Assembly: GCA_013387215.1 (NCBI GenBank)
Contig: WARW01000022.1
Coordinates: 92,612 to 156,611 of the forward strand
DNA length: 64,000 nucleotides
Source of the DNA: Patescibacteria group bacterium
GTDB taxonomy: Bacteria > Patescibacteriota > Microgenomatia > UBA12405
Direction: 5' to 3'
A model generated the notes under the pieces. It searched no databases, was not told where the DNA came from, and saw only the letters and a list, made by a program, of their open reading frames with translations. The position numbers and the translations under genes are program-made. Shown here one piece after another: positions 1 through 64,000 of the stretch. Positions within the stretch are counted from its first letter, which is position 1; the number at the start of each line of letters is the position of its first letter.

Positions 1-1055
1 CAGGCACCTAGACCATAAACATCAGTAAAATCAACTTTAAGACCTTTCTCTTTTATGGCTGCTTTAAATTCTTCTTCTGTTTTAATGGCATCAATATCAA
101 TTCCGGTTTTGTTGAAAATTAGATCTCTGAAAGTTGCTTTTATAAAATCAGGTTCAAAATCTAATTCAGTTCCTTGATAACTAATTTTAAGAGTGCCTTT
201 AACAGATTTAATAACATGACGGACTAAATCTTGAGTAAAACGCATTAAAACTTCGTAATCAACATAGGACCAGTAAAATTCAATTTGAGTAAATTCTGGA
301 TTGTGGAAACGAGAAACACCTTCATTTCGGAAATCTCTTGATACTTCGTAAACTTTTTCAAGACCACCGACAATGAGTCTCTTTAAATAAAGTTCATCAG
401 AAATGCGAAGATACATGTCCATGTCTAGAACATTGTGGTGAGTGGAAAATGGTTTAGCTGAGGCACCACCATATAGAGGTTGTAAAATCGGAGTTTCAAC
501 TTCCATAAAACCATGATCATCTAAAAAGCGGCGCATTTCAGATAAAATTTTAGTTCTGGCTTCAAATACTTTTCGGACTTCAGGATTTACAATCAAATCA
601 ACATAGCGTTGACGATATCTTTCTTCGACATCCTTTAGACCATGGAATTTTTCTGGCAATGGTCTTAAGTTTTTAGCTAATATTTGAAACGATTCGACAT
701 TAATAGTGATTTCACCAGCTTGAGTAGCAAAAACAGTGCCGGTAACAGTGGTAATATCACCCAAATCGTAAAGTTTAGTTTCTTTTATTCTTTCACCGAG
801 AGTTTTTTCTTGGAAGAATAGTTGGATTTTGCCAGTTCTATCGTGTAAATCAGCAAACATAATCTTGCCTTGTCCACGTTTAGACATAATACGACCCGCA
901 ACAGTAACTTTTTTATCCATCATTTCACGAGCTTCTGCGACCGTGTTTTTAGATTCCAAATTTGGTTGTGGATATGGATTAAGACCTAAACTCTTCATTT
1001 TTTCGAGTTTTTCTTGTCTTTGTTTTTGAAGATCATTTAGTTGAACATCTGGCAT
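1..1055 (-). CDS. lysS: lysyl-tRNA synthetase, class II (C-terminus lies beyond window start; N-terminal MPDVQLNDLQKQ...)
   Basis: Reverse-strand translation gives class II LysRS motifs (RNEGVSRFHNPEFTQIEFY, OB-fold N-domain). ATG at 1053-1055. Not in the ORF track because it runs off the window. Confidence 0.8.
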   Translation of the reverse strand, partial: MPDVQLNDLQKQRQEKLEKMKSLGLNPYPQPNLESKNTVAEAREMMDKKVTVAGRIMSKRGQGKIMFADLHDRTGKIQLFFQEKTLGERIKETKLYDLGDITTVTGTVFATQAGEITINVESFQILAKNLRPLPEKFHGLKDVEERYRQRYVDLIVNPEVRKVFEARTKILSEMRRFLDDHGFMEVETPILQPLYGGASAKPFSTHHNVLDMDMYLRISDELYLKRLIVGGLEKVYEVSRDFRNEGVSRFHNPEFTQIEFYWSYVDYEVLMRFTQDLVRHVIKSVKGTLKISYQGTELDFEPDFIKATFRDLIFNKTGIDIDAIKTEEEFKAAIKEKGLKVDFTDVYGLGA

Positions 1056-1133
1056 AGATGCAATTTTACTATATTTTTGAAAAATCATCTATGCCTAGAT
1101 GAAAGTTTGATCTGAAATAGCCGTGTTTTTTGC

Positions 1134-1601
1134 TTAAGCAACAGCAACAATTCGGTAGATTATTTTACCGGCTGGAGCTTCGACTTCAATCTCGTCATTT
1201 ACTTTTCGGCCCATCAAAGCTCGACCGAGCGGAGATTGATCTGAAATTTTGTTTAAATTTGGGTTAGATTCTAACTGGCTAACAATATGAAATTCTTTTT
1301 CCATTTTTTCGGAAATAATTAATTTCACTTTACAGCCAAGTTGAATAATTCCGTTTGAAGTAACGGTGTTATCGGTAATAATTTGAGAAGCTTCAAGCGC
1401 TTCTTCAAGATTATCTATTTTTTCATTAACGAGTTCCAACTCTTCTTTAAGTTGAGTTGCTAAACCGTCCTCACCAGATTCGTCTGGCTGAGCCACCTCT
1501 TCGATTTGAGTGACCAGGTGGTCTTGCTTTCTTTTTAATTCACCAAGTTCATTTAATAACTGGTGATAACCTTCTTTTGTTAGCAACGTTTTGTTGTTCA
1601 T
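1134..1601 (-). CDS. greA: transcription elongation factor GreA
   Basis: N-terminal coiled-coil plus C-terminal FKBP-like GreA domain (…IISEKMEKEFHIVS…SPLGRALMGRKVNDEIEV). The track start at 1610 is a TTG; the first ATG is at 1599-1601. Confidence 0.85.
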   Translation of the reverse strand: MNNKTLLTKEGYHQLLNELGELKRKQDHLVTQIEEVAQPDESGEDGLATQLKEELELVNEKIDNLEEALEASQIITDNTVTSNGIIQLGCKVKLIISEKMEKEFHIVSQLESNPNLNKISDQSPLGRALMGRKVNDEIEVEAPAGKIIYRIVAVA

Positions 1602-1620
1602 TTTTTTCAAATAATATTAC

Positions 1621-1692
1621 AAAAAAAGCCCCTCTTGTTTAGTAGAGTAGGTTATTGTTAAATTAATCAATAACCTTATTAAATGGAGAGGC
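1621..1692 (-). terminator. GC-rich stem (1628-1637/1684-1692) enclosing a perfect 9-bp stem (1649-1657/1668-1676), followed on the minus strand by a 7-nt U tract, ~20 nt upstream of the greA ATG
   Basis: Read directly from the sequence. No minus-strand ORF lies upstream, so it sits in the greA leader/promoter region. Confidence 0.4.
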
Positions 1693-1835
1693 AAATCACA
1701 TCAGCAATAATATCCATCATAAAAGTATTCTTCTTTAATGAAGTATAAAAATAACTTTTATTAACAAATATTTTTGCCATAAGTGATTATATTAGGGTAT
1801 ATTATATCATTTGTCAAATAGGTTACATTAGCAAT

Positions 1836-2540
1836 ATGGGTATTTTAGATATTTTGAGGATAACACCGAGAAAAAGACGTGTAAAAATAAAGAAAGGGCA
1901 TGGTGTTATTTATCATAACCCATCTGGCTTTAAGAGGTATTTTTTTTATTTTGGAAACGGAGTAGTTTTGGCAGCCATTATTGGAATTATCTATTTATAT
2001 TACCCGCTTGGAAAAGCTGTTTATGTTTATAAATTTCACACTAAACAAGATGAAGAAAAATTACAAACTTTTAAGAATGAGGTAAGCACCCAACCGACTA
2101 TAAATGAATTTTATCTGCAGATACCAAAAATCTTAGCTTCTTCTACTGTTATTCCTGATGTGTCCCCTTATGATACTAATGAATATTTAAAAGTGTTGAG
2201 TGAAAATGTGGTAGCACAGGCAAGAGGAAGTTCTCCTCCTGGACTTGGCGATGGCAAGACAACCTATTTGTTTGCTCATTCTTCCCAAGAAGGTATCAGT
2301 ATGGTCCGAAAAAATTCAGTGTTCTATCTTTTAGGACAAATGAATATGGGAGATGTAATTTATCTTAAATATAACGGAAAAGTTTATACCTACAGAACAT
2401 ATATGAAGAGAATTGTTAATTCGTCCGAATCTCAATATTTAAATTTTAAAGACGACAATAAAGAACTATTAATTTTACAAACCTGTTGGCCAATCGGAAC
2501 TGATTGGAAACGACTTTTAGTTTTTGCTCAAAGAGTATAG
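1836..2540 (+). CDS. sortase-family transpeptidase (N-terminal TM anchor)
   Basis: Conserved His (LFAHSS) and a TLxTC-type active-site motif (LILQTCWP), followed by a conserved Arg region. Confidence 0.7.
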   Translation: MGILDILRITPRKRRVKIKKGHGVIYHNPSGFKRYFFYFGNGVVLAAIIGIIYLYYPLGKAVYVYKFHTKQDEEKLQTFKNEVSTQPTINEFYLQIPKILASSTVIPDVSPYDTNEYLKVLSENVVAQARGSSPPGLGDGKTTYLFAHSSQEGISMVRKNSVFYLLGQMNMGDVIYLKYNGKVYTYRTYMKRIVNSSESQYLNFKDDNKELLILQTCWPIGTDWKRLLVFAQRV

Positions 2541-2576
2541 TATTTTTATCTTAAAATAAGGTATAATTTTCTGACC

Positions 2577-4010
2577 ATGGGCCTAGATCTATCGCTTTCT
2601 AATAACCAAAATTATTGGGTTGATTTGGAAAAATATATAAAAGAAACGGGTTTTGATGTGGACTTAATCAAACGAGCATTTGAGTTTGCTTCAAAAGCAC
2701 ATGCTAATCAATATCGAGAATCCGGAGATTTGGCAATCACCCATTTGTGCTGGGTAGCAAAAGTTGTATCTCAATTAAATATCGGGCAAGAAGCTGTTAT
2801 GGCAGCTTTAATGCACGATATTGTGGAAGAGACCAATGTCACAATCGATTCTATTGCTAACGAATTTGGCGATGAAGTTGCGCTTTTGGTTGCCGGTTTA
2901 ACGGAAGTTAAGAAAAAAACTAAAGGAATCTCAATTCATCAAACCAGTATTGAGATTTTTAGAAAGTTTTTATTTTCTTCAGTTAATGATGTTCGTATTT
3001 TGATAATCCGATTAGTAGACAAGCTGCATAATGGTCTGACAATTAATTCACTGCCTGAAGAAAAGAAAATTAGATACGCTAAAAAAGTGATGGGAATTTA
3101 TGGACCAATCGCTGAATATGTGGGGCTTCATTATTTTAAAAGACTTTTGGAAGATATAGCATTCAAAATTTTATATCCTGAAGAAGCTAAAAAAGTTGAA
3201 GAAATGTTTGAAGAAAGAGCTAATGATGAAGTTAAGGCCTTAGCTTTGGTAAAAGATACTATTTCTAAAATGATGAAAATAAACAATATTAATCATTTTT
3301 CTGTTGAAGGTAGAATAAAAAGTTTACATAGCACATATTTAAAAACTAAGAAAAAAGGTTTTGACAGAGTTAAGGATAGAGTTGGTGTGAGAATTTTGGT
3401 TGATACGGTGGCGGATTGTTACACAATTTTAGGTCTTCTTCATTCGAAATATAATTATTTACCTGACGAATTTGATGATTATATTTCTTCACCAAAACCA
3501 AATGGCTACCGTTCAATACAAACAACTCTTAACTGGAAAGATCGATTGACGGTTGAAGTTCAGATTAAAACTTTTGAAATGCATGAGTTTAACGAATTCG
3601 GACCAGCATCCCATATTGCCTATAAAATGGGCAGAGGAATGCATGCGGGCGTTGGTTTGGAATGGGTTCGAGATTTAATTAAATGGCAAACAAATGAAAA
3701 CAATGTCAGCAATTATCAACTTCATGTTTTGTCAAAATATATATATGTGTTTACTCCAAAAGGCGACACGATTCAGATGATAGCTGGTGCTACTGCTTTA
3801 GATTTTGCATACCGAATTCACACAGATATCGGGGATCACTGTTATGGCGTGAAGATTAATAATAAAATGTCTAAAATCGAGACTATTTTAAAAACGGGTG
3901 ATTTAGTGGAGGTCTTAATAAATAAAAAAAATAACGTTAATGTTAATTGGCTAAGCTTAGTCAAAACCAGCTGGGCAAAAGAACATATTAGGAAAATGAC
4001 TCAAAAGTAG
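2577..4010 (+). CDS. bifunctional (p)ppGpp synthetase/hydrolase Rel/SpoT homologue (HD + RelA_SpoT + TGS domains; no ACT domain)
   Basis: HD motif (ALMHDIVEET), synthetase core (RVKDRVGVRILVDTVADCY), TGS domain (YVFTPKGDTIQM…LDFAYRIHTDIG). TATAAT lies 10 nt upstream of the ATG. Confidence 0.85.
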   Translation: MGLDLSLSNNQNYWVDLEKYIKETGFDVDLIKRAFEFASKAHANQYRESGDLAITHLCWVAKVVSQLNIGQEAVMAALMHDIVEETNVTIDSIANEFGDEVALLVAGLTEVKKKTKGISIHQTSIEIFRKFLFSSVNDVRILIIRLVDKLHNGLTINSLPEEKKIRYAKKVMGIYGPIAEYVGLHYFKRLLEDIAFKILYPEEAKKVEEMFEERANDEVKALALVKDTISKMMKINNINHFSVEGRIKSLHSTYLKTKKKGFDRVKDRVGVRILVDTVADCYTILGLLHSKYNYLPDEFDDYISSPKPNGYRSIQTTLNWKDRLTVEVQIKTFEMHEFNEFGPASHIAYKMGRGMHAGVGLEWVRDLIKWQTNENNVSNYQLHVLSKYIYVFTPKGDTIQMIAGATALDFAYRIHTDIGDHCYGVKINNKMSKIETILKTGDLVEVLINKKNNVNVNWLSLVKTSWAKEHIRKMTQK

Positions 4011-4042
4011 TCGAAAGAAACGCTATCTAGTATAATCAGTCT

Positions 4043-5188
4043 ATGAATAATACTTTAACTATTGAGGAAAAAGTTGAATTAATCAGCAGAAATTGTCAGG
4101 AAGTTTTAACAAATGACGATTTAAAAAATTTAATTGAAACAAATACTCCATTAACACACTATATTGGATTTGAAATTTCCGGTATGGTTCATTTGGGCAC
4201 TGGTCTAATTTCAATGGGAAAAATCGCTGACTTTTTGAAAGCTGGAGTTAAATGCCAAATACTTTTAGCTGATTTTCATTCATATTTAAATAATAAATTG
4301 GGTGGTAATTGGGAGAATATTAGATGGGCTACTGAAAATTACTTTAAACAAGGTTTGATTGCTTCATTAAAATGTTTTGGTGTCAGTGAAGATCAAATTG
4401 AATTTGTAACTGGAAAAGATTTGTATGAAAAAAATATAACTCACTGGGAAACATTTATGGAAGTCGGAAAACATGTGACTTTATCCCGTAACTTGCGATC
4501 AATTTCTATTATGGGTAAGAAGCAGGGTAATGACGTAAGTATGGCAACTTTATTCTATCCACCACTTCAAGTGGCTGATATTTTTACTTTGAGAGTAAAT
4601 TTAGCTCATGCTGGAATGGATCAAAGAAAAGCTCATGTGGTGGCAAGACAAGTAGCCGAAAAATTAGTTATTAATCCCCTTTTCGATGCAAAAGGCAAAA
4701 AGATAGCACCAGTGGCCATTCATCAAAATTTGATTGCCGGATTAACCGGACCTGAATCGGTTGATTTAAAACAAGAAAAAGAAGATGTGACAATTGATTT
4801 AAAAATGAGTAAATCAAAACCAAATTCAGCAGTATTTATTCACGATACACCAGACGAAATTAGAAATAAAATTAGAAAAGCTTATGGACCTCCAAAAGTG
4901 ATTGAATACAATCCATTAATAAACTGGGTGAAAACTTTAATTTTCTGGGGCCAAGAGACCGGTGAATTCGTGATCGAAAGACCCGAAAAATTTGGCGGCA
5001 ATATTACTTACACCAAAGTATCAGATTTAATCAAAGACTACGAAGAAGGAGTTTTGTTCCCATTAGATTTAAAAAATGGAATTGCAGAATGGTTAATTAA
5101 AAAACTTGAACCTGCTCGACTTCATTTCGAACAAGAGGGTCCCAAAATGGGTCTTGCTAAAATGAGAGAGTTTTTGGAAATTAAGTAA
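4043..5188 (+). CDS. class Ic aminoacyl-tRNA synthetase, archaeal/eukaryotic type (TyrRS-like; TrpRS not excluded)
   Basis: HIGH-region GFEISGMVHLGTG and an exact KMSKS. TATAAT lies 7 nt before the ATG. Confidence 0.65.
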   Translation: MNNTLTIEEKVELISRNCQEVLTNDDLKNLIETNTPLTHYIGFEISGMVHLGTGLISMGKIADFLKAGVKCQILLADFHSYLNNKLGGNWENIRWATENYFKQGLIASLKCFGVSEDQIEFVTGKDLYEKNITHWETFMEVGKHVTLSRNLRSISIMGKKQGNDVSMATLFYPPLQVADIFTLRVNLAHAGMDQRKAHVVARQVAEKLVINPLFDAKGKKIAPVAIHQNLIAGLTGPESVDLKQEKEDVTIDLKMSKSKPNSAVFIHDTPDEIRNKIRKAYGPPKVIEYNPLINWVKTLIFWGQETGEFVIERPEKFGGNITYTKVSDLIKDYEEGVLFPLDLKNGIAEWLIKKLEPARLHFEQEGPKMGLAKMREFLEIK

Positions 5189-5194
5189 AAAAAA

Positions 5195-5248
5195 GCCGAG
5201 AGATTAATCAATACAAATTGTATTAATAAAGCTCCCGGCTAAATTCAT
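5195..5248. terminator. bidirectional hairpin between convergent genes (AGCCGAGAG…CTCCCGGCT outer, ATTAATACAA/TTGTATTAAT inner)
   Basis: Inverted repeats seen directly, flanked by A/T runs. Sits between the stops of the aaRS (+) and the 5255-6130 (-) ORF. Confidence 0.5.
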
Positions 5249-5254
5249 AATCTG

Positions 5255-6130
5255 TTAACCAATATTACCCGGATTTTTCCAGCAATTATAATCGCAACGA
5301 TAAACAATTGTTGGATTAGCAAGTAATCCCCTAGAAAACCAACAAGTAAATGGCTGATTAATGGTGTAAATTGATGGTGCTGGAGCAATTGAACGAACAG
5401 CAGAAACAGCAGTGCTTGAAGCACCTTTGGCTCCATATTCATTTAATTTCAAAATATTTTGCTGTTGAGCTTGGTCAATCATCCAGTTTCGATTTCTTTT
5501 GTCGATAAATCTTAATCCTTTTAACCAAGTCAATTCGAATTGGTGGGATAAATCGATCATAGGCATAATCAGCTGGTTATATTCAAGTTCCTCACCGATG
5601 TTTCTCATTAGCAAACGTGCCTTTTCGGTTAAATTAAAGAAATTTGGCTGTGAATCATCAACTGTAACCCAAAAGTATTCAGGCAAACCAATTTTTGGAT
5701 TAGCTTGTGTTTCTATTCTAATCACAGGATTTTTGTGTCCAGGTACATTGAAAAAGCTTAATCCTTTGGAGATTTTAATTCCTGGATAAGTGGTTTTGTT
5801 TGCTTTAACTTCAGTAGTTTCCGCTTTTTCTTTCCATTTAACAAGTATTTGCAGACTGGTAGCAATACCAAACGTTTCACTCTTAAAAGGTTTTAGTTCG
5901 ATATTTGATCCATGTCTTCTTAAAAATCTGTTTATTTTAAGATCACTTTCTGTAGCAATACTTTCGATTTCAGGAAGAAAAGCTAGTGCCTTTTGATTAG
6001 CTTCCATAAAATCAAGAAATTTTTGCTGATCAGGTGAAATTGCAATATACTTTTGTATACCTACATAAGCATCTGCTTTGGTGAACGCTGCTACCAATGA
6101 ATACATTGAATTTGTTTCCATATAAAACAC
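5255..6130 (-). CDS. hypothetical protein (291 aa)
   Basis: Long ORF with no motif I can name. Confidence 0.45.
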   Translation of the reverse strand: MFYMETNSMYSLVAAFTKADAYVGIQKYIAISPDQQKFLDFMEANQKALAFLPEIESIATESDLKINRFLRRHGSNIELKPFKSETFGIATSLQILVKWKEKAETTEVKANKTTYPGIKISKGLSFFNVPGHKNPVIRIETQANPKIGLPEYFWVTVDDSQPNFFNLTEKARLLMRNIGEELEYNQLIMPMIDLSHQFELTWLKGLRFIDKRNRNWMIDQAQQQNILKLNEYGAKGASSTAVSAVRSIAPAPSIYTINQPFTCWFSRGLLANPTIVYRCDYNCWKNPGNIG

Positions 6131-6391
6131 TCCTTCGAAGCTATCTTAATTCCTTTGGAACTAGCCAACATTTAGCTGACTGATAGCTATGTAACGGTTT
6201 CTAGGTCGGTTAACAAATTAATTGTAAAAGTACTAACAATATTACTAATTAATAAATCCGCTTTGGATATATTATTTGGTTAATATAATTGTCCGTTATA
6301 TTACCATTATCAGTAGAAATTTCAAGCCTATCTTTGACAAGCAGTTGTATAAATGATATAATTTATTATAGGTCTATTATATATAGTATAT

Positions 6392-7003
6392 ATGACAGAA
6401 CATGAAGAATATTTGACTGTAGAAGACTTGAAACAAACCCGAACCCGGGAGATTGATGGTCACATAATACAGGAAACTGTTGATTTGGGAATTGAACCAG
6501 AAGATTTAGAAAGAATAAACAAGCACTCAATTGAGGATGAATTTGGAAACCCTAAAGAAACCAGACAAAATCTTTCTAATTTATTAGATGGAGAAAAAGT
6601 TTTAGGATACGTTGATGGACATGCGGTTTATAAGAATGAAGATTCTTTTTATAAGGCTCCAGAAGTCAGAAATATTGTTAATTATCTTGAAGAAACTCCT
6701 GAAAAGGATAGAAGATATTTTAATCCAGCTGTTTTAGTCAGAAAAGATCAGAAAATATTTAGACAAGGATTTACCACCCAGGAAATGGTGGCAAAAAGAG
6801 TTGTTGATAATGACGGCAAGTGGCCAACTGTAGACGGAATGAAAAAATATATGGCATTAACTTCTTTTAGCTATTTTTATACGCCCAAAAACAGTTCTCA
6901 ACAAATAGTTTTTAACATGTATCCAGGAGACACATTTTTAACTTCACAGTCAGGAGAAAATAAAGAGAAAAAACAAGAAATGGCCAAAGCAAATAAAAAG
7001 TAA
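6392..7003 (+). CDS. hypothetical protein (203 aa), acidic N-terminus, Lys-rich C-terminus
   Basis: ORF follows a 260-bp AT-rich divergent intergenic region. No recognisable motif. Confidence 0.45.
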   Translation: MTEHEEYLTVEDLKQTRTREIDGHIIQETVDLGIEPEDLERINKHSIEDEFGNPKETRQNLSNLLDGEKVLGYVDGHAVYKNEDSFYKAPEVRNIVNYLEETPEKDRRYFNPAVLVRKDQKIFRQGFTTQEMVAKRVVDNDGKWPTVDGMKKYMALTSFSYFYTPKNSSQQIVFNMYPGDTFLTSQSGENKEKKQEMAKANKK

Positions 7004-7004
7004 T

Positions 7005-8291
7005 TTATTTGTAAAACGATCTTTTGATTAAGTCTTTTCTATATCGATTGGCAAAACGATGGGCTTCATCCCGTAAGCGTTGGAGTAATTGAAGTGATGG
7101 GGAATTTTTTGGAAGATTAATTTCTACCCATTCTGTGGCTGTTTTTATTACAATAGTTTCATTCTTCTTGGCAAGACCAATTAATGTGATATTCAATTCT
7201 GGTCTTTCCTTTATTACATCATTGGCAGCTGAAACTTGTGGTTTTCCCCCATCAACTAATAATATTTGAGGAATAGTCCATTCCAAGTGTTTTAATCTGC
7301 GCCAAACAACTTCTTTAATCATGTATTGATCGTCTTGTGTGTCTTTTGTATAAATTTTGAATTTTCGATATTCATCAACATCAATTTTGTCATTTTGAAA
7401 GACAACCATTGATCCAACAAAAAATTTGCTGCCTAAATTGGATATATCATAAGCTTCAATACGGAAAATATCAGTGACTTTGGCCATGTATGGGGCTAGG
7501 ACCATTTTTAATTCGCGTAAAGCTTTTCCGATTTGATCCTCCTGTAATTCAATCCGATCATAAAGATGATTTAAATTTTCCCAACCTGAGATTACATAAT
7601 TTAGGGCATTGATTTGATCCCGGCGAACTTTAGCCATTTCGTAATTTTCTGCTTTAGCATAAAGATTCATTTCTTTACTTAAGCGGGAAATTAACTTTTT
7701 GAAGTTTCCATCAAGAACACTTTTGATACGATTAACTGTTTTTCGATAATCTTTAACACTAATGTCTGGACCAGGACAAAGTCCAAGATGACAATATAAG
7801 CATTGGACACCTTTTGGATGTTTTTGAGAATAATATGGGAAAATGTGACGAATCGTTTTTAAAAGACTACGGACTGCCGTACTATTAGGAAAGGGTCCGT
7901 ATAGCGTAGCATTGTTAGCTAAATTAGACTTAAAGGCTGGAGTTATTAGTGGATATTTATCCTTACTTATGGATATATATACATAACTCTTATCGTCTTT
8001 TAGCTGAGAATTATATTTTGGGCGGTATTCTTTTATTAAACTGGCTTCAAGTATTAGTGCTTCTATTTCAGAACCAACGACATGAAAATCAATATCGGTA
8101 ATTTGAGACACTAGCTGTAGTGTTTTTGGACCTAAAGCATCATCACGTTGAAAATATTGATTAACTCTTTTTTTTAAATTTATAGCTTTACCGACATAGA
8201 TGATCTCGTGATCTATATTTTTATAAATATAAACGCCCGGTTTTCCAGGTAAAAGTTTGATTTTGTCTTGTAATAAATTTTGATCGTTCAT
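7005..8291 (-). CDS. uvrC: excinuclease ABC subunit C, short form (GIY-YIG + UvrBC-interaction + RNase-H-like endonuclease domains; C-terminal (HhH)2 absent)
   Basis: GIY-YIG motif (GVYIYKN…IYVGKAINLKKRVNQY). UvrC core is present through …LRDEAHRFANRYRK, where the protein ends. Confidence 0.85.
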   Translation of the reverse strand: MNDQNLLQDKIKLLPGKPGVYIYKNIDHEIIYVGKAINLKKRVNQYFQRDDALGPKTLQLVSQITDIDFHVVGSEIEALILEASLIKEYRPKYNSQLKDDKSYVYISISKDKYPLITPAFKSNLANNATLYGPFPNSTAVRSLLKTIRHIFPYYSQKHPKGVQCLYCHLGLCPGPDISVKDYRKTVNRIKSVLDGNFKKLISRLSKEMNLYAKAENYEMAKVRRDQINALNYVISGWENLNHLYDRIELQEDQIGKALRELKMVLAPYMAKVTDIFRIEAYDISNLGSKFFVGSMVVFQNDKIDVDEYRKFKIYTKDTQDDQYMIKEVVWRRLKHLEWTIPQILLVDGGKPQVSAANDVIKERPELNITLIGLAKKNETIVIKTATEWVEINLPKNSPSLQLLQRLRDEAHRFANRYRKDLIKRSFYK

Positions 8292-8415
8292 TAAAGTGTG
8301 GATATCTACAAATTATATTATATAATAGGACAATTTTAATACACTGATTGTGTTAAAAGGTACATTGAAACAGGTCACACCTGCGTGACTAAAATATTTG
8401 AAAGGAGTTGTTATT

Positions 8416-8853
8416 ATGTTAAAACTAGTCAAAAGGTTTTTGGGATCAATTGCAAATTTTTACAAAAGAATTACTAAGGATTCTACTCAAGATTTATCCG
8501 GAAACGCTCCAACTATTGAGGTGTTTCCAAACTCTTCCTACAGAATTGCACTTGATGAATTGTGTTTGCGCAATGGATTAAATTCAAAAGACTTAGTTCT
8601 GAACATGAAAAAATCCATTGAATCTGATTTTCAAAAAGCAAAAGAATTGACAGAAAAAGCAAATGAAATGAACAACGAAGCTACGAAAATTTTTAACGAA
8701 GCTATCAGAATAGCAAATGAAAATTACGCAAATGCAAAAGCAGCAGCTCGTGAAGTTTCAGATGAATCAATCACAATCAGCAAGAAGGCAGATATCAGCA
8801 GTAAATCTTACTATCTTTTAGCTACAGAAAGCGATATAAACAATTCCAAATAG
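8416..8853 (+). CDS. hypothetical coiled-coil protein (145 aa from the ATG)
   Basis: AAAGGAG RBS lies 8 nt upstream of the ATG at 8416. The track start at 8398 is a TTG. Confidence 0.45.
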   Translation: MLKLVKRFLGSIANFYKRITKDSTQDLSGNAPTIEVFPNSSYRIALDELCLRNGLNSKDLVLNMKKSIESDFQKAKELTEKANEMNNEATKIFNEAIRIANENYANAKAAAREVSDESITISKKADISSKSYYLLATESDINNSK

Positions 8854-8878
8854 TCTCTTGAGGGGCAAAAATTCTTTT

Positions 8879-11578
8879 TTAAAGAACCTTTTGCTCCTCT
8901 AACAACTTTTTCAAATATTGACCTGTATAACTTTTTTCGCAAGACATTACATCATCAACCGTACCAGTAACGACTACATTTCCGCCTTTTTCCCCTCCTT
9001 CAGGCCCCATATCGATAATCCAATCAGCATTTTTAATGACATCTAAGTTATGTTCAATAACGACAACAGTATTACCTTTGTCCACAAGCTGTCGTAATAC
9101 CTTAATTAACTTATCTGTATCGTAGAAATGAAGACCAGTTGTTGGCTCGTCTAGAATATATAGCATTTTGCCGTTTTCCCTTTTGACTAGTTCCCTACTA
9201 ATCTTGAGACGTTGTGATTCTCCACCCGACAAAGTATTTGAGGGTTGACCAAGTTCTAAATATCCAAGACCGACTTCTTGAATTGTATGAAGTTTTCTCC
9301 TTAAACTAGGAATATTTTTAAAGAACTCCAAAGCTTCATCAACCGTCATTTTTAAAATTTCGGAAATATTTTTGCCTTTGTAGTCGACTTCGAGAGTTTC
9401 TTCTTTAAATCTAGTGCCATGACATTCGTCACAAGTTACGTAAATATCAGGTAAAAATTGCATTTCAATTTTTATTTGTCCTTGACCTTCACAAACTGGA
9501 CAACGTCCATTTTTGACATTAAATGAAAAGCGGCCAGAATCATAACCACGAAGTTGAGCCTCAAGGGTTTGAGCCATTAAATTACGAACATCATCAAAAA
9601 TCTTAGTGTAAGTGGCAGGATTACTTCTTGGGGTGCGTCCAATTGGAGACTGATCAACCAAAAGAACATCAGAAACGTTTTCACAACCTTCAATTTTGTC
9701 GTATTGACCAATAGTGCCATAATAACTGCCTAATATGGATTTACGACAACCACCATATAAAGTGTCATGAATTAAGGTGGATTTGCCTGAACCAGAAACA
9801 CCAGTAATAGCAATAAATTTATTTAATGGGAAATCAACGGTAATATTTTTTAAATTCCATTGACGACAACCAGAAATTTTAATTTTATTGTGATTAATGA
9901 TGTCGACAATTGCTGGTTCGCTTTTAATCGTCATTTTACCTGATAAATATTTCCCGGTTAATGAGTTTTTGTCTTTTTTAATGTCTTCAAGAGAACCTTC
10001 AGACACTATTTCACCACCGTTTTTGCCTGCGTATGGGCCAAAATCGACTATGTGATCGGCGTTTTTAATTACATCTTCATCATGTTCCACCACAACAACC
10101 GTATTGCCAAGACTTTTTAATTTTTTAAGTGTGCCAATGAGCCGATCATTGTCGCGAGAATGGAGACCGATAGTGGGTTCATCAAGAATATATAAAACAC
10201 CGGTTAATCCAGTTCCAATTTGGCTGGCAAGTCGAATTCTTTGCGACTCACCACTTGATAATGTTCCAGCTTCTCGATCGAGACTTAAATAGTCAAGACC
10301 AACTGCCAATAAAAATTCCAAGCGGGCACTCAATTCTTTTTTAATTGGAATCAAAACTTCCCGCTCAGTATCGGTATTTAGATTTCCATTTAAATTACCT
10401 AACCACTGGGTTAATTTTTCAATAGGCAGTTGACAAATCTGATAAATATTTTGATCAAGAATAGTAATTGATAAGGCATCTTGGTTTAATCGAGAACCGT
10501 GACAGGTTGGACATTCTTCTTTGATCATGAATTTCTCCAACTCCTCTCTGACGGTATCTGATGGAGTGTTCACATATTTACCTTCAAGCATTTTGGCTTT
10601 CCATTCAGGAAATTTAGAACGATCAACTTGGAATTTTGATCCAAGACCTTTACAGTCTGGACAGGCACCTTGCGGCGAGTTAAATGAAAATAATCGCGGT
10701 TCAATTTCTGGCAATGAAAGATTACAGACAGGACAGGCAAAATTTTCAGAATAAAGCGTGTCACTCATATCTTTTGGAAAGTCAGGAAAATTAAATGAGA
10801 CATCTTTTACTTCAGTAACGATCGTCAAACCGTTGGCTAATTTCATAGCCTGTTCAACGTCGTCGACTAGACGATCATAAAGCGATTTTTCTTCTTTCAA
10901 ACTGTCTTTAGTAATTGAGACACGGTCAATAACAGCTGCAATATCGTGTTTATTGGTTTTAGCTATGCCAAAATCGCTGTAAAGATCTAGGATATGATTA
11001 TCGACACGAATCCATTTGTAACCTTGTTTTCTTAAATTTTCAGTTAAACCATGGAAATCACCTCTTTTGTCGCTGACAACTGGAGCTAAAATCATGATTT
11101 TATAGATGTTTAAACCAGAACTTTGAGTACGAGCAATATTCAAAATTTGAGTAACTATTTGTTTGCTAGTTTGAGGCATAACTTCACGACCACAGTTTGG
11201 ACAATGTGGGTGACCAACTCGAGCAAAAAGTAAACGTAAATAATCGTAAATTTCTGTTACTGTGCCGACAGTGGAACGGGGGTTATGAGAAATCGCTTTT
11301 TGATTGATGGCGATTGATGGAGAAAGTCCTTCAATTAAATCTACATCGGGACGCTTCATGCTGCCTAAGAACTGACGTGCATAAGAAGATAAACTTTCAA
11401 CATAACGACGCTGACCTTCGGCAAATAATGTATCGAAAGCCATGGATGATTTACCAGAACCAGAAACGCCGGTAAAAACCACCATTTTATTTTTAGGAAA
11501 CTCAAAAGAAACATCTTTCAAATTATTCTCTCGAGCACCTTTAACTATAATTTTTTGAATAGGAAATTCTTCTGACAT
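8879..11578 (-). CDS. uvrA: excinuclease ABC subunit A
   Basis: Two ABC ATPase modules (GVSGSGKSS…, LSGGESQR twice) and Zn-finger cysteines (CPNC…, CPVCEGQG, CDECHG). Confidence 0.95.
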   Translation of the reverse strand: MSEEFPIQKIIVKGARENNLKDVSFEFPKNKMVVFTGVSGSGKSSMAFDTLFAEGQRRYVESLSSYARQFLGSMKRPDVDLIEGLSPSIAINQKAISHNPRSTVGTVTEIYDYLRLLFARVGHPHCPNCGREVMPQTSKQIVTQILNIARTQSSGLNIYKIMILAPVVSDKRGDFHGLTENLRKQGYKWIRVDNHILDLYSDFGIAKTNKHDIAAVIDRVSITKDSLKEEKSLYDRLVDDVEQAMKLANGLTIVTEVKDVSFNFPDFPKDMSDTLYSENFACPVCNLSLPEIEPRLFSFNSPQGACPDCKGLGSKFQVDRSKFPEWKAKMLEGKYVNTPSDTVREELEKFMIKEECPTCHGSRLNQDALSITILDQNIYQICQLPIEKLTQWLGNLNGNLNTDTEREVLIPIKKELSARLEFLLAVGLDYLSLDREAGTLSSGESQRIRLASQIGTGLTGVLYILDEPTIGLHSRDNDRLIGTLKKLKSLGNTVVVVEHDEDVIKNADHIVDFGPYAGKNGGEIVSEGSLEDIKKDKNSLTGKYLSGKMTIKSEPAIVDIINHNKIKISGCRQWNLKNITVDFPLNKFIAITGVSGSGKSTLIHDTLYGGCRKSILGSYYGTIGQYDKIEGCENVSDVLLVDQSPIGRTPRSNPATYTKIFDDVRNLMAQTLEAQLRGYDSGRFSFNVKNGRCPVCEGQGQIKIEMQFLPDIYVTCDECHGTRFKEETLEVDYKGKNISEILKMTVDEALEFFKNIPSLRRKLHTIQEVGLGYLELGQPSNTLSGGESQRLKISRELVKRENGKMLYILDEPTTGLHFYDTDKLIKVLRQLVDKGNTVVVIEHNLDVIKNADWIIDMGPEGGEKGGNVVVTGTVDDVMSCEKSYTGQYLKKLLEEQKVL

Positions 11579-11583
11579 ATTTT

Positions 11584-13578
11584 TTAACCTTCTTCTATTT
11601 GTTTAATTTTGTCTCGAAGACTAATTGCTTCTTCGAAATTTAAATCTGATGCGAGTTCACGCATTTGTTTTTTGAGGACTTTAATATATTTTTGGCGTTG
11701 AGGCGGGGTTAGTTGCCATGGATCTTGATCAAGCTGGAAACCCTTCTCTTTTTCTTCAATTTCTATGATTTTAGGACGAATTGATTTTACCACTGTTTGA
11801 GGTGTGATGCCGTGAGTTTGATTATGTTCAATTTGAATTTTGCGACGTCTGTTCACTTCTTTTATTGCCCCATCCATGGCATCAGAAACGATATCTGAAT
11901 ATAGAATAACTTCACCATCTATATTTCGAGAAGCTCGACCCATTATTTGAATTAAGGCTGACTTGGAACGCAAGAATCCTTGCTGTCCGGCATCTAGAAT
12001 AGCAACTAAACTAACTTCAGGAAGATCCAAACCTTCACGAAGCAAGTTTATGCCAACCAAAACATCATAATTTCCCGAACGAAGATTATCTAAAATACTT
12101 GATCTTTCCAGAGTAGCAATATCGGCGTGCAAATAGGCAACTTTAAAAGGAATTGGAGTTTTGCTTGGATCTGAAAGATAACTTGATAAATCTTCTGCCA
12201 TTTTTTTAGTTAAAGTGGTGACAAGAACCCTTTCTTGTTTTTCAACTCTTTTGGCAATTTCTTGAATTAAATCAGGGATTTGGTTTTTACTTGATCTGAC
12301 TGTAATTGACGGATCAACTAGACCAGTTGGTCTAATTATTTGTTCAACAACATTACCTTTTGAATCATTAATTTCGTAGACAGAAGGGGTGGCAGAAACA
12401 TAAAGAATTTTTTTAACACGCTCATTAAACTCATTAAACTTAAGTGGACGATTATCCATGGCAGATGGTAGTCTAAAACCAAAATCTACCAAATTCTTTT
12501 TACGAGCTTGATCGCCGTTGTACATACCGCCAATTTGAGGAATGGTGACGTGGGATTCGTCGATAACAGTTAAAAATTTATCTCCCCAAAGATGGGTAAA
12601 ATAATCAATTAATGTGTATGGAGGATCACCTGGTTTTCTGTTTCTTTCAAAATAAGTTGAATAATTTTCAATTCCATTAACATAACCCATTTCCTGGATC
12701 ATCTCTAAGTCATATTCAACTCTTTGCTGAATTCGATGAGCTTCGAGAATTTTATTTTGAGAATTAAAAAGTTCAACTTGTTTTTGACAATCAGATCGAA
12801 TCTTTTTAAAAATTTCAGTTAAATCACTATTGGAAGCTCCGACATATTGTTTAGCTGGATAAAGCCTAAATTTTTCCAAATTAAATTCATGTCCTGTAAA
12901 TGGATGCCTTTGAATAATTTTCGATAAAGTTTCTCCGTTGAATTCAAGAGAAATTGTCCAATCTTGATAAGACGGCCAAATTTCAATATTTTCACCACGA
13001 ACCCTAAAAGTCGAACGCTTAAACTCAAGTTCTGATCGTGTATAAAATAATGATACTAAAGTTTCAAATAATTTTCTTCGATTCCAATTTTGTTTAAGAG
13101 CAAAATCAATAACCCGGCCGCTAAATTCAATTGGGTCACCAATGTTATAGATGCAACTGACTGAAGCAACAACAATATTATCATCACCAGAAAATAAATT
13201 AGAGGTTGCTTCAAGACGAAGCTTGTCGATTAAGTCGTTAATTTCAACTTCTTTAGCAATATAAGTGTCACTTGATGGGATATATGCTTCAGGTTGGTAA
13301 TAATCATAATAAGAAACAAAATATGAGACTTTATTGTTGGGGAATAATTCTTTGAATTCTTGATAAAGCTGGCCCGCTAATGTTTTATTATGGGAAATTA
13401 CCAGAGTTGGCATTTGAACGTTTTGAATAACATTAGCTACCGAAAATGTTTTACCCGATCCTGTTACACCCAGCAATGTTTGTTTGTCGATACCTTCCCT
13501 CAAATTGCTTGATAATTTATCAATCGCTTGAGGTTGATCACCGGACGGCTTGTATGGTAATTGAATTTCAAATGACAC
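11584..13578 (-). CDS. uvrB: excinuclease ABC subunit B
   Basis: Helicase motifs (GVTGSGKT, DESH), UvrB beta-hairpin region and C-terminal UVR domain (…LNFEEAISLRDKIKQIE). Confidence 0.95.
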   Translation of the reverse strand: MSFEIQLPYKPSGDQPQAIDKLSSNLREGIDKQTLLGVTGSGKTFSVANVIQNVQMPTLVISHNKTLAGQLYQEFKELFPNNKVSYFVSYYDYYQPEAYIPSSDTYIAKEVEINDLIDKLRLEATSNLFSGDDNIVVASVSCIYNIGDPIEFSGRVIDFALKQNWNRRKLFETLVSLFYTRSELEFKRSTFRVRGENIEIWPSYQDWTISLEFNGETLSKIIQRHPFTGHEFNLEKFRLYPAKQYVGASNSDLTEIFKKIRSDCQKQVELFNSQNKILEAHRIQQRVEYDLEMIQEMGYVNGIENYSTYFERNRKPGDPPYTLIDYFTHLWGDKFLTVIDESHVTIPQIGGMYNGDQARKKNLVDFGFRLPSAMDNRPLKFNEFNERVKKILYVSATPSVYEINDSKGNVVEQIIRPTGLVDPSITVRSSKNQIPDLIQEIAKRVEKQERVLVTTLTKKMAEDLSSYLSDPSKTPIPFKVAYLHADIATLERSSILDNLRSGNYDVLVGINLLREGLDLPEVSLVAILDAGQQGFLRSKSALIQIMGRASRNIDGEVILYSDIVSDAMDGAIKEVNRRRKIQIEHNQTHGITPQTVVKSIRPKIIEIEEKEKGFQLDQDPWQLTPPQRQKYIKVLKKQMRELASDLNFEEAISLRDKIKQIEEG

Positions 13579-13622
13579 ATATATATTTTATCAAAGTTTC
13601 GTCTTTTATTTGGGTGATAATA

Positions 13623-14147
13623 TTAATAGTTTTCGATAATGTTATTTTCCAAGGAATCTGTTTCCAAAGCACCAAACTCATTGAATATATCAATAATTTC
13701 CTGGTCGCTTTTTTCATTAGAAAATACAAATATTATGGCCCGACCATCGTTTATTAAATCTGAATATTTTATTGAACTATTTTCCTTAAAACCAATATCT
13801 TTAAACGCTTCCAAAAGACCTCCTAAGGCTTCTCCTCGAAAATATTTTGATGATGATAACGAGTCTGCTACAGGACCGCTTAATAAAACATGGCCAACTC
13901 CAGAAACTTCTGCTTCAGATAAATAATCTAAATGAGTAGCCACTGCTCCACTCAAACCTCCAATTGAATCACTAATATCCGATTCAATTTCTTCATCGCC
14001 CGTATATCTTTCCAAAGTTTCCGGATCATCATTATCCAATCCAATTAAAGATAGCTGATTGTTATCGAAACCGACTTCTTTTAATCTAATAATTGAATCT
14101 CCAGTTCTTTCATAATCGTCAAAAACTCCCACTACCATATGGGTCAT
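13623..14147 (-). CDS. acidic YflT-like general-stress-protein-17M-family protein
   Basis: N-terminus MTHMVVGVFDDYERTGDSIIRLKEVGF resembles the YflT/DUF1269 start. Very acidic. Confidence 0.45.
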   Translation of the reverse strand: MTHMVVGVFDDYERTGDSIIRLKEVGFDNNQLSLIGLDNDDPETLERYTGDEEIESDISDSIGGLSGAVATHLDYLSEAEVSGVGHVLLSGPVADSLSSSKYFRGEALGGLLEAFKDIGFKENSSIKYSDLINDGRAIIFVFSNEKSDQEIIDIFNEFGALETDSLENNIIENY

Positions 14148-14223
14148 AATTTATTTTCTAATATTTATATATGAAAAATATAAATATTTTGTAAATACAT
14201 TTATATATTTGTTATATTTGTTA

Positions 14224-14961
14224 ATGATCGATAACCGAGAAAAAATATATGTGGAAAAGATAAATCCTAGAGATAAAGCAACAATCGAAAATATAACAAA
14301 ACCAAGGAATTGGGATTATCAATTATTTAAGGAAGTTAATACTGCCCTTAGTATTGTTCCAGAAGGTAATTTCGTTCCAGCGTCAAATCGACCAGAAACA
14401 ATACATTTACAGGGTTTTAGCGAAGATATTAGTAAACTTCAGCAACTGTCGAAAAATGATGGGAATGAATATGCCTGCCCCATATTTTCTGATATTGATA
14501 AAAAAACTTTTGTGAGAGGGAAAATAACAGTTGGAAATAAAACTGAAGTTATTATCGATTCAACTCCTCAACCAGGTAGAGAAAAATATCAAAAATGCGT
14601 TGCCACAATTCATGTTCATCCATTAGATAGTAATTCATATATTGCTGCGCATGGATTTAGCGGTACTGACTTCAAAACGTTTTTATCATCCAGAACTCAA
14701 AAGTTTATGATAATGACGTGGGGTGAAAATAAACTTTTAGCTTTAAAAACATCGGTTACACCAAATCATTTATCTAGATTAGCGATAGATACGAGAATAA
14801 AAGACATTTCAGAAGATTTTTTATCAAAATCAACTCCTTCGACAGTTTTTAAGAAAGTAGTCGATTTTAATAAAGAAGTTTGTACTGAATTCGGTTTAAC
14901 TTTATATAATGCAGATAAACAAAATAGAGATTTATTTTCCAGAGTAAATGTAGCGACTTAA
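14224..14961 (+). CDS. hypothetical protein (track start at 14209 is a TTG; first ATG at 14224)
   Basis: ORF only. Contains an HVHPLDS segment that does not fit the JAMM pattern. Confidence 0.45.
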   Translation: MIDNREKIYVEKINPRDKATIENITKPRNWDYQLFKEVNTALSIVPEGNFVPASNRPETIHLQGFSEDISKLQQLSKNDGNEYACPIFSDIDKKTFVRGKITVGNKTEVIIDSTPQPGREKYQKCVATIHVHPLDSNSYIAAHGFSGTDFKTFLSSRTQKFMIMTWGENKLLALKTSVTPNHLSRLAIDTRIKDISEDFLSKSTPSTVFKKVVDFNKEVCTEFGLTLYNADKQNRDLFSRVNVAT

Positions 14962-15016
14962 AATTTTTATTGTTATATATCTTACATATGTAATTTATTT
15001 ATGATAAATTTTTTAT

Positions 15017-16558
15017 GTGTTAACAAAAGTTTATTCAGTAACAAATTTTGGATTAAATGCGACAGATGTCGAGGTGGAAGTAAATGTTGCTGACAAAGGA
15101 TTTCCTGGATTTGGAATTGTTGGACTAGCCAGTAAAGCTGTTGAAGAGACAAAAGAAAGAGTCAAGACAGCGATTATAAATTCTGATATTGAGTTTCCCA
15201 ACTCCAAAATAACAGTAAACCTAGCTCCAGCAGATTTACCAAAAGATGGAGCTTGCTATGACTTACCCATAGCCATCGGAATAATAACGGCAACAAGCGA
15301 TGTTAAACTGCCTCAAGAAAAATCGTTCTTTTTTGGTGAATTATCATTGGATGGAAGTTTAAGACACACAAAAGGAGTTTTTCTTTTAGCAGTTTTAGCA
15401 AAAGAAACTGGAGTGAAAAATGTTTTCGTGCCAAGATTATGCGCGAATGAAGCTTCAGTGATTGAAGATATAAATGTTTATCCGGTAGATAGCCTTAAGT
15501 CGTTGATACGTCATTTAAAAAAAGAAAAAGAGATTGAACCGTTAAACACAGTGAATACAGATGATGTACTTTCGGATATTAAAGCTGATTTTGATTTTTC
15601 TGAAATATTAGGCCAAGAACAGGCAAAAAGAGCTTTAGAAATTGCAGCGGCTGGAGGACACAATGTGTTTATGATGGGACCACCAGGATCAGGAAAAACA
15701 ATGTTATCAAGAGCGATGACAGGAATTCTTCCAAATTTAACCGAAAGAGAAAGTCTTGAGGTTACAAAGATATTTTCAATTACAGGCAATATTCCCGCCG
15801 GCGGATCAATCATTAGGAATAGACCTTTTAGATCTCCACATCACACAACTTCACAAGTTGGTCTTATTGGCGGTGGGTCCAATCCCCGACCAGGAGAAGT
15901 TTCTTTGGCTCATAGAGGGGCGCTTTTTTTGGACGAGTTCCCTGAATTTTCCAGAAATACTTTAGAAGCCTTAAAACAACCTTTGGAAGACGGTTATGTG
16001 AGCATTTCCAGAGCTGCCGGTTCGGTTACTTTTCCAGCTCAGTTTATTTTGATTGCTGCTGCAAATCCTTGCCCGTGTGGTTTTTTAGGCGATTTGAAAA
16101 AAGAATGCAAATGTAATGCTCACCAAATAATTAATTATAAAAAGAAATTATCAGGCCCTATCATGGATCGTATTGATATACATCTAAATGTACCAGCTGT
16201 TGGAGTTGATAAATTGATGATTAATAAATCGACTGATCTTTTGGCTGAAAAAAGTAGTGAAATAAAAATTAGGGTAGCTAGAGCTAGAAGCATTCAAACA
16301 AAAAGATTTAAAGATATTTCTAATGTACATTGCAACGCTGATATGAAAAACAAACATTTAAAAGAATTTTCCAAATTAAGCGATTCTGCCAATTTACTTT
16401 TAAAGCAAGCAGTCAATAAGTTTGGATTATCTGCCAGAACTTATTTTAGATTAATAAAAGTATCTAGAACCATTGCTGATTTAGCTGAAAGTGAAGAGAT
16501 TACGGAGACACACGTAGCTGAAGCTCTTCAATACAGAATTAGAAATAATGATTATTAA
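15017..16558 (+). CDS. comM: YifB/ComM-family Mg-chelatase-like AAA+ ATPase
   Basis: Lon-like N-domain, Walker A (MMGPPGSGKTM), sensor (GALFLDEFPEF), ChlI-type C-terminus. GTG start. Confidence 0.9.
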   Translation: MLTKVYSVTNFGLNATDVEVEVNVADKGFPGFGIVGLASKAVEETKERVKTAIINSDIEFPNSKITVNLAPADLPKDGACYDLPIAIGIITATSDVKLPQEKSFFFGELSLDGSLRHTKGVFLLAVLAKETGVKNVFVPRLCANEASVIEDINVYPVDSLKSLIRHLKKEKEIEPLNTVNTDDVLSDIKADFDFSEILGQEQAKRALEIAAAGGHNVFMMGPPGSGKTMLSRAMTGILPNLTERESLEVTKIFSITGNIPAGGSIIRNRPFRSPHHTTSQVGLIGGGSNPRPGEVSLAHRGALFLDEFPEFSRNTLEALKQPLEDGYVSISRAAGSVTFPAQFILIAAANPCPCGFLGDLKKECKCNAHQIINYKKKLSGPIMDRIDIHLNVPAVGVDKLMINKSTDLLAEKSSEIKIRVARARSIQTKRFKDISNVHCNADMKNKHLKEFSKLSDSANLLLKQAVNKFGLSARTYFRLIKVSRTIADLAESEEITETHVAEALQYRIRNNDY

Positions 16559-16563
16559 TACTT

Positions 16564-16950
16564 ATGAAATATTTAAATAAAGAAAAAAACTATAAAAAAG
16601 GTAAAAACGGTGAGGCTATTGCCAAAGATTATTTATTGAATGATGGGTATAATCTGCTGGAAATGAATTATAGAAATAAAATAGGTGAAATTGATTTAAT
16701 AATGACACAAAAGGATATTTTAGTTTTTACAGAAGTTAAATTAAAAATTGGAGATAGATATGGATTTCCGGAAGAAATGATAAATAGGCGTAAGCTTTGC
16801 CAGATTAGAAAAGTTGCGGAAAGTTTTTTATATTTTAAACCTGATATTTCTCTTAAGTTTAGGAAATATAGAATAGATGCCATATGTATTGTATTAAATG
16901 AATTAAACAGGGTTGAAAGGATTAGTCATTATCAAAATTTGACAGTTTAA
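16564..16950 (+). CDS. yraN: YraN-family (UPF0102) endonuclease
   Basis: GEAIAKDYLLNDGYNLLEMNYRNKIGEIDLI…FTEVK matches the UPF0102 core. Confidence 0.8.
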   Translation: MKYLNKEKNYKKGKNGEAIAKDYLLNDGYNLLEMNYRNKIGEIDLIMTQKDILVFTEVKLKIGDRYGFPEEMINRRKLCQIRKVAESFLYFKPDISLKFRKYRIDAICIVLNELNRVERISHYQNLTV

Positions 16951-17828
16951 TGATAAAAAGTTGGAGAACATGGCCTATTCAAAAACTTGAAAGTTCGGAC
17001 TTCCCCGAACAATTAAAAATAATAAAAAACTGCCCTAAATCTTTGTACTATCGAGGAAATTATAATAAAAATATATTTGATAATTCCATAAGTATAGTTG
17101 GCAGTCGAAATATTACCCGTTATGGGAAAGAAATTGTTTCCAAGATGGTGCCAGATTTATTGTTAAATAAACTTTGTATAATTTCTGGATTCATGTACGG
17201 AGTTGATTGCGAAGTTCATAATAAATGCGTGGAAAATAATGGTATTACTGTAGCAGTCTTGGGCGGTGGTTTGGATTATTTGTCGCCGATAGAAAATGAT
17301 AGTTTATATACAGAAATTTTAAATAATAACGGACTAGTCGTGTCGGAATATGAACCTGATTTTAAACCTACTTTATGGAGTTTTCCCCAAAGAAACAGGA
17401 TAGTATCAGGACTTTCCACAGTTGGCGTTTTAGTTGTTGAGGCTGGAATAAAATCGGGAAGTCTGATTACTGCTCGTGTAGGCGATGAACAAAAGAAAAA
17501 AATATTTGCCGTTCCAGGACCAATTAATTCTAAAACTTCCGAAGGGACGAACTATTTAATTAAAAACAATCTCGCAAAGCTGGTTACTTGCGTTGAAGAT
17601 ATCTTAGAAAGACCAGTATTAAATTACAAACAAGAAAATATTTTTATAAATAATTTATCTGGATTGGAGCTAGAAATATTTAATCTGCTACATCAGGATA
17701 GTTTGACGATTGATGAATTATCTTTGACTTTAAATTTGTCTGTTAATGAAATTTCATCAACAATATCTTTAATGTCATTAAAAGGTATCACTGAAGAAGA
17801 ACTTGGAAAAATCTATTTAATTAACTAA
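16950..17828 (+). CDS. dprA: DNA processing protein DprA/Smf
   Basis: Rossmann-like DprA core (SIVGSRNITRYG…ISGFMYGVDCEVH…VAVLGGGLD). TAATG overlap with yraN. Confidence 0.85.
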   Translation: MIKSWRTWPIQKLESSDFPEQLKIIKNCPKSLYYRGNYNKNIFDNSISIVGSRNITRYGKEIVSKMVPDLLLNKLCIISGFMYGVDCEVHNKCVENNGITVAVLGGGLDYLSPIENDSLYTEILNNNGLVVSEYEPDFKPTLWSFPQRNRIVSGLSTVGVLVVEAGIKSGSLITARVGDEQKKKIFAVPGPINSKTSEGTNYLIKNNLAKLVTCVEDILERPVLNYKQENIFINNLSGLELEIFNLLHQDSLTIDELSLTLNLSVNEISSTISLMSLKGITEEELGKIYLIN

Positions 17829-18964
17829 AGATAAGAGGCCCAGCTGGCGATTGGAGCAACGTTGCCGATAATAAAATTAATGGCGTACAAAATAATAGCT
17901 GGTAATAAAATTACAAAAATAATTTTAAAAGATTTGTCAGTTAGTGGTTTTTTGAAGGCGATTAACATTAACGGATATATAGGAGCAATATAGCGGCTAA
18001 TATCGCGATGAGCTACTAATAATGTAGCCATGACAAATACTAATGGGTAAATAGCAACAATATCGAATTTATATTTTTTTAGAAGTCTATAAACTCCATA
18101 AATGCTTAAGAAAAAGATATAAACAACATCTTCAAGCCAAATGGTGTTTACCCAAGGTTTATTATTACTTATAAAAACTAAGTATGGCAATTTGTTTAAA
18201 TGAAAATTGTCACCACTATGAAAATAAGCCCAGAAATCCCCTGTTTGAAAATAATAAAAAATAAATATTCCCAGTACAGTAAGAGGAACTAAAATGTATG
18301 CAAAATATTTTTTAAAAATATCTGCAAGATTTTTGGTTTTGATAAGCTCATAAATAGCAATAATTCCATATGAGATAAACAGTAAAATTCCAGGACTTTT
18401 AAAAAGCTGAGCTATGGCAGCAAAAATTGCCGACATAACGAATTTTTTATCTCTAAAAAAATAAATTGAAGTTAAAGTAGCAGCTAAAAACCAAGTTTCA
18501 GGTGCGCCAATTTGGCGAAGAATAAATAATCTAGCTGGAAAAAACATTAGAACTATTGTTAACCAAAATGCCTTTTTTTCGGACATCAAAGTTTTAAATA
18601 ATTCAAAAACAATTATGGTTAAAAATATTGATCCTAATAATGTGGCTATTAACATTGCCTTGGGACCGGTAGTTAGATTATTAAAAAGACCAATTAAAAA
18701 TGGATAACCAGGAAGATGTGCTGGGTAGTACTCAAGTGGTTGTGGCAAAGAAAAATTAGGACCAATACAATTTTTGTCGTAACCGCATTTGGAAATTACC
18801 ATGTAGTTTGGACCATCGTAATTGGCAAAAATGGTTTCAAGAGATGTGTTTGGAAAACCTATTTTACCTGGGATATTAAAATAAAATATAAACCAAAAAA
18901 GTAATGTCGAAGCAATAGTGATAATAACTAAGGTTAATATTTTCGAATATTTAGAAAAGCGCAT
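17825..18964 (-). CDS. polytopic membrane protein, possibly a GT-C-type (DUF2029/PMT-like) glycosyltransferase
   Basis: About 10 predicted TM helices and aromatic-rich loops. No soluble domain. Confidence 0.5.
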   Translation of the reverse strand: MRFSKYSKILTLVIITIASTLLFWFIFYFNIPGKIGFPNTSLETIFANYDGPNYMVISKCGYDKNCIGPNFSLPQPLEYYPAHLPGYPFLIGLFNNLTTGPKAMLIATLLGSIFLTIIVFELFKTLMSEKKAFWLTIVLMFFPARLFILRQIGAPETWFLAATLTSIYFFRDKKFVMSAIFAAIAQLFKSPGILLFISYGIIAIYELIKTKNLADIFKKYFAYILVPLTVLGIFIFYYFQTGDFWAYFHSGDNFHLNKLPYLVFISNNKPWVNTIWLEDVVYIFFLSIYGVYRLLKKYKFDIVAIYPLVFVMATLLVAHRDISRYIAPIYPLMLIAFKKPLTDKSFKIIFVILLPAIILYAINFIIGNVAPIASWASYL

Positions 18965-19068
18965 CTTCTCTATTTTACAACAGATATGCCTTAAACTATC
19001 AATTGCTTTATGTTTTGGGATAAAAGTATCAATTTAAGGGTGGTTTTGGTATAATTTTTAAGTTTTTA

Positions 19069-19140
19069 GGCCCCATCGTCTAGTGGTTCGGACATCAGGT
19101 TCTCATCCTGGTAACCGGAGTTCGATTCTCCGTGGGGTCA
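19069..19140 (+). tRNA. tRNA-Glu (anticodon CUC)
   Basis: Manual cloverleaf: acceptor GGCCCCA/TGGGGTC, D-stem GTCT/GGAC, anticodon loop TTCTCAT, T-arm CGGAG-TTCGATT-CTCCG. TATAAT lies just upstream. No CCA encoded. Confidence 0.85.
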
Positions 19141-19173
19141 CTAAATATCTTTTTCTTTAAACTAAACACATAT

Positions 19174-19746
19174 TTATTTGGTGGATTTATTGCGTAAGAT
19201 AGTTAGTGATTTTAGAATTAAAGTTGTGGTGACTGAACTACTAATTTTGTTATTTATAACCAGATCAACAGCTTTATTTAAAGTAATTTTTACAAGTTCT
19301 ATGTTTTCTGTTTTATCTTGATTACTATTTGATAGTTTTAAATTTGTAGCAAGAAATAAATGGTTTTGTGAGTTAACTACAGATGTCAGTGGATTTATTT
19401 TCCCAAGAGAAATCCATTTTCCTGCTTCAATTCCCGCCTCTTCCTTAAGTTCTCGTTTGGCAGCATCAATTGGTTTTTCTTTTTTTTCAATACCACCACT
19501 AACTGCTTCTAGTGTATTTTTTTTCATTACATACCTATATTGTTTCACTAAAAAAACGTTTTCTCTTTCGTCAATCGGTAAAACTGTAACTCCAGATTTA
19601 AGTTTTACTATACCAAAAGTACTATTCTTTTTGTCGGGCCTAATTACCTTATCCTCTTTTACTTCCATCCAATTATTTTTATAAATACTCACAGAATCAA
19701 TTAAAATCCAAGGATTCTTTTTCGATGGCATGATTGATTTTAACAA
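19174..19746 (-). CDS. NUDIX hydrolase
   Basis: Nudix box GGIEKKEKPIDAAKRELKEEAGIE. Confidence 0.8.
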   Translation of the reverse strand: MLKSIMPSKKNPWILIDSVSIYKNNWMEVKEDKVIRPDKKNSTFGIVKLKSGVTVLPIDERENVFLVKQYRYVMKKNTLEAVSGGIEKKEKPIDAAKRELKEEAGIEAGKWISLGKINPLTSVVNSQNHLFLATNLKLSNSNQDKTENIELVKITLNKAVDLVINNKISSSVTTTLILKSLTILRNKSTK

Positions 19747-19835
19747 ATATTACTAACAATTAAAGAAACGCTATATTTTACGTAAATTATGAAGCTTAAT
19801 AAACATGGTTTTATAAAGTCTTAACAAAGTTTAAA

Positions 19836-19880
19836 GCACTTGGTTTGCGTTGGTTATCGCGTTAAACACCAAGTGCTTTT
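19836..19880. terminator. 12-bp perfect hairpin (AAGCACTTGGT…ACCAAGTGCTT) followed by T6
   Basis: Inverted repeat plus T-run seen directly. Downstream of minus-strand small ORFs and upstream of the plus-strand AT-rich region. Confidence 0.45.
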
Positions 19881-19903
19881 TTGTGTGCAACATGCAATTA
19901 TTT

Positions 19904-20158
19904 TTAATATGTATTTCTCGAATCTTCGATCAATGTATAGGCTTCCGTTAAAATTACAAATACAGAGATAGAAATTAACAAGACTGAAATATTCTCTGAT
20001 ATTTGTATACTTAACACAATCGTTCCTAGTGAAAATATCACTAAGATTATGGAAAATATTTTGCGATAGCATAAAAGAGCTATGATCACTATAATGGTTT
20101 GGAAAGCGTAATCCACAATTACCCATAAGAAGGTCGAATTTGACAAATTTTCTCCCAA
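19904..20158 (-). CDS. possible small membrane protein (84 aa, 2-3 TM)
   Basis: ORF with hydrophobic segments only. It overlaps the 19854-20126 ORF, so only one of the two can be real. Confidence 0.3.
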   Translation of the reverse strand: MGENLSNSTFLWVIVDYAFQTIIVIIALLCYRKIFSIILVIFSLGTIVLSIQISENISVLLISISVFVILTEAYTLIEDSRNTY

Positions 20159-20459
20159 TTGAATTAAACTAGTTCTATTGATCTATAGGTGTACCGTTGG
20201 CGAGAGTTTCTTAAAATATATACAGCTAGACTTAGAACGAAGAGATACCAAATAATCAAAGTTATTGTGATATTTTTATTCACAGAATTCCTCCATCAAT
20301 CAAAACAATCGTTTGCATGTTGTTAAAGATCGACTAATTTTTATAGTCTTATTAATTTTACTACTGATCTTGTTTGATATAAATTGATTTATACTTTTTC
20401 TTACATATCCACTACCAGTATCTTAATATTCTTATTTTTAATGTGGCTATATTTGAAAT

Positions 20460-20831
20460 ATGAAAGACGCTATAAGTTGGTTTGACGTGCCAACAAAAGA
20501 TTTCGATAGGGCTCTTAATTTTTATTCAACAATTTTAGGCACTCCGTTAAAAATAGATACGTTTATGGGAACAAAGCTGGGATTTTTTCCAATGGAAGGG
20601 ACAGAGGGTGTTGGTGGAGATTTAGTGCCACCAGACCCAAGCAATGCACCATCTGCAACCGGTACGCGTATATATTTAAACTGCAACGGAAAGCTCGATG
20701 AGGTTTTAAGCCGTGTGGAACAAGCTGGCGGAAAAATTATCCGTGATAAAAATGATCTGGGCGATCAAGGATTTATGGCACAAATATTGGATACTGAAGG
20801 CAACCAAATCGGCTTACACAGCTACAAATAG
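20460..20831 (+). CDS. VOC/glyoxalase-family protein
   Basis: Glyoxalase-like beta-alpha-beta-beta-beta pattern. N-terminal WFDVPTKDFDRALNFY is typical of the family. Confidence 0.7.
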   Translation: MKDAISWFDVPTKDFDRALNFYSTILGTPLKIDTFMGTKLGFFPMEGTEGVGGDLVPPDPSNAPSATGTRIYLNCNGKLDEVLSRVEQAGGKIIRDKNDLGDQGFMAQILDTEGNQIGLHSYK

Positions 20832-20834
20832 AGT

Positions 20835-21368
20835 TTACTTAATTCCCATTAATTCTACTTCGAATATTAATGTGGCTTTAGGCGGAATTACACCCGGAAT
20901 TCCTCTGTCACCATATGCAAGGCTAGAAGGAATGGTTAATTTTCTTTTGCCGCCAACTTTCATACCAACAACGCCCTGATCCCATCCTTGAATAACTTGA
21001 CCAACACCAATCTTGGTTTCAAATGGCTGTCCACGGTCATAAGAACTATCAAATTTTTTGCCATCCTCGAGTGTTCCAAGATAATTAATTGAAATAGTAT
21101 CGCCAGACTTAACTTCTGGACCGGTTCCAACTTTTATATCTTCGATTTTTAGTTTATCCATACTTTTATTTGTTTGTGTAACAACTGGTGAAATTTGTAA
21201 TTCCGGTGTGATTTCCTCGGTCCGATTATTGGATTGGTTTGCCAATTGATCTGAAGAGACTGGAGCTTCATTCGGATTTTTAGACAAAATCATAAATGTA
21301 CCCGCTAAAACAGCAATAATAACAATAGGAGTAACAAATGATTGTGCTTTCATTTGACCATTATACAT
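20835..21368 (-). CDS. FKBP-type peptidyl-prolyl cis-trans isomerase, membrane-anchored
   Basis: FKBP signature (…FDSSYDRGQPFETKIGVGQVIQGWDQGVVGMKVGGKRKLTIP…LIFEVELMGI) plus an N-terminal TM segment. Confidence 0.85.
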   Translation of the reverse strand: MYNGQMKAQSFVTPIVIIAVLAGTFMILSKNPNEAPVSSDQLANQSNNRTEEITPELQISPVVTQTNKSMDKLKIEDIKVGTGPEVKSGDTISINYLGTLEDGKKFDSSYDRGQPFETKIGVGQVIQGWDQGVVGMKVGGKRKLTIPSSLAYGDRGIPGVIPPKATLIFEVELMGIK

Positions 21369-21543
21369 AATAAATTGTACGTTTTGTGTAATTTTTATTA
21401 CTTTTATGATAAACTTAATAATGCTCTTGCTAAGGAATATTTCTGTTCGGTTATATTTCTTAGCAGAGCTATTTTAATTCAAACTTACCAGTTTTTTGCT
21501 AATTTCAAAGACATTTTTAATAAACTAATTGTAATATTTTTTA

Positions 21544-21948
21544 ATGTTTGAAGGATTTAGAAAATTTATCTTAAGAGGAAACGTAATAGATTTGGCGGTA
21601 GGTGTGGTTATCGGTGCCGCCTTTAATATTGTTGTTCAATCGTTGGTTAAAGATGTTATTACTCCTTTAATCGGAATAATTGGCGGATTGCCAGATTTTT
21701 CTTCGTTCACTTTTAATGTTCGTAATAGTAAATTTTTAGTTGGAGATTTGATTAACTCTATTATTTCGTTTTTATTAATAGCCACAGTAATATATTTTGC
21801 GGTGGTTAAACCGATCAATAAACTGATGAGTTTTCGACAAAAAGAAAAACCAGCTGATAAAAAAATATGTCCTTATTGTTTAAGTGAAATTCCAATTAAT
21901 GCTACTAAATGCGCGTTTTGCACAGCTGATCTCAAAGTTAAAGCGTAA
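21544..21948 (+). CDS. mscL: large-conductance mechanosensitive channel MscL with C-terminal CxxC…CxxC zinc-ribbon tail
   Basis: MscL N-terminus and TM1 (FRKFILRGNVIDLAVGVVIGAAF) and TM2. The C-terminal 25 aa are CPYCLSEIPINATKCAFCTADL. Confidence 0.8.
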   Translation: MFEGFRKFILRGNVIDLAVGVVIGAAFNIVVQSLVKDVITPLIGIIGGLPDFSSFTFNVRNSKFLVGDLINSIISFLLIATVIYFAVVKPINKLMSFRQKEKPADKKICPYCLSEIPINATKCAFCTADLKVKA

Positions 21949-23140
21949 ATTTACCGTTGTGGTAAATAAGAACTTCAGAATCGTCCTCAAGAATCGCCGT
22001 CACTTTTCGATTTAGAGTAGAAATTATATCGGTATGAATACTGGAATTATTGTAACCCATTTTGTCCCAATCTTCTTTAGTTACTTTGGCTATATTTCCA
22101 GGAAAACATTCATGAAATGAGGTTCCAATGGCTAAATGAGTGTTTCCAAACTCGCCTCCAAAATTTTCATCAAATAAGGTCTCAGCCATAAATCGGTTAA
22201 TTTTGGAAAATCTTTTATCTGTAAGCGAGAATTCCCCTATTTTATCGGCATTCTCTACATTTATCATTTCTTTCAGGATCTTTTCGCCGACACGAGCTGA
22301 TGATTCAATTATTTTTCCTTTTGAAAATGTTAATCTAATGTCTTTTATAATATTTCCTTGATAATAAAGCGGCTGATTAAAATAAATTTTACCTTCAGTT
22401 TGTCGCCAATCAGGTGAAATAAATATTTCAAAACTTGGAATATTATTACCACTGCCACCGCGCCATTTACGATTCTGATCAAGACCAACAAAAATGTCTG
22501 TTTCAGTTGAAACTAAATGGAGTTTTTTAATTTTCAGAGTATCTAGTTTTTTGATTATCTTATTTATATCTTTGCTAATCTGCTGCCATTTTTGGATTGG
22601 ATCGATTTCATTTAAATAGCAGGCTCTAATAATCTGCTGCCAGCATTGTTTTAAAGATAGACCGGCTTCTTTAGCCATAGCTGGAGTTGCATATGAAGCC
22701 AGAGTCCAAGAAAATTTATTTTTTGATTCTTTGTTTTGACGCCAATCAAAATATGGCTTCATGGAGCGGTTTTTGTCCATTAATTTTTGAGGATCGATCC
22801 CTTCTAATTCATGCAAATCAGTTTCCGCAAGAATAGTAATCATGTGATGGGCTTCATTTACTTTTCCTTTTAAAAATTTTGCTGGGAAAAAACTAATTTG
22901 TTCTGGACTTGCCAAATCAAAAAAGTCTTTCATAACACCATCAGGTAAATATTGAATTATGGCGTGAGCTCCAGATTTCAAAACTGATTTTTGTAATGAA
23001 ATTAAAAGCGGTTTAGCTGATTCAGGAACTTGAAGGAAGACTACTTCGTTTTTTCTAATTCCCTTACCATTATTAAGCGCATATTTAACTAGCAAATCTG
23101 CATATTTATCGAGTATTTCTTGTGACGGTGTATAAATCAT
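21938..23140 (-). CDS. aminopeptidase, M29 (AmpS/PepS) family
   Basis: Length and M29-like blocks throughout (…EFSLTDKRFSKINRFMAETLFDENFGGEFGNTHLAIG…). Confidence 0.75.
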   Translation of the reverse strand: MIYTPSQEILDKYADLLVKYALNNGKGIRKNEVVFLQVPESAKPLLISLQKSVLKSGAHAIIQYLPDGVMKDFFDLASPEQISFFPAKFLKGKVNEAHHMITILAETDLHELEGIDPQKLMDKNRSMKPYFDWRQNKESKNKFSWTLASYATPAMAKEAGLSLKQCWQQIIRACYLNEIDPIQKWQQISKDINKIIKKLDTLKIKKLHLVSTETDIFVGLDQNRKWRGGSGNNIPSFEIFISPDWRQTEGKIYFNQPLYYQGNIIKDIRLTFSKGKIIESSARVGEKILKEMINVENADKIGEFSLTDKRFSKINRFMAETLFDENFGGEFGNTHLAIGTSFHECFPGNIAKVTKEDWDKMGYNNSSIHTDIISTLNRKVTAILEDDSEVLIYHNGKFTL

Positions 23141-23194
23141 AAAGGGATTATAACCAAAATTTATAATCCCGGTATGTTTTAATAATTTATTTAC

Positions 23195-24193
23195 TTAACT
23201 GGCAATGTCGAGTGGTTTTTCCGAATTATTATTTAAAACTTGAGGAAGTAATCCGTAATCTTCTGCGAGTTTAATTAAATGATTTGTAATCATATCGCCA
23301 CGCTTGGCAACAATTTCATCGTTGGGAGTTAAAATATTTATAGTCAGATATCGACCGACTGCATCTTGTTTACGCCTATTTTCCATATTATCCTGTACCT
23401 CAGAAATTTTGGCTTTTGCAGAATCAGCTAAATTAGTTACTTTATCTTGTATATTTTTACCAACCTCGTCTGATTTAGATTGAAATGATTCTAAGGTTGG
23501 TTGAATATTTTCTTGAACTTTTTCTTTATTTTCATTTAAAGTATTAGATGTTTGATTAAATTTATCTCTTACTGTTGGCTTTAAATCTTCTGATTTTTCT
23601 TGAATGTTTGTTTTTGCGTCTTTTAAAATATTTTTAGATTTTTCAACACCTTCATTTATTTTTCCTTGTATACCTTGAGTTTTTTCCTGTTCTTTAATAG
23701 TTTCTTCCACTTGGGGTTTGACAATAATTACATCTTTACCAATTGTTTCTATTTGAGAAATATTCACATACTTCTTGCCAGATTTTAAATCCTTAAAACC
23801 GCCTTGAGAGACTTCAAATTTTTCAACATATCCAGTTGTTGGATCAAATAATAAATCTGAGATTGTGCCAAGTTCCACACCTGTATCAGTGACCACTCTA
23901 TTGCGAGTTATATATGTATCGTGTTTGGCGATTGATGAAATTTTTTCTCCTGCTTCACTAGAATTTATAATTAAATTATCATTTTCTATTATCAAAGCAT
24001 CATCTCCAATACTTTTAACGTTATTAATTAAAATTAATTTGGGGTCTGAAAATAGTCCACTTTTTTTAACAATAACTGCAGCAATTTTTTTCTCATCGGG
24101 GTCATAAATTAGATCTTCAACTTTACCTATTTCTTTGCCATCCTGAAGAGAAATTATTTTTAAACCAATTACGTTTGTACCTTTTATAGTCAT
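23195..24193 (-). CDS. PRC-barrel-domain protein (two PRC barrels plus a long C-terminal coiled coil)
   Basis: Repeated GxxVxxxxGxxxGxVxDxxxD pattern (GLKIISLQDGKEIGKVEDLIYD; VVTDTGVELGTISDLLFD). Lys/Glu-rich heptads. Confidence 0.55.
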   Translation of the reverse strand: MTIKGTNVIGLKIISLQDGKEIGKVEDLIYDPDEKKIAAVIVKKSGLFSDPKLILINNVKSIGDDALIIENDNLIINSSEAGEKISSIAKHDTYITRNRVVTDTGVELGTISDLLFDPTTGYVEKFEVSQGGFKDLKSGKKYVNISQIETIGKDVIIVKPQVEETIKEQEKTQGIQGKINEGVEKSKNILKDAKTNIQEKSEDLKPTVRDKFNQTSNTLNENKEKVQENIQPTLESFQSKSDEVGKNIQDKVTNLADSAKAKISEVQDNMENRRKQDAVGRYLTINILTPNDEIVAKRGDMITNHLIKLAEDYGLLPQVLNNNSEKPLDIAS

Positions 24194-24201
24194 ATTTTTA
24201 T

Positions 24202-24651
24202 TTAATTTTTAAAATTGTTTATTTTAGTTTTAATAATGCCTTTTTGCTTCCTAGTCCAAAGAGCCAAAATCAGTCCAAGAGCTATCAAAATTAAGGCTGC
24301 ATATGGTAAATAAGTAGATTTCCAATCAATAGTTTTATTATTTACTGCGTCGACAGAAAGGATGTTTCCATTGTTACCTGTAGTGATAGTAACCCTATCG
24401 TTTTGGGTTATGTCGTTTAAACTAGATTCCGATTGATTTTTAGTAATTTTGATATCATCGGGAATGTTGTAGTCTTTTACCCCATTGTCTGTTTCTACTG
24501 TTAGGGTTTTATCTTCTCTTCTTAATACAGTTCCCGAAGTTGTGTTATTGGGAATATTTTCAACAGCCAATGTAACCCAAGTCAAACTAACAATGAAAGT
24601 AATGAGAAGAGACAGCGTCAAAAAAAAACTTCTAATAAATTTTTTACTCAT
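24202..24651 (-). CDS. small bitopic surface protein (N-terminal signal anchor, beta-rich ectodomain, C-terminal TM plus basic tail)
   Basis: Hydrophobic N- and C-termini. The C-terminus reads TYLPYAALILIALGLILALWTRKQKG. Confidence 0.5.
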   Translation of the reverse strand: MSKKFIRSFFLTLSLLITFIVSLTWVTLAVENIPNNTTSGTVLRREDKTLTVETDNGVKDYNIPDDIKITKNQSESSLNDITQNDRVTITTGNNGNILSVDAVNNKTIDWKSTYLPYAALILIALGLILALWTRKQKGIIKTKINNFKN

Positions 24652-24744
24652 TGCACCAGTTGATGATATTTAATTTTAATGGTATGTTAGGAGTTTTAAT
24701 TAATATGCGGTTAAGAAGTTTGTAATAATATTGTAAGAACAAAA

Positions 24745-24765
24745 ACTGGCAAGTAGAACTTGCCA
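24745..24765 (-). terminator. 9-bp perfect hairpin (CTGGCAAGT-aga-ACTTGCCAG) followed by a U-run on the minus strand
   Basis: Lies 30 nt downstream of the stop of the 24793-26715 gene. Confidence 0.5.
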
Positions 24766-24792
24766 GTAATTGAGAGGGTTTAAAATTGCTTT

Positions 24793-26715
24793 TTACTTTT
24801 GACCTAAAAAGAAAGACTGAACATCTTTATATTGGATTCGATTAGAAAAATCGCTATTAATTAAAGCCTCATTGCCACCCATACCCATATGCCAGTAGTT
24901 GAAACCAACTACACCGGGTCTTTTGGCAGCACCCATACTATTTTGAACTTGTTGTTCAACATCAGTAGTTCCAGCGCTACCCCATTCGCCTATTATGATT
25001 GGAACGTTTGGATATTTGGCTTGTAAATCATTCAATCCTTGATTCATTGTTTGACCAATAAGTTCTGGATAATGATCAATAGTTAAGTTGCCCATTTTTT
25101 GGACAGTGGCATCTTCCAAAATACCGTGCCAATCTGGATTATTACAACCCCAGACAACAAATCCATCTAGACCATAATAACCAACTTTCATTTGACCGCC
25201 TAGGCCAATAGAACTAAAGGCTTGATTTGATGTATCAATAGCGTCTCTGAGCCATTTATTAAAGTCTGCAATACTAGAATATTGGCATACACCTTGATCA
25301 CAACCAGTGAATCCTTGGATTCCACCGTTTTGTGGTTCTGGTTGAGGTGTGAAAATATCTCCAGCTGCAAATAAAGATGGATTATTTTTAATATAATCGG
25401 AAATCATAGTGAGATAATCAGCTTTGCTTTTATTAGCACCATATATTCCTTCAAATGTAATGTACATGTGCCGATGCCATACTTTCATGCCGCGAGCACG
25501 AATAGCGTCAACCCAAGCTTTAGTATAGGCAAGTGAGTTGCCACAAGATGGATTATCATATGGTGTTTCAACAGCAACATAATTAACTCCCAATTCTTTG
25601 GCTTTATCTAACCATTTACCAATAAAGGTTGGATCATCTTGACCACAAATTTTATCTTTGGTCTCTTTCATTGAGGAAACGCTTTGAATATCCCAAGTTT
25701 TGCCAGAATTTATTGGTGTAGGGGCAATGGTTGGCGTAACTGTAGGAATTGGATTAGATGTTGAGGAAATCAAACTATAGTTTAATTTTGCAACAGCATT
25801 TCCAGTGTTTTCATAATATTCCACTTTAATTTGATGATTACCTGCTGAAACTACCCGATCAGCTCCATCAGTTTTAAGAGCATGATCATTCCATTGATCA
25901 ATCAGCAAGTCGTTATCTAACCAGACTCGAATTCCATCGTCAGAATTAGTGATAAAACGATATGTACCCGCACTGAACGATTGGGTTTTGGTCCATCTGG
26001 CAACAAAATGATCGTTTGTTATTACTGAATTTGGTGAACCAGAACCCCAGTCAAAATTTATAGCACTATCTTGAGTGGTTAAAGTAGGAGAACTTGTTGG
26101 AATTTGAGGCGACGAAGAAACATTTGGTGTATTCCAATAGTTTCCAACGAAGTTATTTGAGTTTGTAACAACAGGAGTGGGTGTAGGCGTATTAGTCGGA
26201 GTTACTTGTGGCTGTGTAGAACCAACAACTTTTATACTCGTAATATCCACAGTAAATGGACCTGAATACCAAAATCTTGTATGAAGATCACCAACTGATT
26301 GGCTTAAGTTTAAACCAGAAAAATCGCTTAAATTTATATCAACAGTTTGAGGACCGTCAAAACAATTTTTGCCATAGTTAGACAAACTAACGTAATTCCA
26401 ATTATTAGATTGGTCAAAAATAAGCGCACTAGCATCACCGCTTAAAGCACAAAGTCCATGAAGATCATATGTAACTCTCAATGTACTGCTTCCTATAAGT
26501 GCTGAAGAATTTATAGATTGTCTTGCTTCAGATGCACCATTATTTCCAGTGAGATGCCAAGTTCCATTTAATAACTCGACATCACCGGCTGCATTGACCG
26601 ATTTATTATGAATAAATAAGCTGACAAAAAACGACAGACAAAGAAACGATAAAAAATATAGACGTTTTGATGAAAGTATCTTCATAGGGTGAATATTTTT
26701 TAAATAAATAAGCAA
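24793..26715 (-). CDS. secreted multidomain protein: signal peptide, beta-sandwich (CBM-like) domain, Thr/Pro linker, PA14 domain, Thr/Pro linker, clan-A (GH5-like) TIM-barrel glycoside-hydrolase-like domain
   Basis: Signal peptide. PA14 signature (YRFITNSDDGIRVWLDNDLLIDQW). Candidate catalytic Glu motifs (QPEPQNGG, IIGEWGSAG). Linkers TPTNTPTPTP and PIPTVTPTIAPTP. Confidence 0.7.
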   Translation of the reverse strand: MLIYLKNIHPMKILSSKRLYFLSFLCLSFFVSLFIHNKSVNAAGDVELLNGTWHLTGNNGASEARQSINSSALIGSSTLRVTYDLHGLCALSGDASALIFDQSNNWNYVSLSNYGKNCFDGPQTVDINLSDFSGLNLSQSVGDLHTRFWYSGPFTVDITSIKVVGSTQPQVTPTNTPTPTPVVTNSNNFVGNYWNTPNVSSSPQIPTSSPTLTTQDSAINFDWGSGSPNSVITNDHFVARWTKTQSFSAGTYRFITNSDDGIRVWLDNDLLIDQWNDHALKTDGADRVVSAGNHQIKVEYYENTGNAVAKLNYSLISSTSNPIPTVTPTIAPTPINSGKTWDIQSVSSMKETKDKICGQDDPTFIGKWLDKAKELGVNYVAVETPYDNPSCGNSLAYTKAWVDAIRARGMKVWHRHMYITFEGIYGANKSKADYLTMISDYIKNNPSLFAAGDIFTPQPEPQNGGIQGFTGCDQGVCQYSSIADFNKWLRDAIDTSNQAFSSIGLGGQMKVGYYGLDGFVVWGCNNPDWHGILEDATVQKMGNLTIDHYPELIGQTMNQGLNDLQAKYPNVPIIIGEWGSAGTTDVEQQVQNSMGAAKRPGVVGFNYWHMGMGGNEALINSDFSNRIQYKDVQSFFLGQK

Positions 26716-26973
26716 GCGTCAGTATAGTATCACCCTAATAGTTAATTATTGTGTAATATTTTTAGGTTCAAATGATGCTGTTTGATGCTTTTTAATTGAT
26801 TTACTCGTGTTTTATTTAATCAACTATTTGATTATTTTGGTTACATATATTCTTCAGATCAATTACCTGTTTTAGTTATATTTCTTACATAATTTTTACC
26901 ATTTTCTGATTTGTGTTTAACATCAAAATATTAAAGTCTAAAGTAATTAATATTTGATATCTTCCACAAAAAT

Positions 26974-27474
26974 ATGAATGCCAATAATGCAGTTCTGATC
27001 GTTTTAATTATCGGGTTGGCAGTTATTGGTGTTTTGATTTTTTCTAAAAGTAACAATACAAATTTGACTAGTTTGAGTTCTCCATCGCCAGAAGTTACTA
27101 CTGTATATGAAGAACCGCCTAGCCCAAGTGAAACTGTTAAATCTCCAATCAACGTCGTATTAAATTCATCAAACAAAAATAATAAGCAGAGTGGGGCAGC
27201 TGTTTTATCTGAAAGTAATGGAAAAGTAACAATTGTAATCAATGCAATTCCAGTTGTTAAAACGAGTTCTCAAACAGTAAGCATAAATAGTGGTGATTGC
27301 TCAAACCTTGGAAAAACCATTTATCAATTAAACAATTTAGTCAAAGGTAAATCGACGACACTTATTGACACGAATCTTCAGGAATTAACCGCAAAAATAC
27401 CTTTAGCAATAAGTATCCATGAACCAAATTCTTCTTCAAATGCATATATAGCCTGTGGCAGCGTTAAGAAATAA
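26974..27474 (+). CDS. membrane-anchored Ser/Thr/Pro-rich extracytoplasmic protein
   Basis: N-terminal TM, then SSPSPEVTTVYEEPPSPSE. The C-terminal domain carries two Cys. Confidence 0.45.
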   Translation: MNANNAVLIVLIIGLAVIGVLIFSKSNNTNLTSLSSPSPEVTTVYEEPPSPSETVKSPINVVLNSSNKNNKQSGAAVLSESNGKVTIVINAIPVVKTSSQTVSINSGDCSNLGKTIYQLNNLVKGKSTTLIDTNLQELTAKIPLAISIHEPNSSSNAYIACGSVKK

Positions 27475-27489
27475 TAACTTTTAAATTTC

Positions 27490-30400
27490 ATGGAAAATAC
27501 AAGCAATAAAATATTTAGAATAAAACCGCGTGATTTTAAGTCGACAATAGGTGCTGGAGTAGTTTTTAAAGAAAAAAGATTTATAACTCATACGTTGCTG
27601 GATGAATCTAAATCAGCAGTAATAACTTTCGCTAGGTGGCAGAAAGTAATTATTCTATTATTTTTATTAAGTTTAATTACTGGCTTAATTTTGTTTCCAC
27701 TAAAAACATTAGGTTTGTTTGTTGGATTTTTAAGTGTAGTTTATTTTATTGATGTACTTTTTAATTTATATGTAATATTTAAAAGTTTATATTTTCCACC
27801 AGAAATTATTGTCAAGGATGAGGATATAAAAAATATAAATGATTTAGAACTCCCAACATATTCTATACTTTGTCCTTTATATAAGGAATCTGAAGTAATC
27901 AAACAATTTTTAACAAATATAAATAATATTGATTGGCCAAAAAATAAACTTGATGTGCTGCTCCTACTTGAAGAGGATGATCTGATTACCCAAGAGGCGG
28001 CAAAAAATATAGATTTACCAAAATATGTTAGGGTAATTATTGTTCCAAATTCATTGCCAAAAACAAAACCAAAAGCTTGTAATTATGGACTACAACTTGC
28101 CAAAGGAAAATATCTAGTTGTTTACGATGCTGAAGACTTACCTGATCCACTTCAACTTAAAAAGGCATATCTAACTTTTCAAAAAGTACCTAAAAACGTT
28201 TACTGCTTACAAGCAAAACTAAATTACTATAATTCATCACAAAATTTGTTGACCCGATTATTTACGGCCGAATATTCCCTTTGGTTTGACGTTGTTTTAC
28301 CAGGATTACAATCGATCAATACCAGCATACCGTTGGGTGGAACCAGTAATCATTTTAGAACTAACGATTTAATTAAACTTCAAGGCTGGGATCCTTTTAA
28401 TGTGACAGAAGATTGCGATTTGGGAATAAGATTGTTCAAAGAAGGATATAAAACGGCAATATTTGATTCTACTACTTTGGAAGAGGCCAACAGTAATGTG
28501 GGAAATTGGATAAGACAAAGATCACGCTGGATAAAAGGATATTTGCAAACCTATTTTGTTCATACCAGAAACCCAATAAGTTTTATAAAAGATTTCAAAT
28601 TTCACGCCTTAATATTTCAATTAATTATCGGTCTTCGTATTTCATTCATTTTAATTAATCCGATTCTTTGGCTGACTACAATCGCCTACTTCGTTTTTTA
28701 TAAATATGTTGGGTCGACTATCGAACTTTTGTATCCTCCTTTTATTTTTTACATTGCCGCCTTCTCACTGTTGATTGGAAATTTTATCTATCTTTACAAT
28801 TATATGATTGGCTGCGCCAAAAAGGAGCAATGGTCAATATTAAAGTTTGTATATCTAGTTCCATTCTATTGGGTATTGATGACTTCAAGTGCTGTTATGG
28901 CCATTCATCAATTAATTTTTAAACCATATTTTTGGGAAAAAACGAACCACGGCTTGAATGTTCAAAAAGAGAAGAGGCCAATCTTTGGACCAGTCTTTGC
29001 AAATTTGGGATTGTTTTTTAAGGATATCCGAGAGGCTGACCTTGTCTTGGTTTTAGCAGCAATTGGGGTTAATTTTTTGAACTTTTTGTATAATGCTTTT
29101 TTGAGTCGAAATGTAAATATAGAAGGTTTTGGTTTAATAAGCTTAATTAGTAACTTTTTTCTTCTAGTTTCCATTCCAATTTATTCACTTTCTGCAACAG
29201 TTGCTAATAAGACTGCATTTTTCTTGGGAAAATATAAAATTTCAATTAAGGATTTTTGGTCTATAACCAGGAAACGTACGATATCAGTTGGATTTGTAGT
29301 AGCAATAATTTGGTTAACACTAATACCTTTTTTGATGCTATTTTTCCAAGCAAACTCCCCTATTCCATTCATATTATTTACCCCTATTTTAATAATTGGA
29401 CTAGTGGGTGCCGTGGATAGTGGTTTTTTAAGTGGTAATTTAAGATTTAAAGATATTGCGTTATTGATTATGATCGAGGCTTTTTTGAAGTTAGTGCTTT
29501 CTATATATATTGTTGAATTGGGTTTCCCTAATTTAGTCTATGCAGCAATTCCAGTTTCTATGATTGTGTCTTTTGTTATGGCATGGATGTTTGCAAGAAA
29601 TATAGTTCCCGAATCTAAAGTGACAAGTGAAAACACAATTTCGTTTCCAGTCGGTTTTTTTTCCACATCTTTTTTAATTAAATTTTCACTTATAGCTTTT
29701 CTAAGTTTTGATGTTCTTTTGGCTAAACACTTTTTGAGTCCCATTGAATCTGGAAAATATGCGTTAATAGCCCTTGCTGGTAAAATGATATTTTTTATTA
29801 GCACTTTATTTAGCCAATTTCTTATTCCTTTAATAAGTAAATCTGAAGGCGCAAATAATAACAGTAATAAGATTTTTGGCAAGATTTTTTTGATCTCTAT
29901 TTTTTCCAGTCTGGTTTTATATATCGGAATTGGTTTATTTGGAAATATTACAGCTCCAATATTATTTGGATCTAACATTAAATCGGTGACGCAATTGTTG
30001 CCTGTATATGGATTAGCAATATTGTGTTTCACAATTTCGAATAATATTGAAACTTTTCAATTAATTAAGAATGACAAAATATTTCCAACCTTAAGTTTTT
30101 TAATAGCAATTTTGCAAATTATTGGCATTTCTATATTTCACAACAGTATTCAAGATATCGTGTTAATCATGACAGTAGTTTCAATATTAAGTATCTTATT
30201 TGTGACTATCATTAGTCTGAATTATCAATATATAAATAGTTCACTTATAAAATTATCCGAAATATTTATTGGCAATAAATATAATGTAAATGAAAATAAT
30301 AAATATCGAATTCTAATTTTCAATTGGTATGACATAAAAAATAAATGGTCTGGGGGTGCTGAAATATACATACATAAAATAGCCAATTATTTAGCTAAAA

Positions 30401-31458
30401 ATAATTGTGAACTTACTTTTTTTTGTGCCGGTGATGGAAGCAGCCTGAGTGAAGAAACTGTTGATGGGATAAAAATTATAAGAAAAGGCAATATGTATAC
30501 CGTTCCTATTTGGGCTTTTATTAATTATATTTTTCGATTTAGAGGCAAGTACGATTTAATAATCGATGTTGCTAAAGGAATTCCCTTTTTCACACCTTTA
30601 TACAGCAGCATTCCAGTTATCGGGGTTATTCATCATATCCATCAAAAAATGTTTTTGAGTGGGCTGCCATTCCCGTTGAATCGAATCGCTATGACTATAG
30701 AAGCCAACTTTTTGCCTGCAATTTATAAAAATACAGATATGATAACCGTTTCAAAATCCTCAAAATCTGCAATGAGCGATATTGGTTTTGATATAAAAAG
30801 AATACGAATTGCTAATCCGGGAGTGAAAATAAAAATTAACAAAAAAATTAATAAATCCACAAAACCAACATTAATTTATTTGGGACGACTTAAGCAATAT
30901 AAACATATTGATAACATTATTATTGCTTTAGCAAAAATTAAAAAATACCATCCAGAAACTAAATTAATTATTGCCGGAACTGGCGATAATGAAGAATATT
31001 TAAGAGAGTTAACTAGAGATTTGAAACTAGAAAAATCTGTTGATTTTATGGGTAAGGTTTCCGAAGAAGATAAGCCAAGCTTACTGGGAAAAGCTTGGAT
31101 AGCAATACAACCTTCTGAGGTTGAAGGTTGGGGCATAACAAATATTGAAGCGAACATGTGCGGTACTCCAGTAATTGCATCAGACGTAGACGGATTAAAA
31201 GATTCTGTAATAGATGGAAAAACTGGAATTTTGGTTCCAGTGAACAACATTAATTCTCTTGCTAAAGCAGTGATTGATCTTATTGAGGATGATGTTTATA
31301 GAACTTATTTAACTAATAACGCAATTAAATGGAGCAAAAGATTTAAATGGCATAAAAGCGGAAAAATATTTATTGATTTGATAAATCAAAAGCTTAAAAA
31401 ACAAAGTGAAGAGTATGGTGTGGTTGAGAATGAAAATTTGGAGGGAGTATATGAATAG
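27490..31458 (+). CDS. 1322-aa fusion: TM-flanked processive GT2 synthase domain, Wzx/MOP-like multi-TM domain (~12 TM), C-terminal GT4 (Glycos_transf_1) domain
   Basis: GT2 motifs D…DAED…TED…QRSRW are all present (aa ~120-350). Residues ~500-900 are almost entirely hydrophobic helices, like a polysaccharide-biosynthesis flippase. The C-terminal EGWGITNIEANMCGTPVIASDVDGLKDSVIDGKTGILV matches GT4. One uninterrupted ORF. Confidence 0.8.
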   Translation: MENTSNKIFRIKPRDFKSTIGAGVVFKEKRFITHTLLDESKSAVITFARWQKVIILLFLLSLITGLILFPLKTLGLFVGFLSVVYFIDVLFNLYVIFKSLYFPPEIIVKDEDIKNINDLELPTYSILCPLYKESEVIKQFLTNINNIDWPKNKLDVLLLLEEDDLITQEAAKNIDLPKYVRVIIVPNSLPKTKPKACNYGLQLAKGKYLVVYDAEDLPDPLQLKKAYLTFQKVPKNVYCLQAKLNYYNSSQNLLTRLFTAEYSLWFDVVLPGLQSINTSIPLGGTSNHFRTNDLIKLQGWDPFNVTEDCDLGIRLFKEGYKTAIFDSTTLEEANSNVGNWIRQRSRWIKGYLQTYFVHTRNPISFIKDFKFHALIFQLIIGLRISFILINPILWLTTIAYFVFYKYVGSTIELLYPPFIFYIAAFSLLIGNFIYLYNYMIGCAKKEQWSILKFVYLVPFYWVLMTSSAVMAIHQLIFKPYFWEKTNHGLNVQKEKRPIFGPVFANLGLFFKDIREADLVLVLAAIGVNFLNFLYNAFLSRNVNIEGFGLISLISNFFLLVSIPIYSLSATVANKTAFFLGKYKISIKDFWSITRKRTISVGFVVAIIWLTLIPFLMLFFQANSPIPFILFTPILIIGLVGAVDSGFLSGNLRFKDIALLIMIEAFLKLVLSIYIVELGFPNLVYAAIPVSMIVSFVMAWMFARNIVPESKVTSENTISFPVGFFSTSFLIKFSLIAFLSFDVLLAKHFLSPIESGKYALIALAGKMIFFISTLFSQFLIPLISKSEGANNNSNKIFGKIFLISIFSSLVLYIGIGLFGNITAPILFGSNIKSVTQLLPVYGLAILCFTISNNIETFQLIKNDKIFPTLSFLIAILQIIGISIFHNSIQDIVLIMTVVSILSILFVTIISLNYQYINSSLIKLSEIFIGNKYNVNENNKYRILIFNWYDIKNKWSGGAEIYIHKIANYLAKNNCELTFFCAGDGSSLSEETVDGIKIIRKGNMYTVPIWAFINYIFRFRGKYDLIIDVAKGIPFFTPLYSSIPVIGVIHHIHQKMFLSGLPFPLNRIAMTIEANFLPAIYKNTDMITVSKSSKSAMSDIGFDIKRIRIANPGVKIKINKKINKSTKPTLIYLGRLKQYKHIDNIIIALAKIKKYHPETKLIIAGTGDNEEYLRELTRDLKLEKSVDFMGKVSEEDKPSLLGKAWIAIQPSEVEGWGITNIEANMCGTPVIASDVDGLKDSVIDGKTGILVPVNNINSLAKAVIDLIEDDVYRTYLTNNAIKWSKRFKWHKSGKIFIDLINQKLKKQSEEYGVVENENLEGVYE

Positions 31459-32374
31459 GACATTGTTAGTAAACATCGGAATTCCCGCATATAACGAAAT
31501 GCAGAACATCGGGAAATTATTAGAATCTCTACAATCTCAAAATTTTCAAGAATTTAAGATAAACAATATATTGGTTGTATCTGATGGCAGCACCGATGAC
31601 ACAGATAGAATCGTAAAAAAATTTAAAAATAAAAAAATAAAATTGATTAGTGATAAAAAAAGAAACGGAGTGGCTATTAGACTTAATCAAATTATAAAGC
31701 TAACCGATACGGATATTTTAGTTATTTTAAATGCCGATATTTTACCTAAAGATTCTAATTTTATTGATCATTTGGTTAAGCCGATAATACATTATAATGC
31801 CGACTTAACATCAGCAGCAATTAGACCCGTTACTCCTACAAAATGGTTTGAAAAAATTGTTGGAGTAGGCGAAAAAATAAAAACTAGTTTTTTTGAAGAT
31901 TATTTAAAGGGTAATAATTTTTATACTTGCAGAGGGACCGCTAGAGCATTTTCTAAAAGATTTTATAAAAAGATTGTGTTTCCAAACAAAATTGGCGACG
32001 ATTCTTATTCGTATTTATATTGTGTGTCTAATAATTATAAATACTTTTTTGCAGACCAGGCGATTATTTATTTTAAATTACCAGATAGTTATAAAGATTT
32101 TAAAAAACAAATAGTTAGGTTTTTAAAAATTAAAGAGAATTTTTCTTTGGTTTTTGGAACGAAACAAATAAATAAAAATTTATATTTTTCAAAATTTAAG
32201 TTTATTAAAAAAACATTTTCTTATTTTTTACACGATATTATGGGGACGGTTCTGTATTCAATGCTTTACACGTATGTACGAATAGACAGTTTATTCGCAA
32301 GAAGCGATAGCTCTGGTGCTTGGGAAACTTCAAAAAGCACTAAATTATTAAACAATTTATATGAAACAAAATAA
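31451..32374 (+). CDS. GT2 family glycosyltransferase
   Basis: NIGIPAYNEMQNI…VVSDGSTDDT. Start ATG at 31451 overlaps the upstream stop (ATGAATAG). GGAGG lies 4 nt upstream. Confidence 0.75.
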   Translation: MNRTLLVNIGIPAYNEMQNIGKLLESLQSQNFQEFKINNILVVSDGSTDDTDRIVKKFKNKKIKLISDKKRNGVAIRLNQIIKLTDTDILVILNADILPKDSNFIDHLVKPIIHYNADLTSAAIRPVTPTKWFEKIVGVGEKIKTSFFEDYLKGNNFYTCRGTARAFSKRFYKKIVFPNKIGDDSYSYLYCVSNNYKYFFADQAIIYFKLPDSYKDFKKQIVRFLKIKENFSLVFGTKQINKNLYFSKFKFIKKTFSYFLHDIMGTVLYSMLYTYVRIDSLFARSDSSGAWETSKSTKLLNNLYETK

Positions 32375-33185
32375 ACAACTTTTTAGATATGAAAATGTTT
32401 TGATACCAATAAGAAAAATTGTATATCTTGTTCTTTGTTTTTATGATCAATATATTTTAAAAAACTATAATAAAACTTTTGTTGTTTGTTATCACAGTAT
32501 TTCCAGTGATGATTGGAGATTTAGCATAAATCCAGAAAATTTTAAAAAACAAATTAATTATTTATCAAAAAATTACCAGTTTATTAATGCAGATCAGCTT
32601 CTTAATTATTTAGAAAACAAAGACAATTTAAGTAAACCATCGATCCTTATATGCTTTGATGATGGTTATAAAGATTTATTATCGATAAAAAACTATTTAT
32701 ATCAGAAAAATATAAAACCATTATTATTTCTAATCTCTAAAACTAAAGGTGTTAACCGAAAGGAATTAAAAAATAGAAAACAACTTTTAAACAAAAATGA
32801 TATAAAAACGCTCATGGATTTTGGTTGGACAATTGGCTCACACGGCCTGACTCATTCTAATTTTTTCAAATTGAATAAGTTGCAAAAAGAATCAGAAATA
32901 ATTATTTCAAAAAAGACTTTAGAAAAAAAATTTAGAGTAGATATTAAATATTTTTCTTTTCCAAAGGGAAATTATTCTATTGAAGATATCGAAATTTTAA
33001 GAAGAGCAGGTTATAAGTTGGCTTTTTCTATGGAAGATAGAATTTTAGTCCAACAAATTAATCCCTATATTATTCCTCGAATCGGAGTCGATAAAACTCA
33101 TAATTTTAATGAATTTAAATCACTTTTTTCACCTTCTGTAATAAAAGTTAGAAATGTTTTTAAAAAATTTTTATCCTATGTCTAA
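32361..33185 (+). CDS. polysaccharide deacetylase (NodB/CE4)
   Basis: ICFDDGYKDL, HGLTHSNF and later His motifs. Confidence 0.75.
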   Translation: MKQNKQLFRYENVLIPIRKIVYLVLCFYDQYILKNYNKTFVVCYHSISSDDWRFSINPENFKKQINYLSKNYQFINADQLLNYLENKDNLSKPSILICFDDGYKDLLSIKNYLYQKNIKPLLFLISKTKGVNRKELKNRKQLLNKNDIKTLMDFGWTIGSHGLTHSNFFKLNKLQKESEIIISKKTLEKKFRVDIKYFSFPKGNYSIEDIEILRRAGYKLAFSMEDRILVQQINPYIIPRIGVDKTHNFNEFKSLFSPSVIKVRNVFKKFLSYV

Positions 33186-33891
33186 TAATTTGATTAATAT
33201 ACTAAATTTAGCCCGATCTAAAACCAGTAGGTTTGTTAAACCTAGAAAAAATTATTTTATTTTTACAAACCCACAAAGAAGTTTGAGGCCAGTGAGCAAA
33301 TTATATGGATTTGACAGAGGGACACCGATCGACAGGTATTATATTGAAAAATTTTTAGAAAATAATAAAGTTTTAATTTATGGGAGATGTTTGGAGATAC
33401 ATGACAATTTTTATACAAAAAAATTTGGAGAGGAAAGGGTTACTGTAAGCGATGTCTTGGATATAAATCCTGATAATTTTCAGGCAAATATTCATGGAGA
33501 TTTGAGAAATTTATCCAATATCGAAAATGAAACCTATGATTGTTTAATAGTTACTCATACCTTGGGAATAATCGATGATTACAATTCGGTAGTGAAAGAA
33601 TGTTATCGAATATTAAAAAAAGGTGGATACCTGCTTTTAACTTCTTCATTTATCGGGCCGCTTTATGACAAAGAAAATACTTTTTGGAAATTTACACCTA
33701 AGTCTTTAGACTATATATTTTCAAAAATATTTTTAAATTCTAAAGCTGAAATTACAACGTATGGGAATGTTTTGGTCTGCCAATGTTTTTTGGCTGGTTT
33801 TTCATTAGAAGAACTTAAACGAGAAGAACTTGAATATAACGATTCTAATTTTCCATTAGTAGTTTGTTTAAAGGTAAGAAAAAGTTTATGA
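33178..33891 (+). CDS. class I SAM-dependent methyltransferase
   Basis: CLEIHD…VLDIN… (motif I-like) and …RILKKGGYLLLT (post-II). ATGTCTAA overlap with the upstream stop. Confidence 0.6.
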   Translation: MSNNLINILNLARSKTSRFVKPRKNYFIFTNPQRSLRPVSKLYGFDRGTPIDRYYIEKFLENNKVLIYGRCLEIHDNFYTKKFGEERVTVSDVLDINPDNFQANIHGDLRNLSNIENETYDCLIVTHTLGIIDDYNSVVKECYRILKKGGYLLLTSSFIGPLYDKENTFWKFTPKSLDYIFSKIFLNSKAEITTYGNVLVCQCFLAGFSLEELKREELEYNDSNFPLVVCLKVRKSL

Positions 33892-35093
33892 AAAACAAAC
33901 ATATTGATGTAATCGTTAAGTATTTTTATCCGGTCGTTGCAGGAATTGAAACAAACATATTGGAAACGTATAGCATTTTAGCTAAAGAAGGGTGGGATAT
34001 TACTATTCATACTTCCAAAGATGTATATATGTGTAAAAATTGCTTAAGCGACAAAGAAAAATATAGAGGATTAAGAATAGTTCGATATAAGTTTTCTTTT
34101 TTTGGTTTTTTTCCCAAAATTGATTGGAGTAATACTAGTTTGGTATGTCTTCACAATTTTGATGTTTTCCCTCATTTTAGAATTCTTATATATAGTTTGT
34201 ATTTGAAAATTTTAGATAAAAAATATTTTGGTCTAATATTAACTCCCCATGGCGGCTTTAATCCAGAATGGTCTATTTATTCAAAAGCAATTGGCTTCAT
34301 AAAAAAGTTGTATCACTTTACATTTGGAGCTATTTTAATAAATTTAGTAGTTGATGGAATCAGGGCGGTTTCAGATTGGGAAAAAGAAGAAATTATTTCT
34401 AAGAATGTAAAAAAAGAATTAGTCGTAGTTATTGATAATGGAATTGAAACTGAGGCATTTTTGAATCTCGAAAAACTGGCTAGCAAGGAAATAAAAAACC
34501 AAGTAAGTATTTTTGGAGATTATATTATTCAAATAGGCAGAATCTATCCGATTAAGAACTATGAAACAACGATAATTGCCTTAAATAGTCTTCCTAAAAA
34601 TCTTAAATATATAATTGTTGGACCCATTAGCGATAAAAAATATTTTGATAATTTAAATATTTTAATAAACAAATTCAATTTAAATGATCGCGTTAAATTT
34701 GTGGGGGTGATAAAAGGAATCGATAAATATTACCTTATCAAACACGCTCAAATGATGGTGCACATGGCTTTATGGGAAAGTTTTTGCAATGTTGTTCATG
34801 AAGGCTTAAGTCAAGGCTTGGTGTGCATAGTGGCCAACAATACCGCTCTACCCTATTTGGTTAAGGATGGAATAAATGGATATTGTGTAGAAACAAAAGA
34901 TTTTAATGAATTGGCAAAAAAAATCAATTTTGTTTTGAAGAACAAAGAAACTCCAATGATAAAAGAAATGGAGGAAATTAACAGAAATTATGGCCGAATT
35001 AATAGCTGGAAAAATGTGGCGAATAAAATGAATTCTTTTTATAAGTACAAACTTAACATGTTTACTAATCATGAAAAACTATGGTCAGTCTAA
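33888..35093 (+). CDS. GT4 family glycosyltransferase
   Basis: Glycos_transf_1 C-terminal block (…SFCNVVHEGLSQGLVCIVANNTALPYLVKDGINGY). ATGA overlap with the methyltransferase stop. Confidence 0.75.
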   Translation: MKNKHIDVIVKYFYPVVAGIETNILETYSILAKEGWDITIHTSKDVYMCKNCLSDKEKYRGLRIVRYKFSFFGFFPKIDWSNTSLVCLHNFDVFPHFRILIYSLYLKILDKKYFGLILTPHGGFNPEWSIYSKAIGFIKKLYHFTFGAILINLVVDGIRAVSDWEKEEIISKNVKKELVVVIDNGIETEAFLNLEKLASKEIKNQVSIFGDYIIQIGRIYPIKNYETTIIALNSLPKNLKYIIVGPISDKKYFDNLNILINKFNLNDRVKFVGVIKGIDKYYLIKHAQMMVHMALWESFCNVVHEGLSQGLVCIVANNTALPYLVKDGINGYCVETKDFNELAKKINFVLKNKETPMIKEMEEINRNYGRINSWKNVANKMNSFYKYKLNMFTNHEKLWSV

Positions 35094-36715
35094 ATTTAAA
35101 GAATAACTGGTTTAATGTTTTATATTATTTAATTTGTATATTAATATTGGTTTTAAGTCTGCGAGGAATTCCGGGGAATCCAAAAGATTTAGAATTAAAT
35201 ACTTCAACTTGGAAAGAAAATGGACCTTTGGAATTATCTACAGACAGAGGAAGATTCGCTTTAACTTATTCTTTATTAGAGAATAAATCTTTTAATTTTT
35301 CTTTAAATATTGCTAAGTTTGCAACTCCAGATTTGGGATATTTCAATGGCAAGTTTGTTTCCTTGTTTGATCCTGGTTTATCATTTTTGGTTATACCAGG
35401 ATATATTATTGGGAAACTATTAGGAGCTGCACAAGTCGGGACTTTTGCCATTATTTCTATCTTTGCGCTTTTAAATGTCTTTCTAATTAGAAAGTTATCA
35501 GAAGAACTTGGAGCTAATAAAATTATGTCTGCGATAGCTGGTTTAGTATTTTTATTTGCAACACCGGCTTTTACTTATAGTGTTACTTTGTATCAACACC
35601 AAATTACAACTTTTATTATTTTGCTGTCTACTTTTCTTTTAATAAAATATGATAATTTTTGGACATTGGCTTTAGTATGGATGCTTCTTGGATTGTCGTT
35701 TGCCATTGATTATCCAAATGCAGTTTTGGTTTTTCCACTAGTAATTTTGGCAATTAAAAAAATATTTTCTATCGATATTCAAAAAAACAGAATTTTATTT
35801 AGATTAAAGAGTTTATACATATTAAGTTTATTAACAGTACTTATACCAATCAGCTTTCTTCTTTGGTTCAATAAAAATTCATACAATAAATATTTTCAAC
35901 TGGCAGGTACGGTTACTCAAGTTACAGGGTTTGATAATAACACTCCTATAAATAATAGATATGTTATTGAAGATGCAACAAAGTATGTAAGCCCAGACAG
36001 AAAAAGCGGTTTTTTGGGAAGCTTTTTTTATACAAGAAATTTGCTTGAAGGATTTTATATTTTATTTTTAAGTCCAGACAGAGGAATTGTGAATTATACG
36101 CCTGTAATTCTTTTGGGATTAGGCGGAATTATTGTGGCTTATAAAAGGAAAATGGAATTACTGCCATTTTTGTTTTCAATAATCGGATTGAATATTCTTT
36201 TGTATGCCATGTGGGGAGACCCTTGGGGCGGATGGGCTTTTGGATCAAGATACTTAATACCTACCTATGCTATTCTTTCTATTTTTATTTCCATATTTTT
36301 AACAAAATATAGAAAATATTTAATCTTGTTGCCAATATTTTTAATTTTGTTTTCTTATTCAGTTTTTGTAAATACTGCCGGTGCTATTACTACTAATGCA
36401 ATACCACCTCAAGTTGAAGTGCTTGATTTGGAAAAAGCTTCCAACAGTATTCAAAAATATACTTATCAAAAAAATTTTGATTATTTGAGCATGAATAAAT
36501 CGAAATCATTTGTTTACCAATTAATCGGCAAAAATTATATGAGTTCCTGGAGATACTTTTATGTTTTGTATACATTAATTATGTCTTTAAGCGTGGGTTT
36601 ATTAGTTGTTCAATATGCAGATAATTTTAAAAAAATATTTTCAAAAATCTCCATTAATGTTTTTCGAAAAACATTACCTCTTAATATTAATTTTTTAAAG
36701 AGAAAATATGACTAA
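35081..36715 (+). CDS. GT-C-fold (PMT/ArnT-like) polytopic membrane glycosyltransferase, putative
   Basis: About 12 TM. Asp/Arg-containing first extracytoplasmic loop (LSTDRGRFALTYSL). Overall topology like GT39/GT83. Confidence 0.55.
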   Translation: MVSLNLKNNWFNVLYYLICILILVLSLRGIPGNPKDLELNTSTWKENGPLELSTDRGRFALTYSLLENKSFNFSLNIAKFATPDLGYFNGKFVSLFDPGLSFLVIPGYIIGKLLGAAQVGTFAIISIFALLNVFLIRKLSEELGANKIMSAIAGLVFLFATPAFTYSVTLYQHQITTFIILLSTFLLIKYDNFWTLALVWMLLGLSFAIDYPNAVLVFPLVILAIKKIFSIDIQKNRILFRLKSLYILSLLTVLIPISFLLWFNKNSYNKYFQLAGTVTQVTGFDNNTPINNRYVIEDATKYVSPDRKSGFLGSFFYTRNLLEGFYILFLSPDRGIVNYTPVILLGLGGIIVAYKRKMELLPFLFSIIGLNILLYAMWGDPWGGWAFGSRYLIPTYAILSIFISIFLTKYRKYLILLPIFLILFSYSVFVNTAGAITTNAIPPQVEVLDLEKASNSIQKYTYQKNFDYLSMNKSKSFVYQLIGKNYMSSWRYFYVLYTLIMSLSVGLLVVQYADNFKKIFSKISINVFRKTLPLNINFLKRKYD

Positions 36716-38306
36716 CTATACATTTTCTATTCCTGTTAATTTTTGGAAAAATACAGGTTTAGTATTAGAAAAAAATTTAAAGTTAATTGTAGGAATAATT
36801 TTGGTAATAATTTCCATTACCGCATTTGTTTATTATTGGAGAAACGGACTAGGAATCGCATATAACGATGCGAGATCACACTTAGATATTGGGCGCCGAG
36901 TTATTGAAGGATTAAAACCTGGGTTAGCTCAACTTGGCTCTGTTTGGTTGCCATTGCTGCATTTCTTGATGATTCCTACAATTTGGAATAATTTTATGTG
37001 GCATTCCGGACTTTCAGGAGCATTGGTTTCGATGATTTCTTTTGTATTTTGCGGACTTTTGATTTATCAATTTCTAGAACAATTAGGGGTTGGAAAAGTT
37101 GGTCGATTAACTGGTGTAATTATTTTTGCAGCTAATCTGAATATATTATATTTGCAATCCACAGCCATGACAGAACTGTTGCTTTTAGCTACGATGACGG
37201 CTGGTTCATATGAATTATTGATTTGGCACAAAACAGGCAATTATTTAAATTTAGTTAAATCAGCGATTTGGATAATGCTTTCCACTTTAACTCGATATGA
37301 TGGGTGGTTTTTATTGTTCTATGCCACTCTTTTAATAATTATTAATGTAGTAAAAAAGAAAAGTTACAAAACAGCAGAAGGCACTTTGATTTTATTTTTG
37401 ACTATGGCCGCTTTAGGGGTGGTTTTGTGGTTTTTGTGGAATTTATTAATCTTTAAAGATCCTTTTTATTTTATTACTGGTCCATTTTCAGCAAAGGCAC
37501 AGCAAGATTTATTGTCTAACGCAGGCGTATTACCAACTAAGGGAAACTTTTTTTTATCCATGAAGGTCTATTTATATGCCTTGATGTATAACACTCAAAC
37601 TTTTCCGTCAATACTTGGATTAATTGGGGCAATTATATTGTGGTTTGATAATAAGATAAACAGATCCATAAAAATGGCATCAACGGTACTTTTAGCACCA
37701 TTATTTTTTAATATAATAGCTTTATATATTGGACACTCGGTTTTATATGTACAAGGGATATCTGGAAACACCTGGTTTAATGTTAGGTATGGAATTATGC
37801 TCCTACCATCAATTGCTATATTTATTGGATACTTAATCGATAAATTAAAACCGTTTAGGGTAGTTTTAATTTCACTTATTTTATTTACTTCATTTTTTTC
37901 AATAGTAAGCGGGGATGCAGTAACAATAGATGATGCAAAATTTGGTTCCAGCCAAAAAAACGTTACTGAAATAAGCGAGTGGCTTAAAGAAAATGTGACT
38001 AACGAAAATAGTTATATTTTAATTTCCGTTGCTTCACACGATGCAATTGTTTTTTCCTCTGGATTACCAATGAAACGTTTTATACATGAAGGGACTGGAG
38101 ACTATTGGAATAAAGCGATAATAAACCCGGATAAATACGCAAAATATATTATTATGAGAACTAATGATGCAACAGATATGACTTTTAGATTGGTCGGCAA
38201 ATCACCTGGATTTAGCCGATATCAAAAAATTTCTAGTTTTCCTTTCGCAGACATATATGAATTAAGACCAGAATATTGGAATAATTTAGCAACAAACACA
38301 AAATGA
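36708..38306 (+). CDS. second GT-C-fold membrane glycosyltransferase, putative
   Basis: About 12 TM. First loop YNDARSHLDIGRRV. Large C-terminal extracytoplasmic domain. ATGACTAA overlap with the upstream stop. Confidence 0.55.
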   Translation: MTNYTFSIPVNFWKNTGLVLEKNLKLIVGIILVIISITAFVYYWRNGLGIAYNDARSHLDIGRRVIEGLKPGLAQLGSVWLPLLHFLMIPTIWNNFMWHSGLSGALVSMISFVFCGLLIYQFLEQLGVGKVGRLTGVIIFAANLNILYLQSTAMTELLLLATMTAGSYELLIWHKTGNYLNLVKSAIWIMLSTLTRYDGWFLLFYATLLIIINVVKKKSYKTAEGTLILFLTMAALGVVLWFLWNLLIFKDPFYFITGPFSAKAQQDLLSNAGVLPTKGNFFLSMKVYLYALMYNTQTFPSILGLIGAIILWFDNKINRSIKMASTVLLAPLFFNIIALYIGHSVLYVQGISGNTWFNVRYGIMLLPSIAIFIGYLIDKLKPFRVVLISLILFTSFFSIVSGDAVTIDDAKFGSSQKNVTEISEWLKENVTNENSYILISVASHDAIVFSSGLPMKRFIHEGTGDYWNKAIINPDKYAKYIIMRTNDATDMTFRLVGKSPGFSRYQKISSFPFADIYELRPEYWNNLATNTK

Positions 38307-39535
38307 TTGCATTAGTTGCCTCGTTTGTGGTTTCGTTATTTTCTTTAAATAATAATTTAACTATTAATGATTCTTGGTGGAAAGTTCAGTCTGTTGACAC
38401 GGTAAAATATTCACGTGATCTGGCTAGAAGTGAAATTTCAAACCCAAATTTGGATTCAATTATTGACGAGCAAGTTAAAGATATTGCTGATATTGGGGCA
38501 AATTATGTTGCTATTGATACTCCATATGATGAAGAGTTTAGGCCCTATTTAATAAAATGGGTTGAAAGTGCAAGAAGACACAATCTTAATGTTTGGTTTC
38601 GAGGTAATTTTTCCGGTTGGGAAAAATGGTTTGATTATCAGTCTATTAGCAGCGAGGATCATTTAAAAATGACGAGTAATTTTATTTTAAACAATCCCGA
38701 TTTGTTTAAAGATGGTGACATTTTTACGGCTTGCCCTGAGTGTGAAAACGGAACAATAGGCGATCCAAGAAGCACTGGTAATTTAGATGAATATCGCTCG
38801 TTTATGATTAATGAATATCAAATAACAAAAAATGATTTTAAAAAAATTAATAAAAAGGTTATTTCAAACTTTAATTCGATGAATGGAGATGTAGCAATGG
38901 CAGTGATGGATAAACCGACAACACAGTCAATGGATGGAATTGTGACAATAGACCATTATGTGGCGGATCCAGAAAAAATAACTGATTATATAAATCTTAT
39001 AAGTGAAAATAGTGGAGGAAAAATTGTTTTAGGTGAATTTGGCGCTCCTATCCCCGATTTAAACGGTAATCTGGATGAAGATCAACAATCTATATGGATT
39101 AATGAAGCCTTAAATAAAATAGCTCAGTCAAATAATATTATTGGAATAAATTATTGGACTAACATAAATTCAACTACCCAACTATGGAATAATAATGGTA
39201 TCCCTAGAAAGGCCGTTAGTATCGTGAAAAATTATTATTCACCTCAAATATTAAGAGGGTCTATTAAAAATGAGATCGGACAAGCAGTTAGAAATGCCGA
39301 TGTGTATATTGCCAATAAGTCAACAAAATCTGATAATAATGGATATTTTTCAATACCATATATAAACCACAATACTAACGTAAATATTTATAGTCCCGAT
39401 TATATGCATCAGATAATATCTATTGATGATTTCAAAAAAAACGGAAAAGCAATTTTAATTAAATATCCAGAAGACTTTTGGTTTAGAGCGGAGAAATTAT
39501 TTTATTCTATATATACCAGCCGCTTCCGGAGGTAA
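38303..39535 (+). CDS. clan-A glycoside-hydrolase-like protein (paralogue of the 24793-26715 catalytic domain) with C-terminal CarboxypepD_reg-like domain
   Basis: Shares NYVAIDTPYD, GDIFTACPECENG, IDHY and LGEFGAP blocks with the PA14 protein. C-terminal GSIKNEIGQAVRNADVYIANKSTKSDNNGYFSI. ATGA overlap. Confidence 0.65.
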   Translation: MIALVASFVVSLFSLNNNLTINDSWWKVQSVDTVKYSRDLARSEISNPNLDSIIDEQVKDIADIGANYVAIDTPYDEEFRPYLIKWVESARRHNLNVWFRGNFSGWEKWFDYQSISSEDHLKMTSNFILNNPDLFKDGDIFTACPECENGTIGDPRSTGNLDEYRSFMINEYQITKNDFKKINKKVISNFNSMNGDVAMAVMDKPTTQSMDGIVTIDHYVADPEKITDYINLISENSGGKIVLGEFGAPIPDLNGNLDEDQQSIWINEALNKIAQSNNIIGINYWTNINSTTQLWNNNGIPRKAVSIVKNYYSPQILRGSIKNEIGQAVRNADVYIANKSTKSDNNGYFSIPYINHNTNVNIYSPDYMHQIISIDDFKKNGKAILIKYPEDFWFRAEKLFYSIYTSRFRR

Positions 39536-40303
39536 CATGCTGGCAATTTTAGGCATAATAAAACGAGTCGGCATAAAATCGTTATGAGTATAAATTTCTT
39601 TGGCTGTAACTATTGTTTTTTGAGATGGAACACAAAGACTTCGAGTGGAAGGATCAAAGAGTCTGTATGAACCATCAATAGAAACCGGCAAAACACAAAA
39701 TTTGGTTTTATCTTTTAAAAATCTTGTTACAATTCCGTCAAAAGAATTATCCTCTTTTACCTCTACCATGCCATTAATTATTCCATTTTCATTAATTCTT
39801 CCGCCTTTTAGAGTGCCTTCCGGTAAAAATATTATTCCGAAATTATCTTTGTGGGCTGATATTAATTTTTTAAGATTATCTGAGTTTTTATCTTCTATTC
39901 CATATCTTTTTATGTCTTCTTCTCGTGTGACAGGTATCAAATTAACACCTCTTTGCTGACATACCGGTGTCAGTTTTTCTACTAAATACCTGACTTCTTC
40001 ACCCTGATCACCTGAACAAATTGAACTAGCTATCGGTAAATAAAAACCGTTAAAACCATCAACTTTTATTTTGCTTGTAATCATGGAAATAGCGAGTCCG
40101 TCAGCGTGACTTTGATGATTACTTACTATAAGAGGCATGTAGCCTTCTTTAATTAAGGTGGAAAAATCGGAAATTAACTGTTGATTACAATTCAACTCGA
40201 AGTTATTAAAAATATTGCCCAATTCAGAGACTGATCTTTTCTCTGGTACTTGAGCCATTAATGTACCTTCATTCTTATTTGTGATTATAAGTTTTTCTGA
40301 CAT
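39497..40303 (-). CDS. 1-acyl-sn-glycerol-3-phosphate acyltransferase-like (PlsC family)
   Basis: HxxxxD motif (NHQSHADG) and downstream EGT/PEGT block (FLPEGTLKGG). Confidence 0.7.
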   Translation of the reverse strand: MSEKLIITNKNEGTLMAQVPEKRSVSELGNIFNNFELNCNQQLISDFSTLIKEGYMPLIVSNHQSHADGLAISMITSKIKVDGFNGFYLPIASSICSGDQGEEVRYLVEKLTPVCQQRGVNLIPVTREEDIKRYGIEDKNSDNLKKLISAHKDNFGIIFLPEGTLKGGRINENGIINGMVEVKEDNSFDGIVTRFLKDKTKFCVLPVSIDGSYRLFDPSTRSLCVPSQKTIVTAKEIYTHNDFMPTRFIMPKIASMLPPEAAGIYRIK

Positions 40304-40424
40304 AAGTGCCCTATATTAACATACTCTTACTCATCACTTACAAAATTGTTGTAACTTACTAATTTTCGCTTGTTATATTCTTTTGTTATCCTTTAAATTC
40401 TAAAAAAAGGAGGTGAACTCAAAG

Positions 40425-40565
40425 ATGGCAGACCAAAATAAGCAAGGAGGCGCCAATCAGGGTGACAAGAAGAAAGATCCTCGAAAGGATATCAATGAAA
40501 AAGGCGGCGAAAGAACTCAAGATTCAGAGAATGATATGAGTGATTTGACCGATATGGATGAATAA
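40425..40565 (+). CDS. small acidic protein (46 aa: MADQNKQGGANQGDKKKDPRKDINEKGGERTQDSENDMSDLTDMDE)
   Basis: Canonical AAGGAGGTG SD lies 7 nt upstream. Below the ORF-track length cut-off. Confidence 0.4.
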   Translation: MADQNKQGGANQGDKKKDPRKDINEKGGERTQDSENDMSDLTDMDE

Positions 40566-40585
40566 TATTTTATAAATGGAGAAGC

Positions 40586-40619
40586 ATTATGAATAGTCCC
40601 AAAAGGGACTATTCATAAT
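40586..40619 (+). promoter_or_regulatory. perfect 15-bp palindrome ATTATGAATAGTCCC-AAAA-GGGACTATTCATAAT ending 5 nt before the rpsD ATG
   Basis: Read directly from the sequence. It occupies the position where an SD would be. Confidence 0.45.
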
Positions 40620-40624
40620 AAAAT

Positions 40625-41227
40625 ATGGCAAAATTTATTGGCCCTAAAGACAAATTATCCAGAAGAGAAGGATTTGATCTTTTTAATAAAGGGGCAAAAT
40701 TAAGAAAAATAGATCGAAAACCGGGACAACACGATCAAACAAAAAATAAAAAAGTTTCCGATTATGGAAAACAATTAAGATCAAAGCAAAAAGCAAAGAG
40801 ATTTTATGGAGTTTTTGAAAAACAATTTAGAAACTACGTTTTACAAGCAAATAAAACAAAAGGGAAAGCAGGAGAAGCTTTAATAACTTTATTGGAAAGA
40901 AGACTAGATAATGTAGTCTTTAGATTGGGATTAGCTCCAACAAGACCGGCAGCAAGACAATTTGTTAGTCACAATCATGTCTTAATAAATAACAAAGTAT
41001 TAAATGTTCCTTCATATCAGGTAAATATAGGTGAAGTAATTAGTCTTTCAAAGACTGCAATAGAAATACCGGCAGTGAAAGAATTACTGGAAGGTGAGGA
41101 AAAACCAAAAATACCAGATTGGCTGGAAAGAGATGGCACTAGTGGAAAATTGATACGGTATCCTATCTTAACCGATGTAAGAGAACCAATCAGTGTTATT
41201 GATATTATCGAATTTTATTCACGCTAA
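40625..41227 (+). CDS. rpsD: 30S ribosomal protein S4
   Basis: MAKFIGPKDKLSRREG… and the S4 RNA-binding domain. Confidence 0.9.
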   Translation: MAKFIGPKDKLSRREGFDLFNKGAKLRKIDRKPGQHDQTKNKKVSDYGKQLRSKQKAKRFYGVFEKQFRNYVLQANKTKGKAGEALITLLERRLDNVVFRLGLAPTRPAARQFVSHNHVLINNKVLNVPSYQVNIGEVISLSKTAIEIPAVKELLEGEEKPKIPDWLERDGTSGKLIRYPILTDVREPISVIDIIEFYSR

Positions 41228-41548
41228 TTTTGATAAAAAAGAGAAAACAATTGATAAGATAATTGCAAAAAGAATTGCCCAACCAAGACCATCAACAGAA
41301 AATCCAGGAACGATTTTTGTGGCTAATAAAATTATGATGGCGTTAATCACTAAAGTGAAAAGACCTAAAGTTAAGATATTTATTGGAAGGGTTAAAATTA
41401 CTAAAATCGGTTTTAAAATGAAGTTTAATATTCCCAATACTACGGCTAGAACTATGGCTGTTCCAATACTATTAATAAACACACCTGGCAAAATATAAGC
41501 TGTTATAAAAATAGAAATAACATAAAGTGCAAATCGTAAAATATTCAT
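41219..41548 (-). CDS. DUF360/phage-holin-superfamily-IV-like 4-TM membrane protein
   Basis: Four hydrophobic helices. YILPGVFI…GTAIVLAVVLGILNFILKPIL is typical of PF04020. Confidence 0.55.
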   Translation of the reverse strand: MNILRFALYVISIFITAYILPGVFINSIGTAIVLAVVLGILNFILKPILVILTLPINILTLGLFTLVINAIIILLATKIVPGFSVDGLGWAILFAIILSIVFSFLSKLA

Positions 41549-41630
41549 CTATCTTTATTATAGAACTAAATTCATTTTTTCCCAAGCCTTTAACATAATT
41601 CATACATTAAAGACTTGGGTTATAAATTTT

Positions 41631-43055
41631 TTATTCTAAGCTTTCAACATTAACACCGTACCCCCAATCAATTTCTGGATAAGAGTGGAGAAGTTTATTG
41701 ATATAAACTTTTAGCTGATCATAACCAGATTGGTTGTTGGATTCGAATTTTATTGTTAAATAAGGTCCATTTTGAGAATATCTGACAACAAACATTCCGT
41801 CCACTAAATTTAGTCTGACACCATCACCTGCTCGGCGCTCATCTGAAATAATTTCTGCTTGAGGATAATCTTTTTTCAAAACTTCACTAATTTTATCCAT
41901 CAAAGAAACTTTTTTATCATCGGCACAGCCAACTTTAATTTCCGGACTGGAAATATATTGTGGTAATGAAGCTACAGCCTGAGACAATGTTTGATTGGTT
42001 CGACCAAGATAATCTAACAATCGAACGGTGGAATAAAATCCATCATCATGATTATAAAAATCAGCAGAAAAGAAAAAGTGGCCTGATAATTCGCCTGCAA
42101 ATGCACCGCCTGCTTCTTTATTATATTTTTTAACGAAAGAATGTCCGGTTCTAACCATGTTTGGTTTGCCGCCGTTTCGAGTAATAGTTTCTTCAACCAA
42201 TTTAGAACATAAAGTGTTGAAGGTAATAACAGAACCCGGATGATATGCCAAAACATCAGCTGACATTAGAGCAACTAAAACATCGTTCCAAATAATGCCA
42301 CCCTTTTCATCAATAATTCCAATGCGATCACCATCGGCATCATAAGTAAAACCAACTGCAGCACCTGATTCAATTACTTCTTGAGCAATTCTTTTAGCAA
42401 CTACAGATTCGGTTGGATCTGGAGTTCCAAGCGGGAAAGTTGGATCAATATTGCAATTTTTTTCGACAACCTCAAAACCTGCGCCTCTTAATGCGTTTGG
42501 AACAATTGCACCAGCAGTGGCACAATTAGCATCAATTAAAACCTTTATAGGTTTTAAATTAGTAAAACGTTTAAGAATATCTGCAAAATAGGCAGAATTT
42601 ACATCTTGAATAGTGCTGTTTCCAACCTTATCACCTTGTGAATAATTTTCATTTAAAACTAAATTTTTGATTTCTTGAATTCCTTCGCTGACTAATGTTT
42701 CAGAAAAATCAGAAGCTAGTTTCATGCCGTTATATTCACCCGGGTTGTGAGAAGCAGTAATAAAGGCTCCGCCTTTTCGGTTTAAAAAATATTGTGCCCA
42801 ATAAAAAGTTCCAACCATAGTGAGACCAATATTTACAACATCAATACCTGTCCAAGTTAAACCTTTAATAAAAGCTTCACTATATTCTTTACTGGTGGCT
42901 CGGCAATCATACCCAACTATAGCTTCAGTGATGCCTCGATTCTTTAAAAAAGTTCCATGTGCCCGGCCAATGTGTTCATAAAGTTCTGGAGATAAATCTT
43001 GACCCACTATTCCTCTAATATCATAACCACGAAAAATACTTTGATTTACTTGCAT
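41631..43055 (-). CDS. phosphoglucomutase/phosphomannomutase
   Basis: Active-site Ser loop (ITASHNPGEYNGMK), Mg-binding (DADGDR) and a sugar-binding loop. Confidence 0.85.
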   Translation of the reverse strand: MQVNQSIFRGYDIRGIVGQDLSPELYEHIGRAHGTFLKNRGITEAIVGYDCRATSKEYSEAFIKGLTWTGIDVVNIGLTMVGTFYWAQYFLNRKGGAFITASHNPGEYNGMKLASDFSETLVSEGIQEIKNLVLNENYSQGDKVGNSTIQDVNSAYFADILKRFTNLKPIKVLIDANCATAGAIVPNALRGAGFEVVEKNCNIDPTFPLGTPDPTESVVAKRIAQEVIESGAAVGFTYDADGDRIGIIDEKGGIIWNDVLVALMSADVLAYHPGSVITFNTLCSKLVEETITRNGGKPNMVRTGHSFVKKYNKEAGGAFAGELSGHFFFSADFYNHDDGFYSTVRLLDYLGRTNQTLSQAVASLPQYISSPEIKVGCADDKKVSLMDKISEVLKKDYPQAEIISDERRAGDGVRLNLVDGMFVVRYSQNGPYLTIKFESNNQSGYDQLKVYINKLLHSYPEIDWGYGVNVESLE

Positions 43056-43103
43056 AAAAAATTTAACTAATAATGGTTAGAGTACACAAAGAATAACATA
43101 TTT

Positions 43104-45008
43104 TTATACAACCGATTCCAGATTACACCGTTGAAAAACAAAAAGATTATTTTCAGGCGGAAAAGCCATATTAATATAATCCTCAACCATCCGAGCGCCA
43201 CTAACGATATTAAGAAGACCTCCTTTCCAAAGTGTTTTAACTTCATCAAAATGTTTTTCTGGATCTTGCGAGACTTTTATTGAGTGTTCTAATTGAGAAT
43301 AATAATTTTCAAATTCTTCTGCAGAGTTAGTATTACCTTCAATAGCATAGTAAGAGGTTTTTGGAAGTTCGGCGTAGAAACCATCCACAGTAGAAACCTG
43401 GAGAGCACCACCAAAACCTGTTTTCATGCCAGAAGTGGCACATGCTTCTTCCCCTACCCTAGGCGTATTTGTCCAAACATGACAAGCAGGTCCAAGTTTT
43501 TTGGCAAGCTCTGTGTCCCAATCAGGTAGATAATGGATTTGGTTTCTAAAAACGTCATTTTCAGCGATGGATTTTAAAACAAACGACAACTGATCTTTAG
43601 CAATACCGTCGGCTGGATGAGCCTTACCACTAATAAAAATATGGACATTAGGATTGCTGGTTAAAATATTCTGTAAACGATCTGGATATTTAAATATCAT
43701 CCACCTTCTTTTATAATCTGCCACACGACGAGCGTCTCCAATAATTACGGCATTATCCAGAAGTTGAACAATATTCCCGAATTGATCCAAACGTTTCCCT
43801 TCCAATAGATATTCACGAAGATCTGCAACTGCTTTTGATTTTAAATTATGAAATTCTTTTGGGTTTATTTTATCTATATTTTCTTCAAAACTAGTTAAAT
43901 TTGGAATTCCAAACTTATCAATTACTTGATGTTTTTCTAGGAATTTAAACATTTCTGGATTCCAACCTTTTTGATAGATACCATTGGTAACTGAATCAAA
44001 ATTAGTTTTAATTCCATAATAAATATCTCCGTAACATTGCCTGAAAATTCTTGTTGCTTCGTCTGAATGGAATTGGCTGACACCATTGCATTTTTCAGAC
44101 ATATATTTTGCTAAATCAAGAAACTTAAGCATTCCGCCGCGCTGATTAATAAATGTTTCCAATTGTATTTTTGCTTCGCTGCTTTGCAAATTGTTAAAAA
44201 TTAAATTGCATTGCCCCCGATTAAAACTGGCTTCAGCTGCTGGAACTAAAGTGTGGTTAGTAAGAATTGTTTTACCTCTTAATTCTGCAAGTGCCTTTAG
44301 GTATGCATCGTAGTTATTACCATATATTTGAGTTTTGTAGTCTAAAAATGATAGAGCGCTTAAAACGGTAGCTGATTCATTCAAATGAATAACTGATGGT
44401 TCTTCAATTAATCCTTTTTCTTGGAGTTGTTGAATTACCTGAAAACCACCCATACCCATTACAACGTTATTCCAAAGACGTTCATCGCTGTTCGGTTCTT
44501 TAGGGTAAACTTCTCCAGATACCTTTAGTAATAATAGTTTTGTAGAATCGGTACTTAGGCCATATTGATAAACTTCAGGACTTTGCACTTGGTTATTAAA
44601 ATCTTTTATGCAAACATTTACTTGGTCAAATCTCTCCATTCCAATTTCTTGAGGTGATGGCAACTGTTTTTCTTCATCGTACTGATAATAATTACTGTTT
44701 TCACATCGAATAATTTGTTGTTCTTTGCGAGAACTATATGCTAATCCTAAGAAATACCCGGGTAAACCAATGTCGGCTGCTTGTAAAAAATGGTCGCGAG
44801 AAAGCATTCCTAAACCACCATTGGCACCTAAACCAGGACAACCATATTCAGCTGAAAAATAAACATACGGATTCTTTTTGTTAATTTGTTCCGAAAGATC
44901 GGTTCTATCGATAGTCTCTAAAAATTCAGGCCATTTTCTTGAAATCGGATTGATTTCACACCCTAAACTATTAATCTGCTCTCTAACTGACAGATATTTT
45001 TCTTTCAT
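43104..45008 (-). CDS. alpha-glucan (glycogen/maltodextrin) phosphorylase, GT35, short archaeal-type
   Basis: GANGGLGMLSRDHF (GGLG motif). PLP-Lys region (ATSGMKTGFGGALQVSTVDGF). Confidence 0.75.
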   Translation of the reverse strand: MKEKYLSVREQINSLGCEINPISRKWPEFLETIDRTDLSEQINKKNPYVYFSAEYGCPGLGANGGLGMLSRDHFLQAADIGLPGYFLGLAYSSRKEQQIIRCENSNYYQYDEEKQLPSPQEIGMERFDQVNVCIKDFNNQVQSPEVYQYGLSTDSTKLLLLKVSGEVYPKEPNSDERLWNNVVMGMGGFQVIQQLQEKGLIEEPSVIHLNESATVLSALSFLDYKTQIYGNNYDAYLKALAELRGKTILTNHTLVPAAEASFNRGQCNLIFNNLQSSEAKIQLETFINQRGGMLKFLDLAKYMSEKCNGVSQFHSDEATRIFRQCYGDIYYGIKTNFDSVTNGIYQKGWNPEMFKFLEKHQVIDKFGIPNLTSFEENIDKINPKEFHNLKSKAVADLREYLLEGKRLDQFGNIVQLLDNAVIIGDARRVADYKRRWMIFKYPDRLQNILTSNPNVHIFISGKAHPADGIAKDQLSFVLKSIAENDVFRNQIHYLPDWDTELAKKLGPACHVWTNTPRVGEEACATSGMKTGFGGALQVSTVDGFYAELPKTSYYAIEGNTNSAEEFENYYSQLEHSIKVSQDPEKHFDEVKTLWKGGLLNIVSGARMVEDYINMAFPPENNLFVFQRCNLESVV

Positions 45009-45097
45009 AGGACTATATTTTTAATATATTTAACAGAGTGTAGCACTCATTTAAGCAAACGGTGTTTTATAATTGTTATATTTGATAAAATTAGTGT

Positions 45098-45427
45098 ATG
45101 GATCAAATAAAATATGAAGATTTCGCCAAAGTTGAATTCATGGTTGGTGAAATTAAAGAAGCTGTAAAAGTTGAAGAGTCTGACAAACTGATTAGAATGA
45201 GAGTCGATTTTGGTGAAGAAAATTTGAGAACAGTTTTTTCTGGTATATATAAATCATATAAGCCTGAGGAGTTATTGGGTAAGAAAACAGTTTTTGTGAC
45301 AAACATTATTCCAAGAAAAATTATGGGTGAACCTTCTGAAGCTATGATTTTTGCTGCTGAAGAAAATGAAATGGTTAGTATTTTAATATTAGATAAAGAA
45401 GTTAAAAACGGATCAAAGGTTTTTTAA
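45098..45427 (+). CDS. standalone tRNA-binding domain protein (CsaA/Trbp111/EMAP-II-like OB fold)
   Basis: FAKVEFMVGEIKEAVKVEESDKLIRMRVDFGEE… matches the tRNA_bind OB-fold. Confidence 0.7.
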   Translation: MDQIKYEDFAKVEFMVGEIKEAVKVEESDKLIRMRVDFGEENLRTVFSGIYKSYKPEELLGKKTVFVTNIIPRKIMGEPSEAMIFAAEENEMVSILILDKEVKNGSKVF

Positions 45428-45428
45428 T

Positions 45429-47147
45429 ATGAATAATATTGCTGAACAATTAAAAAAAATTATTTTATCTGCAAGCCAAGACTTAAATTTGAATGTTGAT
45501 GAAAATCAAATTAGTTTAGAACACCCTACAGATTTTAAATTTGGAGATTACTCGACTAATGTGGCAATGGTTTTAGCAAAACAAGAGAAAAAGAATCCAA
45601 TTGAATTGGGAAAAAGTATCAAAAACAAACTTGAAGAAAAAATGCCAGATTTTATTGAGAAAATTGAAATAGCCGGAGCGGGATTTATAAATTTTTATTT
45701 AAGAACTGATCTTTTAGTAAAACTTGCAGAAAAATTTAATTACGAAGTCGAAATTAAAAATGAATTAAGTGAAAATGGTCATGGCAAAACCATGGTGATC
45801 GATTATTCTGCACCAAACATTGCTAAACCTTTTGGCATCGGCCACTTGCGATCAACCAATATTGGACAAGCTATCTATAATATTTACAAAACTTTAGGCT
45901 GGAATACAATTGGAGACAACCATATCGGAGATTGGGGTACACAATTCGGAAAACTAATCGTAGCCATCAAAAAATGGGGAGATACTAATTTAGATGAAAT
46001 GACTATTGAAGACTTGGAAAGACTTTATGTTAAGTTTCACAAAGAATCGGAAACTGATGAAAAATTAATAGATGAAGGACGAGAATGGTTTTCCAAATTG
46101 GAAAATGGTGATGAAGAAGCCCGAAAAATATGGCAAAAGTGTATTGATATTTCATTCAGAGAATTTGACAAAGTATATAAAATGCTGGGAGTAAAAATTG
46201 ATTATGTGCACGGCGAAGCTTTTTACCAAGACATGTTGACATCAGTTACCAAAGAAATTATTGAGTCAGGAATAACCACCGACAGCGAAGGGGCAAAAAT
46301 TATTGAATTTGAAAACATGCCACCAGCAATGCTGCAAAAGTCAAATGGAACTACGACATATTTCACCAGAGATATGGCAACAATTAAATACAGAATAAAA
46401 GAATGGAATCCAGATTTGATGATTTACGAAGTTGGGGTTGATCAAGATCTTCATTTTAGACAAGTATTTAAAACTGCTGAAATGCTGGGTTGGATGCCAA
46501 AAAATGGTTTTGTGCATGTGGCTCACGGATTAATTCGATGGAAAAATGGAAAATTTTCAACTCGAAAAGGCGATACAATTCATCTTGCAGACGTAATTGA
46601 TAAAGCGGTTGAAAAAGCTTCTGAGATTGCAAATAAAAGTTTGATTGGAAAAGATTTACCAAAAGAACAAAAAGATGAAATGATTAAATCGGTTGCTATT
46701 GGTGCAATTAAATTTAACGATCTATCATCTGACCCAAGAAAAGATGTCATTTTTGATTGGGACCAAGTGATGAGTTTAGAGGGAGATTCGGGTCCCTATC
46801 TTCAATATACTTATGCCCGATGCATGAGTGTTTTAAGAAAGACTCAAGTTAAAGAACAAAAAAATATCAACACAATTCCTGAAACTTTAAATAATGAGGA
46901 ATTAGCTTTGCTAAAAGAATTTTATAAATTCGAAGAAAAAGTTATTGAAGCATCAAAAAGATTTTCTCCAGCAGTAATCGCTGAATATCTTTTAAGCATT
47001 GCTCGAAAATATAATGAATTTTACGGAAAGCATAGAATTATTGATCAAAAAGAAGAAGATTTCAGAATCTTTTTGACCAGAACTACTGCCAGTATTTTAG
47101 AGATGGGACTTCAGATTTTGGGAATCAATACAATAGAAAGGATGTAA
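45429..47147 (+). CDS. argS: arginyl-tRNA synthetase
   Basis: Class I core (PNIAKPFGIGHLRST), Q-loop and C-terminal DALR anticodon-binding domain. Confidence 0.85.
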   Translation: MNNIAEQLKKIILSASQDLNLNVDENQISLEHPTDFKFGDYSTNVAMVLAKQEKKNPIELGKSIKNKLEEKMPDFIEKIEIAGAGFINFYLRTDLLVKLAEKFNYEVEIKNELSENGHGKTMVIDYSAPNIAKPFGIGHLRSTNIGQAIYNIYKTLGWNTIGDNHIGDWGTQFGKLIVAIKKWGDTNLDEMTIEDLERLYVKFHKESETDEKLIDEGREWFSKLENGDEEARKIWQKCIDISFREFDKVYKMLGVKIDYVHGEAFYQDMLTSVTKEIIESGITTDSEGAKIIEFENMPPAMLQKSNGTTTYFTRDMATIKYRIKEWNPDLMIYEVGVDQDLHFRQVFKTAEMLGWMPKNGFVHVAHGLIRWKNGKFSTRKGDTIHLADVIDKAVEKASEIANKSLIGKDLPKEQKDEMIKSVAIGAIKFNDLSSDPRKDVIFDWDQVMSLEGDSGPYLQYTYARCMSVLRKTQVKEQKNINTIPETLNNEELALLKEFYKFEEKVIEASKRFSPAVIAEYLLSIARKYNEFYGKHRIIDQKEEDFRIFLTRTTASILEMGLQILGINTIERM

Positions 47148-47259
47148 ACAATATAACAATCTATTGTTGTTTTGATATATATAAAGCAGTATAATTCCGT
47201 CAAAACTATAAAATAGTTTTTACGTTCATTAAAATCCATATAAGAAGGGAGAGATTTTT

Positions 47260-47796
47260 GTGGATACGAAGATCCAGGTGATAACAATTGGCACGACTAA
47301 ATACGAGGTGCGGATAAGCAAATCAACAGAAAGTTCTGCTGCAGACACAATTACGACTGAATTGATCAATCGGCTTAAAAATTCTTTTAATGCAATGATT
47401 GATGAATACATCACGTTGAAGAGGGCTTTTAAAGCATCAAGAATTAGAAAAACTCAAAAATTATTTAACAAAATTATCACTTTATTTGAATCAAAAGATC
47501 GCGACTATACTAAAGACGAATTATTTTGGGATCTTTTTTATTTGAGGGATAAATTGGGCTTGTATTATTTTGAAGGCAGAAAATGTGAAGATTTTAGAAA
47601 AATATTGAGAGCGTTACTTGATATTGTGGTTACCAACGACCCATCTTCGACTGGTTTGATTGATATCCAAAATATCAGCGAGGCATTAATTGCTTTAGGT
47701 TCTTCACCAACTGATTTAGCATTACAAGAAGCGATGTTTGAACTGGTTGGATGGAAGAATCTAAATGTCAAAAAAATAGTTATTGAGCTGCCTTAA
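47260..47796 (+). CDS. hypothetical protein (178 aa), GTG start with AAGAAGGGAGAG RBS
   Basis: ORF plus RBS only. Confidence 0.45.
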   Translation: MDTKIQVITIGTTKYEVRISKSTESSAADTITTELINRLKNSFNAMIDEYITLKRAFKASRIRKTQKLFNKIITLFESKDRDYTKDELFWDLFYLRDKLGLYYFEGRKCEDFRKILRALLDIVVTNDPSSTGLIDIQNISEALIALGSSPTDLALQEAMFELVGWKNLNVKKIVIELP

Positions 47797-47805
47797 CTAG
47801 CTGGG

Positions 47806-47845
47806 GTGTTTTTTTGTTTTTTAAAAAACACCCCCTACACCTTTT
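47806..47845. terminator. bidirectional terminator GGGGTGTTTTTT-g-TTTTTTAAAAAACACCCC between convergent genes
   Basis: Perfect GC-clamped inverted repeat with T/A runs on both sides. Sits between the 47260-47796 stop and the lon stop. Confidence 0.6.
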
Positions 47846-47859
47846 TATATGGATTTTGT

Positions 47860-50268
47860 TTATATCGCAAAAATTTTCTTATAGATTTCGTTGTAATGTT
47901 CAACTGGGATAAATTTAATATCCTTTTTAACTTCCTTTGGAACATCAACTAGAGATTTAATATTATCTTTTGGTATAAAGATTGTTTTTAAACCTGCACG
48001 GTGAGCAGCAATGGTTTTTTCTTTAAGACCACCAATTTCCAAAATGTTTCCACGAATAGTTATTTCACCAGTCATTCCAATATCGCGAGGCATGGCAATT
48101 TCTTTAAGTGCAGAAATTAAAGCAGTAGTAATTGCACCTCCTGCTGATGGACCGTCTTTTGGAGTGGCACCTTCTGGGACGTGAATATGAATATCGATTT
48201 TATGAAAATCTTTATTTATGCCAAACGATTTAGCTTGAGAACGGATATATGAAACTGCTGCTTGGCAGGATTCTTTCATAACAGAACCAAGCTTTCCGGT
48301 TAATATTAATTGCCCCCTACCTGGCATTATATTGACTTCTATAAAGAGAATATCTCCACCAACTGAAGTCCATGCTAAACCAGTGGACACGCCGATTTCA
48401 TCTTTCTTACCTTTTAATGGTGAGGTAAATTTCTCTGGACCGAGGAACTTTTTAATAGTGACAGGATTGTTTAAGTCCACACTATCAACGTGGTTAACAA
48501 CGATTCTTTTGGCTACTTTTCTAAAGAGGCTGGCAATTACTCTTTCAAGACTACGAACACCAGCTTCTAAAGTGTAACTTTCAATAATATATTTTAAGGT
48601 TTCATCTTTGATTTCAGCAATATTGTTCATGCTTAAACCATTGGCAGCTAATTCCTTTTTAATCAGGTATTTTTTAGCAATATGGAATTTTTCATCAAGG
48701 GTGTAACCAGAAAAATTGATTATTTCCAAACGGTCTCGAAGAGGACCTGGAATTGTACTTATGTCGTTTCCAGTTAAGATAAAAAAAACTTTAGTTAAAT
48801 CCATTGGAAAATCGAGATAGTGATCAGTAAAATCCTTGTTTTGTTCAGGGTCTAGAGTTTCCAAAAGAGCAGCAGACGGATCTCCACGATAATCGGCACC
48901 AATTTTGTCGATTTCATCCAACATAAAAACTGGATTTAAAGATTTGGCATCTTTAAGGCCTTTGATAATTCGTCCTGGCATAGCACCAACATATGTGCGT
49001 CGATGACCTCGAATTTCTGCCTCATCTCGAATTCCTCCTAATGAAGCTCGAATAAACTCCCTTCCTAAGGCTTTAGCAATTGATTTACCAAGTGAGGTTT
49101 TGCCGACGCCTGGAGGACCAATGAAACATAAAATATTTGAAATAGGACCAATATCACCTTTGGTTTTACTGTTTTGGCCTTTTAAATTGAGAACAGCTAA
49201 ATATTCCAAGATTCTTTCTTTGACATCCTTAATACCATAATGTTCTTCATCAAGAATTTTAGCAGCCTTTGCCAAGCTAATATTTGATTTGCTATATTTA
49301 CCCCAAGGAAGATCAACAACAGTTTCAAGATAAGTCCGAATATAGCTTGATTCTGGAGCCATAGCACCCATTTCTTCAAGACGTTCAAGCTCTTTTTGCA
49401 TTTTCTTTTTTATTTCCTTTGGCATGGCAGATTTTTTTATTTTTGTGCCTAGGTCACCAAATTCACCATTACTACTAGATTGTCCAAGACGTTTTAACTC
49501 TTTTTCGATCTGTCTTTTTCTTTCCTCTAAAACATTTCTTTTAATACCGGTATTAAATTTTTCTTGAGTTTTTTCTTCAATAGATCTTTCGAGCTCGGCT
49601 ACTTTCATTTCTTGAACTAAATATTCAGTAGCTTCTTTAAGCCTTTGACTGACTAATAGAGTTTCTAATAATTCCTGTTTTTCGGGAATTTTAGCTTCAA
49701 CAGAGAAACAAACTTGATCAGCAAGATCGCTGCTGGAAACACCACTACTAAGTTGCATCATGGCTGGAAGATCAAACTGACGTCCCATAGCGAAAGCTTT
49801 TTTAAGTTGGCTCAATAAAGCTTCAGCGGATTGCTGGATTTCAGTAACAGATTCATTAACAACAGGAAGATCAACATATTCAACCATAATATAGGGATCG
49901 GTCTGAATCATATTGGTAATATTTACGCGAGAGACACCTTTAACAATAGCATGTAAACTGCCATCGGTTTGGAGAATATGTTCGATTTTAGCCAGCACAC
50001 CAACAGTATAAAGATCACCCATTTGAGGCTTTTCGGTCTTAGAGTTTTGCTGGGTAGTGACAATAACCATTTTATTAGTATTGTCGTAAGCATGGAGTAA
50101 AGAATTCATAGATTCTTTGCGTCCAAAGAATAGAGATGTTTCCACTGATGGGAACAAAACGATATTTCTTAAAGGAATTAAAGGTAAGATTTTTCTTACC
50201 GGTTGGACAGACAAATTGGAATCCTGATTTTGGTCGACAACGGGATATTTATTTTTTTTATCTGGCAT
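47860..50268 (-). CDS. lon: ATP-dependent Lon protease
   Basis: LON N-domain, AAA+ Walker A (GPPGVGKTS), proteolytic Ser-Lys dyad region (PKDGPSAG). Confidence 0.95.
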   Translation of the reverse strand: MPDKKNKYPVVDQNQDSNLSVQPVRKILPLIPLRNIVLFPSVETSLFFGRKESMNSLLHAYDNTNKMVIVTTQQNSKTEKPQMGDLYTVGVLAKIEHILQTDGSLHAIVKGVSRVNITNMIQTDPYIMVEYVDLPVVNESVTEIQQSAEALLSQLKKAFAMGRQFDLPAMMQLSSGVSSSDLADQVCFSVEAKIPEKQELLETLLVSQRLKEATEYLVQEMKVAELERSIEEKTQEKFNTGIKRNVLEERKRQIEKELKRLGQSSSNGEFGDLGTKIKKSAMPKEIKKKMQKELERLEEMGAMAPESSYIRTYLETVVDLPWGKYSKSNISLAKAAKILDEEHYGIKDVKERILEYLAVLNLKGQNSKTKGDIGPISNILCFIGPPGVGKTSLGKSIAKALGREFIRASLGGIRDEAEIRGHRRTYVGAMPGRIIKGLKDAKSLNPVFMLDEIDKIGADYRGDPSAALLETLDPEQNKDFTDHYLDFPMDLTKVFFILTGNDISTIPGPLRDRLEIINFSGYTLDEKFHIAKKYLIKKELAANGLSMNNIAEIKDETLKYIIESYTLEAGVRSLERVIASLFRKVAKRIVVNHVDSVDLNNPVTIKKFLGPEKFTSPLKGKKDEIGVSTGLAWTSVGGDILFIEVNIMPGRGQLILTGKLGSVMKESCQAAVSYIRSQAKSFGINKDFHKIDIHIHVPEGATPKDGPSAGGAITTALISALKEIAMPRDIGMTGEITIRGNILEIGGLKEKTIAAHRAGLKTIFIPKDNIKSLVDVPKEVKKDIKFIPVEHYNEIYKKIFAI

Positions 50269-50272
50269 ATAT

Positions 50273-50306
50273 TTAGCAGTCTAGCATGTTGTTTGCTAAG
50301 TGTCAA
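50273..50306 (-). promoter_or_regulatory. lon promoter (TTGACA-17-TAGACT) with an overlapping CIRCE-like inverted repeat (lon-strand TTAGCAAAC-N9-GACTGCTAA) ending 4 nt before the lon ATG
   Basis: Inverted repeat TTAGCA…TGCTAA with the CIRCE 9-N9-9 geometry. 6/9 and 8/9 matches to TTAGCACTC/GAGTGCTAA. Confidence 0.35.
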
Positions 50307-50628
50307 TTGAAACTTATAATTTTTATTTTCGTGACGATTTTTTTATTTTACAGTCTCAAAATCTCTTTACAATGGCTTAAAATATATTATTTGTAATTAT
50401 AACATTTTTGAGAGCCGAAGAGACGATATGTGAATCAAATTTTAACCAGCATTCGGTTAAAATTATTTTTTTGTTAAATTGTCGATAAACATAATTATCA
50501 TAATATTCTGGGATTTTGCTGAAGTGAATTTAGTTTAAAAGTTGTTTAGGTATATAAGTATATAAATGTAAAACAAACTATATAATAACTTTTGGTATTT
50601 TTCCAATAAAATTGATAGAATAACGTCA

Positions 50629-51540
50629 ATGGTAAAAAGCGAAACTATAAAGAAAAAATTTGGCAGAGTAGTAATTTTAGGTAGACCAAACACAGGTAAA
50701 TCTACATTATTAAATGCAATCATGAGTCAAAAGGTGGCTATCACTTCACCATTACCTCAAACCACCAGAAAAAATTCGCGTGTCGTTTTTTCGGATGAAA
50801 GAGGGAAAATAATATTTTCTGATACCCCAGGCATTATTAATAAAATTAATGATTTAGTTGGAAAAAGAGTTAATACTGAAGCTCCAAAAGAATTAGGGAG
50901 AGGCAATGTTATTGTTTGTGTTGTCGATATTTCGAGACCTAAGAGTGATGAAGAAAATAAAGTAATCGGTTTAGTAAGAAAATCTGATTCAAGAAAAATT
51001 TTGGTTTACAACAAAACAGATGCGGCAATTGGCTCAAAGGACCATATGGCTGAATATAATTATTTGGAAGATGAGTTTGATAAAGTCATTTCTGTTAGCG
51101 CTATTAAAGAAAAGAATGTTAAAGGCTTAATTAATTATATTTTTGAATTATTACCTGAGGTAGACGAAGAAAATATTGAAAAGGATATTGAAATAACAGA
51201 AGCCAAGAATAGACCAGTTATCAGCATGAATTCGAGAGAATATATTGCAGAATTAATTCGAGAAAAAGCATATTTATTTTTAAGAAAAGAAGTTCCCTAC
51301 TCTATTAATGTAGAAGTAACAAAAGTTCAAGATAAACAAAAACTAATTTTGATTCAAGCAACCATCTATACGACCGCTGACAGATATAAAAAAATGGTTA
51401 TCGGCAAAGGCGGTAAAAAAATAAAAGAGATTGGATATAATGCCAGAAAAGAGCTTGAACTGATGTCGAGACGAAAGATTTTTTTGGAACTTACTGTTCA
51501 AATTGACCCCCACTGGCCAGAAAGAGTAATAAGCAACTAA
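50629..51540 (+). CDS. era: GTPase Era
   Basis: G1 GRPNTGKST, G2 QTTR, G3 DTPG, G4 NKTD. C-terminal KH domain. Confidence 0.9.
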   Translation: MVKSETIKKKFGRVVILGRPNTGKSTLLNAIMSQKVAITSPLPQTTRKNSRVVFSDERGKIIFSDTPGIINKINDLVGKRVNTEAPKELGRGNVIVCVVDISRPKSDEENKVIGLVRKSDSRKILVYNKTDAAIGSKDHMAEYNYLEDEFDKVISVSAIKEKNVKGLINYIFELLPEVDEENIEKDIEITEAKNRPVISMNSREYIAELIREKAYLFLRKEVPYSINVEVTKVQDKQKLILIQATIYTTADRYKKMVIGKGGKKIKEIGYNARKELELMSRRKIFLELTVQIDPHWPERVISN

Positions 51541-51596
51541 TCGAGCTATAATAAATCTACTTGCATTTAGAATTAAATTCAGCTAGAAATATTACT

Positions 51597-52289
51597 ATGC
51601 TTAAAGTAGAAAATATCAATAAGAGTTTTAAGGAAAAAGAAGTACTTAAGGACATTAGTTTCGAGATAAAAAAGAATAGCATTGTTGGTCTTTTGGGGCC
51701 AAACGGAGCCGGAAAAACCACTTTGATGAGAATAATTGTTGGATTTTATAGCGCAAGTAATGGAAAAATACTTTGGGATGGCAAAAAGGTTGACACTAGA
51801 TCTGAAAAACATAAATCAAGGATTGGATATTTACCAGAAAACAATCCACTGTATATGAATTTAACAGGCGGTGAATATTTGGAATATATATCTGAATTAA
51901 AACAAATTTCAAAAGAAGAAATTAAAGAGGAAATTTTTAAAGTTGCCCAACAATGCGGAATTCAAAACGTGTTATCACAACAAATTGAAACTCTTTCAAA
52001 GGGTTACAAACAAAGAGTTGGTTTAGCAGCAGCACTTTTAGGTGATCCAAAAATTTTGATATTAGATGAGCCAACTTCTGGTTTAGATCCAAATCAAATT
52101 ATAGAAATTCGTGACTTAATTAAGGGATTGTCAAAAAACAAAATGATTTTGATTTCTACTCATATTTTGCCTGAGGCTAGGGAAATTTGTGAGAGATTAA
52201 TCATAATTAATCGAGGTGAAATTGCTTTAAATGAGGAAACTAAGAAAATTAAAAATTTAGAGAAAAAATTTGTTGAATTAACCGCATGA
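51597..52289 (+). CDS. ABC transporter ATP-binding protein
   Basis: Walker A GPNGAGKTT, signature LSKGYKQRV, Walker B ILILDEPTSGLD. First ATG at 51597 (the track start at 51561 is a TTG). Confidence 0.85.
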   Translation: MLKVENINKSFKEKEVLKDISFEIKKNSIVGLLGPNGAGKTTLMRIIVGFYSASNGKILWDGKKVDTRSEKHKSRIGYLPENNPLYMNLTGGEYLEYISELKQISKEEIKEEIFKVAQQCGIQNVLSQQIETLSKGYKQRVGLAAALLGDPKILILDEPTSGLDPNQIIEIRDLIKGLSKNKMILISTHILPEAREICERLIIINRGEIALNEETKKIKNLEKKFVELTA

Positions 52290-52999
52290 AAAATATAATT
52301 ACAATCGCCAAAAAAGAATGGAGAAATTATTTTAGTAGTCCAGTGGGATATGTTTTTGCCGGATTATTACTAGTGGTAGTTAATTGGTTATTTTTCAGTA
52401 ATTTTTTTATCGGCGGACAAGCTGATTTGAATCCTTATTGGTCAAATTTTTCATTGATTTTATCTTTGTTTGTTCCTGCTATTTCCATGAACTTGATTGC
52501 AGAAGAGAAGAAAAACAGCACCTGGGAAGTTTTATTATCATTACCTATTAACGAAAAAGAATTGGTGCTTGGTAAGTTTTTAGGCTGCGCATTATATTTA
52601 TTGTTTACAATATTATTATCATTGCCAGTAATAATCACTGTATATGTTTTAGGGAAACCTGATGTGGGTTTAATAATAGGCGGTTTTGTGGGAATACTCC
52701 TTTTGAGTCTTTCATATTTATCGGTAGGTATTTTCGTGTCAAGTTTGAGCAATCAGGCAATTGTAGGATTTTTGGGTTCTTCGGTGATTCTTTTGGTTAA
52801 TAGCTTAATGGGACAAGAAATTTTACTTTCAAGAGTCCCCTCTTTTGCAAAAGATTTTATCGGCGGATTGAGCGTAAATTTTAGGTCGGCTAATTTTTCG
52901 TCTGGAGCAATTAGTATTGGAGATTTAGTTTTCTTTATTTCCTGGATAATTATTTTCATTACATTAACAATCATTTCATTAAAATCACGCAATAAATAA
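52286..52999 (+). CDS. ABC-2 type permease
   Basis: Six hydrophobic helices. ATGA overlap with the ATPase gene. Confidence 0.7.
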   Translation: MKNIITIAKKEWRNYFSSPVGYVFAGLLLVVVNWLFFSNFFIGGQADLNPYWSNFSLILSLFVPAISMNLIAEEKKNSTWEVLLSLPINEKELVLGKFLGCALYLLFTILLSLPVIITVYVLGKPDVGLIIGGFVGILLLSLSYLSVGIFVSSLSNQAIVGFLGSSVILLVNSLMGQEILLSRVPSFAKDFIGGLSVNFRSANFSSGAISIGDLVFFISWIIIFITLTIISLKSRNK

Positions 53000-53003
53000 A
53001 CTT

Positions 53004-54473
53004 ATGAATAAGAAAAAAATATTATCTTTAATGAGTGCAACCAATATTATTATTGTAGTGGTTTTGATTAATATATTTTTGTCGTTTTATCCTTTTTTAA
53101 AAATTGATTTAAGCAAGGAAAAAATTCATTCACTTTCCCCTACTACAAAGAATATTGTTAAGGGCCTGGATGATATTGTGACAATTAAAGTATTTGCCAG
53201 TGAAGATTTGCCAACAAATCTAAAACCAATGGCTTCAAATTTAAAAACAATTTTAGAAGAATTTAGCAGATTAAATCGAAATAGATTTAAAGTTCAATAT
53301 TTTGATCCTGCAAAAAATCTGTCTGCAAAAGATGAAGCAGATAAACTGGGGATACAAAAGCTGCAGTTCTCCAGTTTAAAGTCCGATAAATATGAAGTAA
53401 GCACAGGCTATTTCGGTTTAGCAATATTTTATGGCAGCAAGAAAGTTATATTACCTGTGGCTGGCGATGTGGATAACATGGAGTATTTCATTGATTCTGG
53501 TGTAAAAAGAATTTTACGTAAAGAAACGCCAGAAATAGCGTTATATGAGGACAACAAAGACTCACAAACACAGCTTCAATATTTAAGAAAATTTTTAAGC
53601 GCGGATTATACTGTCGACGAAGTTCAGCAAATTAACGGCGAGCAAAAACTTCCTGAAAAAGCTGATTTATTGGTAATAGTCGGCCAAAAAAATAAATTAG
53701 ACAATGCCGGTTTAACAAAATTAAAAGATTGGGTAAATAATAAAAAAGGCTTGATTGCTTTTATTGACAAAGTTTCTTTGAATCAAAGTTTACAAGGAAC
53801 GGTTAATGCAGATAGCGGATTAGAAAGTATTTTTAAAGAAAAAGGTATGGATGTTCAAACCAATTTAGTGGTTGATGAAAGTTCTACTTATGCAAACTTT
53901 CAATCCCAAAACGGTCAATTTGCAGTTCAATATCCATTGTGGGTTCAAATTAGACCTGAAAATATAAACAAAAATGTGCCAGCAGTATCGGGAGTGAATG
54001 AATTAATTATGCCTTGGACTTCAAGTATTAATATCAGTAATGGCGCTAAAGAGTTATTTTCAAGCAGCCAAAATTCTCTAACTATTAATGATTTTTCCAG
54101 CCTATTGCCAACAATGCAATTTCCGAAACAGTATACGGGTAAGAAGACCATTGGCGCCATAAATACTGATGGTGTCAAGATGGCATTGATTGGAAACAGC
54201 AATTTTATTAAAGACCAATATGTGACAGGCAGCAGTCAAAATTTATATCTGGCATTAAATATGGTTGATTATTTTTCTCAAGATGCTTCACTTTTATCTA
54301 TTAGAAGTAAAAGTTTAGACAGCAACCCTTTGAAGAATATAAGTGATAATTCCAAGTCTATTATTCGATGGACAATGGTATTTTTGCCAGTTATTCTTTT
54401 AATATTAACAGCAGTTGCGGCAAATATTATCAGAAAAAAGAATAATCGTATTTGGAGTCTTTATGAAAATTAA
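53004..54473 (+). CDS. GldG-like ABC-transporter auxiliary (ABC_transp_aux) protein, N- and C-terminal TM anchors
   Basis: Architecture and position after the ABC-2 permease. Large extracytoplasmic domain between two TM segments. Confidence 0.6.
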   Translation: MNKKKILSLMSATNIIIVVVLINIFLSFYPFLKIDLSKEKIHSLSPTTKNIVKGLDDIVTIKVFASEDLPTNLKPMASNLKTILEEFSRLNRNRFKVQYFDPAKNLSAKDEADKLGIQKLQFSSLKSDKYEVSTGYFGLAIFYGSKKVILPVAGDVDNMEYFIDSGVKRILRKETPEIALYEDNKDSQTQLQYLRKFLSADYTVDEVQQINGEQKLPEKADLLVIVGQKNKLDNAGLTKLKDWVNNKKGLIAFIDKVSLNQSLQGTVNADSGLESIFKEKGMDVQTNLVVDESSTYANFQSQNGQFAVQYPLWVQIRPENINKNVPAVSGVNELIMPWTSSINISNGAKELFSSSQNSLTINDFSSLLPTMQFPKQYTGKKTIGAINTDGVKMALIGNSNFIKDQYVTGSSQNLYLALNMVDYFSQDASLLSIRSKSLDSNPLKNISDNSKSIIRWTMVFLPVILLILTAVAANIIRKKNNRIWSLYEN

Positions 54474-55284
54474 AAATCCTTTATACCTTACCTCAACTTT
54501 ATTGTTGATAGGTGCGGCGATAGTTTTTATAAAACTTAATCCTTCCTTTTTAACAAAAAAATCAGTGCCATATTTTTCAAAAGATATTGGTAAATTTTGT
54601 ATAAATGATTTTTGTTTAAACCAAGAAAATGGCAAGTGGTTCGTTCTCCAAAACAATAAAGAAATTCCCGCAGATGAAGAGATGGTTAAGGCTTACACTG
54701 ATAAGTTTAAAAACATTACTTTAAAGGAATTGATTTCGCAAAACCCAGACAAGTTTTCAACCTTAGGAATCGGTGAATCTAAGGTCGTTTTGGATATTAA
54801 CAATAAAAAACTAGAAATAGGTAATATTACAAATGATACTGATGGAACTTATGTGCGTGAAGATAATGGAAAAGAAGTATATAAAATTAATATAATTTTA
54901 GATAAAAATAATTTACCTAAATCAGATTATTGGCAATTAAGAAATTTAACTAAATTTCCCAAGTCTCAAGTCTTAAAAATTACAGTAAATTTTTCAGGTA
55001 AAACTTTAGAATGGAATCCAGATGGTAAGGGTAATTGGAAAAATGATACTCAAGTAGAAAAATTATTGAATTTGGAAAGGGTAAAATATATTAATGATTT
55101 TAAATATAATACCGATAATTCCTATGAATTCATCATAAATACCGATAGTGGAATTGATAATATAAGCATTGGCAGTTTTGCGATAGACAAAAAGACTAAT
55201 ATATATTGGGCAACGTTAGACAAGCTTAATTATTTTGAAATTAATAAATCTGACTTTGATTTATTGACAGAAAATCTTAAGTAA
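54463..55284 (+). CDS. DUF4340-like protein that follows GldG-type genes
   Basis: Positional conservation. N-terminal TM. ATG at 54463 overlaps the upstream gene end. Confidence 0.45.
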   Translation: MKIKNPLYLTSTLLLIGAAIVFIKLNPSFLTKKSVPYFSKDIGKFCINDFCLNQENGKWFVLQNNKEIPADEEMVKAYTDKFKNITLKELISQNPDKFSTLGIGESKVVLDINNKKLEIGNITNDTDGTYVREDNGKEVYKINIILDKNNLPKSDYWQLRNLTKFPKSQVLKITVNFSGKTLEWNPDGKGNWKNDTQVEKLLNLERVKYINDFKYNTDNSYEFIINTDSGIDNISIGSFAIDKKTNIYWATLDKLNYFEINKSDFDLLTENLK

Positions 55285-55324
55285 TTTAGACTGAATTAAT
55301 TATAAAATTTTTTGAGGTATTATT

Positions 55325-55741
55325 ATGTCAAAATCAACAGGAAAATTTTTTTTAGCTGGTCTTATCGGCGTTGCAGCAGGCTTATTATTGGCTCCAAAAT
55401 CAGGTAAAGAAACCAGAGAAGATATAAAAGAATTAGCTTTAAAACTTACTAAACAAGTTAAGTCGGGAGCCGAAGAAACCGAAGATAAAGTTAAGGAAAT
55501 TTTCGGAACTGCTAATAAAGTTGCGGTTGATAAATATAAAGAAATCAGAACCGCTGTTGTGGATAAGGTTGCCGCAGTAAAAACCGCAGGACAAGAGATT
55601 GATAAAGAAAAATATGGTTTGATTGTTGAAGATGTGGTCAGTGAATTTAAAGATGATTTCGCTTCTACAAAAAGCGGTGCTTTAAAAATGGTGACTCAAT
55701 TAAAGAAAGATTGGGAAAAAATTAAAAAAGCTTTAGTCTAA
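55325..55741 (+). CDS. YtxH-domain protein
   Basis: GKFFLAGLIGVAAGLLLAPKSGKETREDIKE matches the YtxH N-terminal motif. Confidence 0.6.
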   Translation: MSKSTGKFFLAGLIGVAAGLLLAPKSGKETREDIKELALKLTKQVKSGAEETEDKVKEIFGTANKVAVDKYKEIRTAVVDKVAAVKTAGQEIDKEKYGLIVEDVVSEFKDDFASTKSGALKMVTQLKKDWEKIKKALV

Positions 55742-56683
55742 AGTTTTTGTAATCAAATCATTTAGATTCTTAACACTCTCAGGGTCAGCAATTGAAACTG
55801 AGAGTTTTGCTTTTATGAGAGACATTTCTTTTTTAATTGCCTCAGGATCCATTAAATCGTATTTGGTCAATACAACAATTTCGGGTTTCTCAGCTAATTT
55901 TTGACTGTAATTATTTAGTTCTTTTCTGACAGTTTTATAATCTTTTAAAGGACTTGGAGATTCTGCAGAAACACAATGAATTAACAAACTGGTTCTTTCG
56001 ATATGTTTTAAAAATCGAAAACCTAATCCTTTTCCATCTGCCGCTCCTTCAATTAAACCTGGGATATCGGCAATTATTTTTCCACCACGTGTGACTCCTA
56101 AATTTGGCTCGAGTGTAGTAAAAGCGTAATTAGCAACTTTTGCATTAGCTGTGGTTAATTCGTTTAACAAACTAGTTTTGCCAGCATTAGGAAGACCAAT
56201 CAAGCCAATTTGAGCAATTAATTTTAATTGTAAAAATAAATTCTTAGTTGAGGTTTTAAAACCCTTCTCACACTCTCTAGGTGTTTGATTGGTGGCGGAA
56301 CGAAAGAAATGATTACCACGCCCGCCAGAACCACCCTTAGCCATTAAAACGCGCTGTCCAACTTCAGTAAATTCAACTGAAGTGCCATTGTCATAAGTTG
56401 CTAATGTTCCGACTGGAATATAGATAGTCAAATCCTCGCCGTCTTTTCCATGGCGATTGTTGCGACTGCCAGGTTCACCATTTTGGGCTGAGTAAACTTT
56501 TGCATGTCGAAATTGATTTAATTTACTAACATCAGTGACTGCTTCAAAATATACAGAACCACCTTGGCCACCATCGCCACCATCTGGTCCACCTTTTGGA
56601 CGCCAAGCATCAGTATAGAAATGGACAACACCATTTCCGCCGTCACCACCTTTAATTGTTATTCTAACTTCGTCAATTAGCAT
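55733..56683 (-). CDS. obg: GTPase Obg
   Basis: Gly-rich Obg fold (KGGDGGNGVVHF…GGPDGGDGGQGGSVYF) and G domain (GLPNAGKTSLL). Start set at the internal M (MLIDEVRI…), not the track start at 56728. Confidence 0.9.
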   Translation of the reverse strand: MLIDEVRITIKGGDGGNGVVHFYTDAWRPKGGPDGGDGGQGGSVYFEAVTDVSKLNQFRHAKVYSAQNGEPGSRNNRHGKDGEDLTIYIPVGTLATYDNGTSVEFTEVGQRVLMAKGGSGGRGNHFFRSATNQTPRECEKGFKTSTKNLFLQLKLIAQIGLIGLPNAGKTSLLNELTTANAKVANYAFTTLEPNLGVTRGGKIIADIPGLIEGAADGKGLGFRFLKHIERTSLLIHCVSAESPSPLKDYKTVRKELNNYSQKLAEKPEIVVLTKYDLMDPEAIKKEMSLIKAKLSVSIADPESVKNLNDLITKTLD

Positions 56684-56700
56684 GGGTATATTATACAGTA

Positions 56701-57699
56701 TTAATTTTTTGCCACTAGTTGGCCACAAGCTGCATCAAGACTTTGACCAAAAGACTTTCTAATTGAAAAATTTATACGAGCCTTCTCAAGTCCATAGATG
56801 AATTGATTAAAGGTATTTGTGTTTGATGGTGTCATGCCACCATCAACTTTATTAAGAGGAATAATATTGAGATAAAAAAGGTGATTTGATTGTATAAATT
56901 TAATAATTTTGGATAAATCTTCAAGAGAATCATTAACACCAGACATTAGAGCGTATTCAAAAAATATTTGGCGTTTGGTTTTTTTAGCATATAAGTCACA
57001 AGATTTTTTGAGATCTTCAAGAGAATATTGCCGAGCAATAGGCATAATCGATTCCCTCTTTTTCTGATCTGCAGAATGAAGCGAAACGGCTAAATTAATT
57101 TGAGTGTTTAAATTGGCAAAATCATCTATTCTGTCGACAACACCTGCTGTTGAGATACTAATTTTTCTGACACCAATATCTAGCCCCTCTTTAGAATTTA
57201 TTATATTAATTGCTGAAATCACATTGTCCCAATTTAAAAATGGCTCACCCATCCCCATCAAAACAATCCGACCAACATATTTAGGAAATAATTTTTGATT
57301 CCAAAATATTATCTGATCAACGATTTCGTCTGTTGTTAAGTTTCGTTTGAAACCCATTTTGCCGGTTGCACAAAACTTGCAGGCAAGCGGACAGCCAACC
57401 TGCGAGGAAACGCAAACAGTAATCCATTCGTCATAATTCATTAGAACAGACTCGATTTTTTGACCATCATGTGTTTCGAGTAAGACCTTTTCTGTTTGTT
57501 CACCCACACTAGTTTTTATTGGTTTAAGAGATAGATAATTTAGATTAGCACTAAGAAATTTACGCAGATCTTTGGAAATATCCGTCATATTTTCAAAAGA
57601 ATCAAATCGGCCAGAATAATAGCTTTTGCTTATTTGTTTAAAGCGAAATGACGGCTCTTTTTTGTCTTGCAACAGTTGTTTAAGTTTTGCGAAATCCAT
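56701..57699 (-). CDS. rlmN: radical SAM 23S rRNA/tRNA A-C2 methyltransferase RlmN
   Basis: CxxxCxxC (CPLACKFCATG), MGMGEP, and C-terminal Cys (GQSLDAACGQL). Confidence 0.9.
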   Translation of the reverse strand: MDFAKLKQLLQDKKEPSFRFKQISKSYYSGRFDSFENMTDISKDLRKFLSANLNYLSLKPIKTSVGEQTEKVLLETHDGQKIESVLMNYDEWITVCVSSQVGCPLACKFCATGKMGFKRNLTTDEIVDQIIFWNQKLFPKYVGRIVLMGMGEPFLNWDNVISAINIINSKEGLDIGVRKISISTAGVVDRIDDFANLNTQINLAVSLHSADQKKRESIMPIARQYSLEDLKKSCDLYAKKTKRQIFFEYALMSGVNDSLEDLSKIIKFIQSNHLFYLNIIPLNKVDGGMTPSNTNTFNQFIYGLEKARINFSIRKSFGQSLDAACGQLVAKN

Positions 57700-57725
57700 G
57701 AATGTAGTATCTCACAAACAGAAAC

Positions 57726-58040
57726 TTACTTATTAATAGCGTTGACGTAATCAATTTTTTGACGAAAACCAACAAATGATTCGACTAACTCGCCATCATT
57801 AAAAAGTAGAACTGTAGGGATTGCGGAAACATTATATTTGTCTCCAAGTTCGCTTTGTTCATCAACATTAATTTTGGTCAACTTAACTTTACCTTTTAAT
57901 TCTTCACTGATTTCATCCAAAACTGGACTAAGCATTTGACATGGACCACACCAAGGCGCCCAGAAATCGACTAGTACTTTACCTTTAGAATTAATAACTT
58001 CATCTTGAAAATTTTGGGTTGTGAGATCGATATGGGTCAT
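57726..58040 (-). CDS. trxA: thioredoxin
   Basis: WAPWCGPC active site. 104 aa. Confidence 0.9.
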   Translation of the reverse strand: MTHIDLTTQNFQDEVINSKGKVLVDFWAPWCGPCQMLSPVLDEISEELKGKVKLTKINVDEQSELGDKYNVSAIPTVLLFNDGELVESFVGFRQKIDYVNAINK

Positions 58041-58042
58041 AA

Positions 58043-58471
58043 TTATTTAGATTTAACTAATTTAGCAGTGTAAATTATTTGTCGTAATACACCATCAGCG
58101 CCTTCAATTTGATTAGAACCGGAGAGAGTGACATATTGGGCCAAATAATCGGATAATGCTGTTTTAAGTTCTTTAATTTGAGATTGTGTGTCTTGAAGTT
58201 TTTCGACAATATGGGTGGCTTCGGGCTTGGTCATGACTTTTTGTTTAGCAATGGTCTTGAGCTTGGCTTGTTTTTTAGCTTCAATAGCTGCTTCTTGATA
58301 TTCCAAATCATTTTCCAAAAGAGCATCGATCATTGATTTTTGCTCTTTGTATTCTTTGTCAAGAATTTCAAAGCGGGACATAGTACTGTTAATTAACGAT
58401 TCAACACTGAGAAGGTTGACCGCTTGATTGGTTTGATTAGATTCGGTAGTCATACCGTTTAACTTTAACAA
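58043..58471 (-). CDS. hypothetical coiled-coil protein (142 aa)
   Basis: ORF tightly packed between trxA and dus. Heptad-rich. Confidence 0.45.
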   Translation of the reverse strand: MLKLNGMTTESNQTNQAVNLLSVESLINSTMSRFEILDKEYKEQKSMIDALLENDLEYQEAAIEAKKQAKLKTIAKQKVMTKPEATHIVEKLQDTQSQIKELKTALSDYLAQYVTLSGSNQIEGADGVLRQIIYTAKLVKSK

Positions 58472-59511
58472 TTTACAAATTCACCTTCAAGCGTCAAAAG
58501 TTCTTCAACTGAATTAAGTCTTACTAAAGATGCACGTAGTTGTTTAGCATTGCTCAAACCATAGGAATAAAGAATAAAATGTTTTCTTAAGCTATCAAAG
58601 GATCGGTGAGGAAATACTTCTTTAAAAATTTGAGCGTGTAAGAGCATGGCGGAAAATTTTTCCTTAGGACTGGCAATATGATCATTAAAAGCCCAAGGAT
58701 TACCCATGGCACTGCGACCAATCAAAACGCCAGTTACGCCATATTTATGGCAGTATTCTTTAGCAATAGTCTTAGTTTTTACATCTCCATTACCCCAGAT
58801 TTTAGTATCATAGTTTTTAGCAATTTGAACTGCTTTTTCTATTTCTTCCCAGCCAGCAGTACCTGCATAACCTTGTTTTAAAGTTCTACCGTGAAGAGTG
58901 ATTATATCTATACCTTGATTCAATAAATGAGTGATCCATTGCTCAACAATAGATTTATCGATACCAAGTCGAGTTTTAACTGAAATAGTTGGTTTGTATG
59001 AGCAGTCTTGTTTTAGATTAGAATATTTTTTATTTCTTTTAATAACTTCTAATGTTTTATTATTTAGACCAATTTTATCGATAGAAACTTTTTTATTAAA
59101 CCAATCATCAATTCCTTTTTTTGCCGCCTTGATTATTTCAGCTGCCAATTCAGGTTTTCCAATTAAAGCAGCACCACTGCCATGCTGGGTAACAGTTTTA
59201 GCAGGACAACCCATATTGATATCAACACCATCGAAGCCAAGTTCACAAAGGACGATGGCTGATTTATAGAAACTTTCTGGATCCTTACCAAATAACTGCC
59301 CAACTATCGGCCTTTCTTGAGGAGAATATAAAAGAGTGTCGTAGAGTTTAACTCCACCACGACTTAGACCTTCAGCACTTACAAATTCAGTAAAAATAAC
59401 GTCTGGCTTTTCAATTTGAGTCTGAACTAATCTGAAGGCTTCGTCGGTGACACCGTCCATTGGGGCAAGACCAACGACTTCATTTTGTTGCAAAAGTTGT
59501 CTGAAATTCAT
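58465..59511 (-). CDS. tRNA-dihydrouridine synthase
   Basis: LAPMDGVTDEAFR N-terminus. FMN-binding TIM-barrel blocks (DINMGCP, catalytic Cys region). Confidence 0.85.
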   Translation of the reverse strand: MNFRQLLQQNEVVGLAPMDGVTDEAFRLVQTQIEKPDVIFTEFVSAEGLSRGGVKLYDTLLYSPQERPIVGQLFGKDPESFYKSAIVLCELGFDGVDINMGCPAKTVTQHGSGAALIGKPELAAEIIKAAKKGIDDWFNKKVSIDKIGLNNKTLEVIKRNKKYSNLKQDCSYKPTISVKTRLGIDKSIVEQWITHLLNQGIDIITLHGRTLKQGYAGTAGWEEIEKAVQIAKNYDTKIWGNGDVKTKTIAKEYCHKYGVTGVLIGRSAMGNPWAFNDHIASPKEKFSAMLLHAQIFKEVFPHRSFDSLRKHFILYSYGLSNAKQLRASLVRLNSVEELLTLEGEFVNC

Positions 59512-60125
59512 TATTTATTTCTTTTGTTTTTGTTTCTTGAAGCAAACTTTGAACCTTGTCGAGATCCAAAATTTCTAGATTCAAAAACAGATTGACGAAC
59601 ATGATTAGGACCATTTGATCTTCTGTTTTGTTCGTTTCTGGCAGCTAATTTAGCTGAACTACCGCCTCGACGAGTTGGTTTCCATGTTTCAGTAGCTGCT
59701 GGTTTTCTGGCTCGTGGAGTGAAACCATTAATATTGGAAGAAGTATTATCTCTTTCTATTTTTTCACCAGTATTATATTCAAAAGCACTCATGTGTCGAC
59801 CTTTATATTTTTGATCCAGAGCTTCAATGTGGCGAGTTTTGCCTTCTGGAGTATCGTAGGGATCGGGCTGGGCATAATCAACAATTATGGTTCGTTCATC
59901 AATTCTGTAACCATGATATTTTTTCTTGGCATTAACTGCATCATTTACATTTTCATACTCAACATACGCCATACCACGGCTTCGGTTCCATCTGTTTTTG
60001 ATTACTTTAATAGAAACTACCTTTCCTTCGGTAATAAAAAGGCTTAATAAATCACCTTCAGTGGTGTCATACGGAAGACTGCCGATGAAAAGTCTTTTAG
60101 AAATTTGCTTACTGTTTGGGGCCAT
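59511..60125 (-). CDS. RRM-domain RNA-binding protein with Arg/Gly/Ser/Asn-rich C-terminal tail
   Basis: RNP2 LFIGSL and RNP1 RGMAYVEY. Confidence 0.7.
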   Translation of the reverse strand: MAPNSKQISKRLFIGSLPYDTTEGDLLSLFITEGKVVSIKVIKNRWNRSRGMAYVEYENVNDAVNAKKKYHGYRIDERTIIVDYAQPDPYDTPEGKTRHIEALDQKYKGRHMSAFEYNTGEKIERDNTSSNINGFTPRARKPAATETWKPTRRGGSSAKLAARNEQNRRSNGPNHVRQSVFESRNFGSRQGSKFASRNKNKRNK

Positions 60126-60223
60126 AATTATTTTTGTATTTTACCCTATTTTGACGCTAAATTCAAATAAGAAAAATAAATTATATAATTTATTATATTA
60201 TGATTTTAGCTTAAAATGAAGTT

Positions 60224-60856
60224 ATGCTTAAATATGAAACCATAGTATTGGGAGACTTGGGAACTAATTGTTATTTGGTTTGGAACGAAGAAACAAAAGA
60301 ATGTTTTATTATCGATCCAGCAGATGATGGTGTAGGGATTTCAGATATGATAAGTTCCAAAGGCTTAAACCCGGTTGGCATCCTTTTGACTCATGGGCAT
60401 TTTGATCATACCTTGGCCGCTTTGGATTTAAAATTAATTTTTAATATTCCAGTTTATTGCAGTCAACAGGATATATTTTTATTAAAAAGACAAAATCAAA
60501 CAGCAACTCATTTTTTAAAAAGAAGAGTTTTTGCTCCAAACCTAAACAATATTGATATAGACCTTGATGATACAAAAGAAATATTTTTAGGTGATGAAAT
60601 ACTTCAAGTGATTAAAACACCAGGACACACACCTGGCAGTGTTTGTTTTTATAACCGCGAAAATGGACTGCTTTTTAGTGGTGATACTCTTTTTGCCGGT
60701 CTTAGGGGAAGAACTGATTTAAAGTATAGCTCCACCGAAGAAATATTTAAAAGTCTTAAAAATTTAATGAAGCTACCTGACGACACACTAGTTTTGCCGG
60801 GCCACGGAGAGGAAACCACGATTGGACGAGAATCGGAAAGATATATTAAAGATTAA
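60224..60856 (+). CDS. MBL-fold metallo-hydrolase (glyoxalase-II-like)
   Basis: THGHFDHT motif, downstream His (PGHTPG) and Asp/His ligands. Confidence 0.8.
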   Translation: MLKYETIVLGDLGTNCYLVWNEETKECFIIDPADDGVGISDMISSKGLNPVGILLTHGHFDHTLAALDLKLIFNIPVYCSQQDIFLLKRQNQTATHFLKRRVFAPNLNNIDIDLDDTKEIFLGDEILQVIKTPGHTPGSVCFYNRENGLLFSGDTLFAGLRGRTDLKYSSTEEIFKSLKNLMKLPDDTLVLPGHGEETTIGRESERYIKD

Positions 60857-61154
60857 GCTTTATCGTCTTCTTTAAGATTGTGAATAGTTTCGTCGAAGTT
60901 TTTGATATGGTCTTGTTTAATACTTTCCAAAAGTTCAATCAATAAACCATTGATATATGATTTAACGCCCAATGCTTGTTCAGGTGTTAATTTTAATTCT
61001 TGAGTTAATTCTTCTATGGTTTTCATACTTTTTTAACAAAGCAATAATAAATAGAACTGGATATTTATATCATTTATGAGGCAAAAATCCAATTGATCTC
61101 TTATTTTACAAAAATATTAGCTAAAATAGTATAATAGTTCGCAAGCTCACCAAT

Positions 61155-61223
61155 GCCCCGTCGTCTAATGGTAGGACAATCGGCTCTGAACCGGTTAATT
61201 GTGGTTCGAATCCATGCGGGGCA
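61155..61223 (+). tRNA. tRNA-Gln (anticodon CUG)
   Basis: Manual cloverleaf: acceptor GCCCCGT/GCGGGGC, anticodon stem ATCGG/CCGGT, loop CTCTGAA, T-loop TTCGAAT, discriminator A. Confidence 0.8.
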
Positions 61224-61351
61224 ACACAATCCAAATGTTTCATGGTTCGAATCTCCCCTCAAGGGGGATCCTAGACATGCGGGGCAACACAATCCAAATG
61301 TTTTATGGTTCAAATCTCCCCTCAAGGGGGATCCTAGACATGCGGGGCAAC
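61215..61351 (+). repeat. two 63-bp tandem direct repeats plus a partial third, each re-duplicating the tRNA-Gln 3-prime end (GGTTCGAATC…CATGCGGGGCAAC) and containing an embedded TCCCC-TCAA-GGGGA hairpin
   Basis: TGCGGGGCAAC recurs at 61215, 61278 and 61341. Units differ at 2 positions (C/T, G/A). Confidence 0.75.
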
Positions 61352-61369
61352 AAATATTTTTGGTAGAAT

Positions 61370-61831
61370 TTGTTTATGAATATCAAAAGAGCAGCTAGAA
61401 CAGTGATTGTTGATGAAAATAATTTAATCGCTTTAATTGATGTAAGAAATGGCGAGTATTATAAAATTCCTGGAGGAGGCATTGAAGAGGGAGAAACAGA
61501 AATTGAAGCGGCAATGAGAGAAGCTTCTGAGGAAGCCGGATGCGAAATTGTAATCGGCCCTAAGATTGGTGAAAATGAATTTTTAGATAATAATTCGGAA
61601 TACGGAGAAACAGTACATCATTCAGTTTGTTTTTTAGCAAAAAAAGTTGGAGAAAGCAAAAAGACAAGTTTTAATGAATGGGAAAAAAGTAACAATATGA
61701 AATTAATATGGGTAACAGTTCCACAAGCTTTGAAACTTTTTGAAAACGTGAGTACAACTGATGAGTTTGCATCAAAAATTAACGAGAGAGACTACAATTT
61801 TGTTCTTAAGGCTAAAGAGCTGCTGAAATAA
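61370..61831 (+). CDS. NUDIX hydrolase
   Basis: Nudix box GGGIEEGETEIEAAMREASEEAGCE. Confidence 0.75.
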   Translation: MFMNIKRAARTVIVDENNLIALIDVRNGEYYKIPGGGIEEGETEIEAAMREASEEAGCEIVIGPKIGENEFLDNNSEYGETVHHSVCFLAKKVGESKKTSFNEWEKSNNMKLIWVTVPQALKLFENVSTTDEFASKINERDYNFVLKAKELLK

Positions 61832-61863
61832 TATTTTGTTAAATACTAAAGATATAATTAAGG

Positions 61864-62445
61864 ATGAGTTTTGATGAGCAAGATATTTTTGAGAAAAATG
61901 AATTTTTTCAATTAGATTTGCAAAAAGAAATAATAAAATCAAAAGAGTTTGAAAATTGCAAGTTTAGCAAATGCAGTTTTGTAGGGACGGAATTTATAAA
62001 ATGCAGATTTAACGAATGTATGTTTGAAAACTGCATTATGAGTGGAGTTAATTTTAGTGGAAGCAATTTACTAGATTTAGATTTTATTAAATCAAAAGTA
62101 TTAGGAATAGATTGGACAAAAACGTTTAATATAAATTATCTACAATTTAAAGAATGCCAATTAAATTATTCAAATTTCAGATACTTAAAATTATCAAAGT
62201 TAGTAATTACTAATTCCGAGGCAAAAGAAGTCGATTTTATTGGTGCAGAAATTCCAGAAGTAGACTTTAGGGGAAGCAATCTGGAAGGTGCTATTTTTTC
62301 AAAAACAAATCTTTATAAAGCAAATTTCAAAAAAGCTTCAAATTTTTCGATTGATTTTAAAACTAATAATATTAAAAAGGCAAAGTTTTTGCTTGCAGAT
62401 GCAATTAGTTTATTAAGCGGCTTGGATATAATTATTGAAAATTGA
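61864..62445 (+). CDS. pentapeptide-repeat protein
   Basis: Tandem A(D/N)LxF-type pentads (CKFSKCSFVGTEFIKCRFNECMFENCIMSGVNFSGSNL…). Confidence 0.75.
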   Translation: MSFDEQDIFEKNEFFQLDLQKEIIKSKEFENCKFSKCSFVGTEFIKCRFNECMFENCIMSGVNFSGSNLLDLDFIKSKVLGIDWTKTFNINYLQFKECQLNYSNFRYLKLSKLVITNSEAKEVDFIGAEIPEVDFRGSNLEGAIFSKTNLYKANFKKASNFSIDFKTNNIKKAKFLLADAISLLSGLDIIIEN

Positions 62446-62447
62446 AT

Positions 62448-63056
62448 CTAAAGTTTATTAATTAAAATGTTAATTAGATAATTTGCAATTGGATAAATAA
62501 CTTTATTTAAGACTGTATTAAAAGATATAAATAAAATAATTATAAATATCAGTCCATAACGATCCAAAGAAAACCATTTTTGACTTAAAGAATTAGGCAA
62601 CAATCCCCCAACTACTCGAGAACCATCGAGGGGCGGTATGGGAAGTAAATTTAGGATAGCTAAAAAAACATTTATAGTAATTGCAAAAGTTAACATTTGA
62701 TAGGCAATTACGTTTATTTGAAAAAAATGCAGTAATAGCGTGGCCACAAAAGCAATTAAAAGATTGGTTATTGGACCAGCTATGGCAGTGATTGCAAAAT
62801 CTTTTTTAATATTTTTAAATTTTTTAGGATTAATTGGAACTGGTTTGGCTCCACCAAAAATAAAAGGACTGCCGACTAATATAAAAAATAATGGCAGAAG
62901 TATTGTAAAAATGGGATCGATGTGTGGAAGAGGATTTAGAGTTAAACGTCCTGATTTTTGGGCGGTATCGTCTCCAAAGAATTGAGCCACTAAACCGTGA
63001 GACAGTTCATGAAGAATGACGGAATAAATTATTATAATCAAATAGATTAATGTCAT
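62448..63056 (-). CDS. site-2-protease-class (M50) zinc metalloprotease, small membrane form
   Basis: HExxH in a TM helix (ILHELSHGLVAQ). Four or more TM segments. Confidence 0.7.
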   Translation of the reverse strand: MTLIYLIIIIYSVILHELSHGLVAQFFGDDTAQKSGRLTLNPLPHIDPIFTILLPLFFILVGSPFIFGGAKPVPINPKKFKNIKKDFAITAIAGPITNLLIAFVATLLLHFFQINVIAYQMLTFAITINVFLAILNLLPIPPLDGSRVVGGLLPNSLSQKWFSLDRYGLIFIIILFISFNTVLNKVIYPIANYLINILINKL

Positions 63057-64000
63057 TATTTTGCAGATTGCAAAACTACCTGGACAATCATTGTTTTATT
63101 ATTTCTCCAAATTTCTATTGGCACTTTATTCCCTACTTTTTGAAGTAAAATCAAACTACTTAATTCATTAGTACCATCCGAACTTACTGATTGTCCAGCA
63201 AATTTAGTGATAATATCATTAGCTTTTATTCCCGCCATGTTAGCTGGTGAATTAGGCAACACTTCAACGACATATGCACCAGGAACACTACCCATTGAGC
63301 TAGCTTGACTTGAATCTAGAGCAACATATCTGACTCCTAAAAACGGCTGCTGAAAATTTTGACCATTATTTTGAAAGGCATTTATTAAATCCTTGGCCAC
63401 ATTAACAGGTATAGCAAATCCTAAATTTGAACCAGAGACTGAAACGGCTGTGTTAATACCAATAACATTGCCATTGGAATCCAACAATGGTCCGCCAGAA
63501 TTTCCTGGACTTATTGGAGCATCAGTTTGGATGACATTGTTAAGCTGTTCAACTGATCCTAGAAATGGAGTTCCAGCTTTTATTCCACGGCTAACTCCAG
63601 AAATAACACCAGAAGTAACTGTGTTTCTAAACTCACCCAACGGTGTTCCAATAGCAATGGCGGTTTGACCAAGTTGAAGCGATGAAGAGTCGCCTAAAAC
63701 TACAGGTTTTAGTCCAGCTGCATCTATTTTTAATATTGCTAAATCATTTAAAGGATCTTTGTAAATTTTTTTTACATCAAAGGTTTCATTATTATTAGTG
63801 ATAACACTATAATTCCCTGATACGTCTGATACTACATGTTTATTGGTTAAAATTAGCCCGTCGGAAGAAACTATAAATCCCGAGCCGATATTGTTCGAAG
63901 TATTATCGGTTTTAGAAGAAATTGTGACTACCGATGGCAAATTAGATTTGACTGCCGAAGTAATAGCCGATTCTTCTGGATTTGTTATCTTTTCAGTATT
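63056..64000 (-). CDS. HtrA/DegP-family trypsin-like serine protease with PDZ domain (N-terminus beyond window end)
   Basis: Catalytic His (TNKHVV), Asp, and Ser (GNSGGPLLD). C-terminal PDZ. The reading frame stays open through 64000. Confidence 0.85.
   Translation of the reverse strand, partial: NTEKITNPEESAITSAVKSNLPSVVTISSKTDNTSNNIGSGFIVSSDGLILTNKHVVSDVSGNYSVITNNNETFDVKKIYKDPLNDLAILKIDAAGLKPVVLGDSSSLQLGQTAIAIGTPLGEFRNTVTSGVISGVSRGIKAGTPFLGSVEQLNNVIQTDAPISPGNSGGPLLDSNGNVIGINTAVSVSGSNLGFAIPVNVAKDLINAFQNNGQNFQQPFLGVRYVALDSSQASSMGSVPGAYVVEVLPNSPANMAGIKANDIITKFAGQSVSSDGTNELSSLILLQKVGNKVPIEIWRNNKTMIVQVVLQSAK

Follow-up and report, generated by a model that had tools for sequence, protein, structure and literature searches.

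According to our analysis, eight consecutive genes within the window studied here (the whole stretch of 64,000 nucleotides that was analysed) appear, from their sequences, to be a real and tightly packed glycan-biosynthesis operon for a cell-surface sugar polymer. We propose, with a probability of roughly 55%, that it is a conserved envelope-glycopolymer assembly line of Microgenomates, with a constant head and tail and a swappable middle, in which a processive synthase would be combined with a lipid-carrier route into one hybrid pathway. In the literature searched, no description of this locus was found. The features of the region are collected in Table 1.

Table 1. Features of the glycan operon and its upstream neighbourhood (window coordinates)
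Feature	Position	Strand	Remarks
Terminator-like hairpin	24745..24767	-	10 bp stem and T-run, just past the PA14 gene stop
Secreted PA14-GH paralogue	24793..26715	-	signal peptide, unassigned N-terminal domain, PA14, clan GH-A (GH5-like)
Small single-pass membrane protein	26974..27474	+	166 aa; ends 15 nt before gene 1
Gene 1, tri-domain fusion	27490..31458	+	1322 aa; GT2 synthase, Wzx-like flippase, GT4
Junction gene 1/GT2	31451	+	ATGAATAG, 8 nt overlap
Soluble GT2	31451..32374	+	307 aa; PF00535 E 5e-23; cassette
Junction GT2/CE4	32361	+	14 nt overlap
CE4 (NodB-type) deacetylase	32361..33185	+	PF01522 E 2e-16; cassette
Junction CE4/methyltransferase	33178	+	ATGTCTAA, 8 nt overlap; 32 nt with alternative ATG 33154
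SAM-dependent methyltransferase	33178..33891	+	alternative start 33154; PF08241 E 5.7e-9; cassette
Junction methyltransferase/GT4	33888	+	ATGA, 4 nt overlap
GT4 glycosyltransferase	33888..35093	+	PF00534 E 3.5e-26; cassette
Junction GT4/TM1	35081	+	13 nt overlap
TM1, predicted divergent PMT_2-type GT-C glycosyltransferase	35081..36715	+	544 aa, about 11 TM; more variable of the pair
Junction TM1/TM2	36708	+	ATGACTAA, 8 nt overlap
TM2, GT-C glycosyltransferase	36708..38306	+	532 aa; GT-C fold
Junction TM2/GH	38303	+	ATGA, 4 nt overlap
Membrane-anchored clan GH-A (GH5-like) enzyme (GH)	38303..39535	+	barrel, CarboxypepD_reg-like beta-sandwich, C-terminal helix

The eight genes share the plus strand between 27490 and 39535, with reading frames exactly where the earlier note had placed them, and its observation of an overlap at every junction is borne out: all seven overlap, against 4 of the 28 same-strand junctions elsewhere in the window, which by chance would happen with a probability of about 5e-5 (hypergeometric, from these two counts). 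A clear Shine-Dalgarno sequence (GGAGGGAG) is found among the operon genes only at the GT2 start, and coupling by termination and reinitiation therefore fits. The gene of the small membrane protein is probably a ninth operon member, first in order; its product has no Pfam match and one homologue, at the closest related locus (L005, 40% identity), and is lineage-specific. The hairpin past the PA14 gene belongs to a class of terminator-like sites whose overall frequency in the scanned region was no higher than chance.

The core machinery is present in at least 410 species-level genomes, in which all named records are Microgenomates-type CPR bacteria, and the organism itself, earlier described as CPR-like, is of this type. 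A common layout, consisting of a synthase-Wzx-GT4 head, a variable glycosyltransferase cassette, two GT-C genes and the GH gene, is kept in 85 related loci, among them representatives of 80 species. Median identity to the window proteins is 63% for the synthase, 62% for TM2, 51% for the GH, 44% for TM1, 36% for the Wzx domain and 34% for the cassette GT2; the synthase and TM2 are the most conserved parts, at about 62% across several named Microgenomates groups. Moreover, gene fusions in other lineages join these parts: TM1 to TM2 (P0262), TM2 to the GH (P0271, P0283, P0313, P0404) and the synthase to TM2 (P0314, P0352, P0362, P0372, P0389, P0396, P0410), and a contig with 59% GC carries a two-gene module of a GH5 and a synthase-GT-C protein. 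Both the kept order and these fusions uphold the claim of a single glycan-biosynthesis unit, and the question whether the block is conserved or variable receives a divided answer, with the head and tail constant and the middle cassette differing between genomes. L005 illustrates it well, keeping the flanks at 69-80% identity and lacking the CE4, the methyltransferase, the second GT4 and the Wzx domain.

The first gene encodes a membrane-embedded processive GT2 synthase domain of BcsA/PgaC type (aa ~40-490), a Wzx-like flippase domain of roughly 12 transmembrane segments (aa ~495-930), whose stand-alone homologues carry PF01943/PF13440, and a GT4 domain (aa ~940-1322). Over full-length NCBIfam alignments the synthase domain reaches 64.7 bits with PgaC and 63.8 bits with CelA, both far below the equivalog cut-offs. 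It possesses the D, DxD, TED, Q(R/Q)xRW set of Bcs/Pga/Ica-type synthases, and the corresponding motifs, EEDD161, DAED213, TED306 and QRSRW343, are at least 90% conserved in 23 orthologues. At least 25 related loci have the same tri-domain reading frame. Of the 44 fully covered loci, over which the cassette and Wzx counts were taken, 32 have a Wzx-like domain upstream; this domain is missing from the fusions of L005 and L013. Neither this flippase domain nor the processive nature of the GT2 figured in the earlier note, and both alter the mechanism. No Pfam or NCBIfam match to a BcsB, PgaD, IcaD or PilZ partner occurs in the operon, and no Wzz/PCP-like partner was seen in the operon or the annotated window ORFs.

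In each of 77 loci examined, TM1 directly precedes TM2. TM2, which spans the membrane several times, is shown to have the GT-C fold; TM1 is predicted from its sequence to be a GT-C enzyme. Two GT-C enzymes, as first proposed, are retained. Window TM1 and TM2 give no match to PF13231 (PMT_2) even at E 10; 9 of 44 TM1 orthologues do match it (best E 2.6e-8), and distant TM2 relatives score 30-35 bits, over the 26.1-bit cut-off. Aligned to each other by hhalign, the two proteins give a probability of 57% (E 1e-4). The only sequence family touched by both is NCBIfam LA_3751/LA_3752 (NF047440), a set of uncharacterised putative glycosyltransferases from Leptospira whose name spans two consecutively numbered loci, with TM1 at E 2e-11 and 43 bits and TM2 at E 1e-5 and 25 bits for a cut-off of 200 bits. 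In the first external loop of TM2, directly after TM helix 1, Y52-N53-D54-x-R56-S57-H58 is invariant, as is P83-D84 in TM1; the acidic residue of each motif is a candidate for the first-loop acidic residue of GT-C enzymes. The C-terminal extracytoplasmic domain of TM2 is highly conserved. A GtrA-GT2-GT-C fusion protein (P0340) gives indirect support to a polyprenyl-phosphate-linked sugar donor for the pair. A flippase and a GT-C pair may also be read as protein glycosylation, in which a lipid-linked glycan made by the cytoplasmic glycosyltransferases is flipped by Wzx and transferred to S-layer, pilin or sortase-anchored surface proteins by the two GT-C enzymes, which would be oligosaccharyl- or O-mannosyl-type transferases; we consider this unlikely.

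The last gene encodes a (beta/alpha)8 barrel (aa ~25-312), behind which come a beta-sandwich at aa ~315-385 and, at the C-terminus, a helix. The barrel is shown to belong to clan GH-A, with a candidate GH5-like catalytic constellation. The pattern expected of this clan is a pair of catalytic Glu, the acid/base following strand 4 and the nucleophile ending strand 7, along with His-x-Tyr past strand 6 and Trp past strand 8. Invariant in it and common to the PA14 paralogue are E245 (LGEFG, strand 7), H218/Y219 (strand 6), W285 (strand 8), R100/N102 (strand 3) and E146, the last placed in a CPEC loop, 5 residues past strand 4 and outside the canonical N-E-P motif. The operon protein has no Pfam match to PF00150 (GH5), its profile search against the PDB found no GH, and PF00150 meets the PA14 paralogue weakly (E 0.0066), while other lineages have TM2-like GT-C proteins with a fused GH domain that matches this model at 46-62 bits. 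The CarboxypepD_reg domain previously assigned to this gene scores 20.9 bits in the window protein, short of the 32.3-bit cut-off; PF13620/PF13715 in its orthologues and the sandwich modelled at residues 315-385 speak for it. A GH lies at most 3 kb downstream of TM2 in 71 of 76 loci.

The upstream PA14 protein (PA14 E 2.3e-18 in Pfam; catalytic domain aa ~340-640) has one N-terminal hydrophobic segment, and its true start is likely ATG 26685 rather than 26715. Its GH domain shares 28% identity over 286 aa with that of the operon (E 6e-24), and the suggested paralogy is therefore sound. With either start, the minus-strand gene is read away from the operon, so that the arrangement is a divergent one and the earlier description as convergent is wrong. 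Bracketing of the operon by paralogous hydrolases is true of the window and lineage-specific, since the PA14 paralogue was otherwise found next to the operon only at L005, in the same position and with a catalytic domain 80% identical.

Pfam reproduced the domain calls made before: GT2 and GT4 for gene 1, then GT2, Polysacc_deac_1, Methyltransf_11 and GT4, with PA14 upstream. The genes for CE4, for the methyltransferase and for the second GT4 belong to the variable cassette and not to the core. Every one of the 44 fully covered loci has one GT2 or more, 19 have a CE4 and 8 a methyltransferase; cassettes of other loci contain rhamnose-pathway, SDR, pyruvyl- or acetyl-transferase genes. The deviant GC signature that had been considered for the block is seen in the cassette, at 0.23-0.29 against 0.324 for the window, with the operon minimum in the CE4 gene (0.234). 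The operon GT2, 39% identical to its L005 counterpart, reads NAD in its metal-binding motif (...LNADILP...) in place of the DxDxQ of polyprenyl-phosphate sugar synthases, a motif defined in PMC10821137, and its AglJ, ArnC and PpgS scores are weak; the genome may have a DxDxQ-type GT2 gene at another place. The cassette GT4 is Agl16-like at 172.7 bits, below cut-off. No phosphoglycosyl transferase or Wzy polymerase was found in the operon or among the annotated window ORFs, of which the scan covered all but a few near the 3' end. By hydropathy CE4 and the methyltransferase have neither a signal peptide nor a TM segment, and CE4 fusions with a cytoplasmic GT2, a methyltransferase or the TM1 N-terminus occur in other genomes; deacetylation and methylation are therefore most likely cytoplasmic steps on a lipid-linked precursor, before export, and the earlier picture of a deacetylated, methylated polymer built and trimmed outside the cell is not supported for these two steps.

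Compared to known systems, the operon resembles a Gram-positive multi-component glycosylation system combined with synthase-plus-hydrolase systems such as Bcs and Ccs. In the Lactococcus PSP 'dual-chain' pathway for cell-wall polysaccharide and the streptococcal four-component GacIJKL system a GT2, cytoplasmic elongation on C55-P, Wzx and a GT-C enzyme act together (PMC10821137). The parallel is to the inferred mechanism of this operon, in which, as there, cytoplasmic glycosyltransferases would build on polyprenyl-phosphate, a Wzx-type flippase would export and GT-C enzymes would polymerise the glycan or transfer it to a backbone made separately (PMC10821137). A Wzx-like flippase and two GT-C genes in one operon are also found here as in GtrABC, GacIJKL and Wps, and in PSP likewise conserved machinery genes surround a strain-variable glycosyltransferase region. 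Unlike PSP and GacIJKL, where the backbone is made by an ABC-transporter pathway, the proposed backbone maker here is a processive membrane synthase fused to a flippase and a GT4, the operon has no WpsA/GacI-type DxDxQ GT2 or WpsB/GacJ partner, its obligatory partners include a GH5-like enzyme, and the window GT-C proteins match no Pfam model. From PMT_2, ArnT and GtrC of GtrA-GtrB-GtrC systems the window enzymes differ in being an obligatory tandem pair, with TM2 having a C-terminal domain that is distinct and extremely conserved, and being fused elsewhere to synthases or a GH. Of the Wzx/Wzy-dependent pathway only the Wzx-like domain was found in the operon.

The resemblance to BcsA/BcsZ, clostridial CcsA/CcsZ (GH5) and PgaC with the CE4 and GH domains of PgaB, all of which combine a GT2 bearing D, DxD, TED and QxxRW with a dedicated extracytoplasmic hydrolase (bioRxiv 10.1101/837344), could be taken to mean an ordinary synthase-dependent exopolysaccharide, a PNAG- or cellulose-like biofilm matrix which the GT2 synthase makes and exports, CE4 deacetylates and the GH trims, the GT-C proteins being peripheral decorators or unrelated neighbours. 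Such a reading draws on the PgaC and CelA likeness of the synthase, on the weak PgaB/IcaB similarity of CE4, optional in those systems too, and on the cognate hydrolase: nearly every exopolysaccharide synthase has one encoded next to it, the GH5 enzyme CcsZ being a case in point (bioRxiv 10.1101/837344). The operon GH itself falls outside the recognised GH5 sequence models. However, a PgaB/IcaB-type extracytoplasmic deacetylase is not what the operon encodes, the CE4 here being most likely cytoplasmic and absent from the majority of the fully covered loci, and none of the PilZ, BcsB, PgaD or IcaD-type partners was detected in the operon. Moreover, the supposedly peripheral GT-C pair is the most constant feature of all, with TM2 joined elsewhere to the synthase itself, and neither a flippase domain nor a variable multi-enzyme cassette has a role in a homopolymer synthase system; we regard a plain exopolysaccharide as improbable.

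In mycobacteria PimA/PimB and then PimE/Mpt give a model for lipoglycan elongation. A membrane-anchored lipoglycan of this kind, analogous to lipoteichoic acid, LM or LAM, would have GT4 and GT2 glycosylating a membrane lipid on the inner leaflet, Wzx flipping it and the GT-C enzymes elongating it on the outside from polyprenyl-phosphate sugars; it is quite doubtful, given that the GT4 similarity is generic, nothing points to a lipid acceptor, and a conserved processive synthase with a GH5-like partner is foreign to LAM and LTA pathways. As for glycosyltransferase genes without any relation that stand together by chance, for instance scattered core-oligosaccharide genes drawn tight by genome compactness, such genes are common and some junctions elsewhere in the window overlap too, but the order conserved in so many species and the fusions contradict it, and we give it hardly any credence.

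Returning to the hybrid assembly line, we propose that the synthase domain would polymerise and extrude a constant beta-linked backbone, while at the cytoplasmic face the fused GT4 and the cassette enzymes would assemble on polyprenyl-phosphate, and then modify, a sugar or oligosaccharide specific to the strain, which in this genome may be partly de-N-acetylated and methylated. The Wzx domain would flip the lipid-linked intermediate and the GT-C pair would transfer the flipped unit outside the membrane, the variable TM1 possibly being the polymerase or ligase for the variable unit and the invariant TM2 working with the product of the invariant synthase. The anchored, putatively retaining GH5-like enzyme may then cleave, size or transglycosylate the product, possibly into the wall; the divergent secreted PA14-GH paralogue would be a lineage-specific remodelling accessory, and the overlapping stop and start codons would keep the parts co-expressed. 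The recurrent synthase-GT-C and GT-C-GH5 fusions suggest that synthase-dependent and lipid-carrier/GT-C routes are coupled, and no description of such coupling was found in the literature searched. We may even suggest, quite tentatively, an undescribed hybrid route in which a GT2 synthase coupled by fusion or operon to GT-C enzymes, together with a new GH5-like transglycosylase family, makes the main secondary polymer associated with the Microgenomates wall, functionally standing in for teichoic acids, with a swappable serotype-like cassette shaped by phage or host. The host-attachment role suggested earlier is speculative.

To our knowledge, experiments have so far revealed next to nothing about how CPR/Patescibacteria build their cell envelope or what it consists of. 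The analysis brings out three protein families missed by standard models, two GT-C and one of clan GH-A, and heterologous biochemistry is feasible for both the GH and the synthase, since the former is a soluble domain and the latter has kept its motifs intact. The locus provides a candidate, open to testing, for the glycopolymer that dominates the surface of Microgenomates, and the strain-level variability of its cassette a possible interface with phage or host.

Eight consecutive plus-strand genes in our ORF list, running from 27490 to 39535, form the operon, and direct inspection of the junction sequences confirmed the earlier claim that stop and next start overlap at every junction: this holds for 7 of 7 in the operon and, by an identical gene-calling rule, for just 4 of the 28 same-strand junctions found in the rest of the window (p ~5e-5, hypergeometric, our own calculation from the window counts). 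Among the operon starts only that of the GT2 gene is preceded by an obvious Shine-Dalgarno sequence, a pattern that may fit termination-reinitiation coupling. The transcription unit was defined without the promoter and terminator scans, in which promoter-like sites were rarer than in shuffled sequences and terminator-like sites occurred overall at chance frequency; from them we note only a terminator-like hairpin directly after the upstream PA14 gene. The window is ordinary chromosome, with UvrABC, RelA/SpoT, tRNA synthetases, Lon, Era, Obg, rpsD and two tRNAs, and its GC is 0.324. Of a deviant composition, considered in the earlier note, one half was found: the variable middle genes, or cassette, have the lowest GC in the operon (0.23-0.29), but their tetranucleotide profile is normal, and therefore recent horizontal transfer is not claimed.

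Coordinates in the window of the operon, its junction overlaps and neighbouring features, with median identity of related loci to the window
Feature	Position	Strand	Junction	Median identity
Sortase	1836-2540
PRC-barrel protein	23195-24193	-
PA14 protein with GH domain	24793-26715	-
Small ninth gene	26974-27474	+	15 nt upstream of gene 1
Gene 1 (synthase, Wzx-like, GT4)	27490-31458	+		synthase 63%, Wzx 36%, fused GT4 45%
Cassette GT2	from 31451	+	ATGAATAG	34%
Cassette CE4 deacetylase	from 32361	+	14 nt
Cassette methyltransferase	from 33178	+	ATGTCTAA
Cassette GT4	from 33888	+	ATGA
TM1 (GT-C)	35081-36715	+	13 nt	44%
TM2 (GT-C)	36708-38306	+	ATGACTAA	62%
GH	38303-39535	+	ATGA	51%
268-aa ORF	39497-40303	-
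Phosphomutase and phosphorylase-like genes	41631-45008	-
ABC-type four-gene cluster	51561-55284	+

The earlier domain calls were borne out by Pfam and NCBIfam, which recognise GT2 and GT4 domains in gene 1 and, after it, a soluble GT2, a CE4 (NodB-type) deacetylase, a class-I methyltransferase and a GT4. The N-terminal GT2 of gene 1 aligns over its full length with PgaC/IcaA and the catalytic subunits of cellulose synthase at ~64 bits each, scores far under the equivalog cut-offs, and possesses the processive-synthase motifs EEDD, DAED, TED and QRSRW, each at least 90% conserved in 23 orthologues. The middle of the protein, ~430 residues with 12 transmembrane segments, had been left without assignment and gives zero Pfam matches even at E 10; PF01943/PF13440 are present in homologues that stand alone, whose labels read O-antigen/teichoic acid export protein or oligosaccharide flippase, and on this basis it is a Wzx-like flippase domain. 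An N-terminal hydrophobic segment is present in both GH proteins and absent from the CE4, methyltransferase, GT2 and GT4 proteins, and true CE4 fusions in other genomes join it to GT2, to methyltransferase, or to GT2 and TM1 together. The deacetylase and methyltransferase are thus most likely cytoplasmic, and therefore the suggestion that the glycan is modified outside the cell is not supported.

Neither of the GT-C proteins, TM1 and TM2, has a Pfam match even at E 10, and PDB searches with single sequences and profiles returned nothing useful for them or for GH, whose profile matched through its beta-sandwich only; comparison of folds was the one approach that succeeded. TM1 is a distant paralogue of TM2 (BLASTP E 0.002; hhalign borderline, probability 57%, E 1e-4), both touch NCBIfam LA_3751/LA_3752, and PMT_2 is matched by 9 of 44 TM1 orthologues. 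The C-terminal extracytoplasmic domain of TM2 (residues ~403-520) contains long runs invariant among aligned homologues (DDAxxGSSQKNV, SxASHDA, FIHEGxGxYW), a conservation unusually strong for a GT-C soluble domain.

In the GH model (pLDDT 90.5) and alignment, invariant residues appear to fall at the sites conserved in GH5: strand 3 bears R100/N102, E146 follows strand 4, and H218/Y219, E245 and W285 belong to strands 6, 7 and 8, respectively. They are also kept in the upstream PA14 protein (28% identity, E 6e-24), so that the proposed paralogy of the two flanking proteins stands. Since E148 is replaced by Q in this paralogue, E146 is the better candidate for the acid/base. It is flanked in the operon GH family by an invariant C-P-E-C motif (residues 144-147), where the paralogue has P-E-P; C144 and C147 might form a disulfide on the extracytoplasmic side, or else a redox-active or metal-binding site, beside the active centre. 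The CarboxypepD_reg domain reported for the last gene corresponds to the beta-sandwich at residues 315-385, which matches clearly in orthologues though just weakly in the window protein. The PA14 domain was likewise recovered by Pfam and NCBIfam; its gene, however, is not convergent with the operon as had been stated, but divergent, lying on the minus strand with its start toward the operon start. No family was matched by the N-terminal domain of the PA14 protein (residues ~40-180, followed by a Pro/Thr linker), which may be a further carbohydrate-binding module.

More than 2300 GH homologues at ~50% identity and more than 2150 TM2 homologues at 60-69% were found; among those listed none has a functional name, and the named organisms are Patescibacteria, chiefly Microgenomates groups. 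With each GTDB species represented by a single genome, TM2 was detected in at least 410 genomes; where a record states its lineage, the names include Ames-, Gottesman-, Woese-, Davies-, Levy-, Curtiss-, Shapiro- and Chisholm-bacteria and WWE3. Many contigs with this Microgenomates-type locus (L009, L011-L013, L015, L020, L029, L052 and others) bear public titles such as uncultured Gammaproteobacteria, Bdellovibrionales, Bathyarchaeia or Eisenbacteria; these titles are probably wrong labels, or placeholder names, for CPR bins.

For the layout, ORFs were called in 85 fetched loci and labelled by comparison with the window proteins. TM1 lies directly upstream of TM2 in 77/77 loci, an obligatory association, and GH follows within 3 kb in 71/76. 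Where the full 10 kb upstream was available (n=44), GT2 was seen in 44, GT4 in 42, the Wzx-like domain in 32, CE4 in 19 and methyltransferase in 8. In at least 25 loci the leading ORF is the tri-domain synthase-Wzx-GT4 fusion, and a few loci lack the Wzx domain. Five loci (L039, L047, L064, L072, L084) have the exact GT2-CE4-methyltransferase-GT4 cassette and L044 the same four genes in changed order; elsewhere the cassette includes several GT2 genes, dTDP-sugar genes, an SDR gene, or pyruvyl- and acetyl-transferases. Synteny with the closest relative, L005, extends from the PRC-barrel gene through Lon, and L005 keeps the PA14 protein (80%), synthase (77%), TM2 (69%) and GH (58%); its GT2 is just 39% identical, and CE4, methyltransferase, GT4 and the Wzx domain are missing. 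Whether the block is conserved or variable, as the earlier note had asked, thus receives a divided answer: synthase, TM2 and GH are constant, the cassette and Wzx variable.

Directly after GH, L003:11327-12506 (WWE3) and L004:11313-12433 (Gottesmanbacteria) encode a ~200-aa protein and a sortase, and L004 also a LytR-CpsA-Psr gene nearby, which may point to a connection with wall anchoring; these genes are absent from that place in the window, whose sortase lies elsewhere. The metagenomic L087:1-12318 has a pyruvyl transferase and a hexapeptide acetyltransferase in its cassette, TM2, GH and beta-sandwich in one 889-aa protein, and then a third, PMT_2-type GT-C. In the window, a 268-aa ORF with only a faint PlsC-type acyltransferase match is convergent with the operon, and the 3' ends of this ORF and GH overlap by 39 nt; L005 has a His_Phos_1 gene in this place. 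Just downstream, a phosphoglucomutase/phosphomannomutase gene (just 33% identity with the gene at the corresponding place in L005) and a glycogen-phosphorylase-like gene might supply hexose-1-phosphate locally for nucleotide sugars. The PRC-barrel protein, with a long apolipoprotein-like helical region, stays beside the PA14 gene in L005. A further cluster (ABC ATPase, ABC-2 permease, ABC_transp_aux/DUF7088 and DUF4340 proteins) is an uncharacterised transport system, of a kind often tied to surface or export functions.

A TM2 profile search of 1.84 billion representatives gave 2741 relatives, the longer of which were inspected for fusions. TM1 is fused to TM2 in P0262; TM2 to GH in P0271, P0283, P0313 and P0404 (E ~1e-80 to the window GH; P0404 with the beta-sandwich too); a TM2-like GT-C to a Pfam-recognisable GH5 in P0270 and P0278; the synthase to TM2 in P0314, P0352, P0362, P0372, P0389, P0396 and P0410 (synthase E 1e-123 to 1e-148); and P0340 (Saccharimonadales) joins GtrA, GT2 and a TM2-like part. 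On one 59% GC contig a GH5 gene adjoins a synthase-GT-C fusion. These fusions and neighbours show that synthase, TM2, TM1 and GH act together, on a polysaccharide. A protein glycosylation system, with which the GT-C fold and the Agl16-like GT4 are consistent, leaves the synthase and GH fusions unexplained and seems unlikely to us. We are equally doubtful of a plain PNAG- or cellulose-like EPS system, which would suit the synthase and GH and leave the flippase, the universal GT-C pair and the optional cytoplasmic CE4 unaccounted for; membership in the Pga/Ica type is rejected, because CE4 is cytoplasmic and optional and PgaD/IcaD were not found. Still less probable is a lipoglycan route of PimA-like GT4 followed by GT-C elongation, and chance clustering is excluded.

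Because every part belongs to a known superfamily, the operon is not categorically new. Searches of the literature on glycosyltransferases, GT-C enzymes or cell walls in Patescibacteria, CPR or Microgenomates yielded no description of the locus, and we found none published for the fusion of synthase, flippase and GT4, for two Pfam-invisible GT-C families in obligatory tandem or for the GH-A family outside GH5 sequence models, nor for their fusion patterns or their conservation across many named Microgenomates groups.

We propose that the synthase would make and extrude a constant beta-linked backbone, while the fused GT4 and cassette enzymes would construct a lipid-linked unit and modify it within the cell, to be flipped by Wzx. 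A GtrB/WpsA-type role for the operon GT2 was rejected because it lacks DxDxQ; no initiating enzyme was identified, and no phosphoglycosyl transferase was seen among the annotated window ORFs. The variable unit would be handled by TM1, whose own variability resembles that of Wzy- or ligase-type enzymes, and the invariant TM2 may act on what the synthase makes, likewise invariant; the polymer would be sized, released or transglycosylated by the anchored GH5-like enzyme, with a retaining mechanism. Among the closest described logics are the lactococcal PSP and GacIJKL pathway, with GT2, elongation on C55-P, Wzx and GT-C (PMC10821137), and the rule that EPS synthases have a cognate hydrolase alongside them, which in Clostridia belongs to GH5 (bioRxiv 10.1101/837344). 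By the comparison of loci, the anatomy is that of O-antigen or CWPS-type loci, a variable centre inside conserved machinery.

Follow-up and report, generated by a model that had tools for sequence, protein, structure and literature searches.

Two genes of one patescibacterial locus, here called A and B, raise the question of what a pair of glycanase-like proteins might do beside an operon for glycan synthesis. The window, the 64,000-nucleotide stretch of contig WARW01000022.1 that was analysed, carries B within that operon and A next to it. Sequence comparison and structure prediction together suggest, with moderate confidence, that A and B descend from an ancient duplication within a family of unclassified, Patescibacteria-restricted glycosidases of the clan GH-A type, which would process the envelope glycan of the operon.

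The coordinates of both genes, their domains and their neighbours are collected in Table 1. The 630-amino-acid version of A is an exact match to a sequence in the public collection, and residue numbers of A follow the 640-amino-acid version throughout; a protein identical to B is present in the same collection as P0121. B closes the + strand operon, and its ATG shares 4 nt with the TGA of the upstream M532 gene (ATGA), in agreement with the first-pass annotation, which had placed one copy inside a biosynthetic operon. The other copy had been described as convergent with the operon, which is wrong: A lies on the - strand and is transcribed divergently from the + strand genes, which start at 26974/27490. 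The gene convergent with B is a 268-amino-acid ORF (39497..40303, - strand).

Table 1. Positions in the window of genes A and B, their predicted parts and the neighbouring operon genes
Feature	Position	Strand	Remarks
Gene A	24793..26715	-	mechanical ORF, 640 aa from TTG at 26715
Gene A, public annotation	24793..26685	-	630 aa from ATG at 26685
Predicted signal peptide of A	26590..26685	-	MKILSSKRLYFLSFLCLSFFVSLFIHNKSVNA; likely cut before AGD, judged from sequence
N-terminal beta-sandwich of A, CBM-like fold	26206..26589	-	aa 43-170
PA14 domain of A	25774..26142	-	aa 192-314; Pfam PF07691, E 2.3e-18
Pro/Thr-rich linkers flanking PA14 of A	26143-26205 and 25696-25773	-	sequence
Clan GH-A-like (beta/alpha)8 barrel of A	24808..25695	-	aa 341-636
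A-E460 codon	25336..25338	-	E131 of model; proposed acid/base; motif F-T-P-x-P-E-x-x-N-G; codon checked in sequence
A-E577 codon	24985..24987	-	E248 of model; proposed nucleophile; motif I-I-G-E-W-G
Terminator-like hairpin	24745..24767	-	10-pair stem then T-run, just 3' of A stop; consensus match only
GT2-multiTM-GT4 fusion	27490-31458	+	1322 aa; Pfam
GT2	31406-32374	+	Pfam
CE4 polysaccharide deacetylase	32361-33185	+	Pfam
Methyltransferase	33154-33891	+	Pfam
GT4	33864-35093	+	Pfam
M544, polytopic membrane protein, GT-C-like	35081-36715	+	upstream partner of B
M532, polytopic membrane protein, GT-C-like	36708-38306	+	directly upstream of B
Gene B	38303..39535	+	410 aa; last gene of operon
N-terminal hydrophobic segment of B	38303..38377	+	MIALVASFVVSLFSL...; probable membrane anchor or signal, from sequence
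Clan GH-A-like barrel of B	38378..39241	+	aa 26-313; homology to A barrel
B-E146 codon	38738..38740	+	counterpart of A-E460
B-E245 codon	39035..39037	+	counterpart of A-E577
C-terminal CarboxypepD_reg-like beta-sandwich of B	39251..39532	+	Pfam PF13620, E 4.8e-4, below cutoff

The window has just two copies of the shared domain, and their similarity is far above chance. Residues 341-608 of A align with residues 26-285 of B at 28% identity (BLASTP, E 6e-24), and the A-type profile matches the B-type profile over 283 columns (hhalign, probability 100%, E 1.2e-41). The collinear blocks that had been noticed between the C-terminal ~300 amino acids of A and the N-terminal ~300 of B are all four present: NYVAVETPYD in A and NYVAIDTPYD in B, GDIFTPQPEPQNG in A and GDIFTACPECENG in B, TIDHY in both, and GEWG in A with GEFG in B. 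A-type and B-type sequences fall into separate clades, with an identity gap of 56% versus 33%. The paralogy by duplication and divergence that had been proposed is thus borne out, and on these sequence comparisons the duplication is ancient and A and B are distantly related paralogs; a recent local duplication is ruled out, since the two types are old, separate clades. The barrel family, to which a search with the B barrel assigned 2314 relatives, appears from its sequence distribution to be restricted to Patescibacteria; clustering at 50% identity divides it into ~650 groups, and species-representative genomes contain 371 of its loci.

The predicted fold places the shared domain in clan GH-A. 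The AlphaFold2 model of the A barrel is confident (pLDDT 92.8, pTM 0.91) and has eight strands alternating with helices, the (beta/alpha)8 TIM barrel of this clan, so that the clan GH-A-like reading made from the letters gains the backing of a structural model. The best 50 Foldseek matches are all clan GH-A; the nearest structures belong to GH5, including beta-mannosidases of subfamily GH5_18 (9y4v, 7lr7), GH5 mannanases and endoglucanases, and the GH164 beta-mannosidase 6t5o and GH113 are also near. A lysozyme-type peptidoglycan hydrolase barrel was considered and rejected, no such structure being among the top structural matches.

Assignment to a known family is another matter. Scans of A and B against Pfam and NCBIfam gave nothing above threshold for the shared domain: A reaches 16.7 bits, over 44 residues only, where the GH5 family Cellulase (PF00150) requires 23.5, B has no match to that family, and neither protein matches Glyco_hydro_cc (PF11790) at E <=1. 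Searches of PDB sequences with the A domain and with the A+B and B-type profiles returned no significant glycosidase match; the best matches, from profile searches, are GH5 endoglucanases aligned at GEFG...YW (E 0.34-1.2, non-significant), and the B-type profile has no GH match at all. Across the family, the only catalytic Pfam families matched by members are Cellulase/GH5 and Glyco_hydro_cc, both of clan GH-A. The resemblance to Glyco_hydro_cc is partial, being seen in 9 of 89 divergent members and in the fusion protein P0302 in the region of strands 6-8, but the matches span only ~85 of 237 profile positions (for P0302, 26.2 bits against 21, positions 139-225 of 237). Membership of A and B in GH5 or Glyco_hydro_cc was rejected on these thresholds. 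The barrels are best described as a candidate for a new family of clan GH-A, one that is coupled to synthesis of the envelope glycan; a literature search found no paper on the barrel family or on the operon.

The earlier annotation had also placed the glutamates of two of the shared motifs at GH5-type catalytic sites, and this holds well for one of them and less exactly for the other. Residue E248 of the model (A-E577, the Glu of GE[WF]G) lies inside the end of predicted strand 7 (244-249), and the C-terminal end of that strand is where the nucleophile of clan GH-A is found; in HMMER alignments it falls opposite the GEFG of two GH5 endoglucanases, 6kdd and 5ljf, though with E-values that are not significant. 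The Glu of the PE motif, E131 of the model (A-E460), falls four residues past DSSP strand 4 (125-127). An Asn-Glu dyad (the NEP-type motif) is canonical at this site in GH5 and in clan GH-A. It is absent here, and strand 4 is followed by Pro-Glu-x-x-Asn instead, with Pro before the proposed acid/base in 361/387 relatives and a conserved Asn three residues after it in 365/386. Conservation was scored over 393 relatives: the A-E460 position is Glu in 386/387 and the A-E577 position in 378/380, R415, D354 and D547 (A numbering) are invariant, and H548, Y549 and W608 are conserved in ~94-98%. In the 89 divergent representatives E704 (equivalent to A-E460) is invariant and E821 (equivalent to A-E577) is nearly so. 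Other invariant acidic residues of A (D354, E422, D453, D547) could, judging from the alignment, act in a non-canonical form of catalysis. It is very improbable that the barrel is a non-catalytic pseudo-glycosidase, a glycan-binding scaffold that presents an acceptor to a GT-C-like enzyme. GT-C enzymes often have extracytoplasmic carbohydrate-binding domains, and the missing Asn-Glu dyad would be consistent with such a scaffold; however, both glutamates and the His/Tyr/Trp set are kept in >94% of the 393 sequences across deeply diverged clades, and conservation of this kind is typical of active enzymes.

The proposal that the barrels are dedicated processing enzymes for the product of the locus is strengthened by gene neighbourhood for B. 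The operon genes across 27490..35093 (+) overlap one another. Downstream of its GT2 Pfam domains the 1322-amino-acid protein has VTEDCDLG and then QRSRW, the TED and QxxRW motifs of a membrane-embedded processive GT2. The best NCBIfam matches of the GT2 are CelA and PgaC/IcaA-like, and those of the CE4 deacetylase are PgaB/IcaB-like, all far below their cutoffs; the GT2 part has no match among PDB sequences. A role for the small GT2 (31406-32374) as a polyprenyl-phosphate sugar synthase of GtrB type that would supply the GT-C-like proteins was considered, and was rejected for want of a clear C-terminal pair of TM helices. M544 and M532 have sub-threshold matches to the LA_3751/LA_3752 putative glycosyltransferase family of NCBIfam and no Pfam match even at E 1, and M532 has no match among PDB sequences; they are termed GT-C-like because their homologs and fused forms carry Pfam PMT_2. 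Elsewhere in the family an M532-like gene stands immediately upstream of the B-type gene in 43/46 loci/genomes, GT2 and GT4 enzymes make up the operon core and a CE4 deacetylase is found in many B-type loci. B is therefore a putative glycanase whose gene is conserved within a synthase-type operon.

In seven cluster representatives, the B-type barrel is even fused to a GT-C-like protein (six of M532 type, one of M544 type) in the layout GT-C-like, barrel, CarboxypepD_reg. The barrel half of one such fusion, P0302, is 40% identical to B, and the position taken by the N-terminal hydrophobic segment of B corresponds to the junction with the GT-C-like membrane domain in the fused homologs. The literature searches turned up no description of a natural fusion between a GT-C-like protein and a GH-type barrel. 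The C-terminal CarboxypepD_reg module that had been assigned to B is sub-threshold in B itself (20.9 bits against a cutoff of 32.3) but is backed by homologs, 29/89 representatives matching PF13620/PF13715 with a best E of 2.7e-11; the B-type profile also matches the SusC N-terminal domain 9hfj (E 0.0012).

The physical fusion to a GT-C-like protein points to assembly-line work of a constructive kind, and enzymes with retaining GH-A machinery can in principle transglycosylate, as GH17 and GH72 illustrate. Both points would suit barrels that are mainly transglycosylases or ligases, moving a chain from the nucleophile Glu to a glycan or wall acceptor in concert with the GT-C-like enzyme, so that the polymer would be cross-linked or anchored in a manner analogous to that of the fungal clan GH-A families GH72 and GH17. 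This is distinctly improbable: the nearest structural matches are hydrolases, and the sequence has no feature that separates a transferase from a hydrolase. A related suggestion, which we consider unlikely, is that the B-type barrel, as extracytoplasmic catalytic partner, and the GT-C-like glycosyltransferase form a Patescibacteria-specific two-enzyme machine, with the barrel as a transglycosylase/ligase that builds, cross-links or anchors a lineage-specific envelope glycan.

For A, the link to the operon is looser, and here the claim of a dedicated processing enzyme fares less well. A GT-C-like operon gene lies upstream of or adjoins the A-type gene in 8/28 loci, and any operon gene lies within the locus in 13/31, so that on gene order the tie of A to the neighbouring operon is weak. 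Of the modules assigned to A, PA14 is confirmed (66.8 bits, cutoff 24), and the CBM-like domain is backed only at the level of the predicted fold: the N-terminal domain, which is found in 73 relatives, has no Pfam match and no sequence match to a CBM family, and its AlphaFold2 model is all-beta (pLDDT 92.0), with CBM30 1wzx as the best Foldseek PDB match (E 2.4e-4, TM 0.57), CBM11 also matched, and 7/8 matches at E <=0.001 being CBM30 or CBM11. Accessory modules across the family include PA14, CBM_4_9, F5/8 type C, PKD and CarboxypepD_reg.

Such an architecture (signal peptide, CBM30/CBM11-like domain, PT linkers, PA14, barrel) is classic for secreted polysaccharidases, and A is a separate transcription unit with its own terminator-like hairpin. 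Since A-type genes are only loosely operon-linked, recognition or degradation of foreign glycan, the alternative that had been raised at the outset as host or partner-cell glycan recognition, is a possibility for A. In this case A, and with less likelihood B, would be a secreted scavenging or attack glycanase acting independently of the operon on beta-glycans of the environment or of a host surface, for nutrition or for episymbiont attachment. It is a rather unlikely explanation, and a misfit for B, given the fusions of its homologs to GT-C-like proteins. Where A-type neighbourhoods are conserved they are always the same: five loci (L005, L008, L009, L017, L019) combine a GT2-synthase domain, an M532-like gene and the A-type gene, two (L014, L020) have the consecutive genes M544, M532, A', A and B, and in L001 A is at the head of the operon, the position that an A-type gene takes in the Gottesmanbacteria version of the operon. 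Moreover, the family appears confined to one lineage, with very high conservation (57-77% identity), which an endogenous substrate fits better than varied foreign ones.

Processing of the operon's own envelope glycan is thus the preferred reading for both proteins. A and B bear predicted export or anchor signals and accessory modules of carbohydrate-binding type, and would be extracytoplasmic retaining beta-glycanases, possibly transglycosylases, that act by double displacement, A-E577/B-E245 being the nucleophile and A-E460/B-E146 the acid/base. B would be tethered beside the GT-C-like proteins, and may cut, trim or release the nascent envelope glycan of the operon, as BcsZ and CcsZ do in cellulose operons. 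A would be secreted; its CBM-like and PA14 modules would attach it to this beta-glycan or to a related one, which it may then remodel in trans.

Glycoside hydrolases encoded in synthase operons have precedent, including CcsZ, a GH5 endoglucanase that is tethered to the membrane and encoded in the cellulose synthase operon of clostridia (PMC8892547). B resembles CcsZ and BcsZ in that it is a putative, predicted extracytoplasmic glycanase within an operon around a membrane GT2 with synthase-type motifs, and shares with CcsZ a membrane tether and a GH-A barrel, both predicted in B. In contrast to these systems, the direct partner of B is a GT-C-like protein, even fused to the barrel in some genomes, and there is a second paralog, A, with CBM-like and PA14 modules. 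The CE4 deacetylase of the present operon hints at an N-acetylhexosamine content of its polymer. Furthermore, CcsZ belongs to GH5 and B, by its sequence, does not; the BcsZ of proteobacterial bcs operons is a GH8 enzyme whose (alpha/alpha)6 fold is unrelated. [quoted passage not shown] Anchored in the membrane by an N-terminal TM segment, they are glycanases that serve polysaccharide synthesis and not degradation (PMC13181414). These enzymes are eukaryotic and Golgi-type, and the likeness is an analogy only.

The Patescibacteria (CPR) form a vast radiation, for the most part uncultured, and very little is known of their cell-envelope chemistry. For a family annotated only as 'hypothetical', the present analysis offers a testable function and four candidate catalytic residues, and places the family, as an integral and sometimes fused part, in an operon that is among the best conserved for glycan synthesis in Patescibacteria. 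Were the two-enzyme machine to prove true, the barrels would constitute a new CAZy family with a biosynthetic, not a degradative, role. If their proposed function is confirmed, the A and B enzymes would be tools to dissect, and perhaps to strip, the surface glycan of episymbionts.

Judged by sequence, the paralogy of the two barrel-encoding genes of the window, A and B, is real. Both ORFs are present, and all four motifs quoted in the first-pass annotation were found in the two products in collinear order: NYVAVETPYD in A and NYVAIDTPYD in B, GDIFTPQPEPQNG and GDIFTACPECENG, TIDHY in both, and GEWG and GEFG. The pairwise alignment suggested there as a check is significant, both by BLASTP (A 341-608 with B 26-285, 28% identity, E 6e-24) and by hhalign comparison of profiles of the relatives that group with A (A-type) or with B (B-type) (probability 100%, E 1.2e-41, 283 columns). 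The barrel occurs in the window in these two copies only. Residue numbers of A follow the 640-aa version; in public annotation the gene begins at an ATG at 26685, giving 630 aa, and this product is on record as an exact sequence on a 321,689-bp NCBI contig.

Coordinates of the genes and features discussed (window positions)
Feature	Position	Strand	Description
A	24793-26715	-	ORF, 640 aa from TTG
B	38303-39535	+	ORF, 410 aa; identical to P0121 of the public collection
M544	35081-36715	+	GT-C-like polytopic membrane protein
M532	36708-38306	+	GT-C-like polytopic membrane protein
Operon core locus	27490-39535	+	includes M544, M532 and B
Small GT2 start	31406-31458		53-nt overlap of mechanical GTG start with end of 1322-aa gene
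PRC-barrel gene	23195-24193	-	332 aa; two PRC-barrel domains (Pfam E 5.6e-20), long apolipoprotein-like helical tail
Small membrane-anchored protein	24202-24651	-	149 aa
Small membrane-anchored protein	26974-27474	+	166 aa
ORF convergent with B	39497-40303	-	268 aa; 39-nt overlap with B 3' end; weak Acyltransferase match (Pfam E 0.005); NHQSHAD in translation

A-type relatives form 208 clusters (57-77% identity) and B-type relatives 2314. Identity to A shows a sharp gap, at least 56% for the A-type versus at most 33% for all others, and the duplication is therefore old; the duplication and divergence proposed earlier stands as regards the paralogues, with the correction that it is ancient. An exhaustive profile search among 1.84 billion representatives recovered only 647 clusters (50% identity), and 371 loci in 185,579 species genomes encode a relative, all informative record titles being Patescibacteria. 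Gottesman-, Levy- and Shapirobacteria are among the taxa with A-type loci, and Ames-, Woese-, Curtiss-, Davies-, Roizman-, Moran- and Paceibacteria among those with B-type loci. The family is very well conserved and apparently confined to Patescibacteria. Many MAG records from binchicken or SRP co-assemblies (L007, L012, L015, L016, L019 and others) are titled 'uncultured Gammaproteobacteria' or 'Pseudomonadales', and one further record 'Clostridia'; the former carry a Patescibacteria-type locus at 60-70% identity, and such titles are apparently placeholders or taxonomically wrong.

The shared domain has no sequence match in Pfam, NCBIfam or the PDB; against PDB sequences, the profiles reached GH5 endoglucanases non-significantly (E 0.34-1.2), aligned exactly at GE[FW]G ... 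YW. The AlphaFold2 model for residues 330-640 of A, which used an alignment of 42 sequences, is confident (pLDDT 92.8, pTM 0.91) and has eight strands (model residues 14-18, 50-53, 82-86, 125-127, 186-188, 215-218, 244-249 and 273-278), with helices after each one. The best 50 Foldseek matches of this model in the PDB belong without exception to clan GH-A (GH5 including GH5_18, GH164, GH2, GH30 and GH53; E about 3e-9, TM up to 0.71, identity 9-16%). In a set of 89 divergent representatives, matches to catalytic Pfam families were limited to Glyco_hydro_cc (9/89, best E 9e-6) and Cellulase/GH5 (4/89), both partial and both of GH-A type; P0302, a natural GT-C-like and barrel fusion, exceeds the Glyco_hydro_cc threshold, but over profile positions 139-225 only.

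Conservation was read from 393 sequences on the family HMM, comprising A-type, B-type and divergent 50%-cluster representatives. A-E577/B-E245 is Glu in 378/380 and in the A model ends strand 7, where GH-A enzymes have their nucleophile, while A-E460/B-E146 (Glu in 386/387) lies four residues past the DSSP end of strand 4, in the acid/base region. The predicted structure thus bears out the expected placement of a Glu on strand 7, and is consistent with that on strand 4. Other conserved residues are R415 after strand 3 (384/384) and, where strands 6 and 8 end, D547-H548-Y549 and Y607-W608, respectively. They echo the GH5 Arg/His, His-Tyr and Trp set. The barrel differs from GH5 in having Pro, not Asn, before the candidate acid/base Glu, with a conserved Asn at +3 relative to that Glu, and further invariant acids (D354, E422, D453, D547). 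A and B are probably extracytoplasmic retaining glycosidases or transglycosylases, in which E577 (B-E245) would be the nucleophile and E460 (B-E146) the acid/base. Less likely rival readings are that the barrels act as a transglycosylase or ligase, or that the barrel is a non-catalytic binding domain.

Export signals and accessory modules differ between the two. A comprises a predicted signal peptide (MKILSS...KSVNA/AGD), a 128-aa beta-sandwich, a Pro/Thr linker, PA14, as proposed earlier (Pfam, 66.8 bits), a second Pro/Thr linker and the barrel. The beta-sandwich has no family match. Because its model is confident (pLDDT 92) and CBM30 or CBM11 structures account for 7/8 PDB matches with E <=0.001 (best E 2.4e-4, TM 0.57), the earlier term 'CBM-like' is supported at the level of the predicted fold, although not as a sequence family. 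Most A-type relatives have this module too (73 proteins), and PA14 is an occasional extra. In B, a hydrophobic anchor at the N-terminus precedes the barrel, which is followed by a C-terminal domain; the CarboxypepD_reg assigned to that domain is below the Pfam threshold in B proper but clear in relatives (29/89 divergent representatives, best E 2.7e-11), and by profile the domain also matches the SusC N-terminal domain (E 0.0012). Other members carry CBM_4_9, F5/8 type C, PKD and Big_1 modules, the family's set being typical of carbohydrate-active and surface proteins. A's CBM-like module gives several consecutive matches on the strand opposite an adjoining barrel gene in L039 (7199-10987) and begins the gene just downstream of the A-type gene in L018, L023, L024 and L025, while repeated-PA14 proteins lie between M532 and B in L049, L067 and L068; these binding modules appear shuffled around the locus.

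B is the final gene of a tightly packed plus-strand operon with overlapping consecutive genes, in the order 1322-aa GT2-multiTM-GT4 fusion, GT2, CE4 deacetylase, methyltransferase, GT4, M544, M532 and B, the ATG of B overlapping the TGA of M532. The GT2 part of the fusion has TED and QRSRW motifs, and among NCBIfam models it matches CelA (cellulose synthase) and PgaC/IcaA best, at scores far below their cutoffs; the deacetylase is closest to PgaB and IcaB. For the small GT2, an ATG at aa 16 (MNRTLLVNIGIPAYNE), leaving an 8-nt overlap, is the more likely start. Neither M544 nor M532 gave a Pfam match of its own, and both matched the LA_3751/LA_3752 putative glycosyltransferase family below threshold; PMT_2, a marker of GT-C enzymes, is present in their homologs. 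A, earlier described as convergent with the operon, is divergent from it, lying upstream on the opposite strand with a terminator-like hairpin of its own. It is flanked by the 166-aa and 149-aa membrane-anchored proteins, which have no family match, the 166-aa gene directly preceding the fusion gene; the PRC-barrel gene lies two genes downstream of A, and in L007 and L009, too, homologs of it are found close to A-type genes.

When the window proteins were mapped onto 80 loci, an M532-like gene stood immediately upstream, in the same orientation, in 43/46 B-type loci, usually preceded by M544 and several of GT2-GT4, GT2, CE4 and GT4. The figure for A-type loci is 8/28, and the arrangement there is typically a short GT2-synthase domain, M532-like and A-type module. 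In two loci, M544, M532, A', A and B follow one another, and the homologous operon of Gottesmanbacteria begins with an A-type gene. Seven cluster representatives are single-polypeptide fusions of an M532-like (six) or M544-like (one) protein with barrel and CarboxypepD_reg, the C-terminal half of P0302 being 40% identical to B. Such Rosetta-stone evidence links the B-type barrel in physical terms with the GT-C-like protein on the outside of the membrane. The link to the operon, from which dedicated processing enzymes had been proposed, is strong in the case of B but weak in that of A, and A may alternatively be a scavenging or host-directed glycanase. With these corrections, the interpretation as clan-A glycoside-hydrolase-like paralogues is supported. 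A shorter module, in which the GT2 synthase-like part (~500 aa) of the 1322-aa fusion stands alone ahead of an M532-like gene and then an A-type barrel gene, recurs about 4-10 kb into L005, L008, L009, L017 and L019, which suggests that GT2, GT-C-like protein and barrel form the minimal functional unit.

On the glycosidase or transglycosylase reading, B would be anchored beside the GT-C-like proteins and trim, release or remodel nascent envelope glycan, while A would be soluble, targeted by its CBM-like and PA14 modules, and act on the same beta-glycan or a related one. BcsZ is a precedent for B as a glycanase encoded in a synthase operon, and CcsZ, a membrane-tethered GH5 of clostridial cellulose operons (PMC8892547), is a closer one. 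Clan GH-A barrels with carbohydrate-binding modules and glycanases within polysaccharide-synthesis operons are already known kinds; the barrel family of A and B is unannotated, and no description of the coupling or fusion of the B form to a GT-C-like protein, nor of the operon core, was found in the literature searched. That core (M544, M532 and B-type barrel) recurs in dozens of Patescibacteria lineages (L037-L083), usually with the GT2-multiTM-GT4 fusion and at least one GT2, often with CE4 and GT4, and may encode a major lineage-wide envelope glycan.

Follow-up and report, generated by a model that had tools for sequence, protein, structure and literature searches.

Closest described systems

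Membrane GT2 synthases such as class I hyaluronan synthase, BcsA, PgaC/IcaA and chitin synthase are one point of comparison for the 1322-aa fusion protein described here. Unlike those systems, the family's GT2 module has no PilZ/c-di-GMP module and no PgaD/IcaD/BcsB, and it adds an N-terminal beta-hairpin, a KPxYWEKTxHG tail, fusion to a MOP and a GT4 domain, and a constant partner, the 532-aa membrane protein p532. The PNAG (pga/ica) system is resembled in type only, with both synthase and deacetylase scoring below the equivalog cut-offs. A smaller, unfused counterpart is PcManGT, a mannosyltransferase of Pyrobaculum calidifontis, which according to its original paper reportedly acts on lipid-linked N-glycan intermediates, makes no polymer and is non-processive. 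It has a "minimal cellulose-synthase-like fold" (PDB 6yv7) and is 16% identical to our module.

Characterized Wzx proteins are stand-alone flippases, whereas the MOP domain of this family sits between two glycosyltransferase modules. It differs from the Wzx/PST flippases WzxE and TacF (MurJ is more distant) in being too divergent for the Pfam and NCBIfam models and, in contrast to the Wzx/Wzy pathway, in having no neighbor recognizable as a Wzy, a Wzz or a priming enzyme.

PelG is a PST/MOP-like 12-TM protein. In the "synthase-dependent" Pel pathway, the GT4 transferase PelF is separate from the exporter PelG and is accompanied by the deacetylase PelA (PMC8892547, PMC7112168), so the first-pass annotation was too strict in treating synthase-dependent and Wzx-dependent export as alternatives. 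As in Pel, a GT4, a MOP-type membrane protein, a CE4 deacetylase and a possible glycosidase travel together in our family; here, however, GT4 and MOP form one polypeptide with a synthase-type GT2, and there is no PelD or PelE.

Two further systems offer partial parallels. MprF unites a lipid synthase with the flippase that moves the lipid it makes (10.1101/2022.03.11.483950). The likeness is conceptual, in that a cytoplasmic-face synthase and a translocator of a membrane-anchored product share one protein; folds and chemistry are unrelated, with an aminoacyl-phospholipid and a PplT domain in MprF where our family would have a glycan and a MOP domain. The three-component glycosylation paradigm combines a GtrB/CsbB-type GT2, a small flippase and a GT-C transferase (PMC7389260). 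Most relatives of our protein likewise have a DPMS/GtrB/ArnC-like GT2 domain (GT2a), a flippase domain and polytopic partners that are possibly GT-C-like, but the copy studied here lacks GT2a and its flippase is a MOP protein rather than GtrA- or SMR-like. The pairing of synthase-type and Wzx-type modules noted earlier holds, and our literature search found no published description of a synthase-flippase-transferase architecture.

The fusion gene and its domains

The gene lies in a 64-kb stretch of DNA that we analyzed as a whole (the window). It starts with ATG, runs for 1322 codons without interruption in the ORF list and is the first of an eight-gene operon; its product is 100% identical to protein P0001. 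Because the stop-to-stop frame opens just 4 codons upstream (27478), there is no hidden N-terminal extension. More than 120 full-length homologs from independent assemblies (47-52% identity, 97-100% coverage) span both domain junctions collinearly, and about 30 loci in other species also encode the fusion as a single ORF. The gene is genuine and not an assembly artefact. It has the following parts:

27490..31458, +: whole gene, GT2-synthase/MOP-flippase/GT4 fusion, 1322 aa (ORF list, homologs)
27490..27633, +: N-terminal cytoplasmic segment, residues 1-48 (alignments, AF2)
27634..27792, +: TM1-TM2 of the GT2 module, residues 49-101 (hydropathy; AF2 helices 49-68 and 70-101)
27853..28494, +: GT-A catalytic domain of the GT2 module, residues 122-335 (Pfam, invariant residues, per-domain conservation)
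28498..28965, +: interface helix (QRSRW, 343-347) and C-terminal TM helices (residues 337-477) plus tail (478-492) (AF2, superposition, conservation)
28966..29031, +: flexible linker, residues 493-514 (pLDDT <50; 10% identity, 0 invariant columns)
29032..30264, +: 12-TM MOP-superfamily (Wzx/PST-like) domain, residues 515-925
30265..30318, +: linker with a short conserved helix, N..DF..LF (alignment; linkers of MOP-less fusions)
30319..31404, +: cytoplasmic GT4 (GT-B, retaining), residues 944-1305 (Pfam PF13439 and PF00534)

The three domains first assigned to this ORF were all borne out, the MOP fold in the middle among them. About 12 hydrophobic helices had been noted; that count is right for the MOP domain, while the whole protein comes to about 18 TM or interface helices, since the GT2 module brings its own.

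GT2 synthase module

The N-terminal segment carries a conserved beta-hairpin motif, GAGV..K..RFITHT, in which T33 and H34 are invariant across the alignments; AF2 places strands at residues 9-11, 23-26 and 29-32 with pLDDT of about 88. Pfam matches are Glyco_trans_2_3 (4.4e-21, residues 209-402) and Glyco_tranf_2_3 (1e-18, residues 122-350). The motif set reported earlier is present as D163/D164, D213-A-E-D216, T306-E-D308 and Q343-R-S-R-W347, with key residues invariant in 15-36 homologs.

Two TM helices precede the catalytic domain and about four follow it (AF2 helices 337-358, 371-407, 417-444 and 448-477), and the conserved KPxYWEKTxHG sequence lies in the cytoplasmic tail (478-492). The nearest folds are PcManGT, BcsA and the hyaluronan synthases, whose TM regions superpose as well: 325-390 residues align with membrane synthases versus ~160-250 with soluble GT-A enzymes. 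The TM and interface helices pack on the GT domain, beyond the GT-A fold itself. The module is thus membrane-embedded, with a cellulose/hyaluronan/PNAG-synthase fold. By sequence, it found a single, very weak match among solved structures, and it scored far below the cut-offs of the curated equivalog models PgaC_IcaA (64.7 bits; cut-off 422.3) and CelA (63.8; cut-off 699.1).

Within the family, the catalytic domain shows 73% identity with 43% invariant columns. The module's TM region is close behind (62%, 34%) and rich in W, Y, N, K and Q, whereas the MOP domain reaches only 41% and 9%. This strongly conserved polar and aromatic TM region, together with loci that have no MOP domain, suggests that the GT2 module may be processive and may translocate its product through a channel of its own. 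The synthase fold and the QxxRW motif are no proof of either property, because PcManGT, its nearest structural counterpart of small size, is said to be non-processive.

MOP domain, GT4 domain and topology

The middle domain has the 12 TM helices of a MOP fold. It had been considered that this region might instead be the normal C-terminal TM bundle of the synthase; the MOP assignment holds, and the GT2 module has TM helices of its own. A Pfam search with the MOP domain of the 1322-aa protein gave zero matches even at E=10, PelG included, and NCBIfam gave none. The corresponding domains of relatives (~35-47% identical) matched PF01943 in 4/15 cases (best 1.3e-9) and PF13440 in 1/15 (4.3e-12), as did that of protein P0149. 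Conserved charged or polar residues (R540, K667, D741, K746, K765 and H884) are compatible with transport of a polyprenyl-(pyro)phosphate-linked glycan and are not diagnostic of it; the substrate would be lipid-linked. Elsewhere, MOP domains of this type are joined to a GT4, a GT2 or an APH-like kinase, or stand alone.

The GT4 domain is complete, as first described: Glyco_transf_4 (1e-11, residues 955-1113, 45.6 bits; cut-off 28.5) and Glycos_transf_1 (8.3e-46, residues 1116-1281, 156.1 bits; cut-off 26.4) both exceed their cut-offs. The EGWG (1212-1215) and GTPVIASDVDG sequences both occur, with E1212/E1220 as the invariant E-x7-E. The nearest sequences of solved structure are PimA, PimB', MshA and BshA. 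The short N..DF..LF helix adjoins the GT4 N-terminally in every architecture, MOP-less ones too.

Seven natural GT2-GT4 fusions without MOP have linkers of 55-90 aa and no TM-grade hydrophobicity, so the GT2 module ends on the same, cytoplasmic side as the GT4. This fits a 12-TM MOP insert with both termini inside. The GT2 and GT4 catalytic domains are both cytoplasmic.

Family spread and co-variation of modules

The protein is not singular. It is one member of a very large family whose relatives occur in no fewer than 596 species-level genomes, almost all of them from Patescibacteria, and the three-domain architecture does recur in other CPR genomes, often with GT2a added. GT2a, which is N-terminal in the majority of relatives, matches DPMS 5mlz at 5.7e-18 and also GtrB, ArnC, PgfS and AglJ. 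Architectures include single ORFs of four or three domains, a split into GT2 and MOP-GT4, GT2-GT4 without MOP, and GT2 alone. A few related loci (L010, L012, L017 and L032) are split at domain borders, which may reflect either true fissions or frameshifts in the assemblies concerned.

Since the modules are frequently encoded side by side as individual genes, or as GT2-GT4 fusions that lack MOP, the fusion represents a multi-protein system whose parts have been joined in an evolutionarily labile way. It need not be the new single-enzyme assembly line proposed earlier.

We counted module presence in 64 loci drawn from the 80 best (raw counts that ignore phylogeny). p532 was found in 54/64, irrespective of MOP or GT4, and in some loci the GT2 module and p532 are present but neither MOP nor GT4 lies within 8 kb. 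Three other components track the GT4: p544 (45/50 loci that have a GT4 versus 1/14 that lack it; Fisher p=8e-9), MOP (38/50 versus 2/14; p=5e-5) and the CE4 deacetylase (23/50 versus 0/14; p=0.001). GT2a presence was uncorrelated with MOP presence (p=0.19). There are thus two co-varying sets, GT2 synthase with p532, and GT4 with MOP, p544 and the deacetylase. These sets, the GT2a domain and the alternative module arrangements are new.

Operon partners

Gene ends overlap throughout the operon (31.4-39.5 kb in the ORF list), which is conserved in loci L001, L002 and L083. The genes downstream of the fusion are:

31406..32374, +: soluble-type GT2, 322 aa (PF00535, 6e-23; same position in L001, L002 and L083)
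32361..33185, +: CE4 polysaccharide deacetylase, IcaB/PgaB-like (PF01522, 2e-16)
33154..33891, +: SAM-dependent methyltransferase (PF08241)
33864..35093, +: second GT4, 409 aa (Pfam; best match archaeal Agl16)
35081..36715, +: p544, ~10-TM protein of an unannotated family (homolog search, topology)
36708..38306, +: p532, polytopic with a soluble domain at the C-terminus; family unannotated, 60-69% identity (homolog search)
38303..39535, +: p410, secreted or anchored, with an uncharacterized ~280-aa domain (GE[FW]G motif) and a CarboxypepD_reg-like domain

The deacetylase fell below the equivalog cut-offs of IcaB (50.7 bits along almost its entire length; cut-off 248) and PgaB (56.9; cut-off 322), as did the second GT4 for NCBIfam Agl16 (1e-50, 172.6 bits; cut-off 575). 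Searches returned 1020 homologs of p544 and 2158 of p532 (E<=0.001), with a Pfam domain in none of the 120 matches listed for either.

Nothing supports the earlier suggestion that the protein primes a lipid carrier. A phosphoglycosyltransferase domain is missing from it, and no priming phosphoglycosyltransferase (Bac_transf, Glycos_transf_4) or Wzy Pfam family was found in the 40 ORFs scanned, which are most, not all, of the window's ORFs of at least 150 aa. The gene for a priming enzyme may lie in another part of the genome, and the polytopic p544 and p532 could fill the role of a Wzy or a ligase.

Proposed assembly model and alternatives

The best reading is that the gene encodes the predicted lead enzyme of a conserved Patescibacteria surface-glycan operon, and the fusion points to an uncharacterized route by which candidate-phyla-radiation bacteria assemble a surface sugar polymer. 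We tentatively favor, at somewhat under an even chance, a machine with two tracks in which all catalytic sites are cytoplasmic and two sub-systems that are separate elsewhere are fused. On one track, the N-terminal inverting GT2 would most likely make a beta-linked chain, probably containing HexNAc, at the cytoplasmic face; the chain would be handled through the module's own highly conserved TM region, with its near-constant companion p532 as partner. On the other, the retaining GT4, tethered to the cytoplasmic C-terminus of the 12-TM MOP domain, would work with the operon's soluble GTs and methyltransferase to build a membrane-anchored glycan, most likely polyprenyl-phosphate-linked, which the attached MOP domain would carry to the outer face. 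There, p544, the CE4 deacetylase and the putative glycosidase would act on it. The fusion would hold both tracks together at 1:1 stoichiometry, and their products may be combined into one envelope polymer.

The co-variation, the loci carrying only the first track and the conservation of the GT2 TM region count for two tracks. Against them, the MOP-less GT2-GT4 fusions bind the GT4 to the GT2 module as closely as to MOP, which also fits a single track. In addition, the AlphaFold model shows no fixed interface between GT2 and MOP (pTM 0.55; linker disordered), so their physical cooperation is conjectural, and the window's scanned ORFs contain no priming phosphoglycosyltransferase or recognizable Wzy.

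The strongest alternative, which we consider on the unlikely side, is a single lipid-linked assembly. Here the GT2 module would be non-processive or oligo-processive like PcManGT; it would extend one polyprenyl-phosphate-linked glycan at the cytoplasmic face, in successive steps with the GT4 and the operon GTs, with MOP as sole exporter and p544 and p532 polymerizing or transferring the flipped unit outside. This would be a Wzx/Wzy-like or protein-glycosylation-like pathway whose transferases are tethered to the flippase. The 4-9 GTs per operon, with a methyltransferase or kinase, are typical of hetero-oligosaccharide units, the direct GT2-GT4 fusions suggest consecutive steps, most relatives have the polyprenyl-phosphate sugar synthase-like GT2a, and the MOP clade is repeatedly joined to cytoplasmic GTs. 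However, in many loci the GT2 module and p532 occur while MOP and GT4 are both missing from the vicinity, so the GT2 product seems independent of an attached flippase. The unusual conservation of the aromatic- and polar-rich GT2 TM region, the GT2a domain's independence of MOP and the failure to recognize a priming enzyme or Wzy among the scanned ORFs also weigh against a single track.

A carrier-free route resembling Pel is improbable. The GT4 would be a polymerase like PelF, MOP would export an alpha-linked HexNAc polymer like PelG, and the deacetylase would partly de-N-acetylate it outside like PelA, leaving the GT2 module for a second polymer or some other cooperation. The host lineage is monoderm. 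Gram-positive monoderms have pelDEAFG-type operons (PMC7112168), and the co-variation of GT4, MOP and deacetylase, the putative glycosidase in the operon and the separation of transferase from exporter in Pel itself all speak for this route. Yet both the fused and the downstream GT4 fall short of the PelF equivalog in NCBIfam (36.2 and 40.4 bits; cut-off 100), and the relatives' MOP domains match Polysacc_synt families rather than PelG. Furthermore, no PelD/PelE-like or GGDEF/GAF genes and no c-di-GMP receptor were seen in the operon, and the deacetylase accompanies only about half of GT4 loci.

Less probable still is an alternating co-polymerase, in which the inverting GT2 and the retaining GT4 would take turns on one chain with beta and alpha linkages, as in bifunctional heparosan/hyaluronan synthases, the product leaving through the GT2 channel or MOP. 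Direct GT2-GT4 fusions with short cytoplasmic linkers, the constant pairing of one inverting and one retaining domain and the operon's deacetylase are consistent with this idea. It derives from architecture, though; the GT2 module frequently occurs with no GT4, and the large number of additional GTs in the operons points to a product of greater complexity. Finally, an artefact, whether three neighboring genes merged through a fault in sequencing or assembly or a pseudogene in decay, can be dismissed almost entirely on account of the unbroken frame, the collinear homologs, the single-ORF loci and the invariant catalytic motifs.

The uncharacterized domain of p410 also occurs in a second protein of the window, a PA14 protein encoded at 24793-26715 on the minus strand (E 6e-24).

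The fusion gene and its domains

The first-pass annotation read a synthase-type GT2, a flippase and a GT4 transferase in one polypeptide, and Pfam, the Pfam matches of relatives and AlphaFold2 all confirm that this three-domain ORF is real. It lies uninterrupted in an AT-rich window (about 26–37% G+C), and its stop-to-stop frame begins just four codons 5' of the ATG.

27490–31458 (+): fusion gene, ATG to stop, 1322 aa

Pfam places the membrane synthase-type GT2 domain (GT2b) by Glyco_trans_2_3 (residues 209–402, 4.4e-21) and Glyco_tranf_2_3 (residues 122–350, 1e-18), and the GT4 is complete (Glyco_transf_4, residues 955–1113, 1e-11; Glycos_transf_1, residues 1116–1281, 8.3e-46). About 12 hydrophobic helices separate the two transferases (residues 518–908). 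Every motif that the annotation had named is present: D163/D164, DAED (213–216), TED (306–308) and QRSRW (343–347) in the GT2, EGWG (1212–1215) and GTPVIASDVDG in the GT4. The key catalytic residues are invariant in an alignment of 15–36 homologs. E1212 and E1220 form E-x7-E, the signature of retaining GT-B enzymes.

Two antisense ORFs lie within the gene. Both overlap strongly conserved plus-strand coding sequence; we regard them as chance ORFs.

29538–30032 (−): antisense ORF, 164 aa
30876–31250 (−): antisense ORF, 124 aa

The middle region is a MOP-fold transporter domain

Neither Pfam, even at E = 10 (residues 486–954), nor NCBIfam (residues 505–935) matched the middle region, so structure prediction was needed. 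Among 15 full-length relatives, PF01943 (Polysacc_synt) matched in four (best 1.3e-9) and PF13440 (Polysacc_synt_3) in one (4.3e-12); the middle domains of the relatives tested were ~35–47% identical to that of the window protein. AlphaFold2 gave a confident model of residues 491–941 from 36 sequences (pLDDT 85.6, pTM 0.85). The region is a MOP-fold transporter domain, complete in isolation. The possibility that it is the synthase's own C-terminal TM bundle, raised in the annotation, is ruled out on three grounds: the GT2 module has its own modeled helices before (49–101) and after (337–477) the catalytic domain, stand-alone GT2 modules (about 480–530 aa) stop at the equivalent of residue ~495, and the middle domain alone makes a complete MOP fold.

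An exhaustive phmmer search of 1.84 billion representatives returned 3003 relatives of the MOP domain, 1187 of them at E ≤ 1e-10. They include MOPs that occur alone (~420 aa), as MOP+GT4 (~830 aa) or MOP+GT2 (~730 aa), and also as MOP+GT4+GT2 and MOP+APH-like kinase. In one homolog, P0140 (729 aa), a MOP of the same clade is joined to an APH/choline-kinase-like phosphotransferase domain, and stand-alone APH-like genes are found in two related operons (L001, 14601–15437; L083, 13125–14111). This hints at glycan decoration by phosphorylation or phospho-substituents.

A membrane-synthase fold in the GT2 module

An AlphaFold2 model of residues 1–940 (pLDDT 82.8, pTM 0.55) was set against the PDB. 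The top Foldseek match of the GT2 module was the Chlorella-virus hyaluronan synthase (E 1.4e-9, 459 columns), followed by E. coli and Rhodobacter BcsA, Xenopus HAS1 and PcManGT. The alignments covered 325–390 residues with membrane enzymes versus about 160–250 with soluble GT-A enzymes, so the match includes the TM and interface region. In the model, GT2b therefore has a membrane-synthase fold. By sequence, it is remote from everything characterized: it scored 64.7 bits against PgaC_IcaA (cut-off 422) and 63.8 bits against CelA (cut-off 699), and its sole sequence match among solved structures was PcManGT (E 0.0018).

The GT2 module is also the family's most constrained part of the protein.

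Conservation of the fusion protein (identity to the window protein; invariant columns)
GT-A domain: 73%; 43%
Post-catalytic interface and TM region: 62%; 34% (many W, Y, N, K, Q)
MOP domain: 41%; 9%
GT4 domain: 46%; 19%
Two linkers: 10% and 29%; 0% and 6%

Ahead of the synthase module's TM1, in all architectures, is a cytoplasmic beta-hairpin (GAGV..K..RFITHT..L....SA; residues 1–48, 27490–27633) with T33 and H34 invariant. We know of no counterpart of this motif in BcsA, HAS or PgaC.

Both transferases face the cytoplasm

In seven natural GT2b-GT4 fusions, the linker spans 55–90 aa, and in none does the Kyte-Doolittle mean over 19 residues exceed 1.34. Such linkers hold no TM helix, which puts the end of GT2b on the same side as GT4. 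Since nucleotide sugars are cytoplasmic, that side is the cytoplasm, as the annotation's proposed topology check had asked. The arrangement is kept if the 12 TM helices inserted between them start and finish inside, as those of MOP transporters do, so all three catalytic or entry sites face the cytoplasm. Given the pTM of the 1–940 model and its disordered linker (pLDDT <50), we make no claim of a fixed GT2b/MOP interface.

Homologs are widespread and the fusion is labile

A search of 5.8 billion proteins found an identical protein (P0001) and more than 120 collinear homologs (47–52% identity, 97–100% coverage), those with a named source coming from Woese-, Beckwith-, Curtiss-, Shapiro- and Amesbacteria and 'Patescibacteria group'. 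When a single genome from each GTDB species was scanned, at least 596 loci had a relative, among them loci of Gottesman-, Davies-, Roizman-, Levy-, Dojka-, Doudna-, Morani- and Saccharibacteria. The protein is thus not singular. Third-party MAG titles at many related loci (L012–L015, L018, L019, L024 and others) read 'uncultured Gammaproteobacteria', 'Bdellovibrionales' or 'Pseudomonadales'; given the content of those assemblies, these are probably placeholder or wrong labels on a Patescibacteria-type gene.

Most homologs are ~1545 aa long, the extra ~220 residues being an N-terminal soluble GT2 (GT2a) that in most relatives carries the motif D-x-D-L-Q-Y-P-P-E. Its closest solved relatives are Pyrococcus DPMS 5mlz (5.7e-18), GtrB 5ekp and ArnC; among NCBIfam models, PgfS, ArnC and AglJ match it best, each under its cut-off. 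DPMS, GtrB and ArnC are polyprenyl-phosphate sugar synthases. The window protein lacks GT2a. The gene upstream of it codes for a small, unrelated protein that starts with a hydrophobic segment. Near the fusion there is no true GT2a gene; the downstream GT2 scored just 42.7 bits against the GT2a profile.

Six-frame ORFs of 82 related loci were searched with profiles that we built for each of the four modules, GT2a, GT2b, MOP and GT4.

Architectures in 82 related loci
GT2a-GT2b-MOP-GT4, single ORF: 19
GT2b-MOP-GT4, single ORF (window form): about 10
[GT2(a)b] + [MOP-GT4], adjacent genes: 10, plus L083
[GT2a] + [GT2b-MOP-GT4]: 3
GT2(a)b-GT4 fused without MOP: 11
MOP remnant in fusion, with intact MOP gene adjoining: 2
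[GT2(a)b] + [MOP]: 3
GT2(a)b by itself: about 20

The tri-domain architecture that the annotation had suggested looking for thus recurs as a single ORF, and the fusion is evolutionarily labile. The annotation's interpretation is partly supported: its domains and their unusual pairing stand, but the protein is not unique and gives no evidence of a priming function. In two loci, the fusion keeps just a ~200-aa MOP remnant (L046, 743–6513; L063, 7233–12886; about 92–99 bits) with an intact stand-alone MOP gene (~490–500 aa) directly downstream. In a third (L049), a two-helix remnant retains the FD..LAK motif. All three look like domain decay or replacement caught in progress.

The operon and its co-varying modules

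Downstream of the fusion gene, as far as 39.5 kb, each gene overlaps the next; they encode a GT2, an IcaB/PgaB-like CE4 deacetylase, a methyltransferase, an Agl16-like GT4 and three further proteins. The same order is found in three related loci (L001, L002 and L083).

35081–36715 (+): p544, 544 aa, ~10 TM helices
36708–38306 (+): p532, 532 aa, polytopic, C-terminal soluble domain
38303–39535 (+): p410, 410 aa, last gene of the operon

The p544 family has 1020 homologs (~50% identity) and the p532 family 2158 (60–69% identity), the latter more conserved than the fusion protein itself. All are called 'hypothetical', with no Pfam domain in any among the matches listed. Single-sequence and profile searches of p532 and p544 against PDB sequences gave no GT-C, Wzy or known-fold match, and hhalign between the two families gave a 2% probability, so they are not demonstrably paralogs. 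The first loop of p532, which comes after TM1, is extremely conserved (GLGxAYNDARSHLDIGRRVVEGLKPG...); that p532 acts as a co-synthase or in a GT-C-like way is only a guess. p544 is a candidate partner of the Wzy-, ligase- or GT-C-like kind; its NCBIfam match, to the putative glycosyltransferase family LA_3751/LA_3752 of Leptospira, is weak (43 bits, cut-off 200).

p410 shares a ~280-aa domain (28% identity, E 6e-24) with a divergently oriented PA14-domain protein. The domain had no match in Pfam or PDB sequences. Its GE[FW]G motif recalls the nucleophile motif of clan GH-A glycosidases. This domain may be the system's glycosidase.

24793–26715 (−): PA14-domain protein, 640 aa

Co-variation was counted in 64 of the best-scoring loci, those whose sequence continues for at least 6 kb downstream; the counts ignore shared ancestry. 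p532 was present in 54 of the 64, independent of other modules, and is the GT2 module's most constant neighbor. p544 tracked GT4, occurring in 45/50 loci with GT4 versus 1/14 without (Fisher p = 8e-9), as did MOP (38/50 versus 2/14, p = 5e-5) and the deacetylase (23/50 versus 0/14, p = 0.001). There are two clear co-varying sets: A, comprising GT2b, p532 and often GT2a; and B, comprising GT4, MOP, p544 and often the deacetylase. A GacI/GacK-like pairing of GT2a with MOP was rejected, since the presence of GT2a did not track that of MOP (p = 0.19) and the window protein has no GT2a.

Proposed mechanism

The likeliest mechanism, which we advance tentatively and at somewhat under an even chance, is a fused two-track machine. 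On one track, GT2b would make a beta-linked chain and, in concert with p532, handle it through a conserved TM region of its own. Four things point this way: the fold, the set of motifs, how well the TM region is conserved, and the frequent loci without nearby MOP or GT4. On the other, GT4 and the soluble operon transferases would build a membrane-anchored glycan, most likely linked to polyprenyl phosphate, as, to our knowledge, are the substrates of all characterized Wzx/PST proteins. The attached MOP would export this glycan, and p544, the deacetylase and perhaps the hydrolase-like p410 would act on it outside the cell. Fusion would put both tracks in one place.

In a one-track, lipid-linked assembly line, GT2b would act like PcManGT, its one sequence match of solved structure, on the same intermediate as GT4; we consider this rather unlikely, as GT2b and p532 are found in many loci that have neither MOP nor GT4 nearby. 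The annotation had raised the possibility that the enzyme primes a lipid carrier; the 40 neighboring ORFs scanned (most window ORFs of at least 150 aa) held no priming phosphoglycosyltransferase and no recognizable Wzy. Carrier-free, Pel-like export of a polymer made by GT4 is improbable. Pel, a partial precedent for the arrangement, uses one subunit as transferase and another for export across the membrane, and also has a deacetylase (PMC8892547, PMC7112168). Membership of the Pel or PNAG families was rejected, as every curated cut-off was missed by a wide margin. An alternating beta/alpha co-polymerase would account for the joining of GT2b to a retaining GT4; given how often GT2b occurs without GT4, we think it very improbable. 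A sequencing error merging three genes, which the annotation had allowed for, is negligible given >120 collinear homologs and the single-ORF fusions in related loci.

The GT2 synthase fold, MOP and GT4 are known superfamilies. None of the parts reached the curated thresholds of characterized families (PgaC, CelA, PelF, Pfam PST models). Their arrangement has further partial precedents. One is MprF, in which a synthase and the flippase for what it makes form one protein (10.1101/2022.03.11.483950). Another is the three-component glycosylation system, whose members are a GT2, a flippase and a GT-C transferase (PMC7389260). A full-text literature search, with subscription journals outside its coverage, found neither a synthase-type GT2-MOP-GT4 fusion nor the p532 and p544 families.

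More broadly, this may be a lineage-wide Patescibacteria envelope-glycan machine that couples synthase-type and Wzx-type routes in one polypeptide, with p532 and p544, and joins the products outside into a composite polymer, a possibility we regard as doubtful. If true, bacteria would have a fourth way of assembling polysaccharides, a hybrid, in addition to the synthase-, Wzx/Wzy- and ABC-dependent modes.

Bacteria of the candidate phyla radiation are for the most part uncultivated, very small and reliant on other cells, and almost nothing is known of their envelope chemistry. With relatives in at least 596 species genomes and partner proteins 50–69% identical, the fusion gene and operon rank with the best-conserved envelope loci across much of this radiation, and annotations of relatives and partners say only 'glycosyltransferase' or 'hypothetical protein'. 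The way the modules fuse and split amounts to a ready-made interaction map of which transferase pairs with which membrane protein. Textbook schemes treat synthase-type and flippase-type export as either/or; here is a natural test of whether they can cooperate. The fusions also offer single-polypeptide constructs for structures of a Wzx-type flippase beside an enzyme that may make its substrate, and p532 and p544 define two new families of membrane proteins that merit work on their fold and function.

Other features of the surrounding sequence

An Rfam scan of the window found two tRNAs only, with no regulatory RNA near the operon. A uvr cluster lies 14–20 kb upstream of the fusion gene, and uvrB-uvrA-(transglutaminase)-uvrC lies 4–10 kb upstream of the fusion homolog in one related locus (L001, 1–6111), a loose synteny across roughly 50%-identity relatives. 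Closer to the fusion gene, a small membrane-anchored protein follows one with two PRC-barrel domains and a long apolipoprotein-like helical repeat region rich in K/E/Q/N.

7005–13578 (−): uvrC, uvrA, uvrB
23195–24193 (−): PRC-barrel protein, 332 aa
24202–24651: small membrane-anchored protein
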